Shown here: positions 1-64,000 of the stretch, in pieces | Layout of the letters: each line of letters opens with the position of its first letter | Position numbering within the stretch: position 1 is the first letter of the stretch | IMG/VR virus record: IMGVR_UViG_3300042482_000702 | Location: 248,001 to 312,000 of that record | Direction: 5' to 3' (one strand) | Length of the DNA: 64,000 bases | The notes under the pieces: model-generated | The model's input: the letters and a program-made list of their open reading frames with translations, nothing else | What the model was told of the DNA's origin: nothing | Databases searched by the model: none | Made by a program: the position numbers and the translations under genes

Positions 1-308
1 GTTCCTGTATAATTTATGGTGGTAATACCACCACTATTATCAATCGTATAACTTTTACAAGTTTGACCATTTATTCCCGATGTTCCACTAGTTCCCGATG
101 TTCCACTAGTTCCTGATTCACCACTAGTTCCTGATTCACCACTTGTTCCCGATGAACCGCTAGCTCCCGAAAATTGTTGAGTTAAGGCTGAAAAATAAAT
201 TGAATTGGTTTCTCCTGACGGGATAACATCGTAGTTTACAATAACCATCAACGAGTCTGATTGACCGGATGATACTAATGGTAATTGTGATATAGGTAAA
301 TTAGGCAT
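1..308 (-). CDS. Partial virion/fibre protein with collagen-like G-X-S (GTS/GES) repeats; runs off the window
   Basis: Manual translation from ATG at 308: MPNLPISQLP...SGASGSSGTSGESGTSGESGTSGTSGTSGTSGING..., with no stop before base 1. Confidence 0.75.
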   Translation of the reverse strand, partial: MPNLPISQLPLVSSGQSDSLMVIVNYDVIPSGETNSIYFSALTQQFSGASGSSGTSGESGTSGESGTSGTSGTSGTSGINGQTCKSYTIDNSGGITTINYTG

Positions 309-310
309 AG

Positions 311-985
311 TTAATTGATTAGAATTTTATTATTATTTTCTTGGTCTAATGTAAAATAATTCTCTTGTAATAAATAGTTTGTATCTTCAATTTGTGTGGG
401 TGTGGGTGTGGGTGTTGGTGTTGGTGTTGGTGTTTCAGTATTTGTCGGAGTAGGAGTATTAGTTGGTGTTTGGGTGTTTGTCGGAGTAGGAGTATTAGTT
501 GGTGTTTGAGTGTTTGTTGGTGTTTGAGTAGGCGTATTAGTTGGTGTTGGCGTATTAGTAGGCGTTGGTGGTGGTGGTAAATAACTTAAAACACAAGTCT
601 TATTTAATTCAGTGATACATATAACATATTGACCATAATAATATTCTGTATAATATACATAGGGTAATACTACAGAACCTAAATCTATTGTACCTCCTGT
701 TAGAGGGTTATAGGTTATATTTCCGCAATATCCGCTGTAATTATTTGTCGATATTGTAAATTTAGGTGTAGGAATTAATTCAAAACTACCAGTAAAATCA
801 CAATCAATTATAAATGCCGGTGTTGGTGTTACCGGAATTTTACGGTAAGAATCATTATCTTGTTTACTACTTAATTTATTAAAACCTGGTGGGATAACCT
901 GAACATTAAAGATATTTTGTCCATCAACAACTAGTCGTGAACCCCCAATAATATTCCCTGATTTTTTTCTATTAACAAATCCCAT
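311..985 (-). CDS. Pro/Thr-repeat structural protein
   Basis: TPTNTP repeats; the segment NNYSG...TGGTIDLG...YYG is shared with the N-terminus of 30744..32855. Confidence 0.7.
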   Translation of the reverse strand: MGFVNRKKSGNIIGGSRLVVDGQNIFNVQVIPPGFNKLSSKQDNDSYRKIPVTPTPAFIIDCDFTGSFELIPTPKFTISTNNYSGYCGNITYNPLTGGTIDLGSVVLPYVYYTEYYYGQYVICITELNKTCVLSYLPPPPTPTNTPTPTNTPTQTPTNTQTPTNTPTPTNTQTPTNTPTPTNTETPTPTPTPTPTPTQIEDTNYLLQENYFTLDQENNNKILIN

Positions 986-1005
986 CTTCTTTTAATTAAT
1001 AAATA

Positions 1006-2775
1006 TTATCTTCCACCAAATAACCAACCATATTTCATATAATCGTCTTTAGAAACTTGACTGGAACTAAATTGGTTTATTCTTTCGGTTAAATTTGGCA
1101 TAACCGGATTAAAAGAAATGGATTGTCCTATGTTCTGATTATTACTAACCGACCAAGAATCAATCATCGCTTTGGTATGTTCTGTTACTTTGGTTAAATT
1201 ACTAAATGATGATTCAGCCACATATGTTGCCATAGCAATTGACATAATTAAATCATCGTGGTGTCCTTTCTGGTGGTCAGGTCTACCATTCATATAGATA
1301 AAAGTATTCATTTCCCCACATAAACGAGTACTATAAATTTTAAATCCGTGTCTTAATACTTCTTCAAAAGACGCAATAATTTGAACCCTTTTATTATTAA
1401 AATTTATTCCTGGTATTTTATCTAAAGCTTTTGGGTCGTATTTCCATTTATTTGATGAGTCAACCCCATCAATATATAAATTTCTATATCCCATCTCTTG
1501 CATTTTTCTCGCTGTTGATACGCCCATTCCTCCGGTAATATCAATAACAACAAAACACGAATACATTGTCGCCCATTTATAGGCGATTTCTGCCATAACA
1601 TCGGGTGGTATTTTCCCCACATATTCGGCAACTTGTTCATTAGTGTCAAAATCTACAATTTGGAATGAACTAAAATCTTCACTATCACCCCTAGATACAT
1701 CACAACCCATAATATATTTATGACCGATAACTGGTTCTTTCCAAATCCAAAGGGCGTTACCCATCATTTTACTAATAGGGTCTTTAACCATATTTTCATG
1801 GATTCCTTGCATCATTTTAGAATCAAATACATTATCACCTGACCCAAGGAAATTACATTCTAACTCCTGAGATACTTTACGTTTGTCGTATTTTAATTTT
1901 TTAACCATCGCTTCAAACCAAGAAGAACAAGGTTTGTATCCATCATCCATTAAAACTCTTAATTCTTTATAGTCTCTTTCATATGGTGATATGTTAGCCC
2001 AACTAATGGTTTCTTTTTCATCATAATCTTCTTTATTTAAAAGGTAATGAATAATATCCTCAGTTTTAACCATATATAAATCTTTAGTATAACGAGGGTC
2101 ACGATACCAATACATTTCGGTAATCTTGAAGTCGTTCATACCTCTTAAAGCTTGGTCATAAATTTCATAGTAAATTGGGTCATATCCATTGGGTGTAGAA
2201 ACCACAATTACTTTACCCCCCGTAGATAGGGATGCCATACAGGCAGACCAGAAGTCATTGTCGGCTTCAATAAACGCCGCCTCATCAAATATTAATATTG
2301 TAGGTGTAAATCCACGAAGTGCATCCTTTGATGTTGCAACGGCTTTTACTTCACTACCATTAAGTAATTTATAATGTTTTTGAGCGTTTTTATCAGGGGA
2401 AAATCCAATACCAACCCAGTCAGGCCATTGAGCAACAAATGCTCTAATCTTGTTCGCCATTTCAATAGATGTATCAAGTTTGTTGGCAATAATTAAGACT
2501 TTCTCGGGTTTTGTTTTTTTGGCAAACGATAATTTCATTGACGCCCAAGCTGCGGTAACGGTTGTTACACCCGCTTGTCTGTATTTTAACGCAATGTTTT
2601 CGTTGTTGTTTTCGTAATCCTCAAGTAAGGTTATTTGGTCGGGGAATAATTCTAATGGGACATATTTTGATACAGTATTGTCATAAGTTTGTAGATACGT
2701 CTTTAACGCGTAACTTACATCCTTATGACATTTTACATATTCTATTAATACTTGCTCTCTTGTTAAATTTGACAT
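1006..2775 (-). CDS. terL: Terminase large subunit (T4 gp17-like)
   Basis: Walker A-like KYRQAGVTT, Walker B IFDEAAF, coupling motif VSTPNG, nuclease GCDVSRG and HHDDLIMS. Confidence 0.95.
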   Translation of the reverse strand: MSNLTREQVLIEYVKCHKDVSYALKTYLQTYDNTVSKYVPLELFPDQITLLEDYENNNENIALKYRQAGVTTVTAAWASMKLSFAKKTKPEKVLIIANKLDTSIEMANKIRAFVAQWPDWVGIGFSPDKNAQKHYKLLNGSEVKAVATSKDALRGFTPTILIFDEAAFIEADNDFWSACMASLSTGGKVIVVSTPNGYDPIYYEIYDQALRGMNDFKITEMYWYRDPRYTKDLYMVKTEDIIHYLLNKEDYDEKETISWANISPYERDYKELRVLMDDGYKPCSSWFEAMVKKLKYDKRKVSQELECNFLGSGDNVFDSKMMQGIHENMVKDPISKMMGNALWIWKEPVIGHKYIMGCDVSRGDSEDFSSFQIVDFDTNEQVAEYVGKIPPDVMAEIAYKWATMYSCFVVIDITGGMGVSTARKMQEMGYRNLYIDGVDSSNKWKYDPKALDKIPGINFNNKRVQIIASFEEVLRHGFKIYSTRLCGEMNTFIYMNGRPDHQKGHHDDLIMSIAMATYVAESSFSNLTKVTEHTKAMIDSWSVSNNQNIGQSISFNPVMPNLTERINQFSSSQVSKDDYMKYGWLFGGR

Positions 2776-2794
2776 ACATTGTCGTTTTGTTTGT

Positions 2795-4153
2795 TTAGAA
2801 CCCTAGTTCTGACAAATCAAAATCATCAAAGTCGTCATCACCGTAGTCTTCGTTATCATCATCGGAACCCATTTTTTCATCGTATTCGTCTTTTTTCAAA
2901 TCTTCAGTAATTTCATTTACCATTCTTTGAATAAATTCACCGCCTTTTGGGTCACCTTCTAAAATTAATTTAGCTACTCTCATAAATTCTGCTGCCGATA
3001 ATTTTGAAAATCTAACAAATAAGTAATGTTGGATATGTTTCATATCATCTTCAAATAATTTGTCCGGATATGATTCTATAAATTTCTCCCAAAATATTGG
3101 ACCTAATCTAGAATCCCATACCTCAGCAGGTAAAGTATCTTCAGAACCTAAAACCATTTCAGCTTGTCTTGGGTCATCAGGTAAACCGTGAGTACCAAAA
3201 ACTTCATAAACACCTTTCACTAATTCGTGAATTAATAAAGGGAATGTCATTGCTTTTGCTTTAACTGTTGGTGGGTCGGTTTCTTCATCAACTTCACTTT
3301 GACCCATTTGACCACCACCTCCGGCTGCCATACCTTCCATATCAGGATATAACCAATATAAATGTTCCATTAAGGATTGTGTGACACCATAAAGGTTTAA
3401 TAAATTAGGGTCTAATCTATTAATTTCATCACTAAGTAAAACATACATATGTCCACCTTTAAATGCTGCTCCTTGTATAAGAGAATTAATCATTCTTCTT
3501 TTTGCCTTCTCTAAATTGAATTGTTCAAATTCGTCGGCAAAATCTTGTAATTCTTCACTATGTTCTTCAGCCTTTTTGAAGGCGTCTTTAACTTCTTCTT
3601 CACTAGGTTGTGTTGGTTCTGCTTGCATTCCTTGAGCGGCACCCATTGGTCGTTGGATAAGTTGAGCGTCAAATTGTAAAGACCCTTCAGGTATACCCAA
3701 TTCTTTTTTAACCAAATTAACAGCCAAATTCTCAAGATATTCTTTATTTTGAGATTCAACTCTCATAATTTGTTGTAGACTATTCATTACGGTTTGCATA
3801 ATGTTCATCATAGGGTTATTTCCTTGTATAGCGGAAGTATCACCCAAATAACGTCTTACCTTATCTACAGAGTCTTTAAAACGTTTTGAGGATATAACCT
3901 CAATATAATCAGTTTCACCATCGTTTGGTAATGCCGGATGTTCAGCGTAAGGAGTTTGTCTTGAAGTTATTTTTCTCTCGATTCCCGGTTCCATTCTTTC
4001 CGGACCTTCATAGCTAATAGGAGCCTCTTTTAAATTAGATTTAATTTCATTTAAAATTAACTGTTCTTTTTTTGTTAAACCTTCGTTAACTAATTTTTTT
4101 TCTAAATTCGCCTTTGATTTCAATATCTTTTCCATTTTTAAATTTACACTCAT
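2795..4153 (-). CDS. Hypothetical protein, probably virion-associated
   Basis: 452-aa ORF in the same-strand block upstream of terL; acidic tail. Confidence 0.7.
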   Translation of the reverse strand: MSVNLKMEKILKSKANLEKKLVNEGLTKKEQLILNEIKSNLKEAPISYEGPERMEPGIERKITSRQTPYAEHPALPNDGETDYIEVISSKRFKDSVDKVRRYLGDTSAIQGNNPMMNIMQTVMNSLQQIMRVESQNKEYLENLAVNLVKKELGIPEGSLQFDAQLIQRPMGAAQGMQAEPTQPSEEEVKDAFKKAEEHSEELQDFADEFEQFNLEKAKRRMINSLIQGAAFKGGHMYVLLSDEINRLDPNLLNLYGVTQSLMEHLYWLYPDMEGMAAGGGGQMGQSEVDEETDPPTVKAKAMTFPLLIHELVKGVYEVFGTHGLPDDPRQAEMVLGSEDTLPAEVWDSRLGPIFWEKFIESYPDKLFEDDMKHIQHYLFVRFSKLSAAEFMRVAKLILEGDPKGGEFIQRMVNEITEDLKKDEYDEKMGSDDDNEDYGDDDFDDFDLSELGF

Positions 4154-5100
4154 TACCCTTTAAGTTTAATACCTATTTCATTAAAAGACAACCAACTTGG
4201 TAAATTCTTTTTAATTGCTTTTGGAGCTGGTTTAGGTCCTGGTTTTGGACTATATGGTGACCCCGGTTTTTTAGGTTTTGTTCCCGGTTTAACCGTTGGT
4301 CTTGCCGGAGCAATTTCAGGAGATTGTTCACCAATTTCTTTTTTCGCCTTTGGAGCTGGTTTAACACCAGGTTTAGGTTTGTATGGAGAATCAGTTCCCG
4401 GTTTTGTTGTTGGTTTAACTTTTGGTTTTGCAGGGGCAGTTTCTGACCCTTCATCTAAAAGACTTAAAAAATCTTTTTTACTCATTTTTGGAGTAATGTG
4501 TTTCTCAACTAATTTTGTAATTCTATTTTCCAATTCACTTACAAATTTAGGGTTTGGTTGGACTTGTCCTACTTTATTTGACATAATTTTAGTGTGTGCG
4601 TTTTGTACCATATCTAAATAACCTTCTTTAGTTTCTGTTTTCTTTTCGGGTAGTTTAGCAAAGTTAGTATCTTTTGAGAATTCATCAGCCATTTTACACC
4701 ATTTTTTTTGTTCTTTGGTTTTTCCATCACCACATTTAGCGAAGAAATATTTTTGTTGTTTTTTAGATTCAAATTTTTCATCTACTTCACCTTCAACCGT
4801 TTCGTCTTTTTCAGACACAACTGTTAATTTTTTAGTTGCCGGGTCTATACTCATTGGAACACCTTTTTTAGCCATCAAATCTTGAGCTGCTTTTCTATCA
4901 GTATCTACCGCTGGGTCAAATGTAGTTGTTGTGGAGGTTTTTGTAACTGATTCTTTAGTATCTTTTTTAGATTCCGCTAATTTACCAAATAATAAATTAA
5001 CTTGAGATTCACTTAAATTTTCTAAAGTGGATGGTTTTAATCCGTGACCAATTAACTTTAATTTTTTTTGATTAGTGTTCATATATAATTGTTTTTTCAA
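4153..5100 (-). CDS. Hypothetical Lys/Pro-rich protein with duplicated SPYxPKPGxKPAPKA
   Basis: ORF track; internal repeat; the true start may be the second Met. Confidence 0.65.
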   Translation of the reverse strand: MKKQLYMNTNQKKLKLIGHGLKPSTLENLSESQVNLLFGKLAESKKDTKESVTKTSTTTTFDPAVDTDRKAAQDLMAKKGVPMSIDPATKKLTVVSEKDETVEGEVDEKFESKKQQKYFFAKCGDGKTKEQKKWCKMADEFSKDTNFAKLPEKKTETKEGYLDMVQNAHTKIMSNKVGQVQPNPKFVSELENRITKLVEKHITPKMSKKDFLSLLDEGSETAPAKPKVKPTTKPGTDSPYKPKPGVKPAPKAKKEIGEQSPEIAPARPTVKPGTKPKKPGSPYSPKPGPKPAPKAIKKNLPSWLSFNEIGIKLKG

Positions 5101-5482
5101 ATTCTAAAACGATATCTCGTTCATATAATTTATTTTTAACCGATTCTTCGGTTTCTCCAAATTTAAAAACCAACCTTTTTTGGTGGTTAAAATCAACATC
5201 ATCGTTTTCATTTTCCCAAGACAATGATATAATACCATCAATAGTATCAATCATCGAGAAATAGTCAGAGTTTTGAATTACTGACATTGTTATAACGTCA
5301 TTCTTCAAAACTCCTACTTTTTTTATATGTTCTAAATCAGGTGGTAACGGGTAACCATTAGATGGTTTTGAATCCCAGTTTTCCCCCCAAATATCTTCTG
5401 AACTATCCGAAAAAATAAATTCATATATGTTATCACCCTTATAATTTGGACCTAATTCATTAACATATATTAAATAATTCAT
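5072..5482 (-). CDS. Hypothetical protein
   Basis: ORF tightly coupled to its neighbours. Confidence 0.65.
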   Translation of the reverse strand: MNYLIYVNELGPNYKGDNIYEFIFSDSSEDIWGENWDSKPSNGYPLPPDLEHIKKVGVLKNDVITMSVIQNSDYFSMIDTIDGIISLSWENENDDVDFNHQKRLVFKFGETEESVKNKLYERDIVLEFEKTIIYEH

Positions 5483-7059
5483 TACAATATTTGACCTTTG
5501 GTGTTTACTCTTAATTGTTTATTGTTCATTTCAAACACTAAATTATTTTTGTTAGTTTTACCAATTAATTTTGCTTCAGGATATTTGTTAATCACTTTAG
5601 TTGATGCAACTTCTTGAGAAATACTTTCAGAAAGTTTTTTAATATTACTAATTTTTTCTTTTCTAACTTCCTTTAATGAAGTTGATTGTTGTATTTTAGA
5701 TTCTAAAATTTGTTTTTCTTTCTCATTGATTTTAAAATATTTTTCCAAAATACTATCAACTTTTGATTCGCTAAACAATCCTTCTATCATTTCTTCCATA
5801 CGACTAGAATGGTCGTCACTCATAGAATGATGTCTATTTTTACGCTTTGGATAGTTTGGTAATTCATCGTAGATATCATCCGGGTTTTCATCATTAACAT
5901 CATCATAACTAAATCCTTCACCCATCTCATCTTTTCTAGTTTTAACTTTAAATGGTTTACCTGTTGTTTTTTTATAGTAATTAAAAGCGTTTTCACCATC
6001 ATTTGGTCCAAACCAGTTTTGTTTATCACCATATTTGTCGTGTAATTGTTTAAAAGTTTCAAATTCTTCAGTATCAAAATCATCACCAGCTATTCCATAT
6101 AACTCAGAATCTTTAGGTGTTCTATCTTTTTCATCAAAATATTTATCACCTTTGAAATCTTTTCTATCTAAATTACCAAATGAACCATACATTCCTTCAC
6201 CCATTTCACCACTTGGTACTTCAGGTTGTAATTCTTCATCACCCATTTCGTCAGAACCCATTTCGTCTTGACCTTCATCATTTCCACCATCAAAAGGATT
6301 TTCATCTTCAATACCTTCTAATTTATTCATAATATCTTCTTTATCTTCTTCTTCTAAAGATTCTAAATCTAAAGCCGATAAAATAGAGTTGATAACATAT
6401 TTTACATCTTTTGATGAAAGATTTTCTTCTTCACTATCTTCAAGGATTCTTAATTTTTGAGCTAATTTCCCTGTTAATTTTTGAATAACTTTAAGGTTAA
6501 CAACCTCATCGTCCATTTCTTGGTCATCTCCTAAATCCATATCTTCTTCCGGTTCAGGTAAATCTAATTCTTCTTCAGGTGCAGGAGCGGGGGCAGGTGC
6601 CGGTGCAGGAGCGGGTGCTGGTGCAGGAGCCGGAGCAGCTGCCGGTGCTACTTGTTCTGTCGCATCTATTTTTAAAATATATTTCGTAGCGTCATTATCG
6701 CTTTCAAAAAATAAATTAACATTATTTTCTTGACCTTCATTAACATTAATTTCTTTTGCAATTAAGTTAAGTCTTTTAAAGGCTTGTGAATATGATGAAT
6801 AATATTTTCTATTTTTCATAGGGTCTAAATAATCACCTTCACCGGTAGATTCGGATATTGTTTTTTTAATTACATAACCATTTCTTTCTTTAACAATTTG
6901 ATAATTGTTTCCGTCAGCCAATACTTTATTATATTCAACTGATTTATTCTCATTAATTGAATTTGGAGTATTTTCTTTATATCTGGCAATTTCCATTATA
7001 CGAGTAATTTTTTCCATACCCTCTAATTTTTCACTACCAACTGGTTTTAATTTTCCCAT
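5482..7059 (-). CDS. Acidic, PA-repeat protein (possible head scaffold/core)
   Basis: Very acidic, APAPAP linker, many (I/L)xE motifs; TATTTAT motif upstream. Confidence 0.55.
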   Translation of the reverse strand: MGKLKPVGSEKLEGMEKITRIMEIARYKENTPNSINENKSVEYNKVLADGNNYQIVKERNGYVIKKTISESTGEGDYLDPMKNRKYYSSYSQAFKRLNLIAKEINVNEGQENNVNLFFESDNDATKYILKIDATEQVAPAAAPAPAPAPAPAPAPAPAPAPEEELDLPEPEEDMDLGDDQEMDDEVVNLKVIQKLTGKLAQKLRILEDSEEENLSSKDVKYVINSILSALDLESLEEEDKEDIMNKLEGIEDENPFDGGNDEGQDEMGSDEMGDEELQPEVPSGEMGEGMYGSFGNLDRKDFKGDKYFDEKDRTPKDSELYGIAGDDFDTEEFETFKQLHDKYGDKQNWFGPNDGENAFNYYKKTTGKPFKVKTRKDEMGEGFSYDDVNDENPDDIYDELPNYPKRKNRHHSMSDDHSSRMEEMIEGLFSESKVDSILEKYFKINEKEKQILESKIQQSTSLKEVRKEKISNIKKLSESISQEVASTKVINKYPEAKLIGKTNKNNLVFEMNNKQLRVNTKGQIL

Positions 7060-7135
7060 TTTTTTATTTTTGTTTTTTAAATTAATTTATATATAAATAT
7101 ATTCAGAATTAAAAATGTTGAGATTTTAATTCTTT

Positions 7136-7882
7136 TTATTGTATTTCATTTAAGGATAATGATTTATCAATGTACTCATTTTGAAAATCAAACAATTTTT
7201 CTAGGTATCCATTTCTTCTTAATACCTTGAAAACTAAATTTTCATTTGATAGTTCCCCACCTTTTTCTAACCCTGAAGTTCTATACTTTTTTAACTTATC
7301 TTTATACCTATCTATTAATTTTTTCGCATCGTCCAATGATTCATCTTTAGCGTTTTCAATAACATCATCAATGGTTTTCATCCATTCTTCTGATTTTATT
7401 TTAACTGATTGGGTATCAATTTCTACATTTTCTTTTTTTGGTTCGCTAACCCATTCATCAAATAAAACAGAATATTCACCACTACTAAAATGTTTTTCTA
7501 CATCATCCTGAACATACAATTCAACATCATATCCATATATGGTTATATTATGTTTGTCATTATATAAAGTTTTTTTTAATCTAAACAATTCTTCATACAA
7601 TGGTAATTCTTTTTCCGAAAATTGTTTAAAATCCACAATTATATGTAAATCAACATCAGAATATTTTGACCAATTAAAATTTGCCAACGAACCGGTCATA
7701 ACCACATCGGAGACAATTACATCAACACCCAAAAAATCAATGAACTCATAAGCAATTTCTAAAAGACGTTCCCTTACTTTGGGAGCCATCGTTTCTACTT
7801 CATCTTCTTGTGAGTTCCAAAATTTAGGATTTAGTTCGTCTTGTAATCTAAAACTGGATAATATACTTTTTAAATTGCTCAT
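7136..7882 (-). CDS. Pol-beta-family nucleotidyltransferase
   Basis: GS...SDVDLH signature (hG[GS]x9-13DhD) and downstream VELY. Confidence 0.8.
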   Translation of the reverse strand: MSNLKSILSSFRLQDELNPKFWNSQEDEVETMAPKVRERLLEIAYEFIDFLGVDVIVSDVVMTGSLANFNWSKYSDVDLHIIVDFKQFSEKELPLYEELFRLKKTLYNDKHNITIYGYDVELYVQDDVEKHFSSGEYSVLFDEWVSEPKKENVEIDTQSVKIKSEEWMKTIDDVIENAKDESLDDAKKLIDRYKDKLKKYRTSGLEKGGELSNENLVFKVLRRNGYLEKLFDFQNEYIDKSLSLNEIQ

Positions 7883-7912
7883 TAACTATAAATACTTAAA
7901 TATTTATAATTG

Positions 7913-8155
7913 TTACAATTTTTTGTATTTGAATACCTTTGAAATATCTGTGGTAAAAAACTTACCTTGTGATTCCGCCATTCTGAATTTTGTATATACA
8001 TTATGAGGAACTGCCTCATACTCGTATTTCATACCATTTTTAAACTCAGCGATTAATTTTTTAGTTTCGGTATCGTATTCAGTTTTTACGATATTTGTTG
8101 ACTCAATTTCATTAATAATTTTAGTCCCGTCTATTGTTTCTTTTTTTATTGCCAT
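7913..8155 (-). CDS. KTSC domain protein
   Basis: S.NI...YD......L..EFKNG..Y.Y..VP..VY..F..AES.GKFF pattern. Confidence 0.9.
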   Translation of the reverse strand: MAIKKETIDGTKIINEIESTNIVKTEYDTETKKLIAEFKNGMKYEYEAVPHNVYTKFRMAESQGKFFTTDISKVFKYKKL

Positions 8156-8453
8156 TTTTTAAAGGTGTTTCTAAATCAATTATTTGTAATTTATCCATAA
8201 GATAAGCGTTAAACTCATTATTATCAACATCACCAAAAAAACTTCTTAATTCTGAATAAACATTATTCTTTAATGTTGAGAATTTTTGAAAGTTTCTCAT
8301 AATATCATTTGGGTAATATGGGGGTTTTTTAATATCCTCGTCAGACCAACCTTCCCGTTGGAATGACAATCTAAGATTCCTATAAGTTTCTGTTAGTTCA
8401 TTATCAATACCTAAAGTATCGATATATTTCATCCAAGCATTTTTATAATCCAT
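8121..8453 (-). CDS. Hypothetical protein (start re-called at MDYKNAW)
   Basis: The longer ORF call overlaps clpC; a TATTTAT motif sits just upstream of ATG 8453. Confidence 0.6.
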   Translation of the reverse strand: MDYKNAWMKYIDTLGIDNELTETYRNLRLSFQREGWSDEDIKKPPYYPNDIMRNFQKFSTLKNNVYSELRSFFGDVDNNEFNAYLMDKLQIIDLETPLKNGNKKRNNRRD

Positions 8454-8565
8454 TTTTATAAATATATTAAAAAAATGTTTTGGTAATCTAAAAATATGTA
8501 TTACTTTTGTCCAATCATTTGAAATAATGAAATTAACCCCTATACTTAAATAAAACAAATTAATT

Positions 8566-10617
8566 ATGATAGAATCTATGGATGGTAACGAAGGAAGAGG
8601 TAAGAACACAAGTGTTTCCGAATCAGCAACACCAGTGTTAGACAATTTTAGTCGAGATTTAATAAAATTGGCTGAAGAAGGGAAATTAGACCCTGTTATT
8701 GGTAGAGAAAGTGAAATAACGAGAATTGCTCAAATTCTTTCTCGTAGAAAGAAAAATAACCCAATTATTATTGGAGAACCTGGTTGTGGTAAAACCGCCA
8801 TTGTTGAGGGTCTCGCAATTAAAATCTATAATGGGGATTGTCCAAGAAATTTAATGGATAAAAGAATCGTATCATTAGATATGACATCAATCGTTGCCGG
8901 AACAAAGTATCGTGGTCAATTTGAAGAACGAATGAAAGTAATTATAGAAGAATTACAAAACGCACCAAACATCATCGTATTCATTGATGAGATTCATACC
9001 ATTGTTGGAGCGGGAAATTCATCAGGTTCAATGGACGCATCAAACATCTTTAAACCAGCTCTTGCTCGTGGAGAAATCCAATGTGTTGGAGCAACAACAT
9101 TAGATGAATATAGAAAAAACTTTGAGAAAGATGGAGCGTTAGAAAGACGATTCCAAAAAGTTGTTGTTGATTCACCAACCAAAGGGGAAACATTACTTAT
9201 CTTGGAACAATCAAAGGAAAAATATGAATCTTACCACAAGGTAACTTATTCCAACGAGATTTTAAATCTATGTGTGGATTTAGCAGAAAGATATATCACC
9301 GATAGAGAATTTCCGGACAAGGCGTTTGACATCTTGGATGAGGTTGGGGCGAGAAGTCAGGTTGAAATTAAAATGCCGGATTCAATTGAAAAATTGAAAT
9401 TACAAGCGTCCGATATTAAACAACAAAAAATGGATGTTGTTAAACGACAAGATTACGAAGAAGCGGCAAATTTACGAGATAAAGAAAAGAGAGTTTTAAC
9501 CAAACTTGAAACTGAAAAGAAAAAGTTTGAAGAGGAACTCTTAACTAATAAAAAAGAGATTACTGTTGATTTGGTTTATGAGGTTGTATCCAATATTACC
9601 AAAATTCCAATCACCAAATTAAACTCTGATGAGACTAAATTATTATCCGAAATGGAAAATAATTTATCCGATAAGGTTATTGGACAATCTGATGCAGTTT
9701 CAAAAATTGCCAAGTCAATTAGAAGAAGTAGAATCGGGATTAAAGACCCAAACAAACCAATTGGTTCATTTATCTTTTTAGGTTCAACTGGTGTTGGTAA
9801 AACATATCTAGCAAAACAACTCGCCAAACAAATGTTCGGTAGTGAGGATAATATGATTCGTGTGGATATGTCGGAATACCAAGAAAAACATACCATATCA
9901 AGATTAATCGGAGCTCCTAGCGGATATGTTGGGTATGAAGATGGGGGACAACTAACCGAACAGGTTAAAAATAAACCATATTCTGTTATTCTATTTGATG
10001 AGGTTGAGAAAGCTCATAAAGATATTTTCTCCACACTTCTTCAAGTATTGGATGAAGGACACTTAACCGATAGTTTAGGTAAGAAAATCAATTTCAAAAA
10101 TTGTGTGATTATTATGACCTCAAATGTTGGTGCCAAAAAATTACAAGATTTTGGTTCAGGTGTTGGTTTTAAAACGGGGGGAAGTGCTTATGTTGAGGAG
10201 GAATATCGTAGAGATGTTTTGAAAAAGGAATTAAAGAAATTCTTTACTCCGGAATTCTTAAATCGTGTGGACGAAATTGTAATCTTTAATTCTTTAGTGA
10301 AAGAAGATGTTAAAAAAATTGTGAAATTAGAATTGGATATTCTAACTAAACGATTAACCGGAATGAAATATAACATCACTTTTGATGGTAGTGTTTTAGA
10401 TTTAATATCTGATGTTGGATTTGATGAGACATACGGAGCAAGACCGATTAAAAGAGCTATCCAAGATAAACTTGAGGATTTTGTATCTGAAGAGATTATA
10501 AAAGGAAATGTTGTAGAAAACACTCCATACACAATCACCTCTGTTGATAAGGAAATTAAATTTCAAGAGGTTGTTGAAGTTGTGAAAAAGACAAGAAAGA
10601 AAAAGGGGGATTTATAA
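8566..10617 (+). CDS. clpC: ClpC-type AAA+ unfoldase lacking the N-terminal Clp-repeat domain
   Basis: Two Walker A motifs ([16 protein letters not shown]), pore loops KYRG and GYVG, UVR-like [11 protein letters not shown], ClpP-docking-like GVGF. Confidence 0.9.
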
Positions 10618-10670
10618 TCCCCTCTTTAAATACCAAAAAAATAACCCCACCTTTCGGAGGGGTTTTTTAT
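10602..10670. terminator. Convergent intrinsic terminator hairpins
   Basis: GGGGGAT...ATCCCC and AACCCC..TTTCG..GGGGTT with A/T tracts, between convergent genes. Confidence 0.7.
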
Positions 10671-11174
10671 TTAATTTTTGTCATTTGAATTATTCTCACC
10701 ATATTTATCTATAATTTGTTCAACACGATGATAAGACTTTCTTCCCATATTAAATTTGATTGTTTTGTTACTCCCATCGTTAATTCTGTAAGATAAATCA
10801 ACATTACCATCACTGTCAATTGTTATATTAACAGGTAATTTAATATTATCACGATGTTTAAAAATGTGAGACCTATTTCCATCAATATGTAAATCAATAC
10901 TGTTATCAATTTTTTCATACGATAATTTATAATCATTGGGATTAGTTTCAAATTCTCTGAACATTTTTTTGAACACCGTTTTATCATCAAGTTTTAATCC
11001 AGACATTAATATGGATTCAAGTATTTGACGACCAAACAATTTCATAAATATATGTACACCTAATGTCATTAATAAAAATTCCCCAAAATTTTCATTTATG
11101 GTTTTTTTTCCTGTGTGCATCTCAAGGATTCTACTTTTTTCTTCTTGAGAAATATTATTAAATAAATTTTTCAT
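10671..11174 (-). CDS. Hypothetical protein with N-terminal EEKSRILEMH...INE motif
   Basis: ORF; motif family shared with 52790 and 57347. Confidence 0.65.
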   Translation of the reverse strand: MKNLFNNISQEEKSRILEMHTGKKTINENFGEFLLMTLGVHIFMKLFGRQILESILMSGLKLDDKTVFKKMFREFETNPNDYKLSYEKIDNSIDLHIDGNRSHIFKHRDNIKLPVNITIDSDGNVDLSYRINDGSNKTIKFNMGRKSYHRVEQIIDKYGENNSNDKN

Positions 11175-11223
11175 ATTAATTTTTATTATAAATATATTAC
11201 AAAAAAAAAGAGACCGAAGTCTC

Positions 11224-12045
11224 TTAAAATTTATAAAAATATTTTGAATCCGTTTTGTATAAATATTTTTTATACCCCAAATCCTGAATCATCTTTTTAC
11301 CGGTCTCTATTCCATTATAAACATCCTCAACAACCACATACTCATTTCTTGTGTGATAGTCGTAATAACCTATCGCAAAATTGATACAGGAGAAGTCAAA
11401 TAAGTTCTTCAGAGCATAAACATCAGTATATGGGTTTGAAAAGTATTCTTGTTCACCCTTAAAGTTTTCTGTTAAGACATTATCACATGTCTTAAAAAAA
11501 TCACTCTCTCGGTCAAACAATTGTGTTCCCATACAAAATTCTGTAACCATTCTGTTTCCCGGAGCATCAAATTGAATTCCGTATCCTACATTTATAAAAA
11601 AATTGGGGTCAGCCTTTTTGGACCCGTGACATCCGGTTTCTTCAGATACAAAGAAAGCCGCCTTTAGATTTGGCAATTCTTTTAATAATTCCAAACAAGC
11701 ATAAACACCACATTTATCATCACCACCAATACCGGTTGGATTTCCAAAATCGTTATAAGCCTTTAACGCTGGTTTGAGTTCATATTGATTGTTCTGTAAC
11801 ATTTCCTCACGAATATTTATCGTGTCTATGTTATGAACCGTATCTGTATGAGCAATTACACAGGGAAAATAATCGATAAATTCGTCTGTTTGTTTTATAG
11901 CGTAGATATTTTTATGTTCATCCACATTGAAGGGAATCCCATTTTCCTCTAACCAGTTGATTAGAAAATCTACCATTCTGTCCTCTTGATATGTTTTTGT
12001 CGGAACCGACAATACATCTTTTAATAATTGATAATTTCTTTCCAT
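11224..12045 (-). CDS. M20/M28-family zinc peptidase
   Basis: AHTDTV, GGDDKCG, SEETG, and YHT metal ligands. Confidence 0.85.
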   Translation of the reverse strand: MERNYQLLKDVLSVPTKTYQEDRMVDFLINWLEENGIPFNVDEHKNIYAIKQTDEFIDYFPCVIAHTDTVHNIDTINIREEMLQNNQYELKPALKAYNDFGNPTGIGGDDKCGVYACLELLKELPNLKAAFFVSEETGCHGSKKADPNFFINVGYGIQFDAPGNRMVTEFCMGTQLFDRESDFFKTCDNVLTENFKGEQEYFSNPYTDVYALKNLFDFSCINFAIGYYDYHTRNEYVVVEDVYNGIETGKKMIQDLGYKKYLYKTDSKYFYKF

Positions 12046-12086
12046 AGCACAAATATAAGGAAAATAATTAACATAAAAACATTATT

Positions 12087-13454
12087 TTAATTTATTCTAA
12101 CAAAACCCTCAAATAATTCAGGTGAAACTAAAAAGTTATTAAATTCTTCTTCGGTATAACTTCTACGAGCAACACCATTTTTAGTGAAAACATCCATATG
12201 TATTCTATTTGTTGCCGGGTCAATTTCTCTAATAAAAAATTCTCTACCATACGAAGTCTTACTTCTAGTGTTAGTCGGGTATTTAGATATAACTCTATCG
12301 TAGATATCTGAGTATTCTAAAATATCAACATACTTATCGGATTGTTCTAATTCCTCAAGTATTTCATCTAATTCTTCCCCTATAACAAGATTAAGTCGCT
12401 CATCATCAAAATCGTTACATTGTATTTCATATCTATATTCATCCCACCCACCAGTGTTAAATGTGTGTCCAATATCTGTTAAAACACCCTTAATGTCTTT
12501 AGTGGGGTCTTGACTAATCTTAAACATTGATAATAAAAGACCAACAGTGGTATAATAAGTTCTAAAACAATCTATATTGATTAACCCATAATTTTGAAAA
12601 ATTTCACAAATTTCATCGTTAATTTGTTTTTTAGCCTCATCGTGACGACAATTATTTTCAAGGTCTACATACTCTTCTAACATACTTTCAATTTTACCCG
12701 CAAACATATCCGACAATTTTTCAGCAGCCTTTTCTTTCTTTTCATCATCGTCTAAAGAAATTAAATCAGGTGAAATATATTTTAAAATTTGTTTTAATTT
12801 ACCCTTATTTTCATCTGAAAACCAACCGAAAAAATACCCCCCATTCCAATCATCAACCGCTGTTTCATAATCAATATAATCATATCCATTATCATAATAC
12901 GAAAATAAACTACTAACATAATAAACATCATCTTCTTCAACCTCAAATAATTTAACATAATCTTCTATATCATCAAAATGTAATTTGATTGTACTTTTAC
13001 CCGGATTTTTTTCGTTGTAATTAAATTTATAAATTAAATTGTCAGCACGTTCCATTTCATTAGATGATACCTGTTCACCATTCTTAATCTTAACTAACAA
13101 GTCATAAATTGGACTATAACCAATTATGGGTTCAAGTTCTGATTTAACATCATTAGGTAATTCGTGGAATAATTCATTTCTAGTTATGACTCTATTTCTC
13201 ATAACCTCACTACCAATATATTCTATCTTATGGTCGGTATCATTTCTAAAAATAGTGTATGTCTGAATCGGTTCTTTATCCTTATCAATAACAAAATAAA
13301 CATCACCATCCCTAAATTTATTAGTCCATTCTGGTTTAAGTTTTTCCGGTGCAAAATATTCAAACGCCAAACCTGTCATTGGCTCAACTATCATCCAATC
13401 TTCAGTGTTTAATATAGTTTGACTTTGCTCGTAAGCGTCGTTTTTAGTGGGCAT
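12087..13454 (-). CDS. Hypothetical acidic protein
   Basis: 455-aa ORF with TATTTAT motif upstream. Confidence 0.7.
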   Translation of the reverse strand: MPTKNDAYEQSQTILNTEDWMIVEPMTGLAFEYFAPEKLKPEWTNKFRDGDVYFVIDKDKEPIQTYTIFRNDTDHKIEYIGSEVMRNRVITRNELFHELPNDVKSELEPIIGYSPIYDLLVKIKNGEQVSSNEMERADNLIYKFNYNEKNPGKSTIKLHFDDIEDYVKLFEVEEDDVYYVSSLFSYYDNGYDYIDYETAVDDWNGGYFFGWFSDENKGKLKQILKYISPDLISLDDDEKKEKAAEKLSDMFAGKIESMLEEYVDLENNCRHDEAKKQINDEICEIFQNYGLINIDCFRTYYTTVGLLLSMFKISQDPTKDIKGVLTDIGHTFNTGGWDEYRYEIQCNDFDDERLNLVIGEELDEILEELEQSDKYVDILEYSDIYDRVISKYPTNTRSKTSYGREFFIREIDPATNRIHMDVFTKNGVARRSYTEEEFNNFLVSPELFEGFVRIN

Positions 13455-13485
13455 AGATATTTATTTTAATAATAAATATATTTTT

Positions 13486-13518
13486 ATTTGGAATTATCTA
13501 AAAATGTATTATCTTTGT
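13486..13518 (+). promoter_or_regulatory. Bacteroidota sigma-A promoter for tmRNA
   Basis: TTTG (-33) ... TATCTTTG (-7 TAnnTTTG) just upstream of the tmRNA 5' end. Confidence 0.75.
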
Positions 13519-13531
13519 AGAGTTAAAATAT

Positions 13532-13940
13532 GGGAGTGACACGGAATTGACTATTCGTAATAGTTATTCGGGGCACGTAGTGAGATGTTCTCTATCACTT
13601 AAATCTATGGGTACAACAATTTAGACGGAAACGTTTTAAACAAAATGGCTCTAGTAGGTCTTGTACGTCAAGATGAGCTTGTGAACGTAGCGTAAGCAAA
13701 CACACATTGGGGTCGACGGATATGTGTACCTAGCAACAGAAATATCTTAAGGTGTGATACCACCCGAAGAGTGTCAAGGTCTCGTTTGAGGGTCTACCTA
13801 TTAAAGTGAACCTCCCACAGTTGTAGGTAATGATGGAAAAATTAGAACCTTCTATTTGTCAGTTGAGAATTAACTGAATAAACGTGTAGTCCTTAATAGG
13901 TAATACAAATAACACTTGGGTTCGAGTCCCAACACTTCCA
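13532..13940 (+). ncRNA. ssrA: tmRNA
   Basis: Acceptor GGGAGTG/CACTTCC with G3-U70; 5' GGAATTGAC; T-arm TTGGG-TTCGAGT-CCCAA; internal tag ORF 13627..13695; smpB nearby. Confidence 0.92.
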
Positions 13941-14065
13941 CGTCCACTGGAGAGTCCCAACACCTCCACACAAAAAAGAGACCTAAATGGTCTCTTTTTT
14001 TATTGATAATCACCAATAAAAAAACCACCCGAAGGTGGCTTATTATCAGTTCAAATGTTTATTTT

Positions 14066-14431
14066 TTAATCTTTTAATACTTGTTTATCCCCAACCGGAG
14101 ATGTGAATTTGGATGTTAATTTATCTAATCTTGAATCAAAATTTCTATATACATCACTAAACATTTTATCTACGTCATCCATTCTTTTGTTGGTGTACAT
14201 ATTTGTTTCAGTATATAATCTATCAACCCTATCAATCTCCCCATCAATACGACGGTTTAGAGAATCTCCACCACTATTAATATCATTAAAGATATGTCCT
14301 TGAACTTGTTCTAATTGTTTGCATTTATTTTTTAATCTGTTAATCTGAATGCACATTATAACCATAACCACAACTCCCAGTACCCCGAGAACCAAACCTA
14401 TACCCATAATGAACGATGTTAAATCTACCAT
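14066..14431 (-). CDS. Membrane-anchored coiled-coil protein
   Basis: N-terminal hydrophobic helix followed by heptads. Confidence 0.6.
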   Translation of the reverse strand: MVDLTSFIMGIGLVLGVLGVVVMVIMCIQINRLKNKCKQLEQVQGHIFNDINSGGDSLNRRIDGEIDRVDRLYTETNMYTNKRMDDVDKMFSDVYRNFDSRLDKLTSKFTSPVGDKQVLKD

Positions 14432-14492
14432 AATTTCTGTTTTTTTATTTGTTTATTATTGAACTGATAATTAATTATAATAAAAAAAGGGA

Positions 14493-14930
14493 CTATTTCA
14501 AGTCCCTTTTCATATCTCTTTCGATGTCCCGAGATTTGATGGTATCTCGTTTATCGTATGTTTTCTTCCCTTTGGCAAGAGCAATTTCCATTTTAATTAA
14601 TCCGGTGTCGTTTATGAAGATACGATAAGGAACGATGGTTACACCATTGATTAACTCATTCTCCCACTTATTAAGTTCTTTTCGTTTGGCTAATAGTTTT
14701 CTATCCTTTACGGTCTCGTGGAAGGACCCAAACCCATAATCGGAGATATTCATCCCCTTTATAAATAACTCCCCCTCATTGAAATAACAATACCCTTCAG
14801 AGATGGATACCTTTCCCTGACGAATGGACTTTACCTCTGAACCAACTAGTTTGATTCCCACAATTAATGTCTGTAGGAATGAATACTCAAACTTGGCTTT
14901 CTTATTGACTATGTTAATTGAATTTTTCAT
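14493..14930 (-). CDS. smpB: SsrA-binding protein SmpB
   Basis: NKKAKFEY, GIKLVGSEVKSIR, RKLL, AKGKKTYDKR motifs. Confidence 0.97.
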   Translation of the reverse strand: MKNSINIVNKKAKFEYSFLQTLIVGIKLVGSEVKSIRQGKVSISEGYCYFNEGELFIKGMNISDYGFGSFHETVKDRKLLAKRKELNKWENELINGVTIVPYRIFINDTGLIKMEIALAKGKKTYDKRDTIKSRDIERDMKRDLK

Positions 14931-14962
14931 ACGACAAAGATAATATAAAAATTGATATAAAC

Positions 14963-14998
14963 AAAAAAAGGTGATACAAATTAATGTACCACCTTTTT
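14963..14998 (-). terminator. Intrinsic terminator ending the large ncRNA
   Basis: AAAAAGGTG..TAC / GTA..CACCTTTTT hairpin with U tract. Confidence 0.75.
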
Positions 14999-15883
14999 GG
15001 CTTAATACGATGAGAATACTCGTCTTATTGAGAATCTTCGGAAGGATTATTGTTTCCCTTCGTTTCCACCATCTTTTGAATGGTAACCCTCATTGCCGAT
15101 TGGTTAGACCAATCACTCCTTGAGATATCATCTACTCTCTCATTATTCAACTCTCTTTAACCTTGCGAGCTAACTCCGGATTCGACTCCGTAGAGGTTTT
15201 TGGCGAGAATACATTCAGACTTGCGGTCATCCTGTGCAACGAACGGCTCGTTACTATGTAGGCAACTTGTCGACGATACCTGGTAAACATTTTTGCTATT
15301 GTCTATTTAGTTTTTCACCATATGAAAATAGTTAATGTGTTGTGGATGTATTCAGGAAGTAGTTTACCGTAAGCTCCCTAACCTTTTGGGTTAAAGAATA
15401 CTAAACTTCCCGATGAGATATCCCTATCTCCAAATTTCAAGAATTCTTCAAATCAATATCTTGGTAGATATTTGATAGGGATAAAGTCAGCACCACCTGT
15501 TACTTAATCTTGCCTTTCGGCGTTAAGATTCCTTTTATTTTGGAACCCGCAATTATAAGGTCGGATAACCCTATTTCTTACTTGATTCCTATGGGTTCTT
15601 CTTATCTTGATTCCTCAATCAACCGGACAATCCACATTGCCAAGTTAGTATTCCATTTCCCTACGAAGTTATCCTCGGTACTACAGGACTACTAATATCC
15701 CACTTGCTTACTCGAGTTCGGTTTCCCAAACCACAAAATCACTAACACAAATGATTTCATTTTATCCCCGTTTCCGGGATTATTTAAAGATGATAAGCCA
15801 CCTATTATCTTTGATACAACACCGAAGTGTTATAATGGATAATCTAAAATTTCTAAGAACGTCTTTAAGGTTTCCCTTAATTG
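14963..15883 (-). ncRNA. Large (~920 nt) structured ncRNA, GOLLD-like candidate
   Basis: No credible ORF; own TAnnTTTG promoter (15889-15896) and terminator; many minus-strand GNRA/UUCG-capped hairpins. Confidence 0.7.
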
Positions 15884-15947
15884 TTTTACAAAGGTAAGTG
15901 ATTTTTTTCTAAAGTCAAATATTTTTGTAATTTTTTTTTAAAAAATA

Positions 15948-16041
15948 AAATGTGTTGTGTAAGCTCTACCACTGCAGCTAAACCTTGGTCACCAGGATTA
16001 CGGTTGTTGGAATCGAACCAACGACTCTACACGACACATTT
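15948..16041 (-). ncRNA. Circularly permuted tRNA mimic (YrlA/Y-RNA-like) #1
   Basis: Order is terminal helix, T-arm (GTTGG-TTCGATT-CCAAC), loop-closed acceptor-like stem, D-arm (TAGCTGCAGTGGTAGAGC), terminal helix. Confidence 0.75.
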
Positions 16042-16044
16042 ATA

Positions 16045-16136
16045 GTGGTATCAGATGGATTCGAACCACCGGCACAGGGTTTTTCAGAACCCTTGCTCTA
16101 CCAAGGAAGATAAATCTCCCACTGAGCTATAATACC
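16045..16136 (-). tRNA. Atypical tRNA-Phe-like (GAA) with a hairpin inserted in the D-loop and an irregular anticodon loop
   Basis: Acceptor GGTATTA/TGATACC, normal T-arm, D-loop insert GGGAGATTTATCTTCC, anticodon arm AGGGT-TCTGAAAA-ACCCT. Confidence 0.6.
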
Positions 16137-16147
16137 ATATAAAATAA

Positions 16148-16222
16148 TGTGGGTGTATGCTCTACCATCTGAGCTACGGATTTGAAACCGGAGGGATTTG
16201 AAACCTCGACACAACACCCACA
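16148..16222 (-). ncRNA. Circularly permuted tRNA mimic (YrlA/Y-RNA-like) #2
   Basis: GTGGGTGT/ACACCCAC terminal helix; T-arm-like GAGG-TTTCAAAT-CCCTC; CGG-loop-CCG; D-arm TAGCTCAGATGGTAGAGC. Confidence 0.7.
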
Positions 16223-16300
16223 CCATTAATTCAATGAACTTATTTTCTTCTACAAAGATAATACATTTATTTTAATCTGTCAAATCTTTTTTGATTTTTT

Positions 16301-16510
16301 TTAATTCATATTATCCAAGAACATTTCGGTAATCTCATCTTCCTCTTCATCTGTCCCTTCGGCTCCGTTATGCCACTCTATATTATCTACAGTATAATCG
16401 TCCCAAGTATCCCAAAACGCGTGAATTGTAAATTCTCTTCCATCCTCTGTTTGACCATCATAATCGTAATTTGCTGAAGTTAGAACTTCGCTTGAATAAT
16501 TTATTTCCAT
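16301..16510 (-). CDS. Small acidic hypothetical protein
   Basis: ORF track. Confidence 0.6.
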   Translation of the reverse strand: MEINYSSEVLTSANYDYDGQTEDGREFTIHAFWDTWDDYTVDNIEWHNGAEGTDEEEDEITEMFLDNMN

Positions 16511-16530
16511 TTTTTCTTTTTTTTAATTAG

Positions 16531-16607
16531 TAGTCAGAACAGGATTCGAACCTGTGTACCCTCGTATGAGTTCGTCATACCGTGCATCTCCAATGTGCTA
16601 CCTGACT
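16531..16607 (-). ncRNA. tRNA-like RNA with non-canonical anticodon arm
   Basis: Acceptor AGTCAGG/TCTGACT and perfect T-arm ACAGG-TTCGAAT-CCTGT; anticodon arm TATGA-CGAAC-TCATA lacks U33. Confidence 0.55.
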
Positions 16608-16755
16608 ATGTTTCGTTAATGTTAAAAACTGTTCAATCACTGTAAAAACACATCAACTTGGTACTTACTATCTCGGCTCCCCCATCCTAACTATATAGTT
16701 TACCTGAAACTTCAGCGGGTTGTTGATTGACCACTCCCACCTACTCAAGTAGTTT

Positions 16756-17010
16756 TTACACACTCATCATCCAACCCATTCGGTTTTGAGATTGATACTC
16801 ACTATAAGTACATCTTCTCATTGAGGAATAGTCGGGTCTCAACTTAACATGAGTCGGATATTTCTTCTCGTGTTCTTTACTCTCTCTCACCACCTTAGCG
16901 TAAGCTTCTCTTTTACTTGAAGCCCACACATCATTAAATCCACCACCTATCCAATTAAACAAATAAAGGTATTCACCGTTAACACTTCTATACAATTTCT
17001 CTTTAGCCAT
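16756..17010 (-). CDS. Hypothetical protein (start likely MAKEKLY)
   Basis: A TAnnTTTG promoter lies inside the longer ORF call. Confidence 0.6.
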   Translation of the reverse strand: MAKEKLYRSVNGEYLYLFNWIGGGFNDVWASSKREAYAKVVRESKEHEKKYPTHVKLRPDYSSMRRCTYSEYQSQNRMGWMMSV

Positions 17011-17187
17011 AATGATTAGTTTTAAATCCGATACAAAGATAAGCATTAAATCCACACTTCCAAACTTTATTTCATTTTTTTTTAAAAAATTTTTTTACGA
17101 TAACGATTCCGTGAATTTATTTACTATTTTTCTTGACATGACGATGATATTTATCTATAATTTTACAGAATTAAAAAACAAACTATT

Positions 17188-17364
17188 ATGAAAAAGTTAT
17201 TATTGGCGATTGTTATCGCAGGGTCTTTGTCTCTAACTTCTTGTTGGAAAGGTACAAAAAATGAAGAATCAACTACAGAAGTTGCAACTGATACCACACA
17301 AGTGGATTCAATACAGGTTGATTCAGTGGAAGTGGATACAGTAAAAGTAGATACTGTTAAGTAA
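17188..17364 (+). CDS. Small lipoprotein (58 aa, not in ORF track)
   Basis: MKKLLLAIVIAGSLSLTSC lipobox, then VDS/VDT repeats typical of Bacteroidota. Confidence 0.75.
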   Translation: MKKLLLAIVIAGSLSLTSCWKGTKNEESTTEVATDTTQVDSIQVDSVEVDTVKVDTVK

Positions 17365-17384
17365 TCAAGGTTAATGGGACTAGT

Positions 17385-17924
17385 ATGGTAACAATTAACA
17401 ATGACATATCATTTACTAAAGAATTTATAAATCAATTAGTCCCATTAATTCCAAAAGAAGTACATGAATTTTGGAAACCAAATTATTCTAATACTGGTTT
17501 AGTTAGATTCGTTAACAACAAATTTGATGCAGTATATATCGCATCTCCTAGCATATATGGACAACATAACTTAATTAAGTTCAATGTTGTTAAAGATAAG
17601 TATATATTTGATTCTGTATATTCTCATTATGATGTTATTACTAAAAAGGATATTCATCCATGGGAACATAGATACGATAAAGATTTAAATGTAATAGCAA
17701 CATATAAATTTGCTGAATCTGAATATGAGGGGTTTTTATCTATACAATACAAAGATGGTAAAAAGTTAAAAGAATATTTATATCAGACTGAATTATTTCA
17801 ACCAGAAGTATTCAAAGACTTATGGAACACAAATACAATAACCACCAAGGTTAAAAATATTTACAATATTAATTGTTTAAGAATTAATGGAAATAAAGAA
17901 ATTGGGTATTATTGGATTAGATAA
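17385..17924 (+). CDS. Hypothetical protein
   Basis: ORF track. Confidence 0.6.
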   Translation: MVTINNDISFTKEFINQLVPLIPKEVHEFWKPNYSNTGLVRFVNNKFDAVYIASPSIYGQHNLIKFNVVKDKYIFDSVYSHYDVITKKDIHPWEHRYDKDLNVIATYKFAESEYEGFLSIQYKDGKKLKEYLYQTELFQPEVFKDLWNTNTITTKVKNIYNINCLRINGNKEIGYYWIR

Positions 17925-17995
17925 ATTTATAAAAAAATTCAGTAAATGTAGACACTATTAAGTAATCAGAAACCCCTCTTAACGGAGGGGTTTTT

Positions 17996-18565
17996 TTATT
18001 TTAAAAGTTGTTTAATTCTAATTATATTTTCGTTAAGGTCATCGTCTTTTTTCTTTTTTTTCGGTTTGTCGGACAATGATTTATTAATAAACGATATTGG
18101 ACTTAAAAGTATATCGGAAAAAATATCAGACCCCCCAATTCTAGGTTCATTTGATTTTACAATAGGTTCTTTGGTTTTAGGTTCTTTGGTTTTAGAGTCT
18201 TTAACATTTTTGTTAAATTGATGACCACTTAAAAAATTATCAACATTTTGTTTTGATTTGTTTTTATTTAGTATTGAGAATGATATTTCTTTATCGGAAA
18301 AATATCCAATAGTGTGTCCTTGTTTTACTGTACTACCAATTCCAACAATAACTCTACCTATTTCACAAAAATCTGAATAAAATGTCTCCCCATTAACATT
18401 ATGCTCAATACTAAGATTTCCATCACAACGATTAAAGGATGGTACAACTATACCATCATAAGGACTAACTAATCTATCGTTATCGTATGATGAAAGACCG
18501 ACAGTTTTTGATAACATACCTTGGTTTAAGTTACCATTAGGTGAAGGTGAGATGAAATGATTCAT
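17996..18565 (-). CDS. Degenerate M23-peptidase-like protein
   Basis: SPYDGIV...IEH...VKQGHTIG fold pattern, but the HxH metal motif is absent. Confidence 0.5.
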   Translation of the reverse strand: MNHFISPSPNGNLNQGMLSKTVGLSSYDNDRLVSPYDGIVVPSFNRCDGNLSIEHNVNGETFYSDFCEIGRVIVGIGSTVKQGHTIGYFSDKEISFSILNKNKSKQNVDNFLSGHQFNKNVKDSKTKEPKTKEPIVKSNEPRIGGSDIFSDILLSPISFINKSLSDKPKKKKKDDDLNENIIRIKQLLK

Positions 18566-19191
18566 TATAATAAATTTTTTATACGATTAATACTCTCAAG
18601 TATTCTTTTATTTTTAAAAAAATTTTCATTATTTAGCGACATTATTTTTGATAATCCAGCAGATAATAAATCACCTCCAAGTTCCGGTTTTCCATCAACA
18701 TAGGTAGTAGTTGTTGTGTCATCATTATTGGTTAAACCACTTTCTGTTGAACTATTTTTTTTTGACCCTTCTGGTTGACCACTTCTATATGAAATATGAA
18801 AATGTCCTCCGGTGGCTTTGGCTGTTGGATTTGTATATTCATCAATATATGAAAATCCATTATATTTTGTTTTATATGAATCTAATAATGACTTAAAAGA
18901 TGAATGACATGAACTATCTAAAGTCACATCAACCGCTTCACCTTTGGTATGACGACTAGTATAACTAGTAATTTTTTTATGGAAAGCGTCATTACCGGAT
19001 GTGAAAGTTAAAGGACAATTACTCTTTAGTTTTTTCCAATCATCCATGAATTTAGATAATATATCTAAAAAATCAGATTGTAATTCACCCCCTGAAGTTA
19101 ATTCATTTCCTTTTTCAGCATTCCCAACACTTTTAAGTTTAGATTTAAATTCTGATGATGAAATTTCCAATAATGTTATTAATTTTTTCAT
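18565..19191 (-). CDS. M15/LAS-type zinc peptidoglycan peptidase
   Basis: SRH-x6-D (SRHTKGEAVD) and HFH motifs. Confidence 0.7.
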   Translation of the reverse strand: MKKLITLLEISSSEFKSKLKSVGNAEKGNELTSGGELQSDFLDILSKFMDDWKKLKSNCPLTFTSGNDAFHKKITSYTSRHTKGEAVDVTLDSSCHSSFKSLLDSYKTKYNGFSYIDEYTNPTAKATGGHFHISYRSGQPEGSKKNSSTESGLTNNDDTTTTTYVDGKPELGGDLLSAGLSKIMSLNNENFFKNKRILESINRIKNLL

Positions 19192-19192
19192 A

Positions 19193-19798
19193 TTATTGTT
19201 GTAGATGGTTCATTAAGACACCACCCAATGAGGCTGAATACATTTTTAAATGTTGAATATCGTCTTCATCAAGTTTAGTTTTTCTTTTTGTATAATCTAA
19301 ACCCAATGTTCCAATATACTTTCCGTCAATGGATTTGATTGGGAATAAGTATCCGGATTTACATCCGGTATCTTCGGCAACATATTTTAATCCAAAAGTT
19401 GCTATTGTCTCATCTTTGTAATCAGCGATTTCAATAGATTCGTTTTCTAATAAATAGTTGATAGATTTTGAAAATAAATTAACGGGGATATTTTGGAAGT
19501 TTGACTGAATGGATGAGACACCGGTTCTTACTGTTTCGTAAATAACGCTAAACTTAGCCATTGATTTACCTGTTGGGTAGAAATTACCTCCATTATGGAA
19601 TTGGGTTACCCAAACTCTATCAGGTTTTAATTCGTCTTTGATACGGTCCAATTTAGACATTACAAGTTCACTAACTTTTAAGGTTTCTATAACCATATCA
19701 GGTTTTTGACTCCTTTTATCTAATTTATTTTTAATAAATAATAATATAACAGGACCTAAAACCCCCGTGATAAACGCTACTATTACCGATGTATTCAT
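19193..19798 (-). CDS. N-terminal TM plus GAF-like domain protein (T4 holin T-like architecture)
   Basis: Single N-terminal TM; DRVWVTQFHNG...PIKSIDGKYIGTLGLDY GAF pattern; adjacent to a PG peptidase. Confidence 0.55.
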   Translation of the reverse strand: MNTSVIVAFITGVLGPVILLFIKNKLDKRSQKPDMVIETLKVSELVMSKLDRIKDELKPDRVWVTQFHNGGNFYPTGKSMAKFSVIYETVRTGVSSIQSNFQNIPVNLFSKSINYLLENESIEIADYKDETIATFGLKYVAEDTGCKSGYLFPIKSIDGKYIGTLGLDYTKRKTKLDEDDIQHLKMYSASLGGVLMNHLQQ

Positions 19799-19874
19799 AA
19801 TTTGTTAATATATCAAAATAAATAGTTTAAAAATAAAAAAAGTGAGGACAATTCCTCACTTTTTATCTTTTTTC

Positions 19875-20900
19875 TTACAACTTTTTAAATTCCGGTCTGA
19901 TTAAATTCCATATAATCTCGGAGTAATCCTTACGGTCAAACATTCTAAATAAAATACCTGATAAATGTTTAGGTTGTTCTGACACCCACTGAGCAAATTC
20001 TTTTCTATCTGTGATGGGTTCTTTATCGTTATACTTACCATACATTTTACCATCAAATCTTTTACCAGCATCTTCGGATATTGACATAAAAAAATATCGC
20101 AATTCTTTTACATAATTTTTAATTTTAGTGTAAAATTCATCCGGAACATCTTTTAATAATTCCATCACATCTTCACCATTTTTTAAATACTCCCAAATAC
20201 CTGTTGTAGATACATTAGTCATGATTTTGTGAAGACGCAAATATTCAATACCTTTAACCTTAACCCTATCCCCATTTGAGAACTTCACCACAAACCCCTC
20301 TTGGTCGTTTTTAACCATTTCTTTTAATTGTTTGTAGTCATTGATACCATCGTATTTTTTAACGACATCAAAACCCCATTCATCCCAATCTGTGATGTCA
20401 TAATCTTTACCCCAATTATCGAATGCTCCCAATAGGACCAGTTTCTCTTCACCTTTATAATCCAAAACAATTCTGTTTTCCGGGTAGATAATCTCAAAAC
20501 AAAATGTCATATGTCTGAACATTATGTCAGTGTTGTATTTCTGTAAGAGTTCGGTAGCCTTGATTGCTTGGTCTGATGTAAATGAACCACGAGTGGCAAC
20601 CACCCATTGACCCTGATACCAAAATACGATACCTAATGAACCATCCATTTTTTCATAAACCTCAAAGGTTTCAGTTGGAGTATATTTTCCTTCTTCTATG
20701 TTAAAGAATTTTTTGAATGGTGTTGCAACAATGTCTCCTTTGTCGTCAGTAACTAAACCTCTACACATAAGGGTCACCTCATCCCATAGGTTCTCGTACT
20801 GAACTTTTTCAGAGTAGTTCCATATGGTTAATGGAAGTGTTGGATGTACTTGTTTGTAAAGTAATCCGTCTTCGTAATATTTGTTTAGTTTTTCTAACAT
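19875..20900 (-). CDS. T4 Rnl1-like RNA ligase
   Basis: Motif I EKMDGS, KKFFN, FEII, EGFVV, VKVK. Confidence 0.9.
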   Translation of the reverse strand: MLEKLNKYYEDGLLYKQVHPTLPLTIWNYSEKVQYENLWDEVTLMCRGLVTDDKGDIVATPFKKFFNIEEGKYTPTETFEVYEKMDGSLGIVFWYQGQWVVATRGSFTSDQAIKATELLQKYNTDIMFRHMTFCFEIIYPENRIVLDYKGEEKLVLLGAFDNWGKDYDITDWDEWGFDVVKKYDGINDYKQLKEMVKNDQEGFVVKFSNGDRVKVKGIEYLRLHKIMTNVSTTGIWEYLKNGEDVMELLKDVPDEFYTKIKNYVKELRYFFMSISEDAGKRFDGKMYGKYNDKEPITDRKEFAQWVSEQPKHLSGILFRMFDRKDYSEIIWNLIRPEFKKL

Positions 20901-21038
20901 AATTTTATTTTTTCTTTTTCTTTTTTTTAATAGGTCTTTCAGGTCTTTCTAAATATCTTGGGGGTAAAGGGATTTGTCTTCCCCCTTTGAATACATTCCC
21001 ATTTCCCATCATGAGGAAGGACCAAATAAGCCACCCTA

Positions 21039-21422
21039 TCATAATTTTATTTCAAACCTATCTTTCATTTGTACTAATTTATCCTCCGGAACTCCATGTT
21101 CATTAACACCACCGTGTCTATTTTCTACAATGATGGAGAATACCTTATATCCGTATTCTTTTGCCAAGTCATAGTAAGGTTGCATCTCCCATTCCTGAGT
21201 AAATGTGTTTGATACTACCACTCTTTTGCTTTTGTTTCCCATAAAAACTCTCACAGCGTTTTGACACCAAGCATGAGCCTCTTTTAATTTAGAACCATCA
21301 AATTCGTACTTACCTTCGTAGGTAAAGTATTTATCTGCTTCCATATGCAACCCCCCTAATGATTCCGCCAATGTTGTTTTACCTGAGCCGGGACAACCAC
21401 GAACTAAAAATAATTCTTTCAT
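21039..21422 (-). CDS. P-loop kinase (polynucleotide-kinase-like, AAA_33)
   Basis: GCPGSGKTT, EAD, VVSNT, HGVP. Confidence 0.85.
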   Translation of the reverse strand: MKELFLVRGCPGSGKTTLAESLGGLHMEADKYFTYEGKYEFDGSKLKEAHAWCQNAVRVFMGNKSKRVVVSNTFTQEWEMQPYYDLAKEYGYKVFSIIVENRHGGVNEHGVPEDKLVQMKDRFEIKL

Positions 21423-21423
21423 A

Positions 21424-21705
21424 TTAATTTTTTAAATATTTTACAATCTTTTCAAATTTTTCGGTATCATCCGAATTAATAATAAACTCATCAAACGCTC
21501 CGTACCTACATTGATAACCAAAAATATATTTCAAACCATAACTAACTCTTTCCCAAAAAGGTCGTTTAGTTAAATGAGTATGGATATATACCATCGGATA
21601 TTTCACACCATCAATCTCGTCTTCATCATACATTACCACCATTTGATGTTCTGTGTTATGACAAGAACAGATGAATAAATCTTTTTGTGTTTGAGTAATT
21701 TTCAT
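21424..21705 (-). CDS. Hypothetical protein
   Basis: ORF in operon. Confidence 0.6.
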   Translation of the reverse strand: MKITQTQKDLFICSCHNTEHQMVVMYDEDEIDGVKYPMVYIHTHLTKRPFWERVSYGLKYIFGYQCRYGAFDEFIINSDDTEKFEKIVKYLKN

Positions 21706-21706
21706 A

Positions 21707-22369
21707 TTATTTTCTTTTTCGACCTTCGTCGGTTATCATATCATCTGTGTGATGGTCATCATCCATGTTTGATTTAATTTCTCTCAATTTTACAATCTTA
21801 ATAACATTGTCTAATGAGTATGGTGCAAAAAACAATGAACCATCAATACCAACATCCATTCTACGACCTTTACCAAAGATTTTACCCGTTGGGAGATGTA
21901 CATGTCCATGGAGGTGAATATGACCCTTATTTAACCCATCCCAAGAATCAATAGGGTAGTGCATTAAAACCAAAGTATCAAATTTATACATCAATTTTGT
22001 GTAGTGATTGACACTTGAAAACAATTCCTGACAATCCCCTCGGTTATTTTCAATGTGATGGTCATGATTACCCAATATAAGGTGAATCTCTTGACATACA
22101 ATTCTATCTCTAAAAATTTTCACATTTTCAAATCCGCCAAAACTCCAATCACCCAAATGAATCAAAACATCATCTTGACCAACAACACTATTAATACCGT
22201 TTACGATAGCGTCGTTCATCTCCCCAATATTACTAAAATCTCTTGTTTGAGCAATTGGAACACTCCCATCCGGAAGTCTCCATTCTGTTACACCACGACA
22301 TATATTCTTATGTCCAAAGTGAGTGTCGGATATAATCCAAACTTTTCTATCTTTATCTATCTTAATCAT
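21707..22369 (-). CDS. Calcineurin-like metallophosphoesterase
   Basis: SDTHFGH, HLGD, GNHD, HGHVH. Confidence 0.9.
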   Translation of the reverse strand: MIKIDKDRKVWIISDTHFGHKNICRGVTEWRLPDGSVPIAQTRDFSNIGEMNDAIVNGINSVVGQDDVLIHLGDWSFGGFENVKIFRDRIVCQEIHLILGNHDHHIENNRGDCQELFSSVNHYTKLMYKFDTLVLMHYPIDSWDGLNKGHIHLHGHVHLPTGKIFGKGRRMDVGIDGSLFFAPYSLDNVIKIVKLREIKSNMDDDHHTDDMITDEGRKRK

Positions 22370-22859
22370 ACTGCAAATCTAATTCTTTTTTTCCAAACCA
22401 AAAAGGTTTTTCTCTGTTTTTCCAAGACGCTAAATTAATTTTAGCACCCATATAATAATTTCTATAAGATTCCACAACAGAATCCACCTTAAACTCATCC
22501 GGCATTGCCATTGCTGGTTGAGTAAAACCAATATCCGGGATGTTAGGTCTATTTAAAATACACCATAAAACCACTTCAATTGATTTATGTTTTTTACCAT
22601 ACCTGTGGGTATATTCTTTACCTAATTCCAAACCCAATTCACACAAATACAAATAATTTGATAAACTCTGACGAGTCCATACCGCACAAGGGTGATTTTT
22701 ATGAGACAACTTGTACGGTACTTGGTCGTTAACTTGGTCGGTTACGTGATGAACCGAACATAATAATTGAGCGGTTTCCAAAATCATTTTAACTACGTGT
22801 TTATCTACGTGGTATTGAGCCGATAGTTTAGGATTCTCATCCAAGAAAAATATATTCAT
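22362..22859 (-). CDS. Pyrimidine-dimer DNA glycosylase family protein
   Basis: MNIFFLD...DKHVVKMILETAQLL...HKNHPC...EYTHRYGKKH. Confidence 0.8.
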   Translation of the reverse strand: MNIFFLDENPKLSAQYHVDKHVVKMILETAQLLCSVHHVTDQVNDQVPYKLSHKNHPCAVWTRQSLSNYLYLCELGLELGKEYTHRYGKKHKSIEVVLWCILNRPNIPDIGFTQPAMAMPDEFKVDSVVESYRNYYMGAKINLASWKNREKPFWFGKKELDLQYD

Positions 22860-23037
22860 TATTTATTTTTAAATATTACGGGACAAAGATACAACTATTT
22901 TTTTTTATTCCAAGGGATTGAACCTTTTTTTCTTCCTGTTTTTTCTATACAGATTTCATCAATTTTATCAAATTTATGATATCTCCAAATAAAACCTCCG
23001 GAACTTTTTGACTTACCTAACGAACAATAATGTTTGG

Positions 23038-23496
23038 TTATTTAATAGGTATTCGAACCCTAACACAGGTCTCAGGTTGTTTTTCATTTTTTAAGAAATT
23101 GTTAATCCAACCACAAATATTATGTGCTCCAACAGGATTTGCTGAATGAACATATATCGTTGGAAAAGTAAATTTACCGTCTTTTTTTTCATTTCTTGTC
23201 ATATTAATTCTTTCCGGAAATTCATAATAAAATTGATTAACCAAGAATTTAGCAGCATCATATCCAGTTTTCTCGTTAATATTGTTATAATCCAAAGTGT
23301 AATTTGGCGAGACATTATCAAAATACTCTTTCATAGCTGAATCACCCAAATCGTGGTCTAAGGAGATTGTGCTAATATTTTCTAACCCAATTTTATTAAT
23401 TTCATTAACAAAATCGTCGTAATCTCTTACAACAATCCAATCATCTCCGGTTGGAGTTCTTACATCATCGAGATAAATTCTACAGAGTGTTTTCAT
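23038..23496 (-). CDS. Cyclic-phosphate-processing receiver-domain protein
   Basis: YLDDVR, ISLDHDLG, TGYD, HSANPVG. Confidence 0.8.
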   Translation of the reverse strand: MKTLCRIYLDDVRTPTGDDWIVVRDYDDFVNEINKIGLENISTISLDHDLGDSAMKEYFDNVSPNYTLDYNNINEKTGYDAAKFLVNQFYYEFPERINMTRNEKKDGKFTFPTIYVHSANPVGAHNICGWINNFLKNEKQPETCVRVRIPIK

Positions 23497-23566
23497 ATTA
23501 TTTAATTTTAAGGCAAAGATAATGTTTTTTTTTGTTAAAAAAAAGTATTTATATAAAAATAATAAT

Positions 23567-26500
23567 ATGAAAGGTCAAAAATTAGAAATTAGAAATAACG
23601 GTAATTCAAACACAACAATAAAATATCAAAATTTTAATGATTCTATATGGAGAAATGGTGTGATATTAAGAGCTAACCAAATCATGAAAATATGGTGTGT
23701 TAAAGGAACTTTTTCTTCCGTATCAAAAAATGTTGTAATTTTATCATCCCTTGATTGGCCACTGGCTAAACCACCAGTAATTGGAACATCTAACTGTGTT
23801 TTACCAGATGGGTTAATCTCGATTAATGTTTTAACATCAATCGTACTTGAGAATCCAAGTGAAATTATAACATTTGATTTAACATTTGACCCAATTAATG
23901 ATTGGATGTATTTAAAATCAGACCCAAATTACATTAATAGAAATGAAATAAGAACGTACACCTCAATTTATAGTTACAACCCTCAACGAATGGTTTTATA
24001 TGATAGACGTACCGGATGTAAAGCAATTAATGGTTTTTATGTGTCTACTAACATTGTATACGTTACAAATGGTGTAATGGAAATAACTGACGATACTGGT
24101 ACGAGAAATCCAACACCAACACCAACGAAATCTTTACCACCAACACCAACACCAACAGAAACTCCAACACCAACACCAACGAAAACATTAACGCCTACGC
24201 CTACCCCAAGTTTAACCCCAAATTTCACACATAGTTTAAGATTAACATTTGACACTACTGAAAATATAAATTTATTAGTTGGCGACCCTACCAATGTTTT
24301 AAATTGGAATGTTTTTTTTGATTCATGGAATTATGGTAACTCATTTTCATCTGTAACTATTGACGATGTTAATGTTATATTATTTGGAGGTGGTAATCTC
24401 ACAATAAAAAATAATTTATTTGAAGGGAATAATTCTTTAATAGGGATTGTCGACGAATTTAATTGTGTAATTAGTTTAGGTGATTATGTTTTTTCTTCTT
24501 GTTTAAATTTAACAACAATAAATTTACCAAGTGTTACATATTGTGGCGAATATTGTTTTAATAACATCCCAAAAGTTGAGGTTATTAATTTACCGAATTT
24601 AATGGTGGCACTTTCAAATTCATTTAACGGAGAATCAGTTTTAACCGAATTATCTTTACCTAGTTTAATAAATGCTGGTTCATATTGTTTTAATTCTCGT
24701 AGTAATGTAACAAAATTTTATTTACCAAATTTAATATCAATAGAGAATTACGGATTTAATAATTGTACATCAATAACTGATTTATACATCCCTTCTATAT
24801 TGGCATTTGGGGAAACTTTTGATAGTTATGAAATTTTTGACGGTACAACGGGAAATACGATAAATTTAACTGTATCATCATATGTTATGACGGGTAATAC
24901 AGGTCTTCCGGATACCGATATTCAATATCTTATAGATAATAATAACATTACGTTAACAATTGTAGATGTACAGACATCAAGTTTTACACAACCATCTCTT
25001 ATGTTGGTTTTTGATGATATATCTAACGCAGAAACTTTAATGGGTTATTCCTTATCGGTCAGAGATTGGAACACATTCTTTGATTTACCAACTTATGGTT
25101 ATCCATTTACTAGCGTAGAAGTAAGTGGTAATACAGTTAGTTTATTTGGTGGTTCTCAGATTATTATTAAAGATGAATTATTCTTAAATAATATTCATTT
25201 AATTTCTGTAAGTGATACTTTAGGTTGTGTTATGTCAATCGGTAATTATAGTTTTCTAGGTTGTACATCCGCACTAACCTTTAATTTCCCATCAGTAGTG
25301 AGCGTAGGAATATACGGAGGTTGTTTTGAACAGTGTGTGTCATTAACAACAATTAATTTACCGTTAGTCACAATTATAAGTGATGATTGTTTTTACAATT
25401 GTACTAGTTTAATAAGTATTAATTTACCATGGGTTACAACTATAGGTATTTCTTCTTTTGCTTATTGTTCTTCATTAACAACAATGAATTTACCTTTATG
25501 TACTAATTTAGGAGAAACTGTTGTGAATAATAATGTGTTTGCTAATATAACGGGACAAACTATAACATTAACAATACCTTCTGAACTAATGACGTGTAAT
25601 GAAGGACTTCCCGATGGAGATGTACAATATCTTATAGATAATAATGAGGTGACAGTCGTAGAAATATCGACTTCAGCTGAGATATACTTATCTCTAAATT
25701 TAACATTTGATAATATCACTAACGCCGATTTACTTGTTGGGGATGTATCATTAATAACAAACTGGAATACTTTCTTTGACCTTCCCACTTATGGAAATCA
25801 ATTTATTAATGTAGAAGTAAGTGGTAATACGGTTAGTTTAATGGGTGGTTCTGAAATAACTATTAAACATAATTTATTTTATAATAACATTAATATAATA
25901 TCTATTTATGATACAGGTAGTGTTATAGCTTTAAACAATTCTAGTTTTGATTCTTGTACTAATTTAACAACAATAAATTTACCTTCTTGTATTAATTTAG
26001 GTGGTTCAGTTTTAAATGATGATGTTTTTAATTTTATTGTAGGACAAACAATAACATTAACTATTCCAAATATATTAATGACATGTAATGGGGGATTTCC
26101 TGATGGTGACATTCAGTATCTTATAGATAATAATGATGTGACAGTTATAGAAATAACAATCCCTATCCCAACACCAACCCCAACACCAACCCCTATCCCA
26201 ACACCAACACCATCAAATGATTTGACATACATGTTATTACCGGATAATGATTTATACTATGAATTGATTGAACCGACACCGACACCAACACCTACACCTA
26301 CACCAACAGCAATTTTTGTGGATTGTGTGAATGAAGGTTTACTATATAATTGGCAAGCCGCGACATATAGTGGTACAGGTAATACCACAATTGCACCAGC
26401 TGGATGGCACTTACCAACAATTGAAGAATTTAACACTTTAAGAACATTCTTGTCAAACAGTTCTTATGATTTAATTGATGGTACAAAATGGGTAGATTAT

Positions 26501-28426
26501 CAGGACACACAAGATTGTACAAACTCATTAAAGTTTAATGTTTGGAATAATAGAGAAAGAACTATATCGGGAGAATTTCAAATGAGTTATTCTGTTTATT
26601 TTTGGGCATCACAAGATGATAATAATAAAAGAGCTTTTGAAGTTTATGGATGTTGTGGTGATATGTACACTGCAAGTGAATCAATCAACCACGGACATTC
26701 TATCAGACTTATTAAAGATAATTCTGATAACACAGGAACAATGACTGACTATGATGGTAATGTTTACTCAACAGTAAAGATAGGAGACCAAGTATGGTTA
26801 GCACAAAATTTAATGGTTACACATTACAATGATGGTACACCTATACCTTATGCGGAAGACAATACCACATGGGCGGCTAGTTCTGATGCTTTTTGCGCAT
26901 ACGAAGGAAATTGGGCTAATGTGGGGTGTGACGCACCAACACCTACTCCAACCCCTACACCAACAAATGAACAATTACCAACACCAACAGTAACTACAAC
27001 CTCAACACCTACACCAACTCCGACAAAGACACCAACCCCTACACCATTACCACCTACAGAATTTATATCTATATGGAGAACAACATCTCTTGATGAATCT
27101 ATAACACTTCCTTATAACTTATCTGGAGCATACACAGGAACTATAGATTGGGGTGATGGTAATATATCTAGTAATTCTTATTCTAACAGAACTCATACTT
27201 ACCTTACACCTGGTGATTACACAGTAACTGTATTTGGAACAATAAATGGATGGTCTTTTGGAGTTAGTAGTACTCTAAATAACGCTGTTAAAATACGAAG
27301 TATTAGTCAATGGGGAAGTTCATTTAGATTAGGTAATCAAACTCAGTGTTTTAGTAATTGCTCTAACTTAAACTTAAGTGGAGTTACAGACATACTGAAT
27401 TTAGATGGAACTACTACTCTTTCTAATATTTTTAATGATTGCACATCATTAACCACAGTTGGTAGGATGAATGAGTGGGATGTTAGTCGGGTAACTAGTA
27501 TGTTATTTATGTTTGTAAATTCCACATTCAATCAAAACATAGGAAATTGGAATGTTAGTAATGTTACTACTATGAATGGTATGTTTTATAGGGCGACATC
27601 ATTTAATCAAGATATTAGTTCTTGGAATGTTGGTAATGTAACTAATATGGATAATATGTTTAATATTGCACCCTCATTTAATCAAGATTTAAGTAGTTGG
27701 TGCGTAACTCTTATTCCAACAACGCCCGCAGATTTTGACACACAAGCAACATCTTGGGTATTACCAAAACCAATATGGGGAACTTGTCCGGGACCAACAC
27801 CAACACCAACAATAACTCAAACACCAACAAGAACACCATTACCACCGACAGAAGTTTTTATAGGTACACAAATCTTTACTAATAGTAACCTTGATGTTAC
27901 AACGTATAGAGATGGTACTGAAATACCACAAGTAACTGGTCAAACAGCTTGGGATAATTTAACCACTGGAGCTTGGTGCTATTACGCAAACAATACAGCT
28001 AATGGAGTTGTTTACGGAAAGTTATATAATTGGTATGCTGTTGCAGGAATAGATGGTAGTGGAATACCAAGAAATTTAGCACCTTTAGGTTATCATATTC
28101 CAACAGATGCAGAATGGACTACATTAACAACATATTTAGGAGGAGAAAGTGTAGCAGGAGGTAAAATGAAATCAACAGGAACATCGCTTTGGACAAACCC
28201 TAATACAGGAGCAACTAATGAGAGTGGTTTTACAGGTCTTCCTGGAGGGGGTCGCTACAGCAATGTGTCGTTCAACGCCATTGGCATCTTCGGTTTTTGG
28301 TGGAGTTCGTCAGAGGACATTTCTACTAGAGCCTGGTACCGCAACCTGAGTACCAACAATAACGATGTTAGCAGAAGCACCTACAATAAGAAAGACGGTT
28401 TCTCAGTAAGATTAATAAAAGACTAA
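23567..28426 (+). CDS. Large mosaic virion/receptor-binding protein: BspA-type LRRs, two Fib_succ_major domains, PKD-like and DUF285 repeats, PT linkers
   Basis: CxxLTTINLP LRRs; GKLYNWYA/GYHIPT/WWSS/GFSVRLIKD; IDWGDG; FNQDISSWNV; start re-called at MKGQK after TATTTATA. Confidence 0.8.
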   Translation: MKGQKLEIRNNGNSNTTIKYQNFNDSIWRNGVILRANQIMKIWCVKGTFSSVSKNVVILSSLDWPLAKPPVIGTSNCVLPDGLISINVLTSIVLENPSEIITFDLTFDPINDWMYLKSDPNYINRNEIRTYTSIYSYNPQRMVLYDRRTGCKAINGFYVSTNIVYVTNGVMEITDDTGTRNPTPTPTKSLPPTPTPTETPTPTPTKTLTPTPTPSLTPNFTHSLRLTFDTTENINLLVGDPTNVLNWNVFFDSWNYGNSFSSVTIDDVNVILFGGGNLTIKNNLFEGNNSLIGIVDEFNCVISLGDYVFSSCLNLTTINLPSVTYCGEYCFNNIPKVEVINLPNLMVALSNSFNGESVLTELSLPSLINAGSYCFNSRSNVTKFYLPNLISIENYGFNNCTSITDLYIPSILAFGETFDSYEIFDGTTGNTINLTVSSYVMTGNTGLPDTDIQYLIDNNNITLTIVDVQTSSFTQPSLMLVFDDISNAETLMGYSLSVRDWNTFFDLPTYGYPFTSVEVSGNTVSLFGGSQIIIKDELFLNNIHLISVSDTLGCVMSIGNYSFLGCTSALTFNFPSVVSVGIYGGCFEQCVSLTTINLPLVTIISDDCFYNCTSLISINLPWVTTIGISSFAYCSSLTTMNLPLCTNLGETVVNNNVFANITGQTITLTIPSELMTCNEGLPDGDVQYLIDNNEVTVVEISTSAEIYLSLNLTFDNITNADLLVGDVSLITNWNTFFDLPTYGNQFINVEVSGNTVSLMGGSEITIKHNLFYNNINIISIYDTGSVIALNNSSFDSCTNLTTINLPSCINLGGSVLNDDVFNFIVGQTITLTIPNILMTCNGGFPDGDIQYLIDNNDVTVIEITIPIPTPTPTPTPIPTPTPSNDLTYMLLPDNDLYYELIEPTPTPTPTPTPTAIFVDCVNEGLLYNWQAATYSGTGNTTIAPAGWHLPTIEEFNTLRTFLSNSSYDLIDGTKWVDYQDTQDCTNSLKFNVWNNRERTISGEFQMSYSVYFWASQDDNNKRAFEVYGCCGDMYTASESINHGHSIRLIKDNSDNTGTMTDYDGNVYSTVKIGDQVWLAQNLMVTHYNDGTPIPYAEDNTTWAASSDAFCAYEGNWANVGCDAPTPTPTPTPTNEQLPTPTVTTTSTPTPTPTKTPTPTPLPPTEFISIWRTTSLDESITLPYNLSGAYTGTIDWGDGNISSNSYSNRTHTYLTPGDYTVTVFGTINGWSFGVSSTLNNAVKIRSISQWGSSFRLGNQTQCFSNCSNLNLSGVTDILNLDGTTTLSNIFNDCTSLTTVGRMNEWDVSRVTSMLFMFVNSTFNQNIGNWNVSNVTTMNGMFYRATSFNQDISSWNVGNVTNMDNMFNIAPSFNQDLSSWCVTLIPTTPADFDTQATSWVLPKPIWGTCPGPTPTPTITQTPTRTPLPPTEVFIGTQIFTNSNLDVTTYRDGTEIPQVTGQTAWDNLTTGAWCYYANNTANGVVYGKLYNWYAVAGIDGSGIPRNLAPLGYHIPTDAEWTTLTTYLGGESVAGGKMKSTGTSLWTNPNTGATNESGFTGLPGGGRYSNVSFNAIGIFGFWWSSSEDISTRAWYRNLSTNNNDVSRSTYNKKDGFSVRLIKD

Positions 28427-28500
28427 TCAACACCGACACCGACACCTACACCAACATCAACATAAAATCAATAAAATAACTATTTATAAATAAAAACATT

Positions 28501-30639
28501 ATGAAAGGACAAAGATTAATAATTAAAAATAACGGCACAACAAAAATTACATTAAAATATATAAATTTAAGTGATTTTTTGTTAAGAGACAACGTATCTT
28601 TAAATCCAAATCAAGTTAGGCACATATGGTGTGTTAAAGGAACTTTTAGTCACACATCAGGTGATTTATCAATTATTTCAGATATTGGTTGGCCACCTAA
28701 GAAAATAATTCAAAAACCAACACCTACACCAACGCCTACTAAAACATTTGTGCCAACTCAAACCCCAACTCAAACCCCAACAAATACCCCAACTAACACA
28801 GAAACACCAACTCAAACACCAACACCAACTCAAACACCTACACCAACAGATGTGTCGTTAATAACCCCTACCCCAACACAAACTCCAACACAAACAATGG
28901 AAGCAGGATATCACTATATTGCAAATTTATATGATTGTACATATGATTGTGCTCTTGCAGGTCCAAGTTTACCAGTTAAATCAACAACAACACCTTTAGA
29001 AATTGGTAAATTTTATAAAGACCCAGGTAGCCTTTCAGGTGGTACAGGATATTGTTGGGAAATTTTATCAGTAGGTAATGAAATGACAATAGTCGATTTA
29101 GATTTAATGACACCATATGACACTTGTTCAGATTGTTGCGCCTTTTTATCTCCAACTCCAACAGCTACTCCTACGGAAACACCGACACCTACTCCAACAG
29201 CTACTCCTACGGAAACACCGACACCTACTCCTACTCCTACGGAAACTTCAGCACCTGCACCCAATGTTACATTTATAAATAATTCCACAATTGCATCTAT
29301 AGATGATTTTATTGATAATTCAGGGTTTATATCATTAACTAACTTAACTGGTTCATTCCCTGTGACTTCAGGACAAACACTTTCAGGGTATCACTCTATT
29401 ATAACGGATGGACAACCTAGTACAACTATATCTGGTCAAGGAGTTATTAATTACTTAATAGAGATTAATGGTTTAGTGGTTTCTTCAGGTTCTACAGAAA
29501 TCCCTGTTGGATTGGGTCTTGGTACGGGATTACCTTTAGATATTACCGATATTTTAGTGATAACAATAATTAACGAACCTATACCCCTTACTATTTCATT
29601 AGAAGGATTTTACTTTTCAGGTTCGGTAGGTGCTGGATATCAAGCAATTGCTAACCAACCATTAATCGATGATGTAACTATTAATTTTACTAATATATTA
29701 GGAACTATTACAGGACCACCGCTAGTAATTAGTGGTTCTGTTGAAATCTTATCAGGACAAACAAGTGGTTTTACTCAAACATTTATTGATTACGACTATA
29801 ATAATTTAACAGAAGAAAGTTCATTCACTGGAATAACGTTTGAAGAGGTAGGGTTACCACAATATATTTTTTCAGGTGAAGTATCAGGTTCAACATTTAA
29901 TGTAACACCTACACCAACACCAACGAATGAACAATTACCAACACCTACACCAACGGCGGAAGCAATAACAGGTGTTACACCAACAGTAACCTCAACACCG
30001 ACACCTACACCAACAATAAGTCCCGTAATGGCATCGTTATTTATTGATATAGTTGAGGGTTATAACGGTATTTCATTTGATGGGGTTACATATACATCAG
30101 ACACAACAATCAATGTTATTAAAAATCAACAATATACTATTATTGCGTTTAATGGTAGTGGGTTGTTCCAAAATTGGGAGGGTACTAATGTTGATTTACC
30201 TGTACCTAATTCATCTAATACCATTGTAACTGTCACCGGTAATACCGCAACATTAAAAGCTGTGTTCCCTGAAGTAACACCAACTCCAACTCCAACAGAA
30301 ACACCAACACCTACTCCAACCCCAACAGTTGTCTCAAATGTGTTTAATGTAACTGCTGATGGTTCCTCTGCTTATATAATAAACGGACAATCAAACCCTA
30401 CATTAAGTATAACTGAAGGGGAAACTTATACATTTAACATATCAGCAATTGGACATCCGTTTTGGATTAAAACAGTAAATTCAACAGGCACAGAAAACTC
30501 ATATAATGATGGAGTAACTAATAATGGAACTGATGACGGGACAATAACGTTTACAGTCCAATATGGTACACCATTTATCCTTTATTATAATTGTCAATTC
30601 CATGCTAGTATGGCGGGTACTATAAATTTAACGCCTTAA
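28501..30639 (+). CDS. Pro/Thr-rich virion protein with C-terminal cupredoxin-like domain
   Basis: N-terminal domain paralogous to 23567 (IWCVKGTFS); C-terminal GHPFWI...YNCQFHASM. Confidence 0.7.
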
Positions 30640-30743
30640 TATAAAAATATAGATAAATTATTCTCTAATACCAAACAATGATTTGGATATAGAACTATTA
30701 TATTAAAAACAAATAACTTAACAATAAAAAAAAAACAAAAATT

Positions 30744-32855
30744 ATGGCAATAGGAGCAAGAATATTAAGTAACAATTTAAGTGGTGAAACCGTAGATGTT
30801 ACTTTTTTACCATTTACAGGTGGAACAATTGATTTGGGAGAACAAACAATCCCATTTAATAACTTAACACCATACCCTTACGGTACGTATGAAGTGTATG
30901 TACCATTATATGACCAGACATATGAGGTGGTAATAAATCAAGGAGCTAGTGGTCAAACATTTAGTTTTGTGTCTAAATTAACCGGAAGCAATAATCACGG
31001 AGCGGTAACATTAAACTTTACTGATTTAACTGCTCAAATTATTGATTTAAATGTTGATTACACCGGATGGTACATTAATGATATATACCCAATTACAGAT
31101 TATGGTTATGGATACTTTTTTCAAAATGATAGTACTTGTAATTTACAATGGGTTATTTTTGCAGATGTATTAGGTAATATAATGGAAAGTTTCCAAACAA
31201 ATTGTGATTGTGATTACGGTTATGACGATTTAGGTGGAAAATGGATATATTTTAATGACCATTTTAACGGTATATTAAAATATTTTAATGGTAAAGATGT
31301 CTATACATTAACTGCCGACACATCAAGTGAATATATTAATGTTAATGATTCTTGGGACGGTGTTATGTCAAATGATAACTTTAGTATAACTATTTATAAT
31401 ACAATTAGTGGTACCGCAGTTAGTTATATTGTTAACGGTTCAACTTTAATACCATTTAATGAATTTAATAGTTCAGGATATAACCAAAATATTATCACCT
31501 ATTTTAGTGGTAGTTGGATAGCTGAAACGATTTACTCCGCTGGTCCTCCTATTCCTGAATCGATTTACGCCGTTGGTTCTGATAATTATGAAACATTAAA
31601 GTTTTATGATGGAACCGACGGAACTTTATTACAAACATTAAACCTAACAGGGGATACTTACACAGATTACGATATAAGCCCTTACGGTGATAATAAAATA
31701 GGTGGTTTATTCTATAAGGATGGTGACCCATTAGTTGATTATCTTATCTTCCAATATGACGGTAACACCGATACATTAATCACAACAACACACGCATACG
31801 CAAATTATGATTATAGAAATATATCCTCAAGAGATAATTTTTTCCCAAATCCTGGAGGTTCAGAAGCTTTGGTAATAAAACTTCAAAATACGGCGAGTTA
31901 TAACAATATTGGAGAGGTTGTTAATTACTGTGATTTAATTTATATGTTAAGTGGTGATACTGATTTTACCACATATGTCTTCCAAGATAGTGGGACTGGA
32001 GATAAATCAATACGTAATTCGATGCGTGTAAGTGATATAGTTAATGGAATTTGTGATAATGGTGATGGATATGTTTCTTCATTAGTTATTAATTCAAGTG
32101 GTGTTACAATCACTTCAAGTGGGATTTTAACATCTGATAATGGTGGAAATGAAGTTTATGATGTTGGCAACGGAGTTGTTAATTTATTTTACACAGATAA
32201 TAATTCAACAGGTTGTACCCTTACATACATTAACGGAGAAGGTGTTGTGAGTGATACAATCTCAGGAATTACATTTGGAATAGGAGGAGCATTTGATGCT
32301 AATAATACCGGAGGATTATTTCAGTTTAGTAATTCTTTAGGTGATGATTATTATATTACCGAAATGTCTGACTTATTTCAAACAGGTAATACTTTAGTTA
32401 ATTCAGGGACAACCCAAGTTTATTACGTTCAAGGCAAATTCAGACCAGATTTTTTACTTCCTAGTTTACTATTGTCTGTTGATTATGTTACTAAAGAATA
32501 TAATATATTATCATCAACAGGTTATACACAACACTTTGATTTATATGAGATTGGTGAATATGGTAGTTCATTTAATATTGCTGTTGGAGATGATAAATTT
32601 ATGTATACATTTTTCGATTTAAGTGGTAATACAAATATTAGTCTATATGATTTTAATGGTAACCGATTAAATCGTCTTGTAACATCACATACAACTTTTA
32701 ATATTCCACGAGCTTGTGGAAATAGTTTTGTACAAAGAATTAATGAGAATGGTAATTACTACATATATTTGGTAAGTGAAACCGAAATATCACCATCAAT
32801 ACTTACAGATGATAATAATTATTATACATTTAACGACTATATTTGGTGGGACTAA
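30744..32855 (+). CDS. Beta-rich virion protein
   Basis: 703 aa, rich in Y/N/D/G/T; N-terminal domain shared with 311..985. Confidence 0.65.
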   Translation: MAIGARILSNNLSGETVDVTFLPFTGGTIDLGEQTIPFNNLTPYPYGTYEVYVPLYDQTYEVVINQGASGQTFSFVSKLTGSNNHGAVTLNFTDLTAQIIDLNVDYTGWYINDIYPITDYGYGYFFQNDSTCNLQWVIFADVLGNIMESFQTNCDCDYGYDDLGGKWIYFNDHFNGILKYFNGKDVYTLTADTSSEYINVNDSWDGVMSNDNFSITIYNTISGTAVSYIVNGSTLIPFNEFNSSGYNQNIITYFSGSWIAETIYSAGPPIPESIYAVGSDNYETLKFYDGTDGTLLQTLNLTGDTYTDYDISPYGDNKIGGLFYKDGDPLVDYLIFQYDGNTDTLITTTHAYANYDYRNISSRDNFFPNPGGSEALVIKLQNTASYNNIGEVVNYCDLIYMLSGDTDFTTYVFQDSGTGDKSIRNSMRVSDIVNGICDNGDGYVSSLVINSSGVTITSSGILTSDNGGNEVYDVGNGVVNLFYTDNNSTGCTLTYINGEGVVSDTISGITFGIGGAFDANNTGGLFQFSNSLGDDYYITEMSDLFQTGNTLVNSGTTQVYYVQGKFRPDFLLPSLLLSVDYVTKEYNILSSTGYTQHFDLYEIGEYGSSFNIAVGDDKFMYTFFDLSGNTNISLYDFNGNRLNRLVTSHTTFNIPRACGNSFVQRINENGNYYIYLVSETEISPSILTDDNNYYTFNDYIWWD

Positions 32856-32884
32856 TAAAAAAAATTAAATAAAAAATTATAAAT

Positions 32885-33130
32885 ATGAAAAAACCAGTAA
32901 GAATTACAATAGATAAAGAATCACCAAAAGGTGAACTTACATCATACTTAACTCAGTTTGATGTAACTGAAACTACAACAGTTTTAGAACTTAAAACAAC
33001 AATAAAAGACTCAATTAAATTTCCATATGAACTTGTTAAAGAAACATTATGGGGTAGTTCTACTGAGTTAAAAGATGTTGATTTAATCCCAAAAAACGGA
33101 AGACTTGAATACAACCTTTTAATTAAATAA
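32885..33130 (+). CDS. Small protein, possible ubiquitin-like beta-grasp fold
   Basis: FDVTETTTVLELKTTI and ELKDVDLI resemble ubiquitin-fold patterns. Confidence 0.45.
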   Translation: MKKPVRITIDKESPKGELTSYLTQFDVTETTTVLELKTTIKDSIKFPYELVKETLWGSSTELKDVDLIPKNGRLEYNLLIK

Positions 33131-33189
33131 TAAGAAACCCCTCTTAAACGGAGGGGTTTTTTTATGAAACCTTGTTATTTGTTTATTTT

Positions 33190-34026
33190 TTAAAATTTAG
33201 TTCCACAAGAAGAACAAAATTTATCAGAATCTTTTTTTCTTTTTTTACCACAATTACCACAATAAACTTTTAAATCTTTATTGTTGTATTGTTTTTGTGA
33301 TTCAGGTAATATCTTCCATATAGAAGTAGAACATGCGTAGTGATTAAACGATTTATTCACCGTTTGGAATGATTGGTCACTTTTACCACCTTTCTCAACT
33401 CTACCGGTCTCTAATGAATCCATAGTAACCTCTTTTTTACCACTAATATTGATATTTCCTGATGAGGTATTAAACATAGCTGAACTAATTCCCGCAGTTA
33501 ATGTACTGTATGATGCCGTTCCGGTTGTTGAACCCGCAAATCCATTAGTTGTAAATGTAATTCCTCCAGTATTTGTTGTGTGGGTAGGTGGTTGAAATGA
33601 CCCACCCGTGTTTGTAGAATAAGTTGGTCCACCAAATGAACCCCCATAACTAATATTGTTTGTCCACACCGGTTGTTTATACTCATCAAAGAAGTCAATA
33701 ACAACATCCCCATTTCCGGAGATGGCATCCAACACCTCATTTGATGTTCCGTCAACCTCATAAGTTTCAAACTTGAATTTACGAGCATCGTCAAGATATC
33801 TCTCAAGGAAAATTCGTTGTCCCGGTTTAAGAACAATTCCTCCTCCGGAGATATAATTTCCGTCAAGTTTAATTTTAGATAATACTGTGTTAGTGGAGGG
33901 GTTAAATAATTCTAGTTGGAATTCATCCCCATTTTTAAGATAGACATTTTGTCCAACTTGTTTAAGACGTTTTTTGTCTTTTGTGATATACGCACAAGGC
34001 GTACCTGTTTTTGTTTGGTAATACAT
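33190..34026 (-). CDS. Hypothetical protein with C-terminal zinc ribbon
   Basis: YCGNCG...FCSSCG. Confidence 0.75.
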   Translation of the reverse strand: MYYQTKTGTPCAYITKDKKRLKQVGQNVYLKNGDEFQLELFNPSTNTVLSKIKLDGNYISGGGIVLKPGQRIFLERYLDDARKFKFETYEVDGTSNEVLDAISGNGDVVIDFFDEYKQPVWTNNISYGGSFGGPTYSTNTGGSFQPPTHTTNTGGITFTTNGFAGSTTGTASYSTLTAGISSAMFNTSSGNINISGKKEVTMDSLETGRVEKGGKSDQSFQTVNKSFNHYACSTSIWKILPESQKQYNNKDLKVYCGNCGKKRKKDSDKFCSSCGTKF

Positions 34027-34308
34027 AATTTCCTTATTTTATTTTTTATGTTTATTGAACTTCTCTTCGTTGGTATCAATTCCAACTCAAATGCCACTTT
34101 GGACACGAGAACCTCAGCAACAAGGTTTCATTTATAAATATAAGGATGTTTTGTTTTATTGTAAATAAAAAACCCCCAAGTTTCCTCGGAGGTTCTATGT
34201 AGGAGTTCTCGGGTATCTACACTGATTAACGACAATCAGACCATCGTTCGCGACCTGTAAGAGTCCAACGACTGATATTATACTATACTTACACTCAAAT
34301 ATCTATTG

Positions 34309-34381
34309 TGGTCCCGGAGAATTACGATATCCCGACTTCTACATTATGAGTGTAGCACTCTAACCTCTGAGTTACGAGACC
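34309..34381 (-). tRNA. tRNA CAT (Ile2 or Met)
   Basis: Cloverleaf; loop CTCATAA; T-loop ATCGTAA. Confidence 0.8.
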
Positions 34382-34421
34382 AATTATGGGTTTTTAATGA
34401 ACCCATAAAACATATGTCAAT

Positions 34422-34655
34422 TTATTGGTGGTGCTTAATGTACCTCCCAAATTTATCAACCCTCACAGAGAGTTTCTCCAATCTAAAGTTCCAATTATCG
34501 AACTTTCCTAAGCCAGATTTTACTCTCGCCTGTTTAACCGCAGATACTTCTGCCTTCTCACGTCCTTCTTCCGTAGTTTCTACGAAAAAAGTGGGAGCCT
34601 GAACACCAGTCTTACTGGTAGGGACTACTCTCCAAATTCTCAATTTCTGAGTCAT
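34422..34655 (-). CDS. Small hypothetical protein in tRNA array
   Basis: ORF track. Confidence 0.55.
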   Translation of the reverse strand: MTQKLRIWRVVPTSKTGVQAPTFFVETTEEGREKAEVSAVKQARVKSGLGKFDNWNFRLEKLSVRVDKFGRYIKHHQ

Positions 34656-34830
34656 AAATTTTAGCTAATAGCTAAAACTATGTGGAGTTGGGTTGGTTGT
34701 TTTTCATATTAATTAGTTTAATTTTTTAAATAAAATGATGTTTAAATCTCCAAGTAAAAAAAAATACTGTTATTAGTAGTATTATCTTTATTACCTTAAT
34801 AATCTTTTTTCCCATATTGATAATATTTTG

Positions 34831-34915
34831 TATCCGGAGAGGGACTTGAACCCTCAATCTCCTTTCGGAAAACTAGATTTTAAGTCTAGCGTGTATACCA
34901 TTTCACCACCCAGAT
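34831..34915 (-). tRNA. tRNA-Leu(TAA)
   Basis: Loop CTTAAAA; long variable arm with GAAA. Confidence 0.9.
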
Positions 34916-35135
34916 GTGTTCCCCCAATGAGATTAGTTTGGGGTAGAATTTTTTCGGTTTTTCTATTCAAAAGTCGAGACGGTCTTACCCGCACATAAAA
35001 GTCAACTATTACTTGGAGGTGAGTTAGTATGCTCCCTTTTTTCCAAAGACCTCATCTATCAAACCGTTTGAGGCGTCAGCTACATCTTTGTTTAAGAAAC
35101 GATGCCAAATCTCTTGAGTATCTCTATCTCAATTG

Positions 35136-35216
35136 AGCTTCCGGTTGGATTCGAACCAACGTGCCATTCGGTCCTACTTACAAAATAGGTGCAATCAACC
35201 ACTATGCGACGGAAGC
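35136..35216 (-). tRNA. tRNA-Thr(TGT) with enlarged variable region
   Basis: Loop TTTGTAA; 12-nt variable region. Confidence 0.85.
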
Positions 35217-35426
35217 CTGTTGCAGAGTATTTTTTTTAAGTAGAAGTCAACTCTGTCTCTTAAACTACTAAAAGAAACTGTCCAAGGTCTATCCTGCTTT
35301 CGCTGTCCAGATTTTTCTCTGTTTCTTAAAACATCATCACTTCGGCCACATTGGGAGAACCGCAGTTCCCACGTTGTTTAAGGAGGTAGTTGGCGGTGTA
35401 TCACACCGAGTTATGATAATGTATTG

Positions 35427-35500
35427 TACCCCCAGTGAGAGTCGAACTCACAAAACTCTTCATCCTAAGTGAAGCGACTTTCCCGTTTGTCCACAGGGGT
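35427..35500 (-). tRNA. tRNA-Leu(TAG) with short variable loop
   Basis: Loop CTTAGGA; variable region AGTTTT. Confidence 0.85.
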
Positions 35501-35562
35501 AAATTGATGGGACTTTAACCCATCTGTTGACTATAACAAAAACATAAAGAAAGAAAAATTAG

Positions 35563-35684
35563 TAGTGTAGATAGGAATCGAACCTACCTCGATGAATTAC
35601 TTGTAATATGCACCAACTCTTCTCTCCAATCCTAGTATTAAGGAGTGTTACCTACAAATTACCATCACTCAACCCTTTTACACC
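35563..35684 (-). ncRNA. tRNA-like RNA: acceptor and T-arm, no D-stem, long irregular helix in place of the anticodon arm
   Basis: GGTGTA/TACACT; GTAGG-TTCGATT-CCTAT; GATG GTAATTTGTA ... TACAAGTAATT CATC. Confidence 0.6.
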
Positions 35685-35689
35685 ATTTG

Positions 35690-35761
35690 TGACTCCACAG
35701 GGATTCGAACCCCGATAATTTCCTTAGAAGAGAAATGTCCTATCCGTTGAACGATGGAGCC
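35690..35761 (-). tRNA. tRNA-Arg(TCT)
   Basis: Loop CTTCTAA. Confidence 0.9.
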
Positions 35762-35766
35762 AATTT

Positions 35767-35984
35767 ATTCTGTTACCGACATAGATTGGTAATTAAGTGT
35801 GAAAGCCCAAACCCTTTCACTCCCGTATTATCATCCTGCCACATTCTTGACGAATGCCGACGTTTTCACTTAACCTTCCGTTAGACATGCGAATCTATGT
35901 TTTCTGTATGTGGTGAGTAACTTCCTTCCCCACTTGTGTTTCCGAGATATCGAGGGCACCATACTGTCTAACGTCAAACAGAAT
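35767..35984 (-). ncRNA. Candidate ~220-nt pseudoknotted ncRNA
   Basis: Terminal 8-bp stem plus two crossing 9-bp helices. Confidence 0.55.
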
Positions 35985-36194
35985 ATAATTTTTAAAATAG
36001 TTTGACCAAATTTTTCACCATTGCGGTCTTAAGGAGCTATGACTTCATCTCCATGTCCGTTATGGGTAATTACTCCCAGATGGATGACCGGTGCGCCGTT
36101 GTCTTTCATCATACTTTTCACCAACCTATGTGTTAAAGGGTTCCGGCAGTGTCCCCGAAGGTTACTTCATATAATTACTTTTTCACTATTTTTG

Positions 36195-36266
36195 AGCGAA
36201 TGGAGGGAATCGAACCCTCATCCCTTGATTGGAAGTCAAGAGTAATGACCATTATACGACATTCGC
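36195..36266 (-). tRNA. tRNA-Gly(TCC)
   Basis: Loop CTTCCAA; U73. Confidence 0.92.
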
Positions 36267-36399
36267 AGTTTAGATGAACTTCGGACTTGTGTACCGAAAT
36301 GAGACCCAATAATTAAATCACTAACCCCGGGTGTGGTCTATTCATCTATTTTTTTAAGCTTATACCTTTAAAATAAATTTTAATTTTAAGCTTATAAGC

Positions 36400-36573
36400 T
36401 TAAACTTTCGTTTTAAGGTTGTTAATCTCCTTCTCGATTCTTTTCTTATCAGAATCAGTTAAAGGAATCTTGGTATTCATAGTACCCTTTTCGGTTTTTA
36501 CACCATTTTTTAATTGTTTCTCCAACACTTCAAGAACTCTTTGTTGTCTTGACCTTTTCGCTGCTGTTGCCAT
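36400..36573 (-). CDS. Small basic protein (57 aa, not in ORF track)
   Basis: MATAAKRSRQQRVLEVLEKQLK...INNLKTKV. Confidence 0.55.
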   Translation of the reverse strand: MATAAKRSRQQRVLEVLEKQLKNGVKTEKGTMNTKIPLTDSDKKRIEKEINNLKTKV

Positions 36574-36595
36574 ACGGATTTAGTTATTAAATTAG

Positions 36596-36668
36596 TAGCG
36601 TAGGGCAGGTAACGCTCCTGCTTTGGTCGGCTTATGAGACCGATGAGATACTATACCTCCCCCTCGCG
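36596..36668 (-). tRNA. tRNA-Met(CAT), initiator-like
   Basis: C1 mismatched with position 72; loop CTCATAA; T-loop AGCGTTA. Confidence 0.7.
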
Positions 36669-36683
36669 ATGTATTATTTTTTG

Positions 36684-36755
36684 CGGTCTATGAGAGAATC
36701 GAACTCTCATCTCTACCGTGACAGGGTAGCATCCTAGCCGTTGAACGAATAGACC
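36684..36755 (-). tRNA. tRNA-Asp(GTC)
   Basis: Loop CTGTCAC; G73. Confidence 0.92.
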
Positions 36756-36896
36756 AAAATTTTCAATCCAAAGGTGACAAACCTATAACAATTGAAAGAG
36801 AAAGAACCGTGTTTCCCGGGTAGTGACTTCCCGTATTCTGTCTTCCTGTTTTGTTTTACAAAGATAGTTATTAAATCTTTAATAACCAATTTTTTT

Positions 36897-37502
36897 TTAC
36901 ACCATTTTATTAAGTGTTGGTAAATACCATTTAAATCTCACCGCCATTACTCTAACTGATATAATCACTAATGAAGTGGTTAAATATAACACATCTGAGT
37001 TTAGGTTAAATTTCCTAAGTATGAAGAACACAATCCCCCCTAATATACAAATGGTAGCATATATTTCTTTTTTAAAGATAACCGGTATTTCAGCACATAG
37101 AATATCTCTAATCACACCACCAAAACAAGCGGTCATTGTACCTAATGCGATACATATAATGGGATGTAGACCAATGTTTATTCCTTTTTCTAACCCAATC
37201 AATGTGAATACCCCTAAACCGATTGTATCAAATATAAAAAGATATATTTTAAATTTCTCTATTAGTTGTTTGAATAATAATGTTACTATAAACCCTGTTA
37301 TTATTACATAGATATAATCTATGTTGAGCATCCATCCCACCGGTGTTCTTCCAATCATTACATCTCTCAGTGTTCCTCCACCTAATGCGGTTACGAATGT
37401 AATTATAAACACACCAAATAAATCCATTTTTTTATCTATGGATACTAAAGCTCCGGATATGGCAAATGCCAGTGTTCCTATTAGGTCTAATAAATTAAAC
37501 AT
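36897..37502 (-). CDS. TRIC/UPF0126 (YadS-like) membrane protein
   Basis: Duplicated GTLAFAISGA...GGGTLRD and GLGVF...FGGVIRD repeats. Confidence 0.9.
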   Translation of the reverse strand: MFNLLDLIGTLAFAISGALVSIDKKMDLFGVFIITFVTALGGGTLRDVMIGRTPVGWMLNIDYIYVIITGFIVTLLFKQLIEKFKIYLFIFDTIGLGVFTLIGLEKGINIGLHPIICIALGTMTACFGGVIRDILCAEIPVIFKKEIYATICILGGIVFFILRKFNLNSDVLYLTTSLVIISVRVMAVRFKWYLPTLNKMV

Positions 37503-37549
37503 TAATCATTTATTTTAAATTAATTGGTCTTAACAATAGACCTTTTTTG

Positions 37550-37621
37550 TGGAGCTACACGGTAACGCTCCGTGTTCTATGATTTGCAAAACCATTGTAA
37601 TTGCTTTTATACGACAGCCCC
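37550..37621 (-). tRNA. tRNA-Ala(TGC)
   Basis: G3-U70; loop TTTGCAA; T-loop AGCGTTA. Confidence 0.85.
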
Positions 37622-37682
37622 AATTTTGGATAGATGAGGTTCTATCCGGACCAGTACCTTCTCCCTTGGGAGATGTCAGTTG

Positions 37683-37754
37683 TAGCCCCACCGGGAGTCG
37701 AACCCGACTTTTATGGATGAAAACCATATGTCCTAACCGATAGACGATAGGGCC
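37683..37754 (-). tRNA. tRNA-Glu(TTC)
   Basis: Loop TTTTCAT. Confidence 0.9.
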
Positions 37755-38108
37755 GTTTTGTATTACCAATATGTCAATTAACTTGTTTGTTTTTGATGGT
37801 ACAAAGATAATGCTTTATTTCATTCCACCAAACTTATTCTTCAATAATATTATTCAGAACCAAATCTAATGCGTGGTCTTCATCCCACTCTGATTCATCA
37901 ACAACATTTTTTAATCCGTAGGTTACTCCCAATATCGGTGAGTAATCCATAACCAATTCTTCTCTAATCATACCTGTTATTATTTTTTAGTTATTTTATC
38001 CACATATTTTTTACCTACGGCTACTAATAAAATAAAACATATCAATAATCCACTAATAATAACCACCAATTGTTCTCCTGTATATTCTTCCATATCTTTA
38101 ATTTGTTT

Positions 38109-38339
38109 TTACCAAGTATTGGTGTTATAAATACAAAACTCTGAACCCACTTGGGCGTTTCTCCAATCATTCGGATATAGATAAAATAATTTATCATCAC
38201 CGGTACATTCATTTCTAATTACAACAGAATAATCTCGTACTCTATTACTAACCACTAAACCACAATTACAACTCACATACTCATTAATAGAACAAGATAA
38301 GAATAGTGGGATAACTATAATTAAAATTAATTTTTTCAT
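38109..38339 (-). CDS. Small lipoprotein-like protein (start MKKLIL)
   Basis: Signal peptide ending FLSC; promoter at about 38357. Confidence 0.6.
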   Translation of the reverse strand: MKKLILIIVIPLFLSCSINEYVSCNCGLVVSNRVRDYSVVIRNECTGDDKLFYLYPNDWRNAQVGSEFCIYNTNTW

Positions 38340-38395
38340 AACCCTTTTATTTTTGACAAAGATACAACTTAATTTCATTCTACCAAATATAAATC

Positions 38396-38532
38396 AAAAA
38401 AAAAATCCACCTTTTTTTGAAGATGGATTTTTAAATATTTTTTTACTTAAATATATATCATACCATCGTCTTCCAAGTTGTATCTCTACCCTCAGTTCCC
38501 GCTATCGTAAGTAATATGTTTAAAGTTTGCAT
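38396..38532 (-). promoter_or_regulatory. Leader peptide (38458..38532) plus terminator: putative attenuator
   Basis: 24-aa ORF MQTLNILLTIAGTEGRDTTWKTMV; GAAGA/GATGG in the ORF can pair with the terminator arm CCATCTTC. Confidence 0.5.
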
Positions 38533-38662
38533 TTTTTGTGTTATTGTAATTTCTAATAAATATACGACATTTTGTGAAAGTGTCAAGTGGTTTTAAAATT
38601 ATTTTTTAAACTTAATCATAATTTAAGATATTTATAGTAAATAAACTTTTAAAAATTCAATT

Positions 38663-38833
38663 ATGAATAAAGAACAAATTTTTGGTGTTATTCGCCACGT
38701 ATTCACTGCCATTGGTGGTATTGTCATTGCACAAGGTTACATATCTGATAGTATGTACACTGAATTATCCGGAGCGATATTAACATTAACTGGTGTAATT
38801 TGGTCAATTGTTGCTAAAAAATCTACAGTATAA
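38663..38833 (+). CDS. Small two-TM putative holin (56 aa, not in ORF track)
   Basis: MNKEQIFGVIRHVFTAIGG...GVIWSIVAKK; TATTTATA upstream. Confidence 0.65.
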   Translation: MNKEQIFGVIRHVFTAIGGIVIAQGYISDSMYTELSGAILTLTGVIWSIVAKKSTV

Positions 38834-39597
38834 TAAACAGAAAAAGGTTAGAGAAATCTAACCTTTTTTTATGCCTTTAAGTTAAATAAAAAAAAGCTTA
38901 ACAACCCCGCCCTCGGGTCGTAGCGGGCAACTTGAGAATTACTTCTCGTGGGAATTCCGGAATTGGTTGTGTTCCTCACCGGCGTACCAGTCCTTATCTA
39001 TCCTTTAACCGTATTTCTACGGTGCTACTGTTGGGAGGTCACCCCTATCAACACACCTAGTCCATTAGTTTTTTAGAGTATGGACACCCCGGTTGTTAAA
39101 CTTTTTAATTTAATATTCTCTTACATAACGGCGATTATCGCCGGTATTAACCTAATTGGTAAATAAAAAAACAGACAATGGGGATTCTCCGATATTTCAG
39201 TCTTAGGGGACTAGACGGGCATCATACCCGTGTTTACCCTCGGCGGTCTCTTGGTTTGGTTGATTACTCCAAACCTCACCCCTACACTACCACTGACGTA
39301 AGTTATAGGTCTGTTTTTAATTCTTTGTAAAACAACAGACGGCTTTGAAGTACATCCACACCAACAATTATGACCGACTTCACCTTATGTGGAAGTTTAG
39401 TTTTACAATATCTATCAAGATTTACCCCAGTCTTTAGGTCGCTATTAATACCTTTAACCCATACTCTCGGAACACTATGGAGATGGAATCAAACCATCTA
39501 ATAACCCGTCGGTTATAGCGTCAGCCTTATATTTCCTATCTTTTGGAGATAACTTTCGTCTGTCACCTTATTCAACCTTATATGAATAAATCTTTTG

Positions 39598-39704
39598 CCC
39601 TTCCAGTGGGAATCGAACCCACATACTCTTAATACATTCTTGGAATGGTTACCGGAGGGAGATGTATTCGTCTCTGTGTTTTGCTCTTTTTAAACTACAG
39701 AAGG
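39598..39704 (-). ncRNA. tRNA-like RNA with an expanded anticodon arm
   Basis: Acceptor CCTTCTG/TGGAAGG; D- and T-arms present; about 55-nt central region with AATACAT/ATGTATT helix. Confidence 0.55.
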
Positions 39705-39710
39705 ATTTTG

Positions 39711-39781
39711 CACGTTTGATAGGTCTCGAACCCATACAAATTCTTTTGGAGAGAATTATGCTACCATTACATCACAAACGT
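39711..39781 (-). tRNA. tRNA-Trp(CCA)
   Basis: Loop CTCCAAA. Confidence 0.9.
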
Positions 39782-39782
39782 A

Positions 39783-40430
39783 TTATTTTAACCATTTTCT
39801 AACAGCGTTATCACTAACACCATATTTACGACCTGTTCCTCTATACCCAAGATTAATAATATCTTGTTTTATTTGTTCTATGGACGGTCTTTCAACTTTT
39901 CTATTTTGTTTATTTGAACATTTAATACATTTATCACTTTTTTTATCTTTTGTACTACCACATTCACAATGATATTTAATTTTATTGGATTTCCCGGAAT
40001 ATGTACTAGTTTGGGAGTGACAATTAGGACATAAAAATCTTAAATTTTCTATTCTATTATCATTATTAACTCCATTTATATGGTCTAAATGTAGACTAAT
40101 ATTTTTACCATTCCACACCCCATTATTACCACATTCAATACATTTATATTCAAGTAAATTTTTCTTTAATATTCTATTTTTAATTTTTTGTCTTGGAAAT
40201 GTTGAATTTTCAACAAAAACATCCTCATCTAATCTAACCTCTTTAGGTCCAGTCCCATAATAATTATATTTAGGAATCTCTAATCCCAATTTAATTATTC
40301 TATCTTTAATGTTCCTATAACCACCCGAACCATTTGGTGATAAATTAAATAATAAAATAACCTCTCTCATAGATTTTGAATTATTCAAAATTTCAAATAA
40401 CTCTTCTTTTGTAATAGTTTTTAAGTTCAT
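39783..40430 (-). CDS. HNH homing endonuclease inside the tRNA array
   Basis: CIECG...LHLDHINGVNNDNRIENLRFLCPNCHSQT; C-terminal HTH. Confidence 0.9.
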   Translation of the reverse strand: MNLKTITKEELFEILNNSKSMREVILLFNLSPNGSGGYRNIKDRIIKLGLEIPKYNYYGTGPKEVRLDEDVFVENSTFPRQKIKNRILKKNLLEYKCIECGNNGVWNGKNISLHLDHINGVNNDNRIENLRFLCPNCHSQTSTYSGKSNKIKYHCECGSTKDKKSDKCIKCSNKQNRKVERPSIEQIKQDIINLGYRGTGRKYGVSDNAVRKWLK

Positions 40431-40661
40431 ATTATGTCTTTTATTATAAATATCTTAAAAAATACCAAAGTTCACCATAACCTATGTTTTACCAAAAATA
40501 ATAACATAATCATTCGTAGTCCCCTGCCGGGCAACCCTCCTACTTTTTCACACAATCCGGATGCCTCCAAATCTAATTTTCTTTTTTACCCCTATTAAGA
40601 AACGCGTTTTCCGTTCGGTAGTTCAAGCCCATTTTCGTGAGTTAAATAATTATGTTATTTG

Positions 40662-40744
40662 AGTTCAGGGTCGGATTCGAACCGACGAGGACTTTCGTCA
40701 TTGGTTTTGCAGACCAATCTAATCAACCACTCTAGCACCTGAAC
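40662..40744 (-). tRNA. tRNA-Cys(GCA) with long variable arm
   Basis: Loop CTGCAAA; U73; GAC-GAAA-GTC variable hairpin. Confidence 0.88.
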
Positions 40745-40805
40745 ATTTAAAGTAAAATATAATTTACAAATACACCCATTTTTGTAAATTATATTTAATG
40801 TTAAT

Positions 40806-41186
40806 TTAATAACCTATTTCATCTTTAACCTCCCATTGTTTATCAATGGGGATTCTTTCAATCTTTTCCACCGGAACAAATCCGTCAAATCCTTTGTCTT
40901 TAACATCTTCAAAATGTTCTATGGTGTCCAAGTAAAATCCAAATTGATATCTAACGTATTGGAACTTCTCTCCGTCCCAATAAGCGACGTGGTTGTTTCT
41001 ACAGAAACCATTATACCACCCCTCAACCATTTCATTTTTTGGTATCATCATTTCTATTTTTATATTAGCACCCTTGTCTATATAGCCTGAATCTCTCAAG
41101 CGCCATGCCTTATTAGGGTCTCTATATAAACTTAGGGTCACGTAGTTACTGGATGAACCCAAATAACTTACTTGCTGAGAACTCAT
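40806..41186 (-). CDS. Hypothetical protein (true start probably downstream, near MIPKNEM)
   Basis: ORF; the annotated 5' end overlaps an RNA motif. Confidence 0.55.
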   Translation of the reverse strand: MSSQQVSYLGSSSNYVTLSLYRDPNKAWRLRDSGYIDKGANIKIEMMIPKNEMVEGWYNGFCRNNHVAYWDGEKFQYVRYQFGFYLDTIEHFEDVKDKGFDGFVPVEKIERIPIDKQWEVKDEIGY

Positions 41187-41250
41187 TTGTGTTGATAGAG
41201 GCGTTCTCTATACGTTTAATTTACCTATTCCTTTCTCAAGGGAACAACAC
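41171..41250 (-). ncRNA. Pseudoknotted scaffold RNA, copy A
   Basis: GTGTTGTTCCCTTGAGAAAGGAA-[insert]-AACACAAATGAGTTCTCAG. Confidence 0.65.
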
Positions 41251-41547
41251 ATCTACCATTTCTGATAGTATCTTTATGTAAATAACCAAGACAATTGTAC
41301 AAATGCTACCACGTATTTCTTTGGTTCACTTATTATTTACAAAGGTTTCAATGTTTAACCTATTTTTACAACGATACAATTACATTTCTACTTTTGAGAA
41401 TCTTTCTCAAAAAAACTAATCTTTTTCTATGATTAACATACTCATCAGCATCATTGGCTTTATGACCTCTAAATATTGATTCGGTTATCTCACAATCCAA
41501 TTTAATAATTTCGGTTATTATCTCCTCCGTGGTTAAATTACTTTTTT

Positions 41548-41871
41548 TCATATCTTCTCAAATTCGTCTTCAAATCCGTACCACTCATCACCATTTTCAT
41601 CTTCGTACCAACATTTGTATTCTCGCTCGTACCGATTCCAATCAATTCTTGTTAATTCAACTTCATTTCCCCCATCTTTGTTTATAACCACTTCACCCAC
41701 TTGGAATGTTTGTGGTGCGTAATTGTCGATTGTTTTACTTTGAATAATTAAATCTCCAACACTTTTAACCTCATCGGTTTGGATATTGGTGTAATTTCCT
41801 CCGGATGATAATTTCCACCCTTTACTATACAACCAAATCGTAAAATCTAAAATTTCTTTTTCTAATAACAT
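41548..41871 (-). CDS. Hypothetical protein
   Basis: ORF downstream of a TAnnTTTG promoter at about 41893. Confidence 0.55.
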   Translation of the reverse strand: MLLEKEILDFTIWLYSKGWKLSSGGNYTNIQTDEVKSVGDLIIQSKTIDNYAPQTFQVGEVVINKDGGNEVELTRIDWNRYEREYKCWYEDENGDEWYGFEDEFEKI

Positions 41872-41903
41872 AATACATCTGTTTTGTGAGTACAAAGATA
41901 ATA

Positions 41904-42236
41904 CTATTTTTTACCCAATCCTACAATCGTAACACTTTTAATCTTTTTTTTACCTTTTTTAACTTTTTTCTCAACTTTTGGTTGGGAAACTCTACTTTGT
42001 TTCGCCAATACCTTCCTTGTTCTTTTACACATTTTTTCTAAAATCTCCAATGATTCAAGATTCTTAAAGAAAACAGTTAGAAGTTCTTCCGATTCGTCTG
42101 AAGAATAAATATTATCACCAATCATTCTTGGTTTTAATAATTTATTAAAACTAATAAATGGTGTTTGAGTAATATTCTCAATTCCCGCACCCATAGACAA
42201 TTCTCCCAATCCCGCAACAACAATACTTTTTTTCAT
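41904..42236 (-). CDS. Hypothetical protein
   Basis: ORF track. Confidence 0.55.
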   Translation of the reverse strand: MKKSIVVAGLGELSMGAGIENITQTPFISFNKLLKPRMIGDNIYSSDESEELLTVFFKNLESLEILEKMCKRTRKVLAKQSRVSQPKVEKKVKKGKKKIKSVTIVGLGKK

Positions 42237-42297
42237 AATTTTTATATATTTAATTTCGACAAAGATAATACAATTTTTTAAACTACCAAACTTTATT

Positions 42298-42807
42298 TTA
42301 AAAAAATAAATAAGGTTCCCATTCTTTTGGGATATCGTGATGAACTTGTTTCATTAACATCAGATAATGTGGTCGTCTTGGTTGAGGTATGTCTTTACCA
42401 TATTCCTCTAACGTCAAATTGGACTTCTCACCGTTACATCTCCTACAAGCGGTAACCAAGTTGTCCCAACTATCTTTACCCCCCTTAGATTGGGGTACTA
42501 CATGGTCTAATGTTAATGTCTTTCTGTTATTACACCCACAATATACACATTCAAAGTTATCTCTACGATAAACATTCTCTCTATTTAAAGGAACTTTTTG
42601 TATGATTTGATTAACATACTTATATACCCGAATGATTGATGGTTTTTTGATGTCCAATTCAGGATTTACTAATTTGAATGATTCCGGATGTTCGTTTATA
42701 ACATCGGCATTACCTTTATAAGAAATGACGAAAGCCCTCTCTGTGGAAATAATACTCCTCGCCATGAAACTTGAATCTAAAACCAAAGTTTTTTGGTAAC
42801 TACTCAC
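42298..42807 (-). CDS. HNH endonuclease (McrA-like)
   Basis: RDNFECVYCG...TLDHVVPQSKGGKDSWDNLVTACRRCN. Confidence 0.9.
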   Translation of the reverse strand: MSSYQKTLVLDSSFMARSIISTERAFVISYKGNADVINEHPESFKLVNPELDIKKPSIIRVYKYVNQIIQKVPLNRENVYRRDNFECVYCGCNNRKTLTLDHVVPQSKGGKDSWDNLVTACRRCNGEKSNLTLEEYGKDIPQPRRPHYLMLMKQVHHDIPKEWEPYLFF

Positions 42808-42837
42808 GATTTCTAATTTTTAATTAAACATTTTTTT

Positions 42838-43437
42838 TTACTCTAAACTATCAGGATAGTATAAAAGTGTTGGATTTTTCTTTTGGATGTCTATCTCCGG
42901 AAATTTTTCTTGGAATTTTCTAACATCAAATTTTCTGGTAATTAAATGAACACCATTTTTTGTTGGGATGACAGCCTCAACTTTATCACCAACCGGTTGT
43001 AAAACAATTAGAAATTTTGACACTTCAAAAAGAGTATCAAAATCTTTAGTATCAATATCTACAATCCATCTTTTTTCCTGTGTCTTAATTTGACCCACAA
43101 CCGAATCAAATAAACCTTTTTGGTTTTGAACCCCATTTTTGATTCTCTCAGCAAGAAGTGCTAACATATCCAAAGATACATCACGATGATTTTGTTTTTG
43201 GATGTGGATGTAAGCTCTCGCTTTAAACATCTCACATAATTGGATAATCTCATCATACCTTTTCTCCAAATGCTCAATACTATCAATACAGTAAGTTTTA
43301 ATTGTTCTTACTGATTGGTGATTGTCCCTCTCATCGATGGGTTGGTCTTTTTTACGCTTAAAAACATATAACATATAAAAATCACCCTTTTCGGAGAAAT
43401 TTAACAATGGTTTCAGTTGTTCGATGTTGTTTATCAT
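42838..43437 (-). CDS. Conserved phage protein with AEP/PrimPol-like DxD and TxxGxH motifs
   Basis: WIVDIDTKD and PTKNGVHLI. Confidence 0.5.
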   Translation of the reverse strand: MINNIEQLKPLLNFSEKGDFYMLYVFKRKKDQPIDERDNHQSVRTIKTYCIDSIEHLEKRYDEIIQLCEMFKARAYIHIQKQNHRDVSLDMLALLAERIKNGVQNQKGLFDSVVGQIKTQEKRWIVDIDTKDFDTLFEVSKFLIVLQPVGDKVEAVIPTKNGVHLITRKFDVRKFQEKFPEIDIQKKNPTLLYYPDSLE

Positions 43438-43453
43438 TATTTCTATTTTTTTG

Positions 43454-43524
43454 TTCCCCCAGGTGGTATCGAACCAACTTCCCGATATTAAAAGTATCGT
43501 GCTTCACCTTAAAGCTTTGGGGGA
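43454..43524 (-). tRNA. tRNA-Lys(TTT)
   Basis: Loop CTTTTAA. Confidence 0.88.
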
Positions 43525-43606
43525 GTTTGAGCTCATTTCACTTTGTTATTTGGCTCAAAACATAACTAATTTGAGCTTAATAATCAAAGTTTGTGAGCCA
43601 CATTTG

Positions 43607-43678
43607 TTGTTCCGGTAGGATTTGAACCTACGACCGCTGAAGTATCAGTTCAGAACTCTACCGCTGAGTTACGGAACA
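43607..43678 (-). tRNA. tRNA-Ile(GAT)
   Basis: Loop CTGATAC. Confidence 0.9.
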
Positions 43679-43684
43679 ATATTG

Positions 43685-43756
43685 TCGGGATAGCAGGGGT
43701 CGAACCTGCCGCCTCTTGGTCCCAAACCAAGCGTCTCACCCCAAGACTATATCCCG
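43685..43756 (-). tRNA. tRNA-Pro(TGG)
   Basis: C1-G72; loop TTTGGGA. Confidence 0.9.
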
Positions 43757-43827
43757 AATAATAAACTACCACCTGACTCTTTTCGAACTTTGCAGGCTCG
43801 TATCATTCCCTAATGGTAGTTATTTTG

Positions 43828-43901
43828 TCTAAATGACTGGACTCGAACCAGCGGTCTCTACATTCCAAGTGTAGCGGATTAACCAACTTTCCCACATCTA
43901 G
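43828..43901 (-). tRNA. tRNA-Pro(TGG), second copy
   Basis: Loop CTTGGAA (A37 instead of G37). Confidence 0.85.
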
Positions 43902-43920
43902 ATTTTAATTTTATTTTCTG

Positions 43921-44006
43921 CGGAGAGCAGAATACTTGAAATCCATCCCTTTTACAGAACCACTCGCTTAGCAGGCGGTGACAATACCCTGATTGTTTTA
44001 CTCTCC
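43921..44006 (-). tRNA. tRNA-Ser(GCT)
   Basis: Loop CTGCTAA; long variable arm; G73. Confidence 0.8.
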
Positions 44007-44012
44007 ATTTTG

Positions 44013-44084
44013 TGTCCCCAAGAGGATTCGAACCCCTATCTCTGATGCCGTAAATCAAAATTCTATCCGTTGAACTATGGTGAC
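44013..44084 (-). tRNA. tRNA-Arg(ACG)
   Basis: Loop TTACGGC. Confidence 0.8.
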
Positions 44085-44088
44085 AATT

Positions 44089-44208
44089 TGAGGTTGAGAA
44101 CTCCTCTGTGTTGTGTGTTTAAGACTAACTTTTTATACACTAAATAGGACTTACGCAAGTAGGTTGGCCTAATTTTAATACTTAATTCCCCTCTCACAGG
44201 AACAACAC
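44089..44208 (-). ncRNA. Pseudoknotted scaffold RNA, copy B
   Basis: GTGTTGTTCCTGTGAGAGGGGAA-[~73 nt]-AACACAGAGGAGTTCTCAACCTCA. Confidence 0.65.
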
Positions 44209-44213
44209 GGCTG

Positions 44214-44303
44214 TGAGGTTGAGAACTCCTCTGTGTTAGTCTTTACTAGTTAATTGCAATAACCGTGTAGCCACTCTATTTTCCCCTCTCACAGGAACAA
44301 CAC
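44214..44303 (-). ncRNA. Pseudoknotted scaffold RNA, copy C
   Basis: Same 23-nt and 24-nt flanks as copy B, with a different ~43-nt insert. Confidence 0.65.
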
Positions 44304-44306
44304 ATT

Positions 44307-44495
44307 TTACTTCCATTGAGTTTTTCGGTTATACTTCCAAGTTTTATGTTCTCTGTATTTGTGAGAGAACTGACCTCTTCTATAATGAACACCCTCATCC
44401 CAATAAGGTGGATATTCAAACTTTAACCAAATTACTCTGTAATCTTTGGAACAAGTTGCCTTGTTCAGTTTCATTCTGTTTGTGTTTACACTCAT
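44307..44495 (-). CDS. Small basic hypothetical protein
   Basis: C-terminal TWKYNRKTQWK. Confidence 0.6.
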   Translation of the reverse strand: MSVNTNRMKLNKATCSKDYRVIWLKFEYPPYWDEGVHYRRGQFSHKYREHKTWKYNRKTQWK

Positions 44496-44545
44496 AATCT
44501 TGAGTCTGTTGTTTAGCAGACCTCAAAGATTATCCAATACCTTTT

Positions 44546-44803
44546 TCATAACCGTAATTTATAAATTCTTTTATAATCATCCATCGCCGACTTCAGATTT
44601 ACAATACATTCTCGGTAATTAACATTATCACCAAGATTAAATCTTTCATTTTCTTGTTCCCTCTTGAATAACACTTTCAATGAATTATCAATGTTAGATA
44701 GAATGTCCAAGTAAATCATTTCCTTATCTTTGGATTTTTTTAAATCAAATTTCAAATCAACAATTAGACCTTCTAATTCTTCAATTTTTTTATCTTCATC
44801 CAT
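44546..44803 (-). CDS. Small coiled-coil protein
   Basis: ORF track. Confidence 0.55.
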   Translation of the reverse strand: MDEDKKIEELEGLIVDLKFDLKKSKDKEMIYLDILSNIDNSLKVLFKREQENERFNLGDNVNYRECIVNLKSAMDDYKRIYKLRL

Positions 44804-44817
44804 AACAAATAATTTTG

Positions 44818-44890
44818 GGAGTTAGTTCGGTATCGAACCGAATTCTTTGGTACCACAAACCAACGCTTCACCGTTAAAGCTTCAAACTCC
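44818..44890 (-). tRNA. tRNA-His(GTG)
   Basis: Encoded G-1 pairing with C73; loop TTGTGGT. Confidence 0.9.
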
Positions 44891-44954
44891 ATATTACCCC
44901 ACTTCCCCGGCTTAACGGACCGAGTGCCATATAGGAGGTGTGGGGGTAACCTCG

Positions 44955-45026
44955 CTCCTCCGGGTGGGATTGAACCACCATGATTTGATTAACAGTCAAA
45001 CATAATTACCATTATATGACAGAGGA
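44955..45026 (-). tRNA. tRNA-Asn(GTT)
   Basis: Loop CTGTTAA; G73. Confidence 0.9.
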
Positions 45027-45176
45027 AGATATGACCACTATGTTATTTTGCGAACGTATGAAGCTCGTATCATTGTTAAGTCATAGTAGTCCAAGGCGTT
45101 ACGCACCCATCTGGTAACTTTACTTCTCTTGAGTCCGGGTAAGCGCTTACCAACTCGGGGGTTGTTTCCTTGTTTG

Positions 45177-45249
45177 TGGGGACTACCGGTTACGCTCCGG
45201 TCTCCTTGATTCTTCAGACCAATGCTTTCACTAGATTAGCTTAATCCCC
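45177..45249 (-). tRNA. tRNA-Phe(GAA)
   Basis: Loop CTGAAGA; T-loop AGCGTAA. Confidence 0.85.
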
Positions 45250-45392
45250 AATTAAAATGATGGTGAGATACCCGTTTCGTCTCACTCTTGACTGCTTAAT
45301 AGTAGTTTTACTGTGCACAGGCAGAGGGTTATAATTTCGTTTATTGTAATCAGAATTGTCGACATTCTTTCATACAGAAATTCATCATTTTG

Positions 45393-45473
45393 TGGGACAC
45401 TATGGAATCGAACCATACCCTACTACAGAACGGTGTTACAGACCGCTTATCACACCAGTGACTGAAGCATCCC
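45393..45473 (-). tRNA. tRNA-Tyr(GTA)
   Basis: Loop CTGTAAC; variable arm. Confidence 0.85.
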
Positions 45474-45479
45474 TTTTTG

Positions 45480-45550
45480 TACCTCGTGATGGTTATGCTC
45501 CACCGCCATTTGTATGTAAAACAAATACGCTCCTATTACGCCAACGAGGT
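45480..45550 (-). tRNA. tRNA-Val(TAC)
   Basis: Loop TTTACAT; T-loop AGCATAA. Confidence 0.8.
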
Positions 45551-45643
45551 AAATAAAATTAACAATTGCTATCAGGATTTAAACGTCGCTCAGAATACTT
45601 ACTGACGCCCACCGATTGGGTACGATGACTAGTTAATTTTTTG

Positions 45644-45715
45644 TACCGATGGGTGGGATTGAACCACCGACACCTTCCGTATGAAAGAAGTGCTCTACCA
45701 CTGAGCTACATCAGT
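45644..45715 (-). tRNA. tRNA with CAT anticodon (Met/Ile2)
   Basis: Canonical cloverleaf; loop TTCATAC. Confidence 0.8.
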
Positions 45716-45769
45716 ATTTTGGTGGATATAGGCTCATCACCTATTCGTGGGTTTCCACCGAACCCCTCG

Positions 45770-45841
45770 TTACCCCTAATGGAATCGAACCACTCCCGCA
45801 TGGACCAAAACCATGTGTACTAACCGATATACGAAGGGGCA
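45770..45841 (-). tRNA. tRNA-Gln(TTG)
   Basis: U1-A72; loop TTTTGGT. Confidence 0.88.
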
Positions 45842-45847
45842 AAATTG

Positions 45848-45929
45848 CGGAAGAGACAGGATTCGAACCTGCAAAGCTGTTACACCCGATAGTTTTCAAG
45901 ACTACTTAACGACCACTGTCCACTCTTCC
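45848..45929 (-). tRNA. tRNA-Ser(TGA)
   Basis: Loop CTTGAAA; long variable arm; G73. Confidence 0.88.
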
Positions 45930-46019
45930 ATTTTATTCTTACCAATATGTCAAATAACTAATTCCTTTATTTTGATGGGACAAAGGTAATCCTTTTTTTT
46001 TAACTTCCAAACTTTTTTA

Positions 46020-46201
46020 TAAAAAAAAATCCCGAACTTTTTGAGTTCAGGATTTTGGTTATATTTTATGTTTAACTTTTATATTGTCGTTAAATCATTT
46101 AATAAACTATCTGAACTTGTATGCGAAATACGCGGATACGAACAATTACTAAATTGTTGGTTCCAAATCACGACATTCATATGTTTATTAGTATTTTTCA
46201 T
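46020..46201 (-). promoter_or_regulatory. Leader peptide (46079..46201) plus terminator/antiterminator: putative attenuator
   Basis: 40-aa ORF; AGTTCAG in the ORF is complementary to the terminator arm CTGAACT; upstream TTTG...TAAGTTTG promoter. Confidence 0.55.
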
Positions 46202-46428
46202 TTTTCTTTTTTTTGTGGTATCTCTACCTGTGTTTCTTATAATTATATCAAACTTACGAAAAGTTTAAATAGTTGTCAAATTTTTTTCAATAATTTTATT
46301 TAACTCCTCTATGTGGTACTCCTCCATCCATTCAGCAATTTTACTGTTGGTATCAGCAAAAACACCAAATTCCTTGAAATGTTCCTCTTGTTTTTTATCT
46401 AAAAAAATTTTAGCATTAATGTCGTCCA

Positions 46429-46689
46429 TTACGGTAATTTTTTTGAAATAGTGAAAATGATGTCTTCATCTTCTTTTGTCAATACCATTTTTGAATGATA
46501 TAATTTATTTAAAGCCTCATACCACTCATCATCTATTCCATCTTTACTCGATAATTTAACCTTCCCGTTGAATGAATTTAAATGTCCTTCTTCAATAAGA
46601 ATCTCAATTAATTCTATAATCTCACTACGAGAACACTCTGATACATATTCTGAAGGGTCAACATCAATATAAGTACTAAAATCCGCCAT
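46429..46689 (-). CDS. Hypothetical protein
   Basis: ORF track. Confidence 0.55.
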   Translation of the reverse strand: MADFSTYIDVDPSEYVSECSRSEIIELIEILIEEGHLNSFNGKVKLSSKDGIDDEWYEALNKLYHSKMVLTKEDEDIIFTISKKLP

Positions 46690-46692
46690 AAT

Positions 46693-46953
46693 TTATAAAT
46701 TTTCTAATCTGTTAATAATTTTTGTTACTTCTTCTTTTGTGTTCCACCCTGATTGATTATCACCATCTTCAAATGGAACAAATTTATTGAGAGTTTTGTA
46801 GAACGCGGCAACTTCAAAAGTTGTTATACCATCTCCATATAATCCCTCTCCACCAACCACAGAAACTAATATATCGTTTCCTAAATCCAATTTTGCTTGG
46901 ACACCTTTTCGTATTGGATATGGTTTAAACTCTAAATCGTCAAATGTTTTCAT
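46693..46953 (-). CDS. Conserved small phage protein (MKTFDDLEF type)
   Basis: VSVV...GLYGDG...FEVA pattern. Confidence 0.65.
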   Translation of the reverse strand: MKTFDDLEFKPYPIRKGVQAKLDLGNDILVSVVGGEGLYGDGITTFEVAAFYKTLNKFVPFEDGDNQSGWNTKEEVTKIINRLENL

Positions 46954-47111
46954 AGGACAAAAGTAATATAAATTATTTAATAAACAAAACTTATTTTAAA
47001 AAAGTTTTAGGCAACAAAAAGATGTCCGAAGACATCTTTTTGCTAGATGTGGTATTTTCCCCTTTCTTTTTAAATGGTTAATACCATCCGGTTTCTACAC
47101 CGGAGGTAAGT

Positions 47112-48719
47112 TTACTTACTTAACACTTTTTCTTTCATTTTATCAGTAGCTGTCTCTATTTTAGTTTTAACACCACCTAATAGGGGACATATAAGAGTAG
47201 ATAAATTTCTCTCAACAGATTGTCCGAAATCGGAATGTTCTACCATTTCAGCCAATGAGTTTCTTAATATATCATAAAACGGACCTGTCATACCAACAGA
47301 TTTTTTAATTTTATCCGCAGCTTCTTCAACAATTGATTTAGTTAGAACAGGCACTAGAAAATTACAATTAGTTAATTTACCGATATCTGTAAGACCAACG
47401 TTACCTACCGCTTTAACAACTATACCACCAATCCATCCATCAGTATCTAACGGTGTTAATTTAGTAATAAGTTGTTTTGCCAAATATTCTTTAAAGTATT
47501 GGAATGTTCCTTCAGCACCAGTTCCGAATAAGCCTTTTAATGCGTCCCAGAATTGCTCGTTAATTAATTGTTCTCTGAATCCTTGAGAATTTAAATAATT
47601 CGATTCAATAAGTATTTCATTGAAGAATTTATCTCTTTGAGATTCTGTTTCAAGTATTCTATTCTCAATTAAAAATTTGGTTCTATTTCCAATAATATTA
47701 GATTCTGTGATTAAATTTTGTTTTTTAAGTTTAGAACTTTGATATAGACTTTCTTTAATCATTGTTTTTAATTCGTTTTGAACTGACTCATTTTGTATTC
47801 CTCCGATGTAAAACAAATAAGGACTTGGTGATGGTAAATATTTGGGTTTATCACCTCTTAATAATTTTACAATGAATTCAAATCTTAATTTATTTCTAAA
47901 TAATTTGAAAGGGTTTTTATCATTAGGAACACCTGGATAATCAGCTTTATCTATTCCGGAGAAACTATTGTACTTACCACTACCATAACAACTATTAATT
48001 TGACCTTGCATTTTTAAAACATCCGGTCTTGCATCTAAATTATTGTATGAGTATTGGAATGCGGAATCTAAATAAGTTTTTAATATGGTATTACAAGTAG
48101 TCTCGTCTAATTTCATATCCACAGTAGTTGGTGTTTCCATTGCTGCTTGTGGTAAATAAATTGAGATGTTCTTCCATCCATAATCAGAATTTAATTGTTC
48201 TGACATATTTGGTTGATACTTGATTTGTAAATCAGAAGTTTTAGCCGGTAATGAGTTTTCAGGTTTTATTTTTAATACTTCTGTACTTTTAAACACATTA
48301 GTTAAAACATCATTCCATTTTTGGAATATGTCCGACACGGCATTTTGGTCAATTAATCCTCGTAATGTTGTTGTAATTTGTTTTGCCTTTTCAGTATCAG
48401 TTTTGGTTATACCAAAATTTGCTAAAATATCATTGTATTTTCCTCCAACGGTATCACAAGACCATCCTCTTTTTTCTTTTGTTGAAATATTTTCAGCAAC
48501 CATTCTTCCACTACCATCAGGAATTAAATCTAAATAAAAAACAATATCTTGATTTTTACTATTTTTACCTGACCAAACTCTCTTATTTTTGTAGTCTGAG
48601 ACAGTACCGCCAACTAACCATTTCGGAAAACATCCCGCACGATTAAATTCAATCAATTTAGCTCTATCGGCAATTTTTGGGTCCGACACTTGTTCTTTTA
48701 TAATCTCTCTCTTTTTCAT
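47112..48719 (-). CDS. Putative head-packaged/ejection protein
   Basis: IIKEQ, LITES, LINEQ motifs; hydrophobic C-terminal helices; start likely MKKREII. Confidence 0.55.
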   Translation of the reverse strand: MKKREIIKEQVSDPKIADRAKLIEFNRAGCFPKWLVGGTVSDYKNKRVWSGKNSKNQDIVFYLDLIPDGSGRMVAENISTKEKRGWSCDTVGGKYNDILANFGITKTDTEKAKQITTTLRGLIDQNAVSDIFQKWNDVLTNVFKSTEVLKIKPENSLPAKTSDLQIKYQPNMSEQLNSDYGWKNISIYLPQAAMETPTTVDMKLDETTCNTILKTYLDSAFQYSYNNLDARPDVLKMQGQINSCYGSGKYNSFSGIDKADYPGVPNDKNPFKLFRNKLRFEFIVKLLRGDKPKYLPSPSPYLFYIGGIQNESVQNELKTMIKESLYQSSKLKKQNLITESNIIGNRTKFLIENRILETESQRDKFFNEILIESNYLNSQGFREQLINEQFWDALKGLFGTGAEGTFQYFKEYLAKQLITKLTPLDTDGWIGGIVVKAVGNVGLTDIGKLTNCNFLVPVLTKSIVEEAADKIKKSVGMTGPFYDILRNSLAEMVEHSDFGQSVERNLSTLICPLLGGVKTKIETATDKMKEKVLSK

Positions 48720-48720
48720 A

Positions 48721-49752
48721 TTAAAATTCATTATTATCAACATTATTTACATAAGCCTCAGCATCAGGTATTGGTCTTTCTTCTGGTGCTGGTGCTGGTC
48801 TTTCTTCTGGTGCCGGAGCTGGTGTTGTTCCACCACATATTTTACTAACATCAGCATCGGTAAATCCATTTGGAAAACCTTTAGCAACTAACGCCGCTTG
48901 TGTTTTAATCCAAAATTTACCGTCTTGGATTAACCCTAAACATGCCTGAACTTGTCCAATAACACCTGTTGGTGATGTTTTACACCCTTTTTTATAAGTA
49001 CCTCTACCTGTACAATCAATATATCTATTTGTACCAGGGGGTGTTACAGGTGGTGTTACAGGTGGTGTTACAGGTAAATCGTCCGGAACTGTGCTCATAG
49101 TTGATAAAATCCACCAAGCAATCAATCCCGCGGCCAAAAGACCGACACCCCATTTAGCAGCGGAAGATTTAACTATTTCTTTAAATGATAACCCTTTCTT
49201 TACCATTACTTCAACTTCTTCAGACCCACCTTCTCTAACAACTTTTTCTAACCCTTCTTTACTAGCCTTAGCAAAGTCGTCGGCACCGGCCTTTATTGTT
49301 TTACTAGCACCTCCTCTAGTTCGTTTGGTAATACCATTAACTATTTGTCTAGAGTTGTTTCTAAGTTGATTTGTAATATTGATAACAATACCCCTATCCG
49401 CCAATTCTTTACTACCCTGTTTTGCCGCTGCTTCAGCCTCTTCTTGAGCTAATCTAATTAATTCCGCTTTAATACCGCTTTTTTGGGTGTCGGTTAATGA
49501 TTGTAAACCCGCTTTTTTCATAACAGATTTTTGAGCTGCGCGTTCTACTGATGAGTAAACTTTTCCTTGTTTTGAAATCACCCCGACACCCTTCATGGCG
49601 GCTTGAACTTCAGCCCTTAAAATAGATAATATTTCTGTTTCGGCCACGTTTTTAAATAAACTACCTAACGCACTTTCGTTTAAAGTGAATTTATTTTCAA
49701 TACCGATAAGTTCCGATATTCTATGTATTTCTGTAATTAAATTTTTTTCCAT
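48721..49752 (-). CDS. TM protein with C-terminal peptidoglycan-binding-like domain
   Basis: TM WGVGLLAAGLIAWWIL; VTPP repeats; QVQACLGLIQDGKFWIKTQAAL. Confidence 0.6.
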   Translation of the reverse strand: MEKNLITEIHRISELIGIENKFTLNESALGSLFKNVAETEILSILRAEVQAAMKGVGVISKQGKVYSSVERAAQKSVMKKAGLQSLTDTQKSGIKAELIRLAQEEAEAAAKQGSKELADRGIVINITNQLRNNSRQIVNGITKRTRGGASKTIKAGADDFAKASKEGLEKVVREGGSEEVEVMVKKGLSFKEIVKSSAAKWGVGLLAAGLIAWWILSTMSTVPDDLPVTPPVTPPVTPPGTNRYIDCTGRGTYKKGCKTSPTGVIGQVQACLGLIQDGKFWIKTQAALVAKGFPNGFTDADVSKICGGTTPAPAPEERPAPAPEERPIPDAEAYVNNVDNNEF

Positions 49753-49773
49753 TTTTATAATATAATAATATTT

Positions 49774-51201
49774 TTATGTTGTTGGTTGTTTTGCAACCTT
49801 TGATAAACTTTTTTTAAGAAAATCAGTACCTTGTTTAGCCATTTTACCCATAGTTTCTTTGGCTTTAGGTGGGATATATTTTGAAATTCCTCTCTCATCC
49901 ATTGTTAGACCCATGGCCATTAAACCACCATTATCTAATTTTCCATCAGTTCTTAATTTTTCGTATTTACCTGTTTCAGGGTCATTATTGAAACAAGTTG
50001 CAAATTTTTTAACACCGTCCTCAGTTTCTTTGGTAAATGTATTTCCGTTAGGTATTTTTGTAATATCAACTTTACACGCAGGAAACATTATATTATGAAT
50101 GTCTCTAAAATACTTATTCACGTTTGAAACATCATCTCCGGTGTCGTTAATTCCTAACACAATTGGTCTAACTAATAATCCAACACCGACACCCGTAACA
50201 ACTGCTGTAACACCTTGTTTAGAAAATAGTTGAGATATAAATGTATCAACACCCTTAATAATAGAATTAAAACCTGAGATTACTTTAGTAACGATTGTTT
50301 TTGCTCCCGGAATATGTTTAATAATTAAATTACCAAATGATGATAGTGATGATGAAATGCCCGGTAAAGATTTTGATAATTTTGTTAGGGTATTTTTCAA
50401 AAATCCACTAGCCGGTTTACCCGCTTTGACCGCTCTTAAAGCAGTCTTAGTTGTAAGACCTGCGGCAGCGGCAAATACAAATGAAATTAAATCAATTAAT
50501 AACCCTGAATACGGGTCTTGTTGTCTTTCGGGGTCAGCTGGGTCAAAATTACCTGAAATAATCTCAAATACATCTAAAATAACTATCATTGCCCAAACTA
50601 ATTTATTTGCTCCCGTTGTAACAGGTATCATTGCCGTTACAACATCTATAACAGTCCCCGCTACGGTATAAACATTTTTTCTTATCCATCTTAATGCCGG
50701 TAAAAACCCATTCATTAAGGCTTTCTTGGCTAACTCAGCCGCACCACTCGCAATGGTACTACCAACTTTTTTGGTTGCATTCCAAGCCGACTTAGCGGTA
50801 TTTTTTATCCAATCTGATTGTTCATTAATTAATTCATCATCATTAATTAAAGATAACGACTCTAAAAATAAATCTTTAGTCCATCTAATAGAATTTAAAA
50901 CACTTTCTTCAATAATATTAGCACTATTTTTATAATTTTCTTTAATTATTTCATTAATAACCCAAGTATTTTCCCATATATTACCAATAAAACCTAATTC
51001 TTTAGAAATTAAATTATCCGCCCAAATTAAATATTTTTCATCTTCAGTAATGACAAAATCAAAAACATAACCTTCCTCAATCATTGGTAAAAATTCTTGA
51101 TTTTCAGTTAAAGTTTTTCTACTATCATAGTTCATCATAAGAAGAGCGCGATTAAGGACTTCATTCCTTTCATTTAAATTATATTTGTTATTATAAGCCA
51201 T
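49774..51201 (-). CDS. Multi-helical hydrophobic protein with PG-binding-like C-terminus
   Basis: N-terminus paralogous to 51191 (LNE...RxLLMMxYDxxKTLxEN); GDDV...FTKETEDGVKKF...DG. Confidence 0.55.
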   Translation of the reverse strand: MAYNNKYNLNERNEVLNRALLMMNYDSRKTLTENQEFLPMIEEGYVFDFVITEDEKYLIWADNLISKELGFIGNIWENTWVINEIIKENYKNSANIIEESVLNSIRWTKDLFLESLSLINDDELINEQSDWIKNTAKSAWNATKKVGSTIASGAAELAKKALMNGFLPALRWIRKNVYTVAGTVIDVVTAMIPVTTGANKLVWAMIVILDVFEIISGNFDPADPERQQDPYSGLLIDLISFVFAAAAGLTTKTALRAVKAGKPASGFLKNTLTKLSKSLPGISSSLSSFGNLIIKHIPGAKTIVTKVISGFNSIIKGVDTFISQLFSKQGVTAVVTGVGVGLLVRPIVLGINDTGDDVSNVNKYFRDIHNIMFPACKVDITKIPNGNTFTKETEDGVKKFATCFNNDPETGKYEKLRTDGKLDNGGLMAMGLTMDERGISKYIPPKAKETMGKMAKQGTDFLKKSLSKVAKQPTT

Positions 51202-51727
51202 ACCTAGATTTAACAACACAAAGGTTGTTTTTTTTATTTTTAGGGTCTTGACACCAAGTTTGTATTTGAGTTTTAACAGGATTAATAACTGAATCTTTTA
51301 AATCATCTGCAAACCATTCACCTTCAATTGCTTCCCAAAATGTTTCACCTCCTACAGCAGGATACGATTTAATCATTGCAACACTATTCGGTAATATGTT
51401 AAATGTTTTTGAAATAATGGAGGGTAATCCTTGGTCAGGGTCCATATCTCTCGTAATACTACCAATACCTCTCTTTCTATCATTACTAATAGCCATAAAA
51501 AACGCTTTAGCATTTACCTCAGGCTTTATTGTTGGGTTTCCAAAAATATTAGGAATTTGCTCAGGATGAGCCATAAAACTTTTGGTTAAATTTGTGAAAT
51601 ATTCATCTTCAGTTTGTTCAAATATTAAAGAAGTATTTTCAACTAAAGTTTTTTTATTATCATATTTCATCATAAGAAGAACTCGTTTAAGAGCATCGTT
51701 CCCCTCATTTAAATTAAATTTTTCCAT
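51191..51727 (-). CDS. Hypothetical protein, LNE-motif family
   Basis: ORF; shared N-terminal motif. Confidence 0.6.
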   Translation of the reverse strand: MEKFNLNEGNDALKRVLLMMKYDNKKTLVENTSLIFEQTEDEYFTNLTKSFMAHPEQIPNIFGNPTIKPEVNAKAFFMAISNDRKRGIGSITRDMDPDQGLPSIISKTFNILPNSVAMIKSYPAVGGETFWEAIEGEWFADDLKDSVINPVKTQIQTWCQDPKNKKNNLCVVKSRYGL

Positions 51728-51787
51728 ATTATTGTTTTGTTATAAATATCATTAATAATATAAATATTATTTTATTTTAATAAACCA

Positions 51788-52030
51788 TTACGTTAATGGG
51801 TTTGCCTTTCCCCTCGTTAACCCTGATTCCCATTTTTCACCTTTTAATCCTAACATATTTGCTGGACCTCTAGTTAAACCTGTTGTCCATTTTGTTACGG
51901 TATTAGTTGAACCACCCTCGGAACTAGCACCATCGACAGGAGCTTCTTCTTGTTCCCCAAGTTCTTCATTTGAATTTGTTGTTGTGTATTCTTTCATTAA
52001 AGAAATAATACGGTCAATATCTGTAATCAT
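51788..52030 (-). CDS. Small protein with duplicated KWxxGLTRGxAN
   Basis: Internal repeat. Confidence 0.6.
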   Translation of the reverse strand: MITDIDRIISLMKEYTTTNSNEELGEQEEAPVDGASSEGGSTNTVTKWTTGLTRGPANMLGLKGEKWESGLTRGKANPLT

Positions 52031-52035
52031 ATTTG

Positions 52036-52344
52036 TTAAAATAGTTGGGTATTGGGTAATCTTTTAGGGTAAATTAGGTAATATTCATTTAAAAATGATA
52101 TTATTTCTTCTTCTTCAAAATCTTCATCAAAAAACTCATCAAAATAATCTTCCTCTTCCTCTTCCTCTTCATAAAAATTATCGGACTTATTTTGGGTTAA
52201 TATATATCCAAATGTTTTAGATTCTTCTAAATCTATTTGGTCTGTTCTAATTTCATCCTCATTATCGGAATGAATTCTAAATGTAACTTCTAAAGTTTGA
52301 GATGTTTCATTTATATAAAATGATTCTAATTCTTTAATTTCCAT
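52036..52344 (-). CDS. Acidic hypothetical protein
   Basis: ORF track. Confidence 0.6.
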   Translation of the reverse strand: MEIKELESFYINETSQTLEVTFRIHSDNEDEIRTDQIDLEESKTFGYILTQNKSDNFYEEEEEEEDYFDEFFDEDFEEEEIISFLNEYYLIYPKRLPNTQLF

Positions 52345-52410
52345 TATATTCTATTTTTCATTGTAAAATGCGTCGTGGAATTCACCTCTTCGCTTATATA
52401 GATTTTTTTT

Positions 52411-52788
52411 TTAATTGATTGGTAAATTTGGGGATGTTAAAACATCAATCATTTCTGATAATCTTTCCGATTCTATTTCACTTTGAAATCCTTTTGTATA
52501 CCAATTACAATCACCTTTAATACACGATTGTTTTAATTTAAATTGCACGATAATTTTATTACTAGGTTTTAAAACTTTTAAGACAGCACCATCTTTCTTA
52601 AATTCAAAAAAGAAATTTCCCGCTCCTTGTATTTTTTTAACTAATACTTTTCTACCTCCGGTGTTATTGGCATCGGTGTATCCCCTACTTCTTAATTTTG
52701 TTTCCAAATTTGAATTGGATTGTTCATTAATAAGTCGTTTTATAATACTAATTAAATCACTTTCTTTTAATCTAATAATTTTTTTCAT
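52411..52788 (-). CDS. Hypothetical protein, INEQ-motif family
   Basis: MKKIIRLKESDL...LINEQ. Confidence 0.6.
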   Translation of the reverse strand: MKKIIRLKESDLISIIKRLINEQSNSNLETKLRSRGYTDANNTGGRKVLVKKIQGAGNFFFEFKKDGAVLKVLKPSNKIIVQFKLKQSCIKGDCNWYTKGFQSEIESERLSEMIDVLTSPNLPIN

Positions 52789-52789
52789 A

Positions 52790-53422
52790 TTAATTATATT
52801 TCATAAATCTTTTGAACATATCTAAAGATTCGGTAATGTTTGAAATGATGTCATCTTGTTCACCTTGTTCAAACTCATCAACCTCATCTTCAAGACCAAA
52901 TAAATCCATAATATTTAAATCAAAATCGTCATCACTATCATCAGGATTGGTTAACGCCATTATATCGTCATCATCGTCAAATAATTCATCGTCTAATTCC
53001 TCAAAATCATCATCTTCAAATGTTCCGTGGTCTAAATCATCATCACCATCACCAATCATATCTAATTGTTCCCCTAATGAAACATAATGTCCTTCGTCTT
53101 CTTCACTTTCAAAGGATTCTTCCGGTTCATATTGAGAACCTGGTGATATATGTCCTTGTTCCTTTGGTTCTTCATCAGAAAATAATCCAGTACTTTTTCC
53201 GTCGGCATGCATTTCGTTAATTTTCATAGTTTTATATGATGAAACTTCGCCTTTATTGTTAACGGTAACACCTTCTTTATCGTTTGCGTAATCTTGCGTA
53301 TATAAAGGTTGGTTTTTCTCTGGTTGAGCGTAACTAGTTACGTATCCATCATAAATCTCTTTATGTTGGTCAAGGATATTATTTCTTTCCTCGTTGGTCA
53401 TTTTGAAAAAATATGCATTCAT
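52790..53422 (-). CDS. Acidic hypothetical protein
   Basis: EERNNILDQH N-terminus; NITES C-terminus. Confidence 0.6.
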   Translation of the reverse strand: MNAYFFKMTNEERNNILDQHKEIYDGYVTSYAQPEKNQPLYTQDYANDKEGVTVNNKGEVSSYKTMKINEMHADGKSTGLFSDEEPKEQGHISPGSQYEPEESFESEEDEGHYVSLGEQLDMIGDGDDDLDHGTFEDDDFEELDDELFDDDDDIMALTNPDDSDDDFDLNIMDLFGLEDEVDEFEQGEQDDIISNITESLDMFKRFMKYN

Positions 53423-53453
53423 AATTTTTGGTTTTTATATATAAATATATTGT

Positions 53454-54059
53454 TTAATGTAAGTGTATGTAATTTTCAAGAACTTTTGATGAATAAACTC
53501 TAAGATACTTATTAAGATTTTCTAAAGTATCTTCTATACCTTTAGATTCTAAAACATTAATAACCCCATTTATCATTTCTGCTTGGGCTTGGTTAGCTAA
53601 ATCTAAAACTTGGTTAAATGCTTCTTCATTGTGAATATCCTTATATTTAAATTCGTGTTCAATTCGTTCTTTACCCATATAAAGATATGGTGCTGCCCCA
53701 AACATATTAACAATTGCCGACTTTTTAATTAATATAAGGTATTTGTATAAAAATTTCATATTAAATGATTTAAATACATCCCCATTTTTACCTAATAAAA
53801 TATCAAAACTTTTGTTAGATGTTTGTTCTTTTATCTTCTTTTTTTCCCCTTGTTTTTTTAATGGTTCAAAACCCCACATATCCTCACCACCTATTAACAT
53901 TAACGTACTACCATTATCCCAATTAACACTATAATGGTCTTCACCAAATATGTGTTGGGCTTTGGTGACCGTTCCATAAGTATTTACCGGTATTGAATAT
54001 TCGTTGGGCATATAGTAGAGACACACTCTATCACCGACTTTTAATCTAGGGTTTAACAT
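53454..54059 (-). CDS. Protein with N-terminal DUF4314-like SH3 domain
   Basis: LKVGDRV.L..M......P..T.GTV....VNWDNGSTL.LI.GED. Confidence 0.6.
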   Translation of the reverse strand: MLNPRLKVGDRVCLYYMPNEYSIPVNTYGTVTKAQHIFGEDHYSVNWDNGSTLMLIGGEDMWGFEPLKKQGEKKKIKEQTSNKSFDILLGKNGDVFKSFNMKFLYKYLILIKKSAIVNMFGAAPYLYMGKERIEHEFKYKDIHNEEAFNQVLDLANQAQAEMINGVINVLESKGIEDTLENLNKYLRVYSSKVLENYIHLH

Positions 54060-54111
54060 ATTTTTATTGATTCTATTTAACAATAAATATAATTAAAGTA
54101 TTTATTATCAT

Positions 54112-54741
54112 ATGAAAAGGTTATTAATAATTAACGAGCAACAAAAAAAATTGATTTTAACTGAATCAATTATCAATGAATTTACAAAATCAATAGAAGA
54201 AGGGTATGACTATACCTCTAAAGTATTGAAAGAAGTGAATGAAAATTATAAATTAAATTTTGAGTTTCTTATAACCTGGGGAGCTAGTATTGGAGGTTTT
54301 ATCTCTCCAATAAGTGAATTTTTGCAAGGTAGATTCCCTGAAATTTCTGATTTAGATTTGAGTTTAATTTTAACGGGTATTATTGCGGTTAATTATATTG
54401 ATAATAGAAAAAGTGTAGAAAAAGTACTTAAACTAATTAGAGAGGAGGGATTATCCGATATTTTTAAAGTTGGGTTAGATAAATCAATTGAGTTGAAAGA
54501 GGTTATGTTTAAATTTTTAGAGAGTTTGAATATAACATTATTTAAAATCACAAAAATGATGTCTTATGCTTTTATCATACCTATTTTAGTTATGTTATAT
54601 ACAATGGTGATAAATAAACAAATTAATGAGTCTGATGCTAAAGAAATAACTTTAAGAATTTTAGGTAGTGGATTAGTTAATGTTGGTGGAATTATGATAA
54701 AAGATTTAATTAGTAAATTAATTGCTCGTTTTAAAGGTTAA
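54112..54741 (+). CDS. Membrane protein, INE-motif family
   Basis: Several hydrophobic helices; TATTTAT upstream. Confidence 0.6.
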   Translation: MKRLLIINEQQKKLILTESIINEFTKSIEEGYDYTSKVLKEVNENYKLNFEFLITWGASIGGFISPISEFLQGRFPEISDLDLSLILTGIIAVNYIDNRKSVEKVLKLIREEGLSDIFKVGLDKSIELKEVMFKFLESLNITLFKITKMMSYAFIIPILVMLYTMVINKQINESDAKEITLRILGSGLVNVGGIMIKDLISKLIARFKG

Positions 54742-55505
54742 AATTCTCCATTAATAAAATCACACATTTTACCACTAAAAGTGCTCTGACTAACGTAATT
54801 ATAACTATCAATCGGAATATCATTTATAGTTCCCATGTTAACATATGTGTGAGTCCAAATTTCACAATCCATTAATTTCATATATTCATTTGTTTCATCC
54901 CAAATAGCTTCATCCAGACTTTGTTTAATAGTATCCATTTCCACAATATATCCGGTTATCATCCCAAGTATTTCTTCGTTTGTTATATTAATTAACACAC
55001 CATCCAACGCAATTCCGATGCAATCCAGTGTGATATTACTAACAATACCATCATCAATGTACATATCGGAACCATAATATCTTAAATATAATTTTAATAT
55101 TCTTTTTTGATTTCCACAATAAAAATATGTTTCAACAGATTTTACAGTGTTAGCTTTAAACAATTCGTGAGCTTTATCTTCAAACCATTTCGGAATATAA
55201 CCCCCATATCTTTCAATTTTTTTAACACCCAAATATGTATCATTATGATTTCCTTTAACTTTCCCAAAATCAATACCGATAAATTCACAAGCACTTTCTA
55301 TTATATGGTTTGATTTACAATGAAAATAATCCCATAACCACGGAATGTCTTTTTGCTCATAATTTATATATAAATCATAATCAAATATTAATTTATCATC
55401 ATTAATTCTTGATTCTTTAATATCAAAATTAAATTTGAAACTATCTACCTTGTTGGTACTTCTAGTTAGATACATTTTTAATGCGGTTGCGTCTGATTGG
55501 GTCAT
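54738..55505 (-). CDS. Hypothetical protein
   Basis: ORF track. Confidence 0.6.
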   Translation of the reverse strand: MTQSDATALKMYLTRSTNKVDSFKFNFDIKESRINDDKLIFDYDLYINYEQKDIPWLWDYFHCKSNHIIESACEFIGIDFGKVKGNHNDTYLGVKKIERYGGYIPKWFEDKAHELFKANTVKSVETYFYCGNQKRILKLYLRYYGSDMYIDDGIVSNITLDCIGIALDGVLINITNEEILGMITGYIVEMDTIKQSLDEAIWDETNEYMKLMDCEIWTHTYVNMGTINDIPIDSYNYVSQSTFSGKMCDFINGEF

Positions 55506-56458
55506 TACTTATTTAATAATGTGTTTATTACGATTTTCACTTCTTCATCGTTTAAATTGTGAATTTCTTTATGAGTGTCGAACCAATCTTGAATAACCTG
55601 TTTATATGGTAATTTTCTTAATTTAGCGACTCTTCTAAATCCGACTCTTTGAGATTTAATTTCTTGGGGTTGTAGATAATATTCGATACCTTTTGGTGGT
55701 TCATTATAAACATGCTCACCTTTAAAATATTGGTGTAAATGTTCTAATTCGTGAGCAATAATATCATTTAATTCTCCAATAATATTGTAGAAATTTTTCT
55801 TTAATGTTTTAGGATTAAACCTAATTAATAATTCTATAACATCATTTTCAGCATGGTTAGCATTTGTCTCATAACCCTCCAATTCATTATCTATTTTAAG
55901 TGTTAAATCCACCGTATAACTAAAAGGTAAATTTGTAAACATATATTCGTCATCATTATTTGGTAAACGAAATTCACCAGATTTACCATCCTTTAATTTA
56001 TACACCACATCCTTAACCGTTGTTCTAACTGCCACCCGACTCATTCTTGATTCAGTAATATTTTCAGATTTAGGTAAATCAAAACTAAGATTATTAATTG
56101 TTATTCTAACATAATCATTATCAAAAAATCTTAAATAACTTGCAATTGCCTGATTTAACCCATTATAAAAAGGGTATAGTTGAGTTTTAAACATTTTTTC
56201 AAAATCAAAATGCTTGTTATTTTCATCAAACCCAAACACTAATCTAGATAATGGGTCATTAAGACCGGTAATTGTCACATCAATTAATAAATAATCATAA
56301 TATTCACCAACGCTTATCATTTGTTTAACACCGGTTATTTTAAATCTATATTCTATATTTATAATAGTTGTTGCCCCAGGAATTAATTCACCACTGTATT
56401 TAAAGGTTTTATCCCCTACCAACTCATTAATTTTTTCTATTAAATTTTGACTTATCAT
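55505..56458 (-). CDS. Protein with C-terminal HExxH zincin-like motif
   Basis: IIAHELEHLHQ...YYLQPQE. Confidence 0.6.
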   Translation of the reverse strand: MISQNLIEKINELVGDKTFKYSGELIPGATTIINIEYRFKITGVKQMISVGEYYDYLLIDVTITGLNDPLSRLVFGFDENNKHFDFEKMFKTQLYPFYNGLNQAIASYLRFFDNDYVRITINNLSFDLPKSENITESRMSRVAVRTTVKDVVYKLKDGKSGEFRLPNNDDEYMFTNLPFSYTVDLTLKIDNELEGYETNANHAENDVIELLIRFNPKTLKKNFYNIIGELNDIIAHELEHLHQYFKGEHVYNEPPKGIEYYLQPQEIKSQRVGFRRVAKLRKLPYKQVIQDWFDTHKEIHNLNDEEVKIVINTLLNK

Positions 56459-56718
56459 ACCTATAAATACTTTTATTATTAATTAATTTAGTTATATTGA
56501 TAATAAAATAGATTATTATGTCACATTATAAAGAATTACTTAATTGGATTGAGTCAGAGCAGGAGAAATTTCCGGATGAAGATATTCAAAATGCTGAAAT
56601 GGTTGCGTACGCAACTTTAGAATTAGTTAAAAGAAAAATAATGGAATTGGAAGAAAACAATGAAAATCATAAATAATTACATTTATGACGATATTTATAA
56701 TATAAAATTAATTCAGTT

Positions 56719-57231
56719 ATGAAAAAAATAGTTATAAACGAAAAAGAACTTCGTAAATCAATTAGACAACACCTATTGGAGCAATCACAGGTAGACGCTA
56801 AAGACAATAGAGAAGAAAAACAAAGATGTGTTGCCGGTAATGTTATTCCGTTAGACACAATGATTGGCCCATCCAAAAATTTTAACAATTATACTTCTAC
56901 CGTTCTTAAAAGAGATGGTGGTATTCACGGAATGGTTGATACTTTAGATATGTTAAAAACATTAAGATTACACCAAGGAATCGAAGATTCTGGAGAACAT
57001 TTATCGTACAATCTAATGAACCATTTAAATACTTTTAGAAATAAAAATTATTTTGACGAAACAAACAGTGAATGTCAAAAAGCTATGGATAAAGTTATTG
57101 AATTGTATAAAGAAAATGACCACGGTGAAGACCTTGTTAAAGACATTGAAAAGGTGTTAAGACATCCTGACCCTTCACCTAGAGCTAAAGAATACCTTAA
57201 AAGATGTTTAATCTTAGTTAAGGAAAAATAA
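56719..57231 (+). CDS. Hypothetical protein, INE/LLEQ-motif family
   Basis: ORF with TATTTATA upstream. Confidence 0.6.
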   Translation: MKKIVINEKELRKSIRQHLLEQSQVDAKDNREEKQRCVAGNVIPLDTMIGPSKNFNNYTSTVLKRDGGIHGMVDTLDMLKTLRLHQGIEDSGEHLSYNLMNHLNTFRNKNYFDETNSECQKAMDKVIELYKENDHGEDLVKDIEKVLRHPDPSPRAKEYLKRCLILVKEK

Positions 57232-57346
57232 ACCTCATTTAATTGGGGACATTTAGGACCGTTATCAGTGATGGTAACAAAATAAAGGGGAAGTTCGCTA
57301 CTATCCCCTTTTTTATTTTTTGTGATATTTATGAATAAAAAGTATC

Positions 57347-57982
57347 ATGAAAAAACACATAATCACCGAACAAGAAAAAAATAGAATACTTAAATTACAT
57401 TTAAGTGAAAAAAATATTAACGAGGATTTAACATCTTATTACGGTGGAGATGAATTTAAAAAAATGTTAGATAAAATGAGTGAACCGAGTCCAATGTTTG
57501 ACTACACCTCTGAAACTTCTTTATCTCCAAAAAAGTTTAATGAATTTTATGATAAAATAGAGGGAAAATTATTTGCATCATTTGGGGGTTTAGGTAAATA
57601 TGTTGAATTTATTAGGGATTATCCCGCGTCACCTGAAATGAATTTAATTTTAAAAAAACATCCCGTGATTGATACGTTTTCATCTTATGATGACTATAAA
57701 AATTCGCCATATTATGAAATGTCAGAAATTTTTTTTAAACCTAATAGGTATCATACTGAAAACGATAAACGCAGGTCTTTTGACCATTTTATAGATAAAT
57801 TTGGAGACCTTATAATTAAAAAAGGGGGCGACTTTAATAAAGAAAATGTTAAAACATATAGAGATAAAACAGAAAAAATGTCACCTGAAGATAAAACCCG
57901 AGAATACACAGTAGGTATTAACAAAGTTCATCAAAATTTTGATGATGAAGGAAATGTTATCAGTAGAAAAAACATTAATTAA
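57347..57982 (+). CDS. Hypothetical protein, ITEQ/INE-motif family
   Basis: MKKHIITEQEKNRILKLH. Confidence 0.6.
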   Translation: MKKHIITEQEKNRILKLHLSEKNINEDLTSYYGGDEFKKMLDKMSEPSPMFDYTSETSLSPKKFNEFYDKIEGKLFASFGGLGKYVEFIRDYPASPEMNLILKKHPVIDTFSSYDDYKNSPYYEMSEIFFKPNRYHTENDKRRSFDHFIDKFGDLIIKKGGDFNKENVKTYRDKTEKMSPEDKTREYTVGINKVHQNFDDEGNVISRKNIN

Positions 57983-57990
57983 GTAGTATT

Positions 57991-58278
57991 ATGAAAAATA
58001 AAAAGTATTTTTTTGGGTGGGGAAACATTAGATGGTTCATTACTGAAATTGGAAAACAATACAGTAATTCAAAATCTTATTTTTCTAAAAAACGGGTTGA
58101 GTCCGGAATCGCATTTGGCGTGGGACAATTAGGTATGATATTTTTTTTAATTAAAAAATATGAAACATTAACAATGTCAGATGTCCTTATGTGGGCGGCG
58201 GTAGAATTCGCAATTGCCGGGTATATCGTAAATCAAATTCAAAAAGAAAAAAAGGAAGAAGAAGAAATTGTAGAATAA
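57991..58278 (+). CDS. Small two-TM membrane protein (holin-like)
   Basis: Two hydrophobic segments and a charged C-terminus. Confidence 0.5.
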   Translation: MKNKKYFFGWGNIRWFITEIGKQYSNSKSYFSKKRVESGIAFGVGQLGMIFFLIKKYETLTMSDVLMWAAVEFAIAGYIVNQIQKEKKEEEEIVE

Positions 58279-58305
58279 CAAATAACCCCCAATTAAGGGG
58301 GTTTT

Positions 58306-58959
58306 TTATTTATTGTTTTTAATCCTATTTTTCAACTCTCGTAATGCCGATATGGCTAATTCAGTATTATCAATATTACCATCTGGAGTCACTCTTATTG
58401 AGTCAACATCAGTAATACTAATGGGTGTTCCATCCGAAACCGGAACATCTTTAAATTTAGACACTCGTATTAAACTTTTTTTCTTATCTCGAATTTTAAG
58501 ATTATCTAACATTACTTCAGGACAACCGTTGTTTTCAACTGAACCTTTTACCGTTGGGCATTTATCGTCTTTATCTAAAACTCTGTCTCCATCAGTGTCG
58601 GGCCATGATATTGAGTAAGGTTTGGAATTTCTTATTATCTTTTCTAACTCATCAATTTGAGCAATTATTTCTTTTTCTCTCTCTATTCTTTTATTCGTAC
58701 ACTGTGATTGTCCATTAATCACTTCTTGGGTTAAATTACCGATTTTAAAGGACAAAGTATCCAATTGAGTATTCAGAGTTATTATTTCTTTTTTTTGTCT
58801 CTTAACGACTAAAATCAGTTGTGATGGGTCTGGTTTTAAAACCTCAATTATATCCGAACCAAATGTTATAAAAAAGGTTGATACACATAGAATAGTCAAA
58901 ACCCAAAGTCGTTGAGTGATTGAGAATAGCGAGATAATATCTTTAAAATACTGCATCAT
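58306..58959 (-). CDS. TM plus coiled-coil protein with a thrombospondin type-3 repeat
   Basis: [27 protein letters not shown], as in Bacteroidota OmpA-family proteins. Confidence 0.65.
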
Positions 58960-58970
58960 ATTAATAAATA

Positions 58971-59564
58971 TCAGTCATTCAGATATTCTAATAGTTTTTC
59001 TTTAACTCCGGATTGTTTGATTCCCTCATTTTCTCTTGGCGTATGAACAAAATTGGATAAACCCCATTTTCTATCAAACCCGTAAGAATCTTTTTCACCT
59101 AACTCTAAATCGTCGATACAAGCCCAATGTGTGATATCGGGATGGTCGGTTAGATATTGTCTAACTTCTATACATCTTTGTTGTTCATACATTGTACTTC
59201 GTTTCCATTCAAATTCATCTGGTTTATCACAACCGATGTATCGTTTGGTAAATGCGATTGGGGCTTTTAAGATTCCTTTTGATAGGTAGTATTCTCCGAT
59301 TTCTTCTAATGTTGCGTGTAATCTCCAATCAGATGAAACAACAAGTTCTGCTCCGGTTTCTTCTAATACTTGATTTAACACCTTAACCGCCTTCTTATCA
59401 AAATCATCAAATCGTACCTCAACTGGAGCCATTGTGTCGCTGGTAGCTTCAGGATTAAGTTTTTTATACTTCCTCCATTTTTTCATGCGACCACCCCAAT
59501 TATTGGAGAGACAGATAACACCATCGTTATCTAAAAATAGTACCGCTTTTTTATTTGTTTCCAT
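58971..59564 (-). CDS. HAD phosphatase (Swiss-Army-knife RNA-repair type)
   Basis: FLDNDGV, VVSSDWR, CIDD. Confidence 0.8.
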
Positions 59565-59937
59565 TTATATCTCTTTCCCAAATGTATTTTTTATACTCAC
59601 CTATTATTCTAATTTCATAAGGAACTCTTAAAACTGCTATTCCTACATTTGAAAAATGATTAACAAAATCCTCCATTCCTTCAGGAGACAAAGATAGTGA
59701 ACTTCTTCTACGTATCATCAACCATTCTAATTTATATTCTTCAATATATAGATATTTTCGTCTTTCTATTAAATCCCACAATAACTCGGGTGTTAAAAGA
59801 CCTATTTTCTCTAATGTTATAATCGCATTATGAATTGACCTATTCAAGGATTTTATATTTATAATTTTTCCTTTTGCTCGTTTATAACTCAATTTCTTTA
59901 TTGAGTCAAAACTTCTTACTTTAACAATTCCTTTCAT
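59551..59937 (-). CDS. Hypothetical protein
   Basis: ORF track. Confidence 0.5.
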   Translation of the reverse strand: MKGIVKVRSFDSIKKLSYKRAKGKIINIKSLNRSIHNAIITLEKIGLLTPELLWDLIERRKYLYIEEYKLEWLMIRRRSSLSLSPEGMEDFVNHFSNVGIAVLRVPYEIRIIGEYKKYIWERDINGNK

Positions 59938-60221
59938 TCTTCATTAAATTTACTTATTTCGTCCCAAATTTCTTGTGATGTTGAAACTTCACCCATTTCC
60001 ATAGTAAAACTCTTTAAACCTCTTCTATAATCATTACTAAACCATTTACCCTCACCATTTAATCTGACATAGGTTCTGAAACTATTTAAGTTCCAATGTG
60101 GTTTAATTTCACTATTTGGGTTATGAGCGCAATCACCATACCAAACATCAATACATCCCTCAACACAAGGAACTCTAGTGAATTTAACCCACCCTTCTTC
60201 TATTCTTTCCGGTGTTATCAT
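59934..60221 (-). CDS. Hypothetical protein
   Basis: ORF track. Confidence 0.55.
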   Translation of the reverse strand: MITPERIEEGWVKFTRVPCVEGCIDVWYGDCAHNPNSEIKPHWNLNSFRTYVRLNGEGKWFSNDYRRGLKSFTMEMGEVSTSQEIWDEISKFNEE

Positions 60222-60643
60222 AATTGAATAGGTTTAGCTAATTTCCAATAATCAATTGACCTAAATTCCTCATCAGTATCTACACAGGTTTTTATACTAT
60301 TTGATGTTACAAAAGTCCCTTTTGATATTGCAATTACATTTCTTCTTTTCCAATTTATACCATCCATACTAACCATCATTGGTATATTAACTAATTCAGG
60401 TAGTGTTTCTTTTTTTGATATAGGCATCGGCACTTCAAGTATACCCAATTCTTGAATGGGTTCTCTCTCCATAAAATACATAAATTCAAGACATTTATAA
60501 ACACTAACATTTTTTTCATAACAATCAAAAATATGATAGATGTAGTTTTTAAAATCCTCATCAGTGTATTTGGAATTGAGTTCAGTTCGTCTATCTTTTA
60601 ATCTCTGTAAGTATTCTTCAAATGTTTCTTTTTCCATTTCCAT
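60218..60643 (-). CDS. Hypothetical protein sharing a domain with 62387..62968
   Basis: ETFEEYLQRLKDRRTE...SVYKCLEFMYF. Confidence 0.6.
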   Translation of the reverse strand: MEMEKETFEEYLQRLKDRRTELNSKYTDEDFKNYIYHIFDCYEKNVSVYKCLEFMYFMEREPIQELGILEVPMPISKKETLPELVNIPMMVSMDGINWKRRNVIAISKGTFVTSNSIKTCVDTDEEFRSIDYWKLAKPIQL

Positions 60644-60853
60644 ATTATTAATTATCCTCCTCCCATTCGTCTTCTTCTTCCTCTTTAAGTTCGTTCGCCT
60701 TAATTATTTTTTCCTCCTTTAAATTATAAAGGACATCACCCAAACTATCCTGTGATAGGATATAGTTTTTAATTTCATCTATTGTAAATGTTCTGCTCAT
60801 AATGTATGTTATTTAAATCATTATATCGGTTTAGTGTCCGGAATAACGGACAT

Positions 60854-61111
60854 TTATATGTATGTATTAACTTTATACGCCTCATAATTATAGAGGTTTG
60901 ATGAATAATGGGGATACTTGGGGTCGACCAAATAATTAATAATATTACCCGTCTTCAGATTCTTACTTTCCCAAATGTATTGACCGGTTTCATTTAATTT
61001 TGGTAAAGTCATTACCTCACATTTAATTCCAACACCCAATTCATATTCATAATGAATATCACCAATTTTAATCTCCTCAACAATTACGTCTCCTTTTGTG
61101 TATGTCTTCAT
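60854..61111 (-). CDS. Hypothetical protein
   Basis: ORF track. Confidence 0.55.
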   Translation of the reverse strand: MKTYTKGDVIVEEIKIGDIHYEYELGVGIKCEVMTLPKLNETGQYIWESKNLKTGNIINYLVDPKYPHYSSNLYNYEAYKVNTYI

Positions 61112-61114
61112 ATA

Positions 61115-61606
61115 TTACGAGTTTAATATTCTTATTGCTTTATTTGTACATTCGTTTGTTAATCCATATCCGATATCTATTGAGTCGGGATGATTGATAT
61201 TATTTGCTGTCCTAACAAAATTTCCTCGTTGATGAGTTAAAAAATCGTTATCATCATCCAATATAACATAATTGGTAACATTTGGGTTCTCATCCAACCA
61301 TTGTTCTACTTCGTGACCTCTTTCAACATTGTCGTAAAATTCTGCTCTACCCTCATCAACAATCTGAACACAATCAACTGTTACATCAATTAATTCACCA
61401 GGAAGATTTCGGTCAATCCACATTTGTTTCATTCTTTCAAGTCCTGCAAATCTCCAAGTTGAGCTCATCACGATTTTGGCTCCCGTTTCATCAACGATTC
61501 TTTTAAGATTATCTACGAACTCGGGATGAAATAAACGACCATAATCATCGTGTCCGGGATACCCGACATTTAAAACACCATCTATATCTAAAAATATTAC
61601 TTTCAT
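61115..61606 (-). CDS. HAD phosphatase (Swiss-Army-knife RNA-repair type)
   Basis: IFLDIDGVL, IVMSSTWR, RGHEV, VILDD. Confidence 0.85.
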   Translation of the reverse strand: MKVIFLDIDGVLNVGYPGHDDYGRLFHPEFVDNLKRIVDETGAKIVMSSTWRFAGLERMKQMWIDRNLPGELIDVTVDCVQIVDEGRAEFYDNVERGHEVEQWLDENPNVTNYVILDDDNDFLTHQRGNFVRTANNINHPDSIDIGYGLTNECTNKAIRILNS

Positions 61607-61838
61607 TGTTTAACTCTTTTAAAATAACATTTTCTTAAAGCTACCGCATCATTTGTCTCAACAGCAACTAATTCCCACCCATCATCACCGAGTTTATTTA
61701 ATTTATCTGTACTAATAATACCCCATTCAATTTTATACTCCCACTTTACCATAACTTATTTCTTTTTAAATGGTTCAATAATAACAAATCTTATAAATAA
61801 CCCTGCAATTATTCCTAATAGACCAAACATAACTTCTC

Positions 61839-62099
61839 TCATATCTTATTTCTTTTTTCAAATAATTCTTTAGTGGTGAATGATGTAGCTTCGTCAAAAT
61901 CAGGTCTATCAAACCACACACCTTTTTGAGAACTTGGATAAAAATTATCCTCACACCAATCAACAAAATTAATACACTCTTTTTTTGAATACTCGAGAGC
62001 AATTGATTCAAGATGGTCAATTGTTTCTTTCGCCGATAATCCTGAATGGGCAAAAAACCCTAATTGCATTCCTAATCTATTTCTTAATTTTGAATCCAT
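61839..62099 (-). CDS. Hypothetical protein
   Basis: ORF track. Confidence 0.5.
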   Translation of the reverse strand: MDSKLRNRLGMQLGFFAHSGLSAKETIDHLESIALEYSKKECINFVDWCEDNFYPSSQKGVWFDRPDFDEATSFTTKELFEKRNKI

Positions 62100-62102
62100 A
62101 TC

Positions 62103-62390
62103 TTATTTATTTTTAAATTTTAAATATTGTTCATTATGTTCTTCTTCTAATTTTTCAGGGGCAAACTCTTCCCAATGCTCCACAATTCTTTGAGCACATA
62201 CCTTGTGTAATTCTTCCAAAAACGCAACACAAACATTACCTTCTAAAGCGTCAATATATCGATTGGCTTGTTCTTCGTAATCTGTATATGAACCGGTTTC
62301 ATTTGATATAATAGCTTCTTCTAATGATTCTTGTATCTGATGAAGAAATATATGAACATATATACGACTTCCTAATTTAATTGATTTCAT
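62103..62390 (-). CDS. Hypothetical protein
   Basis: ORF track. Confidence 0.5.
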   Translation of the reverse strand: MKSIKLGSRIYVHIFLHQIQESLEEAIISNETGSYTDYEEQANRYIDALEGNVCVAFLEELHKVCAQRIVEHWEEFAPEKLEEEHNEQYLKFKNK

Positions 62391-62926
62391 ATCTTATTTC
62401 TTTTTAAGTAGCCGATTTCCTCTCTTAATAATTGGATATCCTTTGCACCCTGCTCTTGTTGCCATTTAGCACCCATTAAAAATATATCATATTCTTCCAT
62501 TTTATAAGGGAACATTCTTTCAGCAGCTTCTTCAAGTGTTTCTTTTTTATGGTCTTGTATCAATTGCTTTATACCTTTCTTTTTTTCTTCGTTCCAAACT
62601 TGTTCTGGTTGAATCTCTTTTTCAGCAAAATACATAAACTCAAGACATTTATACACACTCATTCCACATCTCCAACTATCCATAATGTATTCATCGTACT
62701 TTTCAAAATCCTCGTCGGTATATTTGTAATTGTCCTCTGTTCGTCTATCTTTTAATCTTATCAAATATTCGTCAAATGTTTCATTATACAAACCTAAATC
62801 CTCGTCATCGTTCATCATATCAATTAGATGTTGTTTTTGTTCATCTTTAAGTGGAGAATGTTCCCAAGTATTTTGAAGACCATTTCCTAAATCATCGTAT
62901 TCCGGATTGTCATAACATTTACTCAT
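62387..62926 (-). CDS. Mosaic hypothetical protein (start likely MSKCYD)
   Basis: Domain shared with 60218, plus a KETLEEAAE...GAKWQ module. Confidence 0.55.
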   Translation of the reverse strand: MSKCYDNPEYDDLGNGLQNTWEHSPLKDEQKQHLIDMMNDDEDLGLYNETFDEYLIRLKDRRTEDNYKYTDEDFEKYDEYIMDSWRCGMSVYKCLEFMYFAEKEIQPEQVWNEEKKKGIKQLIQDHKKETLEEAAERMFPYKMEEYDIFLMGAKWQQEQGAKDIQLLREEIGYLKRNKI

Positions 62927-63008
62927 AATTATTTCTTTTATGGGACAAAGATAAACAAAAAACCCCAATAAAAAAATTATTGGGGTTAAAAATCATCATT
63001 ATAATTTA

Positions 63009-64000
63009 TTATTCAGATTTTATCTCTTCAAATTCAACATCAGACACATCAATATCGGATTCTGAACCATCACCTTCATTAACACTTGAGTATAAATCTT
63101 GAGATATTTGTTGGAACTTTTGAGACAATTCTTCCGACAATACCTTAACATTTTCAATATCTCTACTTGAATGAGCTTCTTTCAATTTATCCATTGATTC
63201 AGTTATTGTTGTTTTTTGTTCTTCAGAAATTTTATCTTCCAAATCCGTCAAAGATTTACCTGTTTGGAAAATCAGGTTGTCAGCAGAATTTAATGTATCC
63301 ACATCCTCTTTAAGTTTTTTGTCCGATTCAGCATTTTCTTCAGCCTCCAATTTCATTTTTTCAATTTCCTCTTGAGATAATCCTGAAGATGCCTCAATTC
63401 TGATTGATTGTGTTTTGTTTGTTGCTTTATCCACAGCGGAAACATTAATAATACCATTCGCATCAATATCAAAAATCACTTCAATTTGAGGTGTTCCTCT
63501 CATTGCCGGTGGTAACCCATCTAAATGGAATCTACCGATTGTTCTATTGTCTTTTGCCATTGGTCTCTCACCTTGTAATACATGGATTTCAACAGATGGT
63601 TGGTTATCAACAGCCGTTGAGAACACTTGAGATTTTTTAGTTGGAATTGTGGTGTTAGATTCAATAAGACGAGTTAAAACTCCCCCCATTGTTTCAATAC
63701 CTAATGATAGAGGAGTAACATCTAACAATAATACATCTTTCACATCACCAGCCAACACACCACCCTGAATAGCCGCTCCTAAAGCAACAACCTCATCCGG
63801 ATTAACACCTTTTGATGGTTCTTTACCGAAGAACTTTTTAACAGCTTCCTGTATTGCAGGGATTCTAGTAGAACCACCAACAAGGATAACCTCGTCAATA
63901 TCAGTAATCTTTAATTTAGCATTTTTCAATGCCGATTTACACGGAGCAATAGTTCGTTTAATCAAATCACTCGCAAGTTGCTCAAATTTAGCCCTTGTTA
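63009..64000 (-). CDS. dnaK: DnaK/Hsp70, C-terminal part (N-terminus outside window)
   Basis: [35 protein letters not shown]. Confidence 0.97.

What the first reader, a model, noticed from the sequence alone, without database searches (positions are those of the whole stretch)
19875..23496. Split RNA heal-and-seal toolkit matching the tRNA arsenal
Rnl1-like ligase, stand-alone kinase, metallophosphoesterase and cyclic-phosphate receiver are clustered. Two HAD phosphatases (58971, 61115), a nucleotidyltransferase (7136) and an AEP-like protein (42838) lie elsewhere. The set is functionally equivalent to T4 Pnk/Rnl1 anti-PrrC repair but modular. With tmRNA/SmpB, tRNAs and mimics it suggests a multilayer counter-defence against translation shut-off.
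Basis: partly seen in the sequence, partly recalled or inferred. Interest (0 to 1): 0.6.

Follow-up and report, generated by a model that had tools for sequence, protein, structure and literature searches.

The report
Phage RNA break-repair gene cluster
A lake-water jumbo phage carries, side by side, genes for an RNA ligase, an RNA-end kinase and two phosphate-removing enzymes that together should mend tRNAs cut by bacterial defence nucleases; the cluster is real, but comparative genomics has already described this kind of module in many phages.

Summary
On the minus strand of 19875-23496 lie six ORFs. In order they are cREC (PF20274), a divergent Pyr_excise-like protein, an aq_1665-type metallophosphoesterase (MPE), a 93-aa unknown, a 127-aa stand-alone polynucleotide-kinase-like P-loop kinase, and an Rnl1-family RNA ligase. 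A hairpin terminator follows the ligase. Catalytic residues are intact and invariant in relatives for all four enzymes. The two distal HADs are HAD_SAK_2 RNA-repair phosphatases. SmpB, tmRNA and about 24 tRNA genes are present. The 'AEP-like' ORF is not confirmed, and the nucleotidyltransferase is only a borderline Pol-beta fold.

The MPE-kinase(-Rnl1)(-cREC) module recurs in 71 of 80 metagenomic phage loci. It also occurs in isolated phages of E. coli, Vibrio, Pseudomonas, Aeromonas and Flavobacterium.

The most likely function is healing and sealing of 2',3'-cyclic-phosphate/5'-OH RNA breaks, probably in tRNA. This is a split analogue of T4 Pnkp+Rnl1. No activity has been shown for this MPE family or for any cREC.

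The module was already described from genome comparisons (Iyer et al. 2021, 2022), so this is a new member of a known kind. Interest is modest. Its value lies in pointing to two uncharacterised enzyme families that could be tested.

The parts
23038..23496 (-). cREC (cyclic-phosphate processing receiver-like) protein, 152 aa; candidate 2',3'-cyclic phosphodiesterase
   Evidence: PF20274 hit at 3e-19. D10, D11, D47, H48, D49, H117, S118 and N120 are invariant in 23 relatives. The AF2 model has pLDDT 89; its only solved look-alikes are weak CheY/receiver domains.
22362..22859 (-). Divergent Pyr_excise (endonuclease V-like) protein, 165 aa. It is in the operon and overlaps the MPE start by 8 bp. 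It is probably not an RNA-repair enzyme.
   Evidence: PF03013 hit at 4.9e-4, below the cut-off; phrog_624 at 1.3e-60. Atlas look-alikes are Pyr_excise clusters. It is present in only 10 of 80 kinase loci.
21707..22369 (-). Binuclear metallophosphoesterase, 220 aa, of the aq_1665 family; candidate 3'-end healing enzyme
   Evidence: PF00149 hit at 1.6e-7; phrog_547. The only solved relative is 1xm7 aq_1665, at 1e-7 with the profile. The metal ligands D15, H17, D74, N101, H102, H137, H156 and H158 are invariant. It lies within 6 kb of the kinase in 53 of 80 loci, often directly adjacent.
21424..21705 (-). 93-aa ORF of unknown function, conserved between MPE and kinase only in the close clade
   Evidence: No Pfam or NCBIfam hit. 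Homologues occur in small Flavobacterium siphophages, away from any repair gene. Present in 12 of 80 kinase loci.
21039..21422 (-). Stand-alone P-loop kinase, 127 aa, of the polynucleotide 5'-kinase clade
   Evidence: AAA_33 hit at 3.8e-11. T4 Pnk is the best solved sequence relative. The AF2 model has pLDDT 85.6, and its top Foldseek hits are T4 Pnk, mammalian PNKP, CthPnk, Pnkp1 and fungal Trl1 kinase. G14, K15, T17, D30, R102 and R122 are invariant.
19875..20900 (-). Rnl1-family ATP-dependent RNA ligase, 341 aa
   Evidence: PF09511 hit at 1.2e-19; phrog_562 at 6e-69. T4 Rnl1 (2c5u) matches at 7e-12, with the lysine nucleophile K84 in a KxDG motif. R47, K64, F66, K84, D86, G87, R104, E136, G202, K214 and K216 are invariant in 17 relatives. 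It is the only ATP-dependent RNA ligase in the genome, and there is no RtcB.
19837..19864 (.). Bidirectional hairpin terminator 10 bp after the ligase stop; it marks the end of the transcription unit
   Evidence: 12-bp stem followed by a T run, on both strands.
22884..22913 (-). Bacteroidota-type promoter-like motif (TTG-N19-TAnnTTTG) upstream of the Pyr_excise-like ORF. A second copy lies at 22374-22401, upstream of the MPE.
   Evidence: The pattern occurs 13 times on the minus strand against 3.4 +/- 1.8 in shuffles. RNA-library contigs cover 19962-22974 but hardly reach cREC (weak evidence).
58971..59564 (-). HAD_SAK_2 phosphatase, 197 aa; candidate 2'/3'-phosphomonoesterase
   Evidence: PF18143 hit at 3.4e-18. 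The DxD nucleophile motif is at D12/D14. Relatives lie near the kinase in 12 of 80 loci.
61115..61606 (-). HAD_SAK_2 phosphatase, 163 aa
   Evidence: PF18143 hit at 4.7e-26. The DxD motif is at D7/D9.
14493..14930 (-). SmpB (context: ribosome rescue)
   Evidence: PF01668 hit at 8.9e-47.
13532..13943 (+). tmRNA (context: ribosome rescue)
   Evidence: Rfam RF00023, 62.3 bits against a gathering score of 47. ARAGORN does not call it.
34309..45929 (-). tRNA gene array (context), interspersed with HNH endonuclease genes

Best explanation

**Proposed steps.**
1. The cyclic phosphate is opened and removed to give a 3'-OH. The candidates are cREC (opening), the aq_1665-type metallophosphoesterase, and the two HAD_SAK_2 phosphatases encoded 36-40 kb away (phosphate removal).
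2. The 127-aa stand-alone kinase transfers a phosphate from NTP to the 5'-OH.
3. The Rnl1-type ligase adenylylates itself on K84, transfers AMP to the 5'-phosphate and seals the nick.

**How it relates to T4.** It is a split version of T4 Pnkp+Rnl1. The kinase has lost the fused HAD phosphatase, and separate enzymes take over the 3'-end chemistry.

**Shown here:** family membership, intact active-site residues, the kinase fold, the operon layout, and recurrent co-location in many phages.

**Inferred:** every enzymatic activity, the division of labour at the 3' end, tRNA as the substrate, and the counter-defence purpose.
For: **Family hits are above curated cut-offs** for the ligase, kinase, MPE, cREC and both HADs.

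**Ligase.** The residues equivalent to those I recall as essential in T4 Rnl1 (R54, K75, F77, K99, E159, E227/G228, K240/K242) are present and conserved (E201 nearly invariant, the others invariant): R47, K64, F66, K84, E136, E201/G202, K214/K216.

**Kinase.** The P-loop and the Asp aligned with T4 Pnk D35 are invariant. The predicted fold matches polynucleotide kinases first.

**MPE.** All metal ligands are invariant.

**Neighbourhoods in metagenomes.** In 80 metagenomic phage loci chosen only by the kinase, the MPE is within 6 kb in 53, Rnl1 in 30, cREC in 21 and HAD_SAK in 12. Only 9 loci show the kinase alone.

**The same module occurs in isolated phages of five host genera:**
- Escherichia phage HMD-6: cREC|Rnl1 divergent from kinase|MPE.
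- Vibrio phage Thalassa.
- Pseudomonas phage Pyxpy02.
- Aeromonas phage phiA047.
- Flavobacterium phage immuto.

**What the genome lacks.** It has no RtcB, no second RNA ligase, no 2H phosphoesterase and no KptA. A 3'-OH-requiring ligase therefore depends on the clustered phosphoesterases.

**Transcription.** A terminator sits directly after the ligase.

**Chance.** Clustering by chance has probability about 3e-5.

**Literature.** Published comparative genomics reaches the same prediction.
Against: - No member of the aq_1665 MPE family or of cREC has a demonstrated activity on RNA ends. The MPE lacks the GDxxDRG/GNHE signature of lambda-phosphatase/CthPnkp (nearest structure is aq_1665).
- cREC is also linked in the literature to NAD+/ADP-ribose chemistry. 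A second cREC paralogue in this genome sits away from any ligase, near a Tad6-like anti-Thoeris ORF.
- The kinase is only distantly related to T4 Pnk (E 2.5e-4), and no Arg equivalent to T4 R38 is evident.
- The ligase scores far below NCBI's equivalog cut-off for T4 RnlA (67.7 against 242 bits).
- Its C-terminal region, which is the tRNA-specificity domain in T4, aligns to T4 only through residue 263.
- The two HADs are 36-40 kb away, among ORFs without annotation.
- A Pyr_excise-like (DNA repair-type) gene sits inside the operon.
- RNA-library contigs do not prove transcription.
Confidence: 0.62

Rival explanations
1. cREC and/or the metallophosphoesterase do not act on RNA ends. They degrade small-molecule immune signals or NAD+/ADP-ribose derivatives (cyclic ADPR isomers, ADPR>P, cyclic nucleotides). 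Only the kinase and ligase deal with RNA.
For: - Iyer et al. place cREC in the NAD+-ADPr network, note that it is often fused to Nudix, and state that it is experimentally uncharacterised.
- In coliphage HMD-6, cREC lies beside SIR2 and a pyrophosphohydrolase.
- In the Vibrio and Pseudomonas phages, the module lies near NAMPT and Prs genes.
- A second cREC paralogue in this genome stands alone, 4.4 kb from a Tad6-like ORF.
- RNA-library contigs hardly cover cREC, although they cover the other five ORFs.
Against: - cREC heads the same gene order in about 12 related contigs. It lies within 6 kb of the kinase in 21 of 80 loci.
- Other cREC relatives sit beside CCA-type nucleotidyltransferases, HAD and MPE genes.
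- The genome shows no SIR2, MazG or Prs homologue of the kind found in HMD-6 or Thalassa (phmmer; low sensitivity).
- The ligase needs a 3'-OH, and the genome has no 2H enzyme or KptA to provide one.
Confidence: 0.15
2. The operon serves the phage's own RNA biogenesis rather than repair of defence damage. It would process or join the phage's unusual tRNAs, tRNA-like RNAs, tmRNA or GOLLD RNA.
For: - The operon lies between a GOLLD RNA/tmRNA/SmpB region (13.5-15.4 kb) and a tRNA array of about 24 genes.
- Several tRNAs are atypical: a 92-nt gene, Thr and Cys tRNAs with long variable arms, and tRNA-like genes with degenerate T-loops.
- Immuto has tRNAs directly beside its MPE and cREC genes.
Against: - No intron, permuted or split RNA gene was found.
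- The same module occurs in phages with few or no tRNAs nearby.
- Heal-and-seal enzymes of this type are established as damage-repair enzymes in T4 (established knowledge).
Confidence: 0.1
3. It is a DNA-end repair operon. The Pyr_excise-like glycosylase/lyase makes nicks with blocked ends, and the MPE and kinase clean them, as PNKP or PdeM do.
For: - The Pyr_excise-like ORF is translationally coupled to the MPE by an 8-bp overlap.
- The MPE has a weak hit to PdeM, the 'ligase-associated DNA damage response' phosphoesterase (5e-4).
- Polynucleotide kinases of this fold also act on DNA, as in mammalian PNKP.
Against: - The sealing enzyme belongs to the Rnl1 RNA ligase family, not a DNA ligase family.
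- The Pyr_excise-like gene is missing from most kinase-MPE loci (10 of 80), and from the close relative L002.
- It lacks an obvious counterpart of the T4 endonuclease V catalytic Glu23 (my reading of the sequence; not tested).
Confidence: 0.06
4. The Rnl1 homologue works mainly as a tail-fibre attachment factor, like the second activity of T4 gp63, and its clustering with the kinase and phosphoesterases has no functional meaning.
For: phrog_562 is annotated 'RNA ligase and tail fiber protein attachment catalyst'. T4 gp63 is known to have both activities (established knowledge).
Against: - All ligase catalytic residues are invariant.
- Ligase and kinase genes are adjacent or overlapping in distant phage genera.
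- No structural genes lie in the operon.
Confidence: 0.03

Closest known systems
Bacteriophage T4 Pnkp (pseT) + Rnl1 (gene 63) tRNA repair against the PrrC anticodon nuclease
   Same: The ligase is of the Rnl1 family with the same catalytic residues. The kinase has the T4 Pnk kinase-domain fold, P-loop and general-base Asp. The overall logic is the same: heal the 5'-OH and the 2',3'>P, then seal.
   Different: - The kinase is a 127-aa stand-alone protein without the C-terminal HAD phosphatase domain.
- 3'-end healing must come from separate proteins: the aq_1665-type MPE, cREC and the HAD_SAK_2 enzymes.
- The genes are clustered in one operon, whereas to my knowledge the T4 genes are dispersed.
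- The ligase is only about 25-30% identical to T4 Rnl1 over the catalytic domain (my estimate from the alignment) and has a shorter C-terminal region.
- No cognate nuclease is known.
Sirtuin-linked RNA-repair neighbourhood of Escherichia phage V5 / Proteus phage Mydo type (Iyer et al. 2022, PMC9503650) and the jumbo-phage RNA-repair repertoire (Iyer et al. 2021, PMC7824862)
   Same: It shares the T4-like ligase, cREC, nucleotide kinase and calcineurin-like phosphoesterase. An rV5-like coliphage (HMD-6) shows exactly these four genes together. The 2021 paper describes stand-alone HAD 'Swiss-army-knife' phosphatases, tRNAs and cREC-ligase linkage in jumbo phages.
   Different: - No sirtuin or MazG homologue was detected in this genome (single-sequence search, so absence is not proven).
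- The gene order differs, and all genes are on one strand.
- There are extra Pyr_excise-like and 93-aa ORFs.
- The host is probably a member of the Bacteroidota rather than the Proteobacteria.
Bacterial Pnkp/Hen1 (Clostridium thermocellum Pnkp; Capnocytophaga Pnkp1/Rnl/Hen1)
   Same: The combination is kinase + binuclear metallophosphoesterase + adenylyltransferase/ligase. The kinase fold matches CthPnk and Pnkp1. phrog_8238 is a fused kinase-MPE-ligase family, and all three proteins here touch it weakly.
   Different: - The three activities are on three separate polypeptides.
- The MPE belongs to the aq_1665 family, not the lambda-phosphatase-like family of CthPnkp.
- No Hen1 methyltransferase was looked for or seen.
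- The ligase is Rnl1-type.
Fungal/plant Trl1 tRNA ligase (ligase-kinase-CPDase)
   Same: It combines Rnl1-like ligase chemistry with a polynucleotide kinase of the same fold; fungal Trl1 kinase structures are among the fold hits.
   Different: - Trl1 uses a 2H cyclic phosphodiesterase and leaves a 2'-phosphate that is removed by Tpt1.
- This genome has no 2H enzyme and no Tpt1/KptA.

Membership tests
Rnl1 (T4 RnlA-type ATP-dependent RNA ligase, PF09511) | Profile match above the curated cut-off | tested here: met
   PF09511 scores 71.5 bits against a cut-off of 28.3. The NCBIfam equivalog TIGR02308 scores only 67.7 against 242 bits, so it is a family member, not a T4 RnlA equivalog.
Rnl1 (T4 RnlA-type ATP-dependent RNA ligase, PF09511) | Covalent nucleotidyltransferase motifs: Lys nucleophile in KxDG (I), Glu (III), EG (IV), KxK (V), plus the Rnl1-specific upstream Arg and Lys/Phe | tested here: met
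   K84/D86/G87, E136, E201/G202 and K214/K216, plus R47 and K64/F66. These align with T4 positions and are conserved (E201 nearly invariant, the others invariant) in 17 relatives. The list of essential T4 residues is from my knowledge of the published mutagenesis.
Rnl1 (T4 RnlA-type ATP-dependent RNA ligase, PF09511) | C-terminal domain that confers tRNA specificity | tested here: inconclusive
   The PHROG profile is matched to residue 340. The alignment to the T4 structure stops at residue 263, and the tail is about 40 aa shorter than in T4.
Rnl1 (T4 RnlA-type ATP-dependent RNA ligase, PF09511) | Sealing of 3'-OH/5'-phosphate RNA nicks | not testable with these tools
   Needs a biochemical assay.
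Polynucleotide 5'-hydroxyl kinase (T4 Pnk / CthPnk / PNKP clade of P-loop kinases) | P-loop GxxGxGK[ST] and a general-base Asp about 15-20 residues downstream | tested here: met
   G9-T17 (GCPGSGKTT) and D30 align with T4 G9-T17 and D35. They are invariant in 38 relatives.
Polynucleotide 5'-hydroxyl kinase (T4 Pnk / CthPnk / PNKP clade of P-loop kinases) | Fold closest to polynucleotide kinases rather than to nucleoside/nucleotide or sugar kinases | tested here: met
   Foldseek ranks 1-17 are T4 Pnk, mouse PNKP and CthPnk. Pnkp1 and fungal Trl1 kinases are within the top 30. PFK-2 and gluconate kinase rank lower.
Polynucleotide 5'-hydroxyl kinase (T4 Pnk / CthPnk / PNKP clade of P-loop kinases) | Basic residues that bind the acceptor's phosphates and the lid (T4 R38, R126) | tested here: inconclusive
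   R102 and R122 are invariant, and by my inspection they fall where the T4 lid Arg lies. No Arg is seen at the R38-equivalent position, and the tool alignment ends at residue 95.
T4 Pnkp (bifunctional kinase-phosphatase) | C-terminal HAD 3'-phosphatase domain fused to the kinase | tested here: not met
   The ORF is 127 aa and ends at a stop. Relatives are 126-139 aa. It is not a Pnkp, only the kinase half.
Lambda-phosphatase / CthPnkp-type 2',3'-cyclic phosphodiesterase-phosphomonoesterase | Motifs GDxxDRG and GNHE, and sequence similarity to lambda-phosphatase/CthPnkp | tested here: not met
   The motifs here are GDWSFG and GNHD. The profile search of solved structures finds only aq_1665 (1xm7), at 1e-7.
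Calcineurin-like metallophosphoesterase superfamily (PF00149), aq_1665-like branch | Five metal-binding motifs: DxH, GD, GNH[DE], H, GHxH | tested here: met
   D15/H17, D74, N101/H102, H137 and H156/H158 are all invariant in 32 relatives. PF00149 scores 32.4 bits against a cut-off of 21.5.
cREC (PF20274, cyclic-phosphate processing receiver domain) | Profile match above the cut-off, and conserved acidic residues at the receiver-type active site | tested here: met
   69.9 bits against a cut-off of 27. D10/D11 and D47(-H48-D49) are invariant.
cREC (PF20274, cyclic-phosphate processing receiver domain) | Receiver (CheY-like) fold | tested here: inconclusive
   The model is confident (pLDDT 89). 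The best solved matches are receiver domains, but only at E about 0.04 and TM about 0.45. There is a roughly 45-aa helical insert.
cREC (PF20274, cyclic-phosphate processing receiver domain) | Hydrolysis of 2',3'-cyclic phosphate (the activity the name implies) | not testable with these tools
   According to PMC9503650 this has never been shown for any member.
HAD_SAK_2 (PF18143, 'Swiss army knife' RNA-repair HAD phosphatase) | Profile match above the cut-off, and the DxD nucleophile motif | tested here: met
   66.8 and 92.3 bits against a cut-off of 27.5. The motifs are D12xD14 and D7xD9.
rV5-type sirtuin-linked RNA repair neighbourhood (Iyer et al. 2022) | Sirtuin and MazG genes linked to the ligase, cREC and kinase | tested here: not met
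   phmmer with the SIR2 and MazG proteins of phage HMD-6 against all ORFs of the genome gave no hit, while the HMD-6 ligase, kinase and MPE hit the cluster. The search used single sequences, so sensitivity is limited.
RlaP / CCA-adding nucleotidyltransferases as repair partners (claim for ORF 7136) | Match to PF10127 or PF01743 | tested here: not met
   There is no PF10127 match in the genome. The only PF01743 gene is at genome position 54616-55035, outside the window. ORF 7136 shows only a borderline PF01909 hit with a GS...DxD motif.
Archaeo-eukaryotic primase (claim for ORF 42838) | Any AEP/primase profile match | tested here: not met
   No Pfam or NCBIfam hit; only phrog_14949, of unknown function.

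The most novel reading that the evidence does not exclude
cREC and the aq_1665-type metallophosphoesterase may together form a previously unassayed two-step route. cREC would open the 2',3'-cyclic phosphate and the MPE would remove the resulting phosphate. This would replace the HAD domain of T4 Pnkp and the 2H/KptA routes. If so, two widespread phage enzyme families without any known activity get their first function, and this abundant lake-phage clade can undo damage by a broad class of metal-independent tRNA nucleases. The same enzymes might also destroy cyclic-phosphate immune signals.

A still bolder reading, which the data do not exclude, is that the operon processes the phage's own atypical tRNAs.
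Probability: 0.3. Interest if true: 0.5.

Novelty: new member of a known kind. Interest (0 to 1): 0.3.

Why it matters
Host nucleases that cut tRNA are a widespread anti-phage defence, and T4 Pnkp/Rnl1 is the established experimental example of a phage repairing such cuts.

The split MPE-kinase-Rnl1(-cREC) module seen here is very common. The kinase alone has at least 7,996 sequence clusters in metagenomes and matches in 627 isolated phage records. Yet none of its 3'-end enzymes has been assayed.

This window adds a complete, intact example from an abundant freshwater jumbo phage: the stretch is held in lake-water metagenomes of about 19 studies. The same genome combines the module with tmRNA/SmpB and about 24 tRNAs.

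The value is as a pointer to tractable experiments in cultivable relatives, not as a new principle.

Tried and rejected
- **Nucleotide search against isolated phages (megablast).** No match. Protein-level searches were needed.
- **Complex prediction on MPE + kinase.** The idea was that the split proteins re-associate like a fused Pnkp. The result was no verdict (scores 0.00, 0.32, 0.00). It is neither support nor evidence against.
- **Solved relatives of cREC and the Pyr_excise-like protein.** The profile search for cREC found none, and phmmer of the Pyr_excise-like protein found none.
- **The 93-aa ORF as a repair accessory.** Rejected. Its only isolated-phage homologues are in 37-kb Flavobacterium siphophages with no repair genes nearby. 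It occurs in only 12 of 80 kinase loci.
- **The 'AEP-like' ORF at 42838 and RlaP identity for ORF 7136.** Not supported.
- **A second repair cluster around the two HADs.** Ten neighbouring ORFs have no Pfam hit.
- **Other repair or rescue enzymes in the genome.** RtcB, an Rnl2-type ligase, PTH2, KptA/Tpt1 and 2H were all absent.
- **Sigma-70 promoter scan.** Not enriched (32 found against 36.9 expected), so it was replaced by a Bacteroidota-type motif test.
- **Burroughs & Aravind 2016.** The paper could not be read because it is not held.
- **Other limits.** No alternative genetic code was used, and the large representative-protein search was not used.

Full report
**Setting.** The window is positions 248001-312000 of a 322,477-bp viral contig from IMG/VR that CheckV rates complete. 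It is AT-rich (about 32% G+C). It carries a terminase large subunit, about 24 tRNA genes, a tmRNA, a GOLLD RNA and SmpB. The stretch is held by lake-water metagenomes from about 19 studies.

The nearest isolated relatives of several cluster proteins are Flavobacterium and Cellulophaga phages. A Bacteroidota-type promoter pattern (TTG-N17-21-TAnnTTTG) occurs 13 times on the coding strand against 3.4 +/- 1.8 in shuffles. The host is therefore probably a freshwater member of the Bacteroidota; this is an inference.

**Observation.** The finding's coordinates are exact ORF boundaries. On the minus strand, in order of transcription:
- cREC, 23496-23038: PF20274 at 3e-19.
- A 165-aa divergent Pyr_excise/phrog_624 protein, 22859-22362.
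- A 220-aa metallophosphoesterase (MPE), 22369-21707: PF00149; phrog_547 at 4.8e-44.
- A 93-aa unknown ORF, 21705-21424.
- A 127-aa AAA_33 kinase, 21422-21039.
- A 341-aa Rnl1-family ligase, 20900-19875: PF09511 at 1.2e-19; phrog_562 at 6e-69.

A 12-bp hairpin with T runs on both strands follows the ligase stop at 19864-19837.

The genome holds one Rnl1, one AAA_33 kinase, three Metallophos genes and two cREC genes. One of each falls within 3.6 kb by chance with probability about 3e-5.

Of the distal items:
- Both HADs are HAD_SAK_2.
- SmpB and tmRNA are real.
- The ORF at 7136 is a borderline Pol-beta nucleotidyltransferase with a GS...DxD motif, and it is neither RlaP nor a CCA-adding enzyme.
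- The 'AEP-like' ORF at 42838 is unsupported.

**The enzymes.**

*Ligase.* phmmer finds T4 Rnl1 (2c5u) at 7e-12. The alignment places K84 on the T4 lysine nucleophile in a KxDG motif. Across 17 relatives (46-95% identity), R47, K64, F66, K84, D86, G87, R104, E136, G202, K214 and K216 are invariant. They correspond, through the alignment, to the residues I recall as essential in T4 Rnl1. It is a family member but not a T4 RnlA equivalog. Its C-terminal part is shorter than that of T4.

*Kinase.* The best solved sequence relative is T4 Pnk (2.5e-4), with the P-loop and D30 aligned on T4 D35. An AlphaFold model (pLDDT 85.6) matches T4 Pnk, mammalian PNKP, CthPnk, Pnkp1 and fungal Trl1 kinase ahead of other P-loop kinases. 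G14, K15, T17, D30, R102 and R122 are invariant. There is no phosphatase domain.

*MPE.* All five metal-binding motifs are invariant. The protein belongs with Aquifex aq_1665 (1xm7), which has no known function. It does not belong with lambda-phosphatase/CthPnkp.

*cREC.* D10, D11, D47-H48-D49, H117, S118 and N120 are invariant. The model is confident (pLDDT 89), but only weakly resembles CheY-like receivers. No solved relative exists.

*HADs.* Both have the DxD nucleophile motif.

**Comparative evidence.** Twelve of 18 contigs found with cREC keep cREC, (Pyr_excise-like), MPE and the 93-aa ORF/kinase in the same order, as far as each contig reaches. Eight of them also include the ligase. Inserts of 1-2 kb appear at variable places. 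In the remaining cREC contigs sampled (L011, L013, L015), cREC sits beside CCA-type nucleotidyltransferase, NT5C-type HAD or MPE genes.

Eighty loci were chosen by the kinase alone (61-83% identity). Within 6 kb of the kinase:
- the MPE is present in 53, often directly adjacent in either order;
- Rnl1 is present in 30;
- cREC is present in 21;
- HAD_SAK is present in 12;
- the kinase is alone in only 9.

Many of these contigs are truncated and some are near-duplicates, so the counts are not independent.

Isolated phages show the same module:
- Escherichia phage HMD-6: pyrophosphohydrolase, SIR2, cREC and Rnl1, divergent from kinase and MPE.
- Vibrio phage Thalassa: Rnl1, an unknown ORF, kinase and MPE, then Prs and NAMPT.
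- Pseudomonas phage Pyxpy02: HD, MPE, Rnl1 and kinase, then Prs and NAMPT.
- Aeromonas phage phiA047: Rnl1 overlapping the kinase.
- Flavobacterium phage immuto: tRNAs, MPE, cREC and a phosphoesterase.

The kinase matches 627 isolated phage records and the MPE matches 1190. Their host breakdowns are strikingly parallel.

1. The kinase makes the 5'-phosphate.
2. cREC, MPE and the HADs produce the 3'-OH.
3. Rnl1 seals the nick.

The genome has no RtcB, which could seal cyclic ends directly. It also has no Rnl2-type ligase, no 2H phosphodiesterase and no KptA. The 3'-OH-dependent ligase therefore needs the clustered phosphoesterases.

Which enzyme opens the cyclic phosphate and which removes the monoester is inferred, not shown. 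That tRNA is the substrate is inferred from the T4 precedent and from the genomic company (tRNAs, tmRNA/SmpB).

Promoter-like motifs lie upstream of the Pyr_excise-like ORF and of the MPE. Contigs from an RNA library of a 97-98% identical relative cover 19962-22974 but hardly cover cREC or the DNA beyond the terminator, whereas DNA runs cover everything evenly. This hints at a five-gene transcript that ends at the hairpin, with cREC transcribed separately. Contigs cannot prove transcription, so this is weak evidence.

**Rivals.**
- *cREC and possibly the MPE act on NAD+/ADP-ribose-derived or cyclic-nucleotide signals.* The literature links cREC to that network and says it is uncharacterised. 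A second cREC paralogue (34% identical) lies outside the window, beside a phage Hsp70 gene and 4.4 kb from a Tad6-like ORF.
- *The operon matures the phage's own unusual RNAs.* Some tRNAs are atypical.
- *DNA-end repair together with the Pyr_excise-like protein.*
- *A gp63-like tail-fibre role for the ligase.*

Each is less well supported than the RNA heal-and-seal reading, for the reasons given in the Rival explanations section.

**Known or new.** Iyer et al. 2021 (PMC7824862) named cREC and found it operonically linked to RNA ligases. They also described polynucleotide kinases, HAD 'Swiss-army-knife' phosphatases and, in a few jumbo phages, calcineurin-like phosphatases as the end-healing set. 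Iyer et al. 2022 (PMC9503650) describe the phage V5/Mydo neighbourhood: sirtuin + T4-like ligase + cREC + nucleotide kinase + MazG, with an occasional calcineurin-like phosphoesterase.

The present operon is a sirtuin-less, MazG-less version. No homologue of either was detected (limited sensitivity). It sits in a probable Bacteroidota jumbo phage, with the two HADs placed elsewhere. It is therefore a new member of a known, computationally predicted kind. Nothing about it has been tested biochemically, in this phage or, as far as the searched literature shows, in any other.

**Verdict.** Novelty is low and interest is about 0.3. The useful outcome is a clear set of assays on two unassayed enzyme families, in cultivable phages that share the module.

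Noticed in passing
window 15007-15413 (-): A full-length GOLLD RNA (Rfam RF02032, 288 bits against a gathering score of 150). It lies between SmpB (14493-14930) and the tRNA genes at 16.0-16.6 kb, 4.5 kb downstream of the repair operon.
   Followed up: no
window 13532-13943 (+) and 14493-14930 (-): The phage encodes both tmRNA (62 bits; not called by ARAGORN) and SmpB (8.9e-47), on opposite strands.
   Followed up: partly
window 16045-16136 (-), 35135-35216 (-), 40661-40744 (-): Atypical tRNAs.
- A 92-nt gene that ARAGORN calls Pro(UGG). It would then have a variable arm of about 23 nt, or it can alternatively be read as a GAA-anticodon tRNA with a hairpin inserted in the D-loop.
- tRNA-Thr(UGU) of 82 nt and tRNA-Cys(GCA) of 84 nt, with variable arms of 12-14 nt. 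Flavobacterium phage immuto also has an 86-nt tRNA-Cys.
   Followed up: partly
window 34309-34381, 45177-45249, 45480-45550, 16531-16607 (all -): Four tRNA-like genes found by Rfam but not by ARAGORN. By my reading their anticodon loops are CAU, GAA, UAC and GAA. Three have degenerate T-loops, and one has C instead of U at position 33.
   Followed up: partly
genome 313057-313431 (+), i.e. L105:8057-8431, just outside the window: A second, stand-alone cREC paralogue (124 aa, 34% identical to the operon's cREC). It lies next to a phage Hsp70/DnaK gene (L105:6009-7883; its 3' part is window 63009-63965) and 4.4 kb from an ORF matching Tad6, a type I Thoeris inhibitor (PF25188 at 1.5e-16; L105:12816-13520).
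   Followed up: partly
window 8566-10617 (+): A phage-encoded ClpB/Hsp104-like double AAA+ ATPase, 683 aa (AAA_2 at 1.5e-68; ClpB_D2-small).
   Followed up: no
window 23522-28426 (+): A 1634-aa protein with BspA-type LRR_5 repeats, DUF285 and three Fib_succ_major domains. It starts only 25 bp from the divergently oriented cREC start codon. In relatives it is shorter or rearranged.
   Followed up: no
window 39783-40430 (-), 42298-42807 (-): HNH homing-endonuclease genes are interspersed in the tRNA array. In related contigs, inserts of 1-2 kb appear at varying places inside the repair operon: between kinase and ligase in L002, L005 and L008, and between cREC and the next gene in L003, L004 and L014.
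   Followed up: no
window, whole; e.g. 22884-22913 (-), 22374-22401 (-), 17034-17063 (-): Bacteroidota-type promoter pattern TTG-N17-21-TAnnTTTG. It is enriched on the coding strand (13 found against 3.4 +/- 1.8 in shuffles; 9 against 4.4 on the other strand). Together with the best isolate hits to Flavobacterium and Cellulophaga phages, this points to a Bacteroidota host.
   Followed up: partly
window 21039-21422 (-) relatives: The 127-aa kinase family is extremely abundant in metagenomes. At least 7,996 clusters at 90% identity passed E 1e-5, and the best 120 are all 80% or more identical to the query.
   Followed up: no

What the first reader, a model, noticed from the sequence alone, without database searches (positions are those of the whole stretch)
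35563..35684. Mini tmRNA-like RNA: a tRNA-like domain without an mRNA domain
Acceptor and T-arm are intact, the D region is an unpaired AAGGGTTGA loop reminiscent of the tmRNA GGAxTTGAC, and a long helix replaces the anticodon arm. It lacks G3-U70. It could be a second SmpB ligand or an EF-Tu/ribosome decoy. A related oddity with an expanded anticodon arm lies at 39598-39704.
Basis: partly seen in the sequence, partly recalled or inferred. Interest (0 to 1): 0.6.

Follow-up and report, generated by a model that had tools for sequence, protein, structure and literature searches.

The report
Conserved tRNA-mimic RNA in phage tRNA array
A 122-base gene in the tRNA cluster of a large freshwater phage encodes a conserved RNA with the top half of a tRNA and a long conserved hairpin in place of the anticodon arm; it is a new RNA family of unknown function, not a small tmRNA.

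Summary
Window 35563-35684 (minus strand) has a 6-bp acceptor stem (plus an A·C mismatch), a canonical T arm (loop UUCGAUU) and an unpaired GGG-containing D region. A 79-nt irregular helix sits where the anticodon arm should be. It lies 5 nt after tRNA-Arg(UCU) in a large tRNA array and has tRNA-like flanks.

Ten lake-metagenome contigs and one further viral contig carry copies, 91-100% identical pairwise, in the same Arg(UCU)→Leu(UAG) slot. The flanking tRNAs there are only about 75% identical.

A covariance model found diverged homologues in three more phage contigs. They keep the long helix (8 pairs with compensatory changes), an invariant 7-nt cap AUACUAG, an AGUA-containing internal loop and a T-like hairpin. 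They lack an acceptor stem.

It is therefore a real structured RNA family, absent from Rfam. The tRNA-like ends are specific to this sub-lineage.

It is not a tmRNA: no G3·U70, no tag frame, no pseudoknots, no model hit. It is also not an intron-bearing tRNA.

The phage does encode a true tmRNA and its own SmpB. SmpB binding is untested and cannot be excluded, but SmpB is far more widespread than this element.

The closest known analogue is T4 species 1 RNA (rnaC). My best guess is a processed, stable tRNA-elbow mimic that binds a tRNA-handling factor.

The parts
35563..35684 (-). Whole tRNA-mimic RNA gene, 122 nt, from G1 to discriminator A. A C follows at 35562.
   Evidence: Sequence read. 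CM R1 scores it 152 bits. Copies 91-100% identical pairwise, with the same ends, occur in 11 other loci.
35678..35684 (-). 5' acceptor strand GGUGUAA (RNA positions 1-7).
   Evidence: Pairs with 35564-35570: six pairs plus an A·C mismatch. Invariant in the window-type copies. Absent from the L023/L034-type homologues.
35672..35677 (-). Unpaired D-like region AAGGGU (positions 8-13). There is no D stem.
   Evidence: AAA(A/U)GGGUUGA is conserved in all three sub-types. That the GGG docks on the T loop is inference.
35593..35671 (-). Long irregular helix replacing the anticodon arm (positions 14-92). Helices: 14-18/88-92, 23-32/73-82, 35-38/68-71, 40-43/58-61.
   Evidence: Consensus folding. Covariation: 8 pairs changed on both sides, none of 500 shuffles as high. 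Independent folds of L034 and L023 agree.
35632..35638 (-). Invariant 7-nt apical loop AUACUAG (positions 47-53). It has anticodon-loop format N-U-NNN-R-N and contains CUA.
   Evidence: Identical in the window type, L023/L051 and L034 while the stem below it changes.
35598..35602 (-). 3' side (AAGUA) of a conserved internal loop, opposite GAUG at 35663-35666. Possibly an S-turn/loop-E-like motif.
   Evidence: CAAGUAAUUCA is invariant in all sub-types. The motif assignment is my inference from the AGUA/GA pattern.
35618..35623 (-). Purine-rich internal loop (positions 62-67), the most variable part.
   Evidence: AGAAGA, AGAAAG and CAAAAG variants occur among otherwise near-identical copies.
35588..35592 (-). 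5-nt linker UCGAG (positions 93-97) between the long helix and the T arm, in the variable-loop position.
   Evidence: It reads AACAG in L023/L034. This rules out the alternative register 18-22/91-95.
35571..35587 (-). T arm: GUAGG / UUCGAUU / CCUAU (positions 98-114).
   Evidence: Exact T-loop consensus. G98·U becomes A-U in L011, and A-U becomes G-C in L023/L034.
35564..35570 (-). 3' acceptor strand CUACACU (positions 115-121). Discriminator A is at 35563.
   Evidence: The downstream flank begins with C, as in the genuine tRNAs of the array.
35690..35761 (-). tRNA-Arg(UCU), the upstream neighbour. A 5-nt spacer CAAAU separates it from the element.
   Evidence: Arg(UCU) lies upstream of the element in every locus that reaches far enough.
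35427..35500 (-). tRNA-Leu(UAG), the downstream neighbour.
   Evidence: The Arg(tct)→Leu(tag) adjacency is kept in about 35 related loci, with gaps of 7 to 902 nt.
35506..35524 (-). T-arm-like leader hairpin GAUGGG-UUAAAGU-CCCAUC just 5' of tRNA-Leu. It looks like a remnant or homologue of the T-like hairpin of the L034-type element.
   Evidence: Leaders aligned: ACAG-RUGGG-loop-CCCAY-CAAWW is shared by L004, L039, L043, L033, L034 and L023.
39598..39704 (-). Second oddity: a tRNA-like gene with normal acceptor, D and T arms but 47 nt in place of the anticodon stem-loop.
   Evidence: Rfam tRNA 31.5 bits. It is 96.5-99% identical in L023, L051, L040 and L044 and absent from L004.
13532..13943 (+). 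The phage's genuine tmRNA (context, not part of the element).
   Evidence: Rfam RF00023, 62.3 bits; G3·U70 present.
14493..14930 (-). Phage-encoded SmpB, 145 aa (context; a candidate partner, untested).
   Evidence: Pfam PF01668, 159 bits, full length.

Best explanation
This is a genuine non-coding RNA gene on the minus strand, co-transcribed with the phage's tRNA array and cut out by the tRNA-processing machinery. RNase P would cut at G1, followed by 3' trimming and probably CCA addition, because the acceptor/T-arm minihelix and the flanks look like those of the neighbouring tRNAs.

The mature RNA mimics the upper half of a tRNA. It has an acceptor stem stacked on a T arm, and an unpaired GGG strand that can dock on the T loop to form an elbow. 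Where the anticodon arm should be it carries a rod of roughly 30 stacked layers, with a conserved AGUA-containing internal loop and an invariant anticodon-loop-like cap, AUACUAG.

The rod is too long for decoding on the ribosome. I think the RNA most likely acts in trans as a stable tRNA-elbow mimic that binds, titrates or recruits a tRNA-handling factor. Candidates are a host tRNA-targeting nuclease or toxin, the phage's RNA repair/processing enzymes, or SmpB.

Shown: the gene is real, its structure, its conservation, and that it is neither a tmRNA nor a decoding tRNA. Inferred: its processing, its stability and the decoy/adaptor mechanism.
For: Anatomy.

Placement:
- Same strand as the tRNAs and 5 nt after tRNA-Arg(UCU).
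- tRNA-like flanks: an A/U-rich leader, and a C after the discriminator, as in the genuine tRNAs.
- No promoter or terminator of its own stands out.

Conservation: among the 9 loci that also carry both flanking tRNAs, the element is 96-100% identical (91-100% over all 11 copies, one of them cut short by a contig end). The flanking tRNA-Arg and tRNA-Leu average 74-76%.

Substitutions fall mainly in loops or keep pairing.

Diverged homologues at the same slot score 49-52 bits with R1 and 95-106 bits with R2. With them, 8 pairs show compensatory changes, and none of 500 shuffles is as high.

Three single-stranded motifs are invariant across sub-types: GGGUUGA, AUACUAG and CAAGUAAUUCA.

Its distribution is sporadic and therefore accessory. 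It was found in 5 IMG/VR contigs, while most relatives have only a 7-nt Arg-Leu spacer.

The window is rich in other tRNA mimics and RNA-handling genes: tmRNA, SmpB, two YrlA-like RNAs, GOLLD and a T4 Rnl1-like ligase.

T4 sets a precedent, with the stable RNAs rnaD and rnaC directly after tRNA-Arg in its tRNA cluster. rnaC has a T arm and an acceptor-like stem.
Against: - There are no expression or processing data.
- No partner has been identified.
- The high identity of the window-type copies is partly an ascertainment effect, because the metagenome pattern fixed 23 bases.
- The acceptor stem never varies, so covariation does not support it.
- The acceptor-less homologues show that the tRNA-like ends are not essential to the family.
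- L034/L023-type elements sit 5 nt upstream of tRNA-Leu, which would also fit a cis role in the precursor.
- Other intergenic segments of the array are also 97-100% identical between some loci, so recombination contributes to the pattern.
Confidence: 0.45

Rival explanations
1. One reading: a mini-tmRNA, meaning a tRNA-like domain plus a helix-2-like rod without a message. It would bind SmpB (the phage's or the host's) and enter stalled ribosomes, or titrate SmpB or EF-Tu.
For: - The D region has no stem, and its GG is followed by UUGA and then directly by a helix. This matches the Rfam tmRNA consensus and the phage's own tmRNA.
- The rod is of a length comparable to tmRNA helix 2 (my estimate).
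- The phage encodes both a tmRNA and an SmpB about 21 kb away.
- SmpB contacts the elbow and D-loop side, not the acceptor end (established knowledge of TLD-SmpB structures, from memory). The acceptor-less relatives therefore do not exclude SmpB binding.
Against: - U3-A70 instead of G3·U70, so AlaRS would not charge it.
- No resume codon or tag frame and no pseudoknots.
- A 5-nt linker before the T stem, against about 1 nt in tmRNA.
- No tmRNA-family hit even at E <= 10.
- Relatives lack the acceptor, so A-site entry or EF-Tu binding cannot be the conserved role.
- SmpB is present in at least 79 related contigs, including many without the element.
Confidence: 0.12
2. A cis-acting part of the tRNA precursor: a structured spacer or leader that guides or times processing of the neighbouring tRNA-Leu(UAG) or tRNA-Arg(UCU), or protects an upstream mRNA end. 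Under this reading the excised RNA is a by-product.
For: - It always sits in the Arg(UCU)→Leu(UAG) slot.
- In L034 and L023 the T-like hairpin ends 5 nt before tRNA-Leu.
- Many relatives keep only a homologous T-like hairpin at exactly that place.
- In L023 the element directly follows the stop codon of a small ORF.
Against: - In window-type loci the distance to tRNA-Leu ranges from 8 to about 760 nt.
- Most relatives manage with a 7-nt spacer.
- An invariant apical loop and invariant internal loops far from either tRNA are hard to explain by a processing role alone.
Confidence: 0.15
3. A trans-acting binder of tRNA-Leu(UAG), analogous to T-box stem I. The CUA in the apical loop would pair with the UAG anticodon and the T-loop elbow would stack on the tRNA elbow.
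For: The invariant loop AUACUAG contains the CUA codon followed by a purine. The gene is always next to tRNA-Leu(UAG), whose anticodon loop reads CUUAGGA. The element also has a T-loop module.
Against: - By my count about 34 stacked layers separate the loop from the elbow. That is clearly more than the anticodon-elbow distance of a tRNA unless the rod bends sharply.
- A 3-nt match is expected by chance.
- No covariation test is possible, because neither the loop nor the anticodon varies.
Confidence: 0.06
4. An unusual decoding tRNA. For example a D-armless tRNA with anticodon ACU for AGY, or a tRNA carrying an intron that is removed.
For: - The loop has anticodon-loop format A-U-ACU-A-G.
- The window lacks tRNA-Ser(GCU) and tRNA-Ala(UGC).
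- The layout (acceptor, connector, one arm, 5-nt linker, T arm) matches that of D-armless mitochondrial tRNAs.
Against: - No single deletion of 10-69 nt yields anything ARAGORN accepts as a tRNA.
- There is no Rfam tRNA hit.
- The arm is about six times the length of an anticodon stem, and covariation runs along its whole length, so it is not a removable insert.
- Relatives lack an acceptor.
Confidence: 0.03
5. A decaying tRNA pseudogene, or a chance resemblance.
For: The element is absent from close relatives such as L004. Remnant-like hairpins exist in the same slot.
Against: - It is much more conserved than the functional tRNAs beside it.
- It shows compensatory changes.
- CM E-values are 1e-10 to 1e-21 for the diverged copies.
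Confidence: 0.02

Closest known systems
Bacteriophage T4 species 1 RNA (rnaC), and species 2 RNA (rnaD)
   Same: - Small RNAs of 119-139 nt encoded inside a phage tRNA cluster on the tRNA strand, directly after tRNA-Arg.
- rnaC ends in a canonical T arm plus an acceptor-like stem and carries long hairpins in place of normal arms.
- Like the target, rnaC draws only a weak tRNA-Sec hit from Rfam.
- Their function is unknown, and they are processed by tRNA enzymes (my knowledge, not tested here).
   Different: - No sequence or model similarity: R1 and R2 gave no hit on rnaC or rnaD in the T4 locus.
- rnaC has two hairpins, in the D and anticodon positions. The target has one long arm and an unpaired D region.
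tRNA-like domain of tmRNA (RF00023)
   Same: Acceptor plus T arm, a D region without a stem whose GG is followed by UUGA, and a long helix leaving the core.
   Different: No G3·U70, no message, no pseudoknots, a longer linker before the T stem, and no model hit. Family members without an acceptor exist.
YrlA / bacterial Y RNA-like tRNA mimics (RF02553)
   Same: tRNA-mimic module joined to a long conserved helix. Two YrlA-like RNAs occur in the same window.
   Different: YrlA has the opposite topology, with a closed acceptor hairpin and an open long stem, and it has a D arm. The target gives no YrlA hit. No Ro/TROVE protein was found among the window ORFs scanned.
D-armless mitochondrial tRNAs (e.g. 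tRNA-Ser(AGY))
   Same: Same order of parts: acceptor, unpaired connector, a single arm, a short variable loop, T arm.
   Different: The arm is about 79 nt instead of 17 nt, so decoding geometry is impossible. This comparison rests on general knowledge only.

Membership tests
tmRNA (RF00023) | Acceptor stem with G3·U70 (alanine identity) | tested here: not met
   Position 3 pairs as U3-A. The phage's true tmRNA does have G3·U70.
tmRNA (RF00023) | T arm with a T loop adjoining the 3' acceptor strand | tested here: met
   GUAGG/UUCGAUU/CCUAU, followed directly by CUACACU-A.
tmRNA (RF00023) | D region without a stem, with GG followed by UUCGAC that leads into helix 2a | tested here: inconclusive
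   GGGUUGAGU, with the helix starting at UGAGU, resembles the consensus GGaUUCGAC and the phage's GGAAUUGAC. The single-stranded part is shorter, 6 against 10 nt.
tmRNA (RF00023) | mRNA-like domain with a resume codon, tag frame and stop | tested here: not met
   122 nt in total. The only Ala-start mini-frame (GCA UAU YAC AAG UAA) is not conserved as a peptide, and its variable base covaries as a helix pair.
tmRNA (RF00023) | Pseudoknots, and a match to the family covariance model | tested here: not met
   No tmRNA-clan hit at E <= 10 on 35500-35700 other than tRNA-Sec at 12 bits. The structure is a plain rod.
tmRNA (RF00023) | Binds SmpB | not testable with these tools
   The phage's SmpB is at 14493-14930. 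No RNA-protein test is available.
tRNA (RF00005) | Cloverleaf recognised by tRNA models | tested here: not met
   No ARAGORN call, with or without introns. No Rfam tRNA hit at E <= 10. No single deletion rescues it.
tRNA (RF00005) | Acceptor and T-arm minihelix with a discriminator and tRNA-like flanks | tested here: met
   This holds only in the window-type sub-lineage.
tRNA (RF00005) | D stem, and a 5-bp anticodon stem with a 7-nt loop at the decoding distance | tested here: not met
   No D stem. A 7-nt loop of the right format sits at the tip of a 79-nt arm.
T4 rnaC-type stable tRNA-like RNA of phage tRNA clusters | Encoded within a phage tRNA cluster on the tRNA strand, with a T arm and acceptor-like ends and non-tRNA arms | tested here: met
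   Target. T4.
T4 rnaC-type stable tRNA-like RNA of phage tRNA clusters | Sequence or structure homology to rnaC or rnaD | tested here: not met
   R1 and R2 gave no hit on rnaC or rnaD in locus L020; the only match was a weak one (17.7 bits, E 0.23) to a genuine tRNA.
T4 rnaC-type stable tRNA-like RNA of phage tRNA clusters | Accumulates as a stable, processed RNA | not testable with these tools
   No expression data are available.
YrlA / Y RNA-like (RF02553) | Match to the family model, with permuted topology (closed acceptor hairpin, D arm, open Ro-binding stem) | tested here: not met
   No YrlA hit on the target. The topology is the reverse. The model does hit 16138-16233 and 15935-16043 below threshold.

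The most novel reading that the evidence does not exclude
The phage carries a minimal tRNA-like-domain RNA that works with its own SmpB (or the host's) as a message-less partner. This could be a regulator or competitor of trans-translation, or a rescue factor that engages stalled ribosomes without tagging. The acceptor-bearing form in this lineage would then be a recent gain of chargeability. More broadly, it would be a new class of phage tRNA-elbow mimics that target a tRNA-binding machine.
Probability: 0.1. Interest if true: 0.85.

Novelty: new variant of a known kind. Interest (0 to 1): 0.6.

Why it matters
Phage tRNA clusters are usually read as codon-supply or anti-defence cargo. T4's two extra stable RNAs in its tRNA cluster have, to my knowledge, had no assigned function for about fifty years.

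This element shows that unrelated large freshwater phages also keep a non-decoding tRNA mimic in the same kind of place. It is conserved more strictly than the tRNAs beside it, and its structure is supported by covariation. That gives a second, comparative handle on what such RNAs do.

The window also has a phage-encoded tmRNA, SmpB, two Y-RNA-like mimics, GOLLD and an RNA ligase. Together these point to a phage toolkit built around tRNA-shaped RNAs. If the partner proves to be SmpB, a tRNA-targeting defence nuclease or an RNA-repair enzyme, it would define a new mode of phage-host interaction. If not, the element is still a clean candidate for a new Rfam family.

Tried and rejected
- **Intron-containing tRNA.** ARAGORN with introns allowed found nothing new. 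Deleting every 10-69-nt segment never produced a recognisable tRNA for the target. For the second oddity a few weak, inconsistent calls appeared.
- **Alternative helix register 18-22/91-95.** This would give a tmRNA-like 2-nt linker. It was rejected because 93-95 read AAC in L023/L034 while the proposed partners are unchanged.
- **Cloverleaf with a giant D loop and a long variable arm.** Rejected because covariation pairs the 'D-loop' with the 'variable-arm' segments.
- **Hammerhead or HDV-like (theta) ribozyme.** There were no Rfam hits. The core motifs do not fit, and the rod structure is incompatible.
- **Anti-Shine-Dalgarno mimicry.** ACACUCCUUA resembles the 16S 3' end, but it is not conserved in L023/L034.
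- **Pairing of the apical loop with CUAGUA at the start of the phage tmRNA tag frame.** This is only a 6-nt match, and other tmRNA variants of the group lack it. I treated it as chance.
- **Donor tRNA for the acceptor/T arm.** None was found among the held loci.
- **Cultured phages.** There was no homologue in 50,697 GenBank phage records.
- **Bacterial and archaeal genomes.** A three-motif pattern gave no match.
- **Relaxed three-motif scan of IMG/VR.** It returned only chance matches beyond the five known contigs.
- **Literature.** Searches on phage tRNA-like decoys, GOLLD/tmRNA phages and T4 species 1 RNA gave nothing specific.
- **Second oddity.** Consensus folding was uninformative because the copies barely differ.

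Full report
**What is there.** On the minus strand, window 35684→35563 reads as follows:
- A 5' strand GGUGUAA.
- An unpaired AAGGGU.
- A 79-nt interrupted hairpin (RNA positions 14-92).
- A 5-nt linker.
- A canonical T arm, GUAGG/UUCGAUU/CCUAU.
- A 3' strand CUACACU that pairs with the 5' strand (six pairs plus A·C), then discriminator A and a C.

The gene lies 5 nt downstream of tRNA-Arg(UCU) and 62 nt upstream of tRNA-Leu(UAG). Both belong to an array of about 27 minus-strand tRNAs (34.3-45.9 kb).

The window comes from a 322-kb viral contig. That contig also carries a tmRNA, GOLLD RNA, a T4-type large terminase, an Rnl1-like RNA ligase and an SmpB gene.

Standard tRNA and tmRNA finders do not call the element. 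In E-value mode Rfam gives only a 12-bit tRNA-Sec match to the 3' half.

The exact T-loop word is strongly over-represented in the window, 21 occurrences against 1.3 expected, and the unannotated occurrences include this one.

**Is it more than chance?** Folding energy alone does not show it (z = -0.06). Comparison does.

An exact-pattern scan of metagenomes returned 10 contigs from lake and other aquatic samples with copies of the 122-nt unit. One further viral contig, L001, carries another. Every copy lies upstream of tRNA-Leu(tag), with tRNA-Arg(tct) further upstream, in each contig long enough to show them.

Pairwise identity of the element is 91-100% over all 11 copies, and 96-100% among the 9 loci that also carry both flanking tRNAs. 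Those flanking tRNAs average 74-76% and fall as low as 56-60%. Part of this contrast is ascertainment, because the pattern fixed 23 of 122 bases. The other 99 positions are almost as constant, and similarity stops at the gene's ends.

The few substitutions behave as expected for a structured RNA:
- A25-U80 in the window is G-C in all other copies.
- G98·U114 becomes A-U in L011.
- Most of the remaining changes fall in the apical loop or in one purine-rich internal loop. The exception is A78U in L001, which breaks one pair.

**Diverged relatives.** I fetched 59 loci from related phages through the 278-aa protein next to the array and searched them with a covariance model of the element.

Three loci gave strong hits at the same Arg(tct)→Leu(tag) slot: L023 and L051 (identical, 51.6 bits) and L034 (48.9 bits). 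A second model that included them raised these to 95-106 bits and found nothing else in 1.1 Mb.

These copies are much more diverged in sequence from the window's element (alignments). On the eight-sequence alignment:
- 96.8% of pair cells are standard pairs.
- 8 pairs show changes on both sides: 5 in the long helix's main stem, 1 in the upper stem and 1 in the T stem. The eighth, in the 'acceptor', is an artefact described below.
- None of 500 column shuffles reaches the observed values, and sliding the partners drops pairing to 29-47%.

L034 folds into the same architecture on its own with z = -3.8.

Four features are invariant or nearly so across all three sub-types:
- AAA(A/U)GGGUUGA(G/A)UGA.
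- The 7-nt cap AUACUAG.
- CAAGUAAUUCA.
- The AG before the T stem.

The conserved internal loop (GAUG opposite AAGUA) has the AGUA/GA signature of an S-turn. That assignment is my inference.

**The acceptor stem is lineage-specific.** In L034 the element fills the whole 113-nt gap between the 3' end of tRNA-Arg and the 5' end of tRNA-Leu. The 'acceptor' pairs that the model reported there are borrowed from those two tRNAs. In L023/L051 the element begins right after the stop codon of a small lipoprotein-like ORF and ends 5 nt before tRNA-Leu, again without a 3' acceptor strand. Their T-like hairpin loop reads GUCGAG(A/C).

Most relatives have only a 7-nt Arg-Leu spacer. Others have 60-65 nt that end in a T-arm-like hairpin homologous to that of the L034-type element, and some have ORFs there.

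The window itself carries both the tRNA-like element and that remnant-like hairpin (35506-35524). Its close relative L004 has only the hairpin, and the 127-nt difference is a clean indel bounded by the two discriminator-A/C junctions.

So the family's conserved core is the elbow-like module plus the rod. The window-type sub-lineage has, in addition, a perfect tRNA-style acceptor and the canonical UUCGAUU loop.

**What it is not.**
- *Not a tmRNA.* It has U3-A70, no tag frame and no pseudoknots. Its linker before the T stem is 5 nt where tmRNA has about one, and there is no model hit. The true tmRNA at 13532-13943 has all of these features.
- *Not an intron-bearing or otherwise decoding tRNA.* No deletion of 10-69 nt yields a tRNA. 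Covariation runs along the whole arm. The loop sits roughly 34 stacked layers from the core, by my count.
- *Not a pseudogene*, given the conservation and the compensatory changes.
- *Not in Rfam 15*, nor in 50,697 cultured-phage records. A three-motif pattern also found nothing in one genome per prokaryotic species.

The resemblance of the D region to a tmRNA TLD is real but modest: GGGUUGAGU against the consensus GGaUUCGAC and the phage's GGAAUUGAC.

The phage encodes its own SmpB at 14493-14930 (Pfam 159 bits), beside the tmRNA.

However, SmpB homologues occur in at least 79 viral contigs of this group. These include contigs whose Arg-Leu junction lacks the element, such as those behind L004, L026, L027, L037 and L038. 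The element was found in only five IMG/VR contigs.

The acceptor-less members rule out aminoacylation or EF-Tu binding as the family's conserved function. SmpB binding to the elbow side remains possible and untested.

**Closest known thing.** T4's tRNA cluster has tRNA-Arg followed at once by rnaD (species 2, 119 nt) and rnaC (species 1, 139 nt). rnaC ends in a canonical T arm and an imperfect acceptor-like stem, with long hairpins elsewhere. Like the target, it draws only a weak tRNA-Sec hit from Rfam. There is no detectable homology, so this is an analogue rather than a relative. That T4's RNAs are stable, are processed by tRNA enzymes and have no known function is my recollection, not a result obtained here.

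**Most likely mechanism.**
- *Shown:* a conserved, structured, minus-strand RNA gene with tRNA-like ends and flanks, embedded in a tRNA operon without signals of its own.
- *Inferred:* it is released by RNase P and 3' processing, possibly receives CCA, and accumulates as a stable RNA. Its elbow, S-turn-like loop and invariant cap are the binding surfaces.

Its sporadic distribution, its strict conservation where it is present, and its company all fit a trans-acting mimic that binds or titrates a tRNA-handling factor. That company is tmRNA/SmpB, two YrlA-like tRNA mimics, GOLLD and an RNA ligase. I put about 0.45 on this class of mechanism. Within it I cannot choose between a host tRNA-targeting nuclease, phage repair or processing enzymes, and SmpB.

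A cis role in precursor processing (0.15), the mini-tmRNA/SmpB reading (0.12) and a T-box-like binder of tRNA-Leu(UAG) (0.06) remain open.

**The second oddity (39598-39704).** It is a tRNA-like gene with good acceptor, D and T arms (Rfam tRNA 31.5 bits) and 47 nt in place of the anticodon stem-loop. It is 96.5-99% identical in four other contigs, two of which (L040, L044) have a neighbouring protein only 68-70% identical to the window's. L004 lacks it precisely. Its internal structure could not be resolved because the copies barely vary. It shares no sequence with the target beyond generic tRNA features.

**Verdict.** The tmRNA interpretation is only partly supported, in architecture and context but not in membership. 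The element is a new RNA family: a new variant of the little-understood 'extra stable RNAs' of phage tRNA clusters.

Noticed in passing
window 14493-14930 (-): Phage-encoded SmpB (145 aa, Pfam SmpB 159 bits) between the phage tmRNA (13532-13943 +) and GOLLD (15007-15413 -). Homologues occur in at least 79 IMG/VR contigs, so this phage group carries a complete trans-translation pair.
   Followed up: partly
window 16138-16233 (-) and 15935-16043 (-): Two circularly permuted tRNA-like modules hit the Rfam YrlA (Y RNA-like) model below threshold (41 and 26 bits; gathering score 69). They flank a tRNA and lie just upstream of GOLLD, possibly in one transcript. No Ro/TROVE protein was seen among the window ORFs scanned.
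   Followed up: partly
window 16046-16136 (-): ARAGORN calls this 91-nt tRNA Pro(tgg). By my reading it is tRNA-Phe(GAA) with a hairpin of about 16-20 nt inserted in the D loop. Rfam tRNA scores it 49.6 bits with a 20-nt insert there.
   Followed up: partly
window 13502-13521 (+), 16249-16268 (-), 42256-42275 (-): A 20-nt motif, AAATGTATTATCTTTGTAGA, occurs twice exactly and once with 2 mismatches, against 0.06 expected. It lies upstream of the tmRNA, of the YrlA/tRNA/GOLLD block and of a small ORF, and is likely a phage promoter.
   Followed up: no
window 34300-45930 (-), all tRNA 3' flanks: Almost every tRNA of the array is followed by C-A-A-(A/U) after the discriminator rather than CCA. The first C is templated and the rest is not, which implies dependence on a CCA-adding enzyme. 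A weak nucleotidyltransferase-domain ORF lies at 7136-7882.
   Followed up: no
window 35136-35216 (-) and 40662-40744 (-): tRNA-Thr(tgt) (81 nt) and tRNA-Cys(gca) (83 nt) have long variable arms, which is unusual for class I tRNAs.
   Followed up: no
window 39598-39704 (-): The second tRNA-like oddity has internal segments complementary to both of its own acceptor strands. It can therefore fold either as a cloverleaf or as two hairpins. It is 96.5-99% conserved across four other contigs.
   Followed up: partly
window 35322-35424, 35992-36196, 36592-36672, 38886-39111: Several other intergenic segments of the tRNA array are 97-100% identical to some metagenome loci while the neighbouring tRNAs differ. 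The array is a recombination mosaic and may hold further conserved non-coding elements.
   Followed up: no
L023 7650-7935 and L033/L044 (Arg-Leu gap); L064/L071/L073: Small ORFs with signal-peptide or lipoprotein-like N-termini (MKK...LASC / ...LAALGC) are inserted between tRNA-Arg and tRNA-Leu in several relatives. An ORF of about 270 aa sits at the same hotspot in L045.
   Followed up: no
window 13640-13690 (+): By my reading the phage tmRNA tag frame is GCU CUA GUA ... GCG UAA (ALVGLVRQDELVNVA). Related phages carry a different tag (…AIGLIRAEEVVVA).
   Followed up: no
window 36897-37502 (-), 39783-40430 (-), 42298-42807 (-): Protein genes are interspersed in the tRNA array: a Gly_transporter/UPF0126-family membrane protein and two HNH endonucleases.
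   Followed up: no

Follow-up and report, generated by a model that had tools for sequence, protein, structure and literature searches.

A short transcription unit (referred to here as unit 1), which precedes a block of tRNA genes in the genome of a large freshwater phage, probably functions as a ribosome-mediated leader-peptide transcription attenuator. Its anatomy, its conservation as a family in related phages, the covariation of both of its alternative helices, and its abutment on a tRNA gene in several of the relatives are shown by the results presented below. The translation of its ORF, the direction of the switch and the logic by which it would sense tRNAs are only inferred, and in the absence of direct expression data the same applies to the dependence of termination on translation. 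The evidence from the family is much stronger than that provided by the stretch of DNA in which the unit was identified.

Genomic setting and anatomy of unit 1

The stretch of DNA analysed in this work (the window; 64,000 nucleotides) spans bases 248001-312000 of a virus record that has 322,477 bp and is rated complete. It has a G+C content of about 32% and contains about 26 tRNA genes, nearly all of them on the minus strand, as well as a tmRNA and a GOLLD RNA. In the whole genome, TAnnTTTG motifs are enriched 10-50 nt upstream of the long ORFs, and no enrichment of Shine-Dalgarno-like motifs is seen in front of these ORFs; these two observations suggest, by inference, a host of the Bacteroidota type. 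Unit 1 is an element of a 322-kb phage, which itself is probably a phage of Bacteroidota.

The elements of unit 1, and those of a second leader unit, are listed in Table 1. The original prediction had described a 24-codon ORF ending 25 nt before a U-tailed terminator, and this part of it has held, with all of these elements on the minus strand and 25 nt separating the stop codon from the hairpin stem. Promoter P1, which that description did not include, matches the promoter consensus at 11 of 12 positions and is also compatible with the Bacteroidota-type pattern TTG-N19-TAnnTTTa. The 5' UTR lacks a Shine-Dalgarno sequence. Leader ORF 1 holds 6 Thr codons and 1 Trp codon, and its codons 3-19, which include codons of the block 1 tRNAs, form the putative sensor zone. 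Within segment 2, the variable bases 38469-38468 (positions 1-2 of codon 22) are unpaired, whereas G 38467 is fixed and pairs with a C of the terminator arm. The terminator hairpin by itself has a stability of -12.7 to -13.2 kcal/mol and a predicted probability of formation near 1. The presence of downstream promoters, which was also claimed originally, is confirmed for the window by P2, whose motif is kept in the relatives. P2 is followed by a lipoprotein-like gene (ATG 38339), two more small ORFs and tRNA-Glu, so that P2, three small ORFs and about 0.7 kb lie between the terminator of the window and tRNA-Glu. An antisense ORF at 38353-38514 (+) was also considered and was dismissed, because changes in the length of an A-run shift its frame in the relatives.

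Table 1. Positions in the window of the two leader units, the tRNA blocks and other features of the tRNA island
Feature	Position	Strand	Remarks
Promoter P1	38559-38586	-	TTGACA (38586-38581), 16-nt spacer, TATATT (38564-38559)
5' UTR, unit 1	38533-38552	-	~20 nt, A-rich, unstructured; transcription start inferred, unmeasured
Leader ORF 1	38458-38532	-	ATG 38532, TGA 38460-38458; 24 sense codons, MQTLNILLTIAGTEGRDTTWKTMV
Segment 2 (anti-terminator 5' strand)	38463-38473	-	GAAG-AC-GATGG, codons 20-24
Segment 3 (terminator 5' arm)	38419-38432	-	AAAAATCCATCTTC; partner is segment 2 or segment 4
Segment 4 (terminator 3' arm) and U-tract	38396-38411	-	GGTGGATTTTT
Terminator hairpin, unit 1	38432-38401	-	AAAAATCCATCTTC-AAAAAAA-GGTGGATTTTT, then T-run to ~38396
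Promoter P2	38357-38387	-	TTTG (38387-38384), N19, TATCTTTG (38364-38357)
tRNA block 1 (proposed regulated genes)	34309-37754	-	Glu(ttc), Asp(gtc), Gly(tcc), Arg(tct), Leu(tag), Thr(tgt), Leu(taa), CAT-anticodon tRNA (34309-34381); same order in relatives
Second leader unit (unit 2)	46017-46279	-	before tRNA block 2
Unit 2 promoter-like sequence	46279-46242	-	TTGACA...TATAAT
Unit 2 leader ORF	46201-46079	-	40 codons, MKNTNKHMNVVIWNQQFSNCSYPRISHTSSDSLLNDLTTI
Unit 2 segment 2	46118-46111	-	AAGTTCAG; complements terminator arm
Unit 2 terminator	46056-46026	-	then T-run
tRNA block 2	45929-39710	-	downstream of unit 2; Ser, Gln, Met, Val, Tyr, Phe, Asn, His, Arg, Pro, Pro, Ile, Lys ... Cys, Trp
Membrane protein gene	36897-37502	-	201 aa, Pfam Gly_transporter (PF03458, E=2e-47)
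Predicted membrane protein gene	38663-38833	+	56 aa
Structured RNA	38892-39103	-	~212 nt
Structured RNA	39172-39320	-	~149 nt
tRNA-like sequence	39597-39690	-	perfect T-arm and acceptor end
HNH endonuclease gene	39783-40430	-	
HNH endonuclease gene	42298-42807	-	
tmRNA	13532-13943	+	phage-encoded, 62 bits
GOLLD RNA	15007-15413	-	full-length, 288 bits
Further tRNA genes	16046-16607		

No leader family was found for unit 1 in Rfam, either at the gathering threshold or at E<=10; the sole match to Thr_leader (RF00506; 19 bits, E=1) lies on the opposite strand at 38821-38871. Unit 1 was also unmatched in blastn searches of the INPHARED phage records, an exact match to its core motif is lacking in 185,579 prokaryote genomes (GTDB), and its own phage genome contains neither a paralogue of it nor a complementary stretch of 16 nt or longer.

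Conservation of unit 1 within its clade

Three independent anchor patterns searched in IMG/VR and one in the JGI metagenomes yielded 25 distinct variants of unit 1 in the clade of the window, and entries in protein databases added two further variants. A search with the back-translated peptide returned only contigs that were already known, and it revealed no copies in which the peptide is conserved and the DNA diverged; a homologue search with a 543-aa protein likewise retrieved close relatives only. In at least 25 variants unit 1 is single-copy and syntenic, always being located on the tRNA strand between tRNA-Cys/Trp and tRNA-Glu, and in the close relatives it sits 0.3-0.9 kb upstream of tRNA-Glu. 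Its identity of 94-99% is the highest of the neighbourhood, in which tRNA-Glu shows 73-97% and the neighbouring small genes 75-99%. The hexamers of P1 are invariant or nearly so in the 25 variants, whereas the sequence of the spacer varies. The conserved block extends from 2 nt before the ATG to 7 nt past the stop codon, and leader ORF 1 is intact in every variant of the clade, one of which carries an in-frame insertion of 3 nt.

Within the clade, pS and pN of leader ORF 1 are 0.033 and 0.031, respectively, whereas pS of the flanking genes is 0.21 and 0.42. Third positions vary in only 2 of the 24 codons, as compared to 28/56 and 27/45 in the neighbouring genes, and the synonymous sites of the leader are 6-13 times more conserved than those of its neighbours. 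The sole hot spot is codon 22 (ACG, TCG, CAG or GAG), in which positions 1-2 vary and the G at the third position is fixed. Such a pattern of substitution is unlike that of a protein, and the conservation of synonymous sites exceeds what an attenuator model requires and is not fully explained by it. If one had to rely on the data from the clade only, there would be little to choose between an attenuator and either a small RNA or a micro-gene.

Possible pairing of the ORF end with the terminator arm in the window

According to the original prediction, the 3' end of the ORF is complementary to the 5' arm of the terminator. This complementarity is present, as GAAGACGATGG (38473-38463) can pair with CCATCTTC (38426-38419) with a 3-nt bulge. 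However, the helix as it was drawn amounts to only -3.3 kcal/mol, and the best duplex between the ORF and the arm in the window (-6.9 kcal/mol) is equalled by 19-29% of random 107-nt genomic windows; when the pairing of the arm is limited to the last 7 codons of the ORF, p is about 0.03. When the nascent RNA is modelled, a probability of about 0.95 is obtained for the pairing of the core GAUGG:CCAUC. Taken by itself, the complementarity in the window cannot be distinguished from chance, and the pairing acquires its significance only across the family, through covariation.

In the clade of the window, the anti-terminator (-6.9 to -8.2 kcal/mol, versus -12.7 for the terminator) is the weakest of the family, and the variable spot of the clade falls inside the pairing strand (segment 2). 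The GAG allele of codon 22 restores a helix of 8 bp with a stability of -11.9 kcal/mol, and the lineage represented by L004 and L074 breaks 2 of the 8 anti-terminator pairs. An anti-antiterminator hairpin between segments 1 and 2 is missing: the best 1:2 duplex (-4.5 kcal/mol) is worse than those of 90% of random windows, and the region of ORF 1 folds no better than its shuffles (z=+0.6). The four-segment model of the trp type is therefore ruled out, as its 1:2 pairing does not exist. The lack of this hairpin bears on the four-segment subtype and not on ribosome-mediated attenuation as such; without it, a leader that is untranslated is expected to read through, which differs from attenuators of the trp type.

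A wider family in which both helices covary

Diverged copies were found by searching the DNA of the unit against the full records of more distant phages, and a scan with the P1 pattern returned 108 stretches and retrieved the whole family. In the tRNA islands of related metagenomic phages, the family is represented by no fewer than 33 different leader peptides, encoded by 22-28 codons (such as MQTLNTLLLTIGAEGRDTTRSEMV, MKNLHISLIGGDLAEDSFKERV and MKNLHIILLGGLAIAEDRSYKEMV). A U-tailed hairpin with a stability of -10 to -18 kcal/mol is found 11-31 nt past the stop codon of the leader in 31 of the 33 variants; the exceptions are the L112 type, in which the ORF is kept and the terminator has been lost, and L150, whose sequence ends 32 nt after the stop.

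Despite complete turnover of the sequence, a three-way covariation links the final 3-4 codons of the ORF to both the 5' and the 3' arm of the terminator. In the covarying classes the 3' end of the ORF and the 5' arm of the terminator read, respectively, GGAGATGG and CCATCTCC, GGAGAGGG and CCCTCTCC, GAAGAGGG and CCCTCTTC, GAAGTTCAG and CTGAACTTC, and TAGTTCGG and CCTCGGACTA. Duplex energies were computed for the first four of these classes and not for the last, whose pairing was read by eye. In classes II-IV, the duplexes of segment 2 with segment 3 have energies of -10 to -17 kcal/mol (p 0.000-0.03 versus random 21-mers of the same locus). In an alignment of 27 distinct units (A5), the anti-terminator helix is 94% paired, whereas sliding of the partner reduces this to 42-64%; both sides have changed in 4 of its 8 pairs, and none of 500 shuffles attains its covariation score. 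The terminator helix is equally supported by compensatory changes. Column 72 of this alignment, which belongs to the terminator arm, covaries with its partner in both of the helices, and this is the signature of helices that are mutually exclusive. Due to this covariation and to the lack of conservation of the peptides in the diverged homologues, the readings of the unit as purely a small RNA or purely a micro-protein are weakened.

What the family keeps in its ORFs is the ATG, the length, the N-terminal M-(K/Q)-x-L and the codons of segment 2; the middle is not kept. The variable columns of the family alignment are distributed over the three codon positions as 19/19/18 of 25. This even spread, together with the retention of the start, the length and segment 2, is the pattern of a leader whose translation matters and whose product does not. 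In this manner the idea that the position of the ribosome sets read-through toward the downstream genes and tRNAs is supported by the data for the family; neither translation nor termination is shown directly.

Genes downstream of the terminator

Every unit of the family is found within a tRNA island and on the strand of the tRNAs, and two arrangements are seen downstream. In arrangement A (L111, L128, L133, L136 and L169), tRNA-Leu(taa) begins about 25 nt beyond the U-tail, and the intervening stretch is a conserved tRNA 5' leader, GTTCTTTGA(A/C)ATATTGGT. In these five phages no promoter is present between the terminator and tRNA-Leu(taa), P2 being absent, and this tRNA gene is therefore reachable only by read-through. 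In arrangement B, which is that of the other loci including the window, a promoter P2 of the form TTTG-N19-TAnnTTTG follows the terminator, sometimes along with inserted small genes.

The motif (G)GTTCTTTGA(A/C)ATATTGGT is located immediately 5' of the first tRNA after the leader unit, with sites at 45930-45960 (-) of the window, at 1680-1705 of L111, and in L128, L133, L136 and L169. As it is transcribed from P2 where that promoter is present, it resembles a tRNA 5'-leader or processing element and not a promoter.

Codon content of the leaders and the second leader unit

Unit 2, the second leader unit of the window, precedes tRNA block 2 (Table 1). Its ORF is kept in the relatives up to segment 2, and the tail beyond varies both in sequence and in length. 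In the 322 kb, exact copies of the 11-mer GGTAGAGATAC are present at two places only, in the ORF of unit 1 (38490, -) and in the 5' UTR of unit 2 (46228, -), where about 0.03 occurrences are expected per strand. The same G/A polymorphism of GGTAGAGATAC is seen at both sites in the relatives. The attenuator model does not fully explain the sharing of this 11-mer between the two units.

The codons of the leaders correspond to the tRNAs of the blocks that follow them. Residues 7-19 of leader 1 (LLTIAGTEGRDTT) use the amino acids of block 1, plus Ala in the relatives. None of the amino acids of block 1 is missing from leader 1, which also has the isoacceptor-specific codons AGA and ATA. Residues 2-27 of leader 2 contain all 14 amino acids of block 2 and only one other residue. 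The Arg and Ile codons fit the isoacceptor of the leader's own block, being AGA and ATA in leader 1 versus CGT and ATT in leader 2. In L177, the stretch FHIEFSSQQEICW precedes tRNAs for Glu, Phe, Cys, Ile, Trp, Met, Gln, His and Ser. The enrichment in Thr that had been pointed out originally is meaningful, as Thr codons are frequent only in those leaders that have tRNA-Thr(tgt) downstream and are rare or absent in the leaders that lack it.

The residues that match the downstream block number 15/23 in unit 1 (P=0.013), 30/39 in unit 2 (P=0.03) and 18/27 in L177 (P=9e-4). The amino acids of the block are covered completely by the leader in three units (7/7, 14/14 and 9/9, with coverage P of 0.042, 0.0035 and 0.0019), the coverage of 14/14 with P=0.0035 being that of unit 2. 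The true pairing of leaders with blocks ranks best among 120 permutations, and a 2x2 Fisher test of leader and block composition gives P=0.0027. For L128 the match in composition falls short of significance (P=0.21), and for L187 it is borderline (P=0.05). A logic in which the leader samples the codons served by its block is supported by these data to a moderate extent and is not established by them.

Proposed mechanism

In the mechanism that we propose, the polymerase would initiate at P1 and the 24-codon ORF of the short leader would be translated. Segment 2, formed by the last 3-4 codons, is complementary to segment 3, the 5' arm of the intrinsic terminator. A fast ribosome reaching the stop codon would mask segment 2, and segments 3 and 4 would then form the terminator, leading to a stop of transcription. 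However, if the ribosome were delayed anywhere from codon 2 to about codon 17 because the cognate tRNA is scarce, or if the leader were untranslated, segment 2 would pair with segment 3, no terminator would form and the polymerase would continue into the tRNA genes. As most of the sensor codons are decoded by tRNAs of the downstream block, such a circuit would constitute a negative feedback on the supply of tRNAs.

The distances in this proposal rest on the established footprint sizes of ribosomes. With its A site on the stop codon, a ribosome would cover segment 2, which ends 3 nt before the stop, and it would fall short of the terminator arm, typically located at least 15 nt downstream, so that the terminator would form. 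A ribosome held at codon 17 or earlier would leave segment 2 free to capture the arm. In the window itself the switch is probably weak, because its anti-terminator is degenerate, and it would add to the independent promoter P2; the additive control suggested by the original prediction is in line with this inferred role.

A bolder reading is that sampler leaders, containing about one codon for each tRNA species encoded downstream, govern the tRNA islands of phages. According to it, slow decoding of any of the sampled codons would free the anti-terminator and the whole tRNA block would be switched on. The case for this reading and the case against it are presently of similar weight.

Parts of the stretch are contained in fourteen runs recorded as RNA, and contigs from one metatranscriptome cover 38397-38528. 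As transcript ends, strand and level cannot be read from contigs, and such libraries may also contain DNA, nothing is concluded from them regarding expression or termination.

Alternative explanations

Of the other explanations for unit 1, one is that it represents an autonomous micro-gene, whose product is the 24-residue peptide, whose hairpin is constitutive and in which the resemblance between the end of the ORF and the terminator is incidental. In its favour are the unit's own promoter and strong terminator, with P2 restarting transcription in the window, the intactness of the ORF in all variants including that with the in-frame 3-nt insertion, the retention of the ORF without a terminator in the L112-type loci, and the conservation of the hydrophobic pattern M..L.I.L and of a terminal V. 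However, the peptide is equally variable at the three codon positions (19/19/18), pN and pS in the clade are nearly the same (0.031 vs 0.033), and at the hot spot positions 1-2 vary with position 3 fixed, which is the reverse of coding logic. Further, no peptide-conserved, DNA-diverged copies were found by the back-translated peptide search, and the three-way covariation of the ORF end with both arms of the terminator would be left without a reason, and this explanation is considered unlikely. Even less credible is a non-coding, trans-acting small RNA of about 155 nt, consisting of an unstructured conserved 5' seed and a terminator hairpin, with the ORF being fortuitous. The extension of nucleotide-level conservation to synonymous sites (2/24 variable third positions, against 28/56 and 27/45 in the neighbours), the unstructured nature of the conserved region, the presence of RNA genes (tRNAs and the two structured RNAs at 38892-39320) as neighbours, and the coverage of the unit by metatranscriptome contigs are all consistent with it. 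However, the start of the ORF, its length of 22-28 codons and its stop just past segment 2 are kept across widely diverged classes, the limits of the conserved block match the ORF (2 nt before the ATG to 7 nt after the stop), the covariation is intramolecular, and no complementary target of 16 nt or longer exists in the phage genome, nor any copy in 185,579 prokaryote genomes.

It can also be argued that the family descends from a switch but that the attenuator of this particular clade is a relic, in which the terminator is constitutive and P2 alone drives the downstream genes and tRNAs. The anti-terminator of the clade is indeed the weakest of the family, CTCC has been replaced by CTTC in its arm, codon 22 drifts among ACG, TCG, CAG and GAG, and P2 and the inserted small genes lie between the terminator and tRNA-Glu. 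However, the identity of 94-99%, which includes the promoter hexamers and all of the sensor codons, points to continuing selection. Further, every allele has kept the G that pairs with the arm, and the GAG allele restores the 8-bp helix (-11.9 kcal/mol). This explanation is also regarded as improbable.

Relationship to known systems and significance

The preferred reading, that of a ribosome-mediated attenuator, places unit 1 beside the classical leader-peptide attenuators (trp, his, leu, thr, ilv and pheA; e.g. RF00506). As in these, a short promoter-proximal ORF is followed by an intrinsic terminator located before the regulated genes, the 5' arm of the terminator can alternatively pair with an upstream segment, the position of the ribosome would decide which helix forms, and the regulatory codons relate to the regulated genes. 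However, the classical attenuators regulate biosynthetic enzymes, whereas the targets of unit 1 would be phage tRNA genes; their sensor is a run of one amino acid, whereas that proposed here consists of mixed codons for many amino acids; and unit 1 has three segments only, without a 1:2 hairpin, with segment 2 lying inside the last codons of the ORF. The unit also shows no sequence match to the leader families of Rfam. The pheST attenuator of E. coli applies leader-peptide attenuation to a component of the translation apparatus, as unit 1 would; it acts on a synthetase via Phe codons only, whereas tRNA genes lie downstream of unit 1 and several amino acids would be sampled. T-box riboswitches likewise sense the status of tRNAs and choose between a terminator and an anti-terminator, but in them the uncharged tRNA is bound directly and neither a ribosome nor an ORF is involved, and no specifier loop, T-box sequence or T-box match in Rfam was found for unit 1. 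The tRNA cluster of phage T4 also yields small stable RNAs that are not tRNAs (species 1 and 2); it is not known to contain a leader ORF or attenuator, and the units of the window differ from these RNAs in having their own promoter, ORF and terminator.

No description of leader-peptide attenuation of phage tRNA genes was found in the literature searched (full text). The type of mechanism is itself known; what is likely new is its application to tRNA genes, in phages, and with a sensor for multiple amino acids. Large phages carry dozens of tRNA genes and the control of their expression is largely unknown. If the proposal is correct, an attenuator that reads the codons served by the downstream tRNAs would provide a simple and testable feedback on tRNA supply, and if the sampler reading is also true, it would be a homeostat for this supply during infection, of a kind undescribed for tRNA genes or phages. 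For annotation, a short ORF whose end mimics the 3' arm of a terminator, located upstream of tRNA arrays, can serve as a signature in the tRNA islands of metagenomic phages.

Other features of the tRNA island

Several other features of the island are listed in Table 1. Two HNH endonuclease genes are present within it, and the small genes located between the tRNAs have been gained and lost among the relatives. The 201-aa membrane protein is encoded between tRNA-Glu and tRNA-Asp. The gene for the 56-aa predicted membrane protein is divergent from leader unit 1; this protein is common in other metagenomic phages at about 50% identity, and the distant homologues of its gene (L010-L031) have no leader unit adjoining them. 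The gene is missing from several close relatives, in which a structured RNA abuts P1. The tRNA-like sequence at 39597-39690 was missed by standard scans and was called as tRNA-Trp(cca) with a 27-nt intron by ARAGORN when introns were allowed and the threshold was lowered. The tmRNA and the GOLLD RNA are both close to the further tRNA genes at 16046-16607.

The two structured RNAs at 38892-39320 are G+C-rich, and neither has a match in Rfam at E<=10. Each of them is closed by a long stem between its 5' and 3' ends, with a U-run after it, and several compensatory pairs are seen among the relatives in both. The RNA-library contigs of two runs (X3 and X4) cover the structured RNA at 38892-39103 nearly alone.
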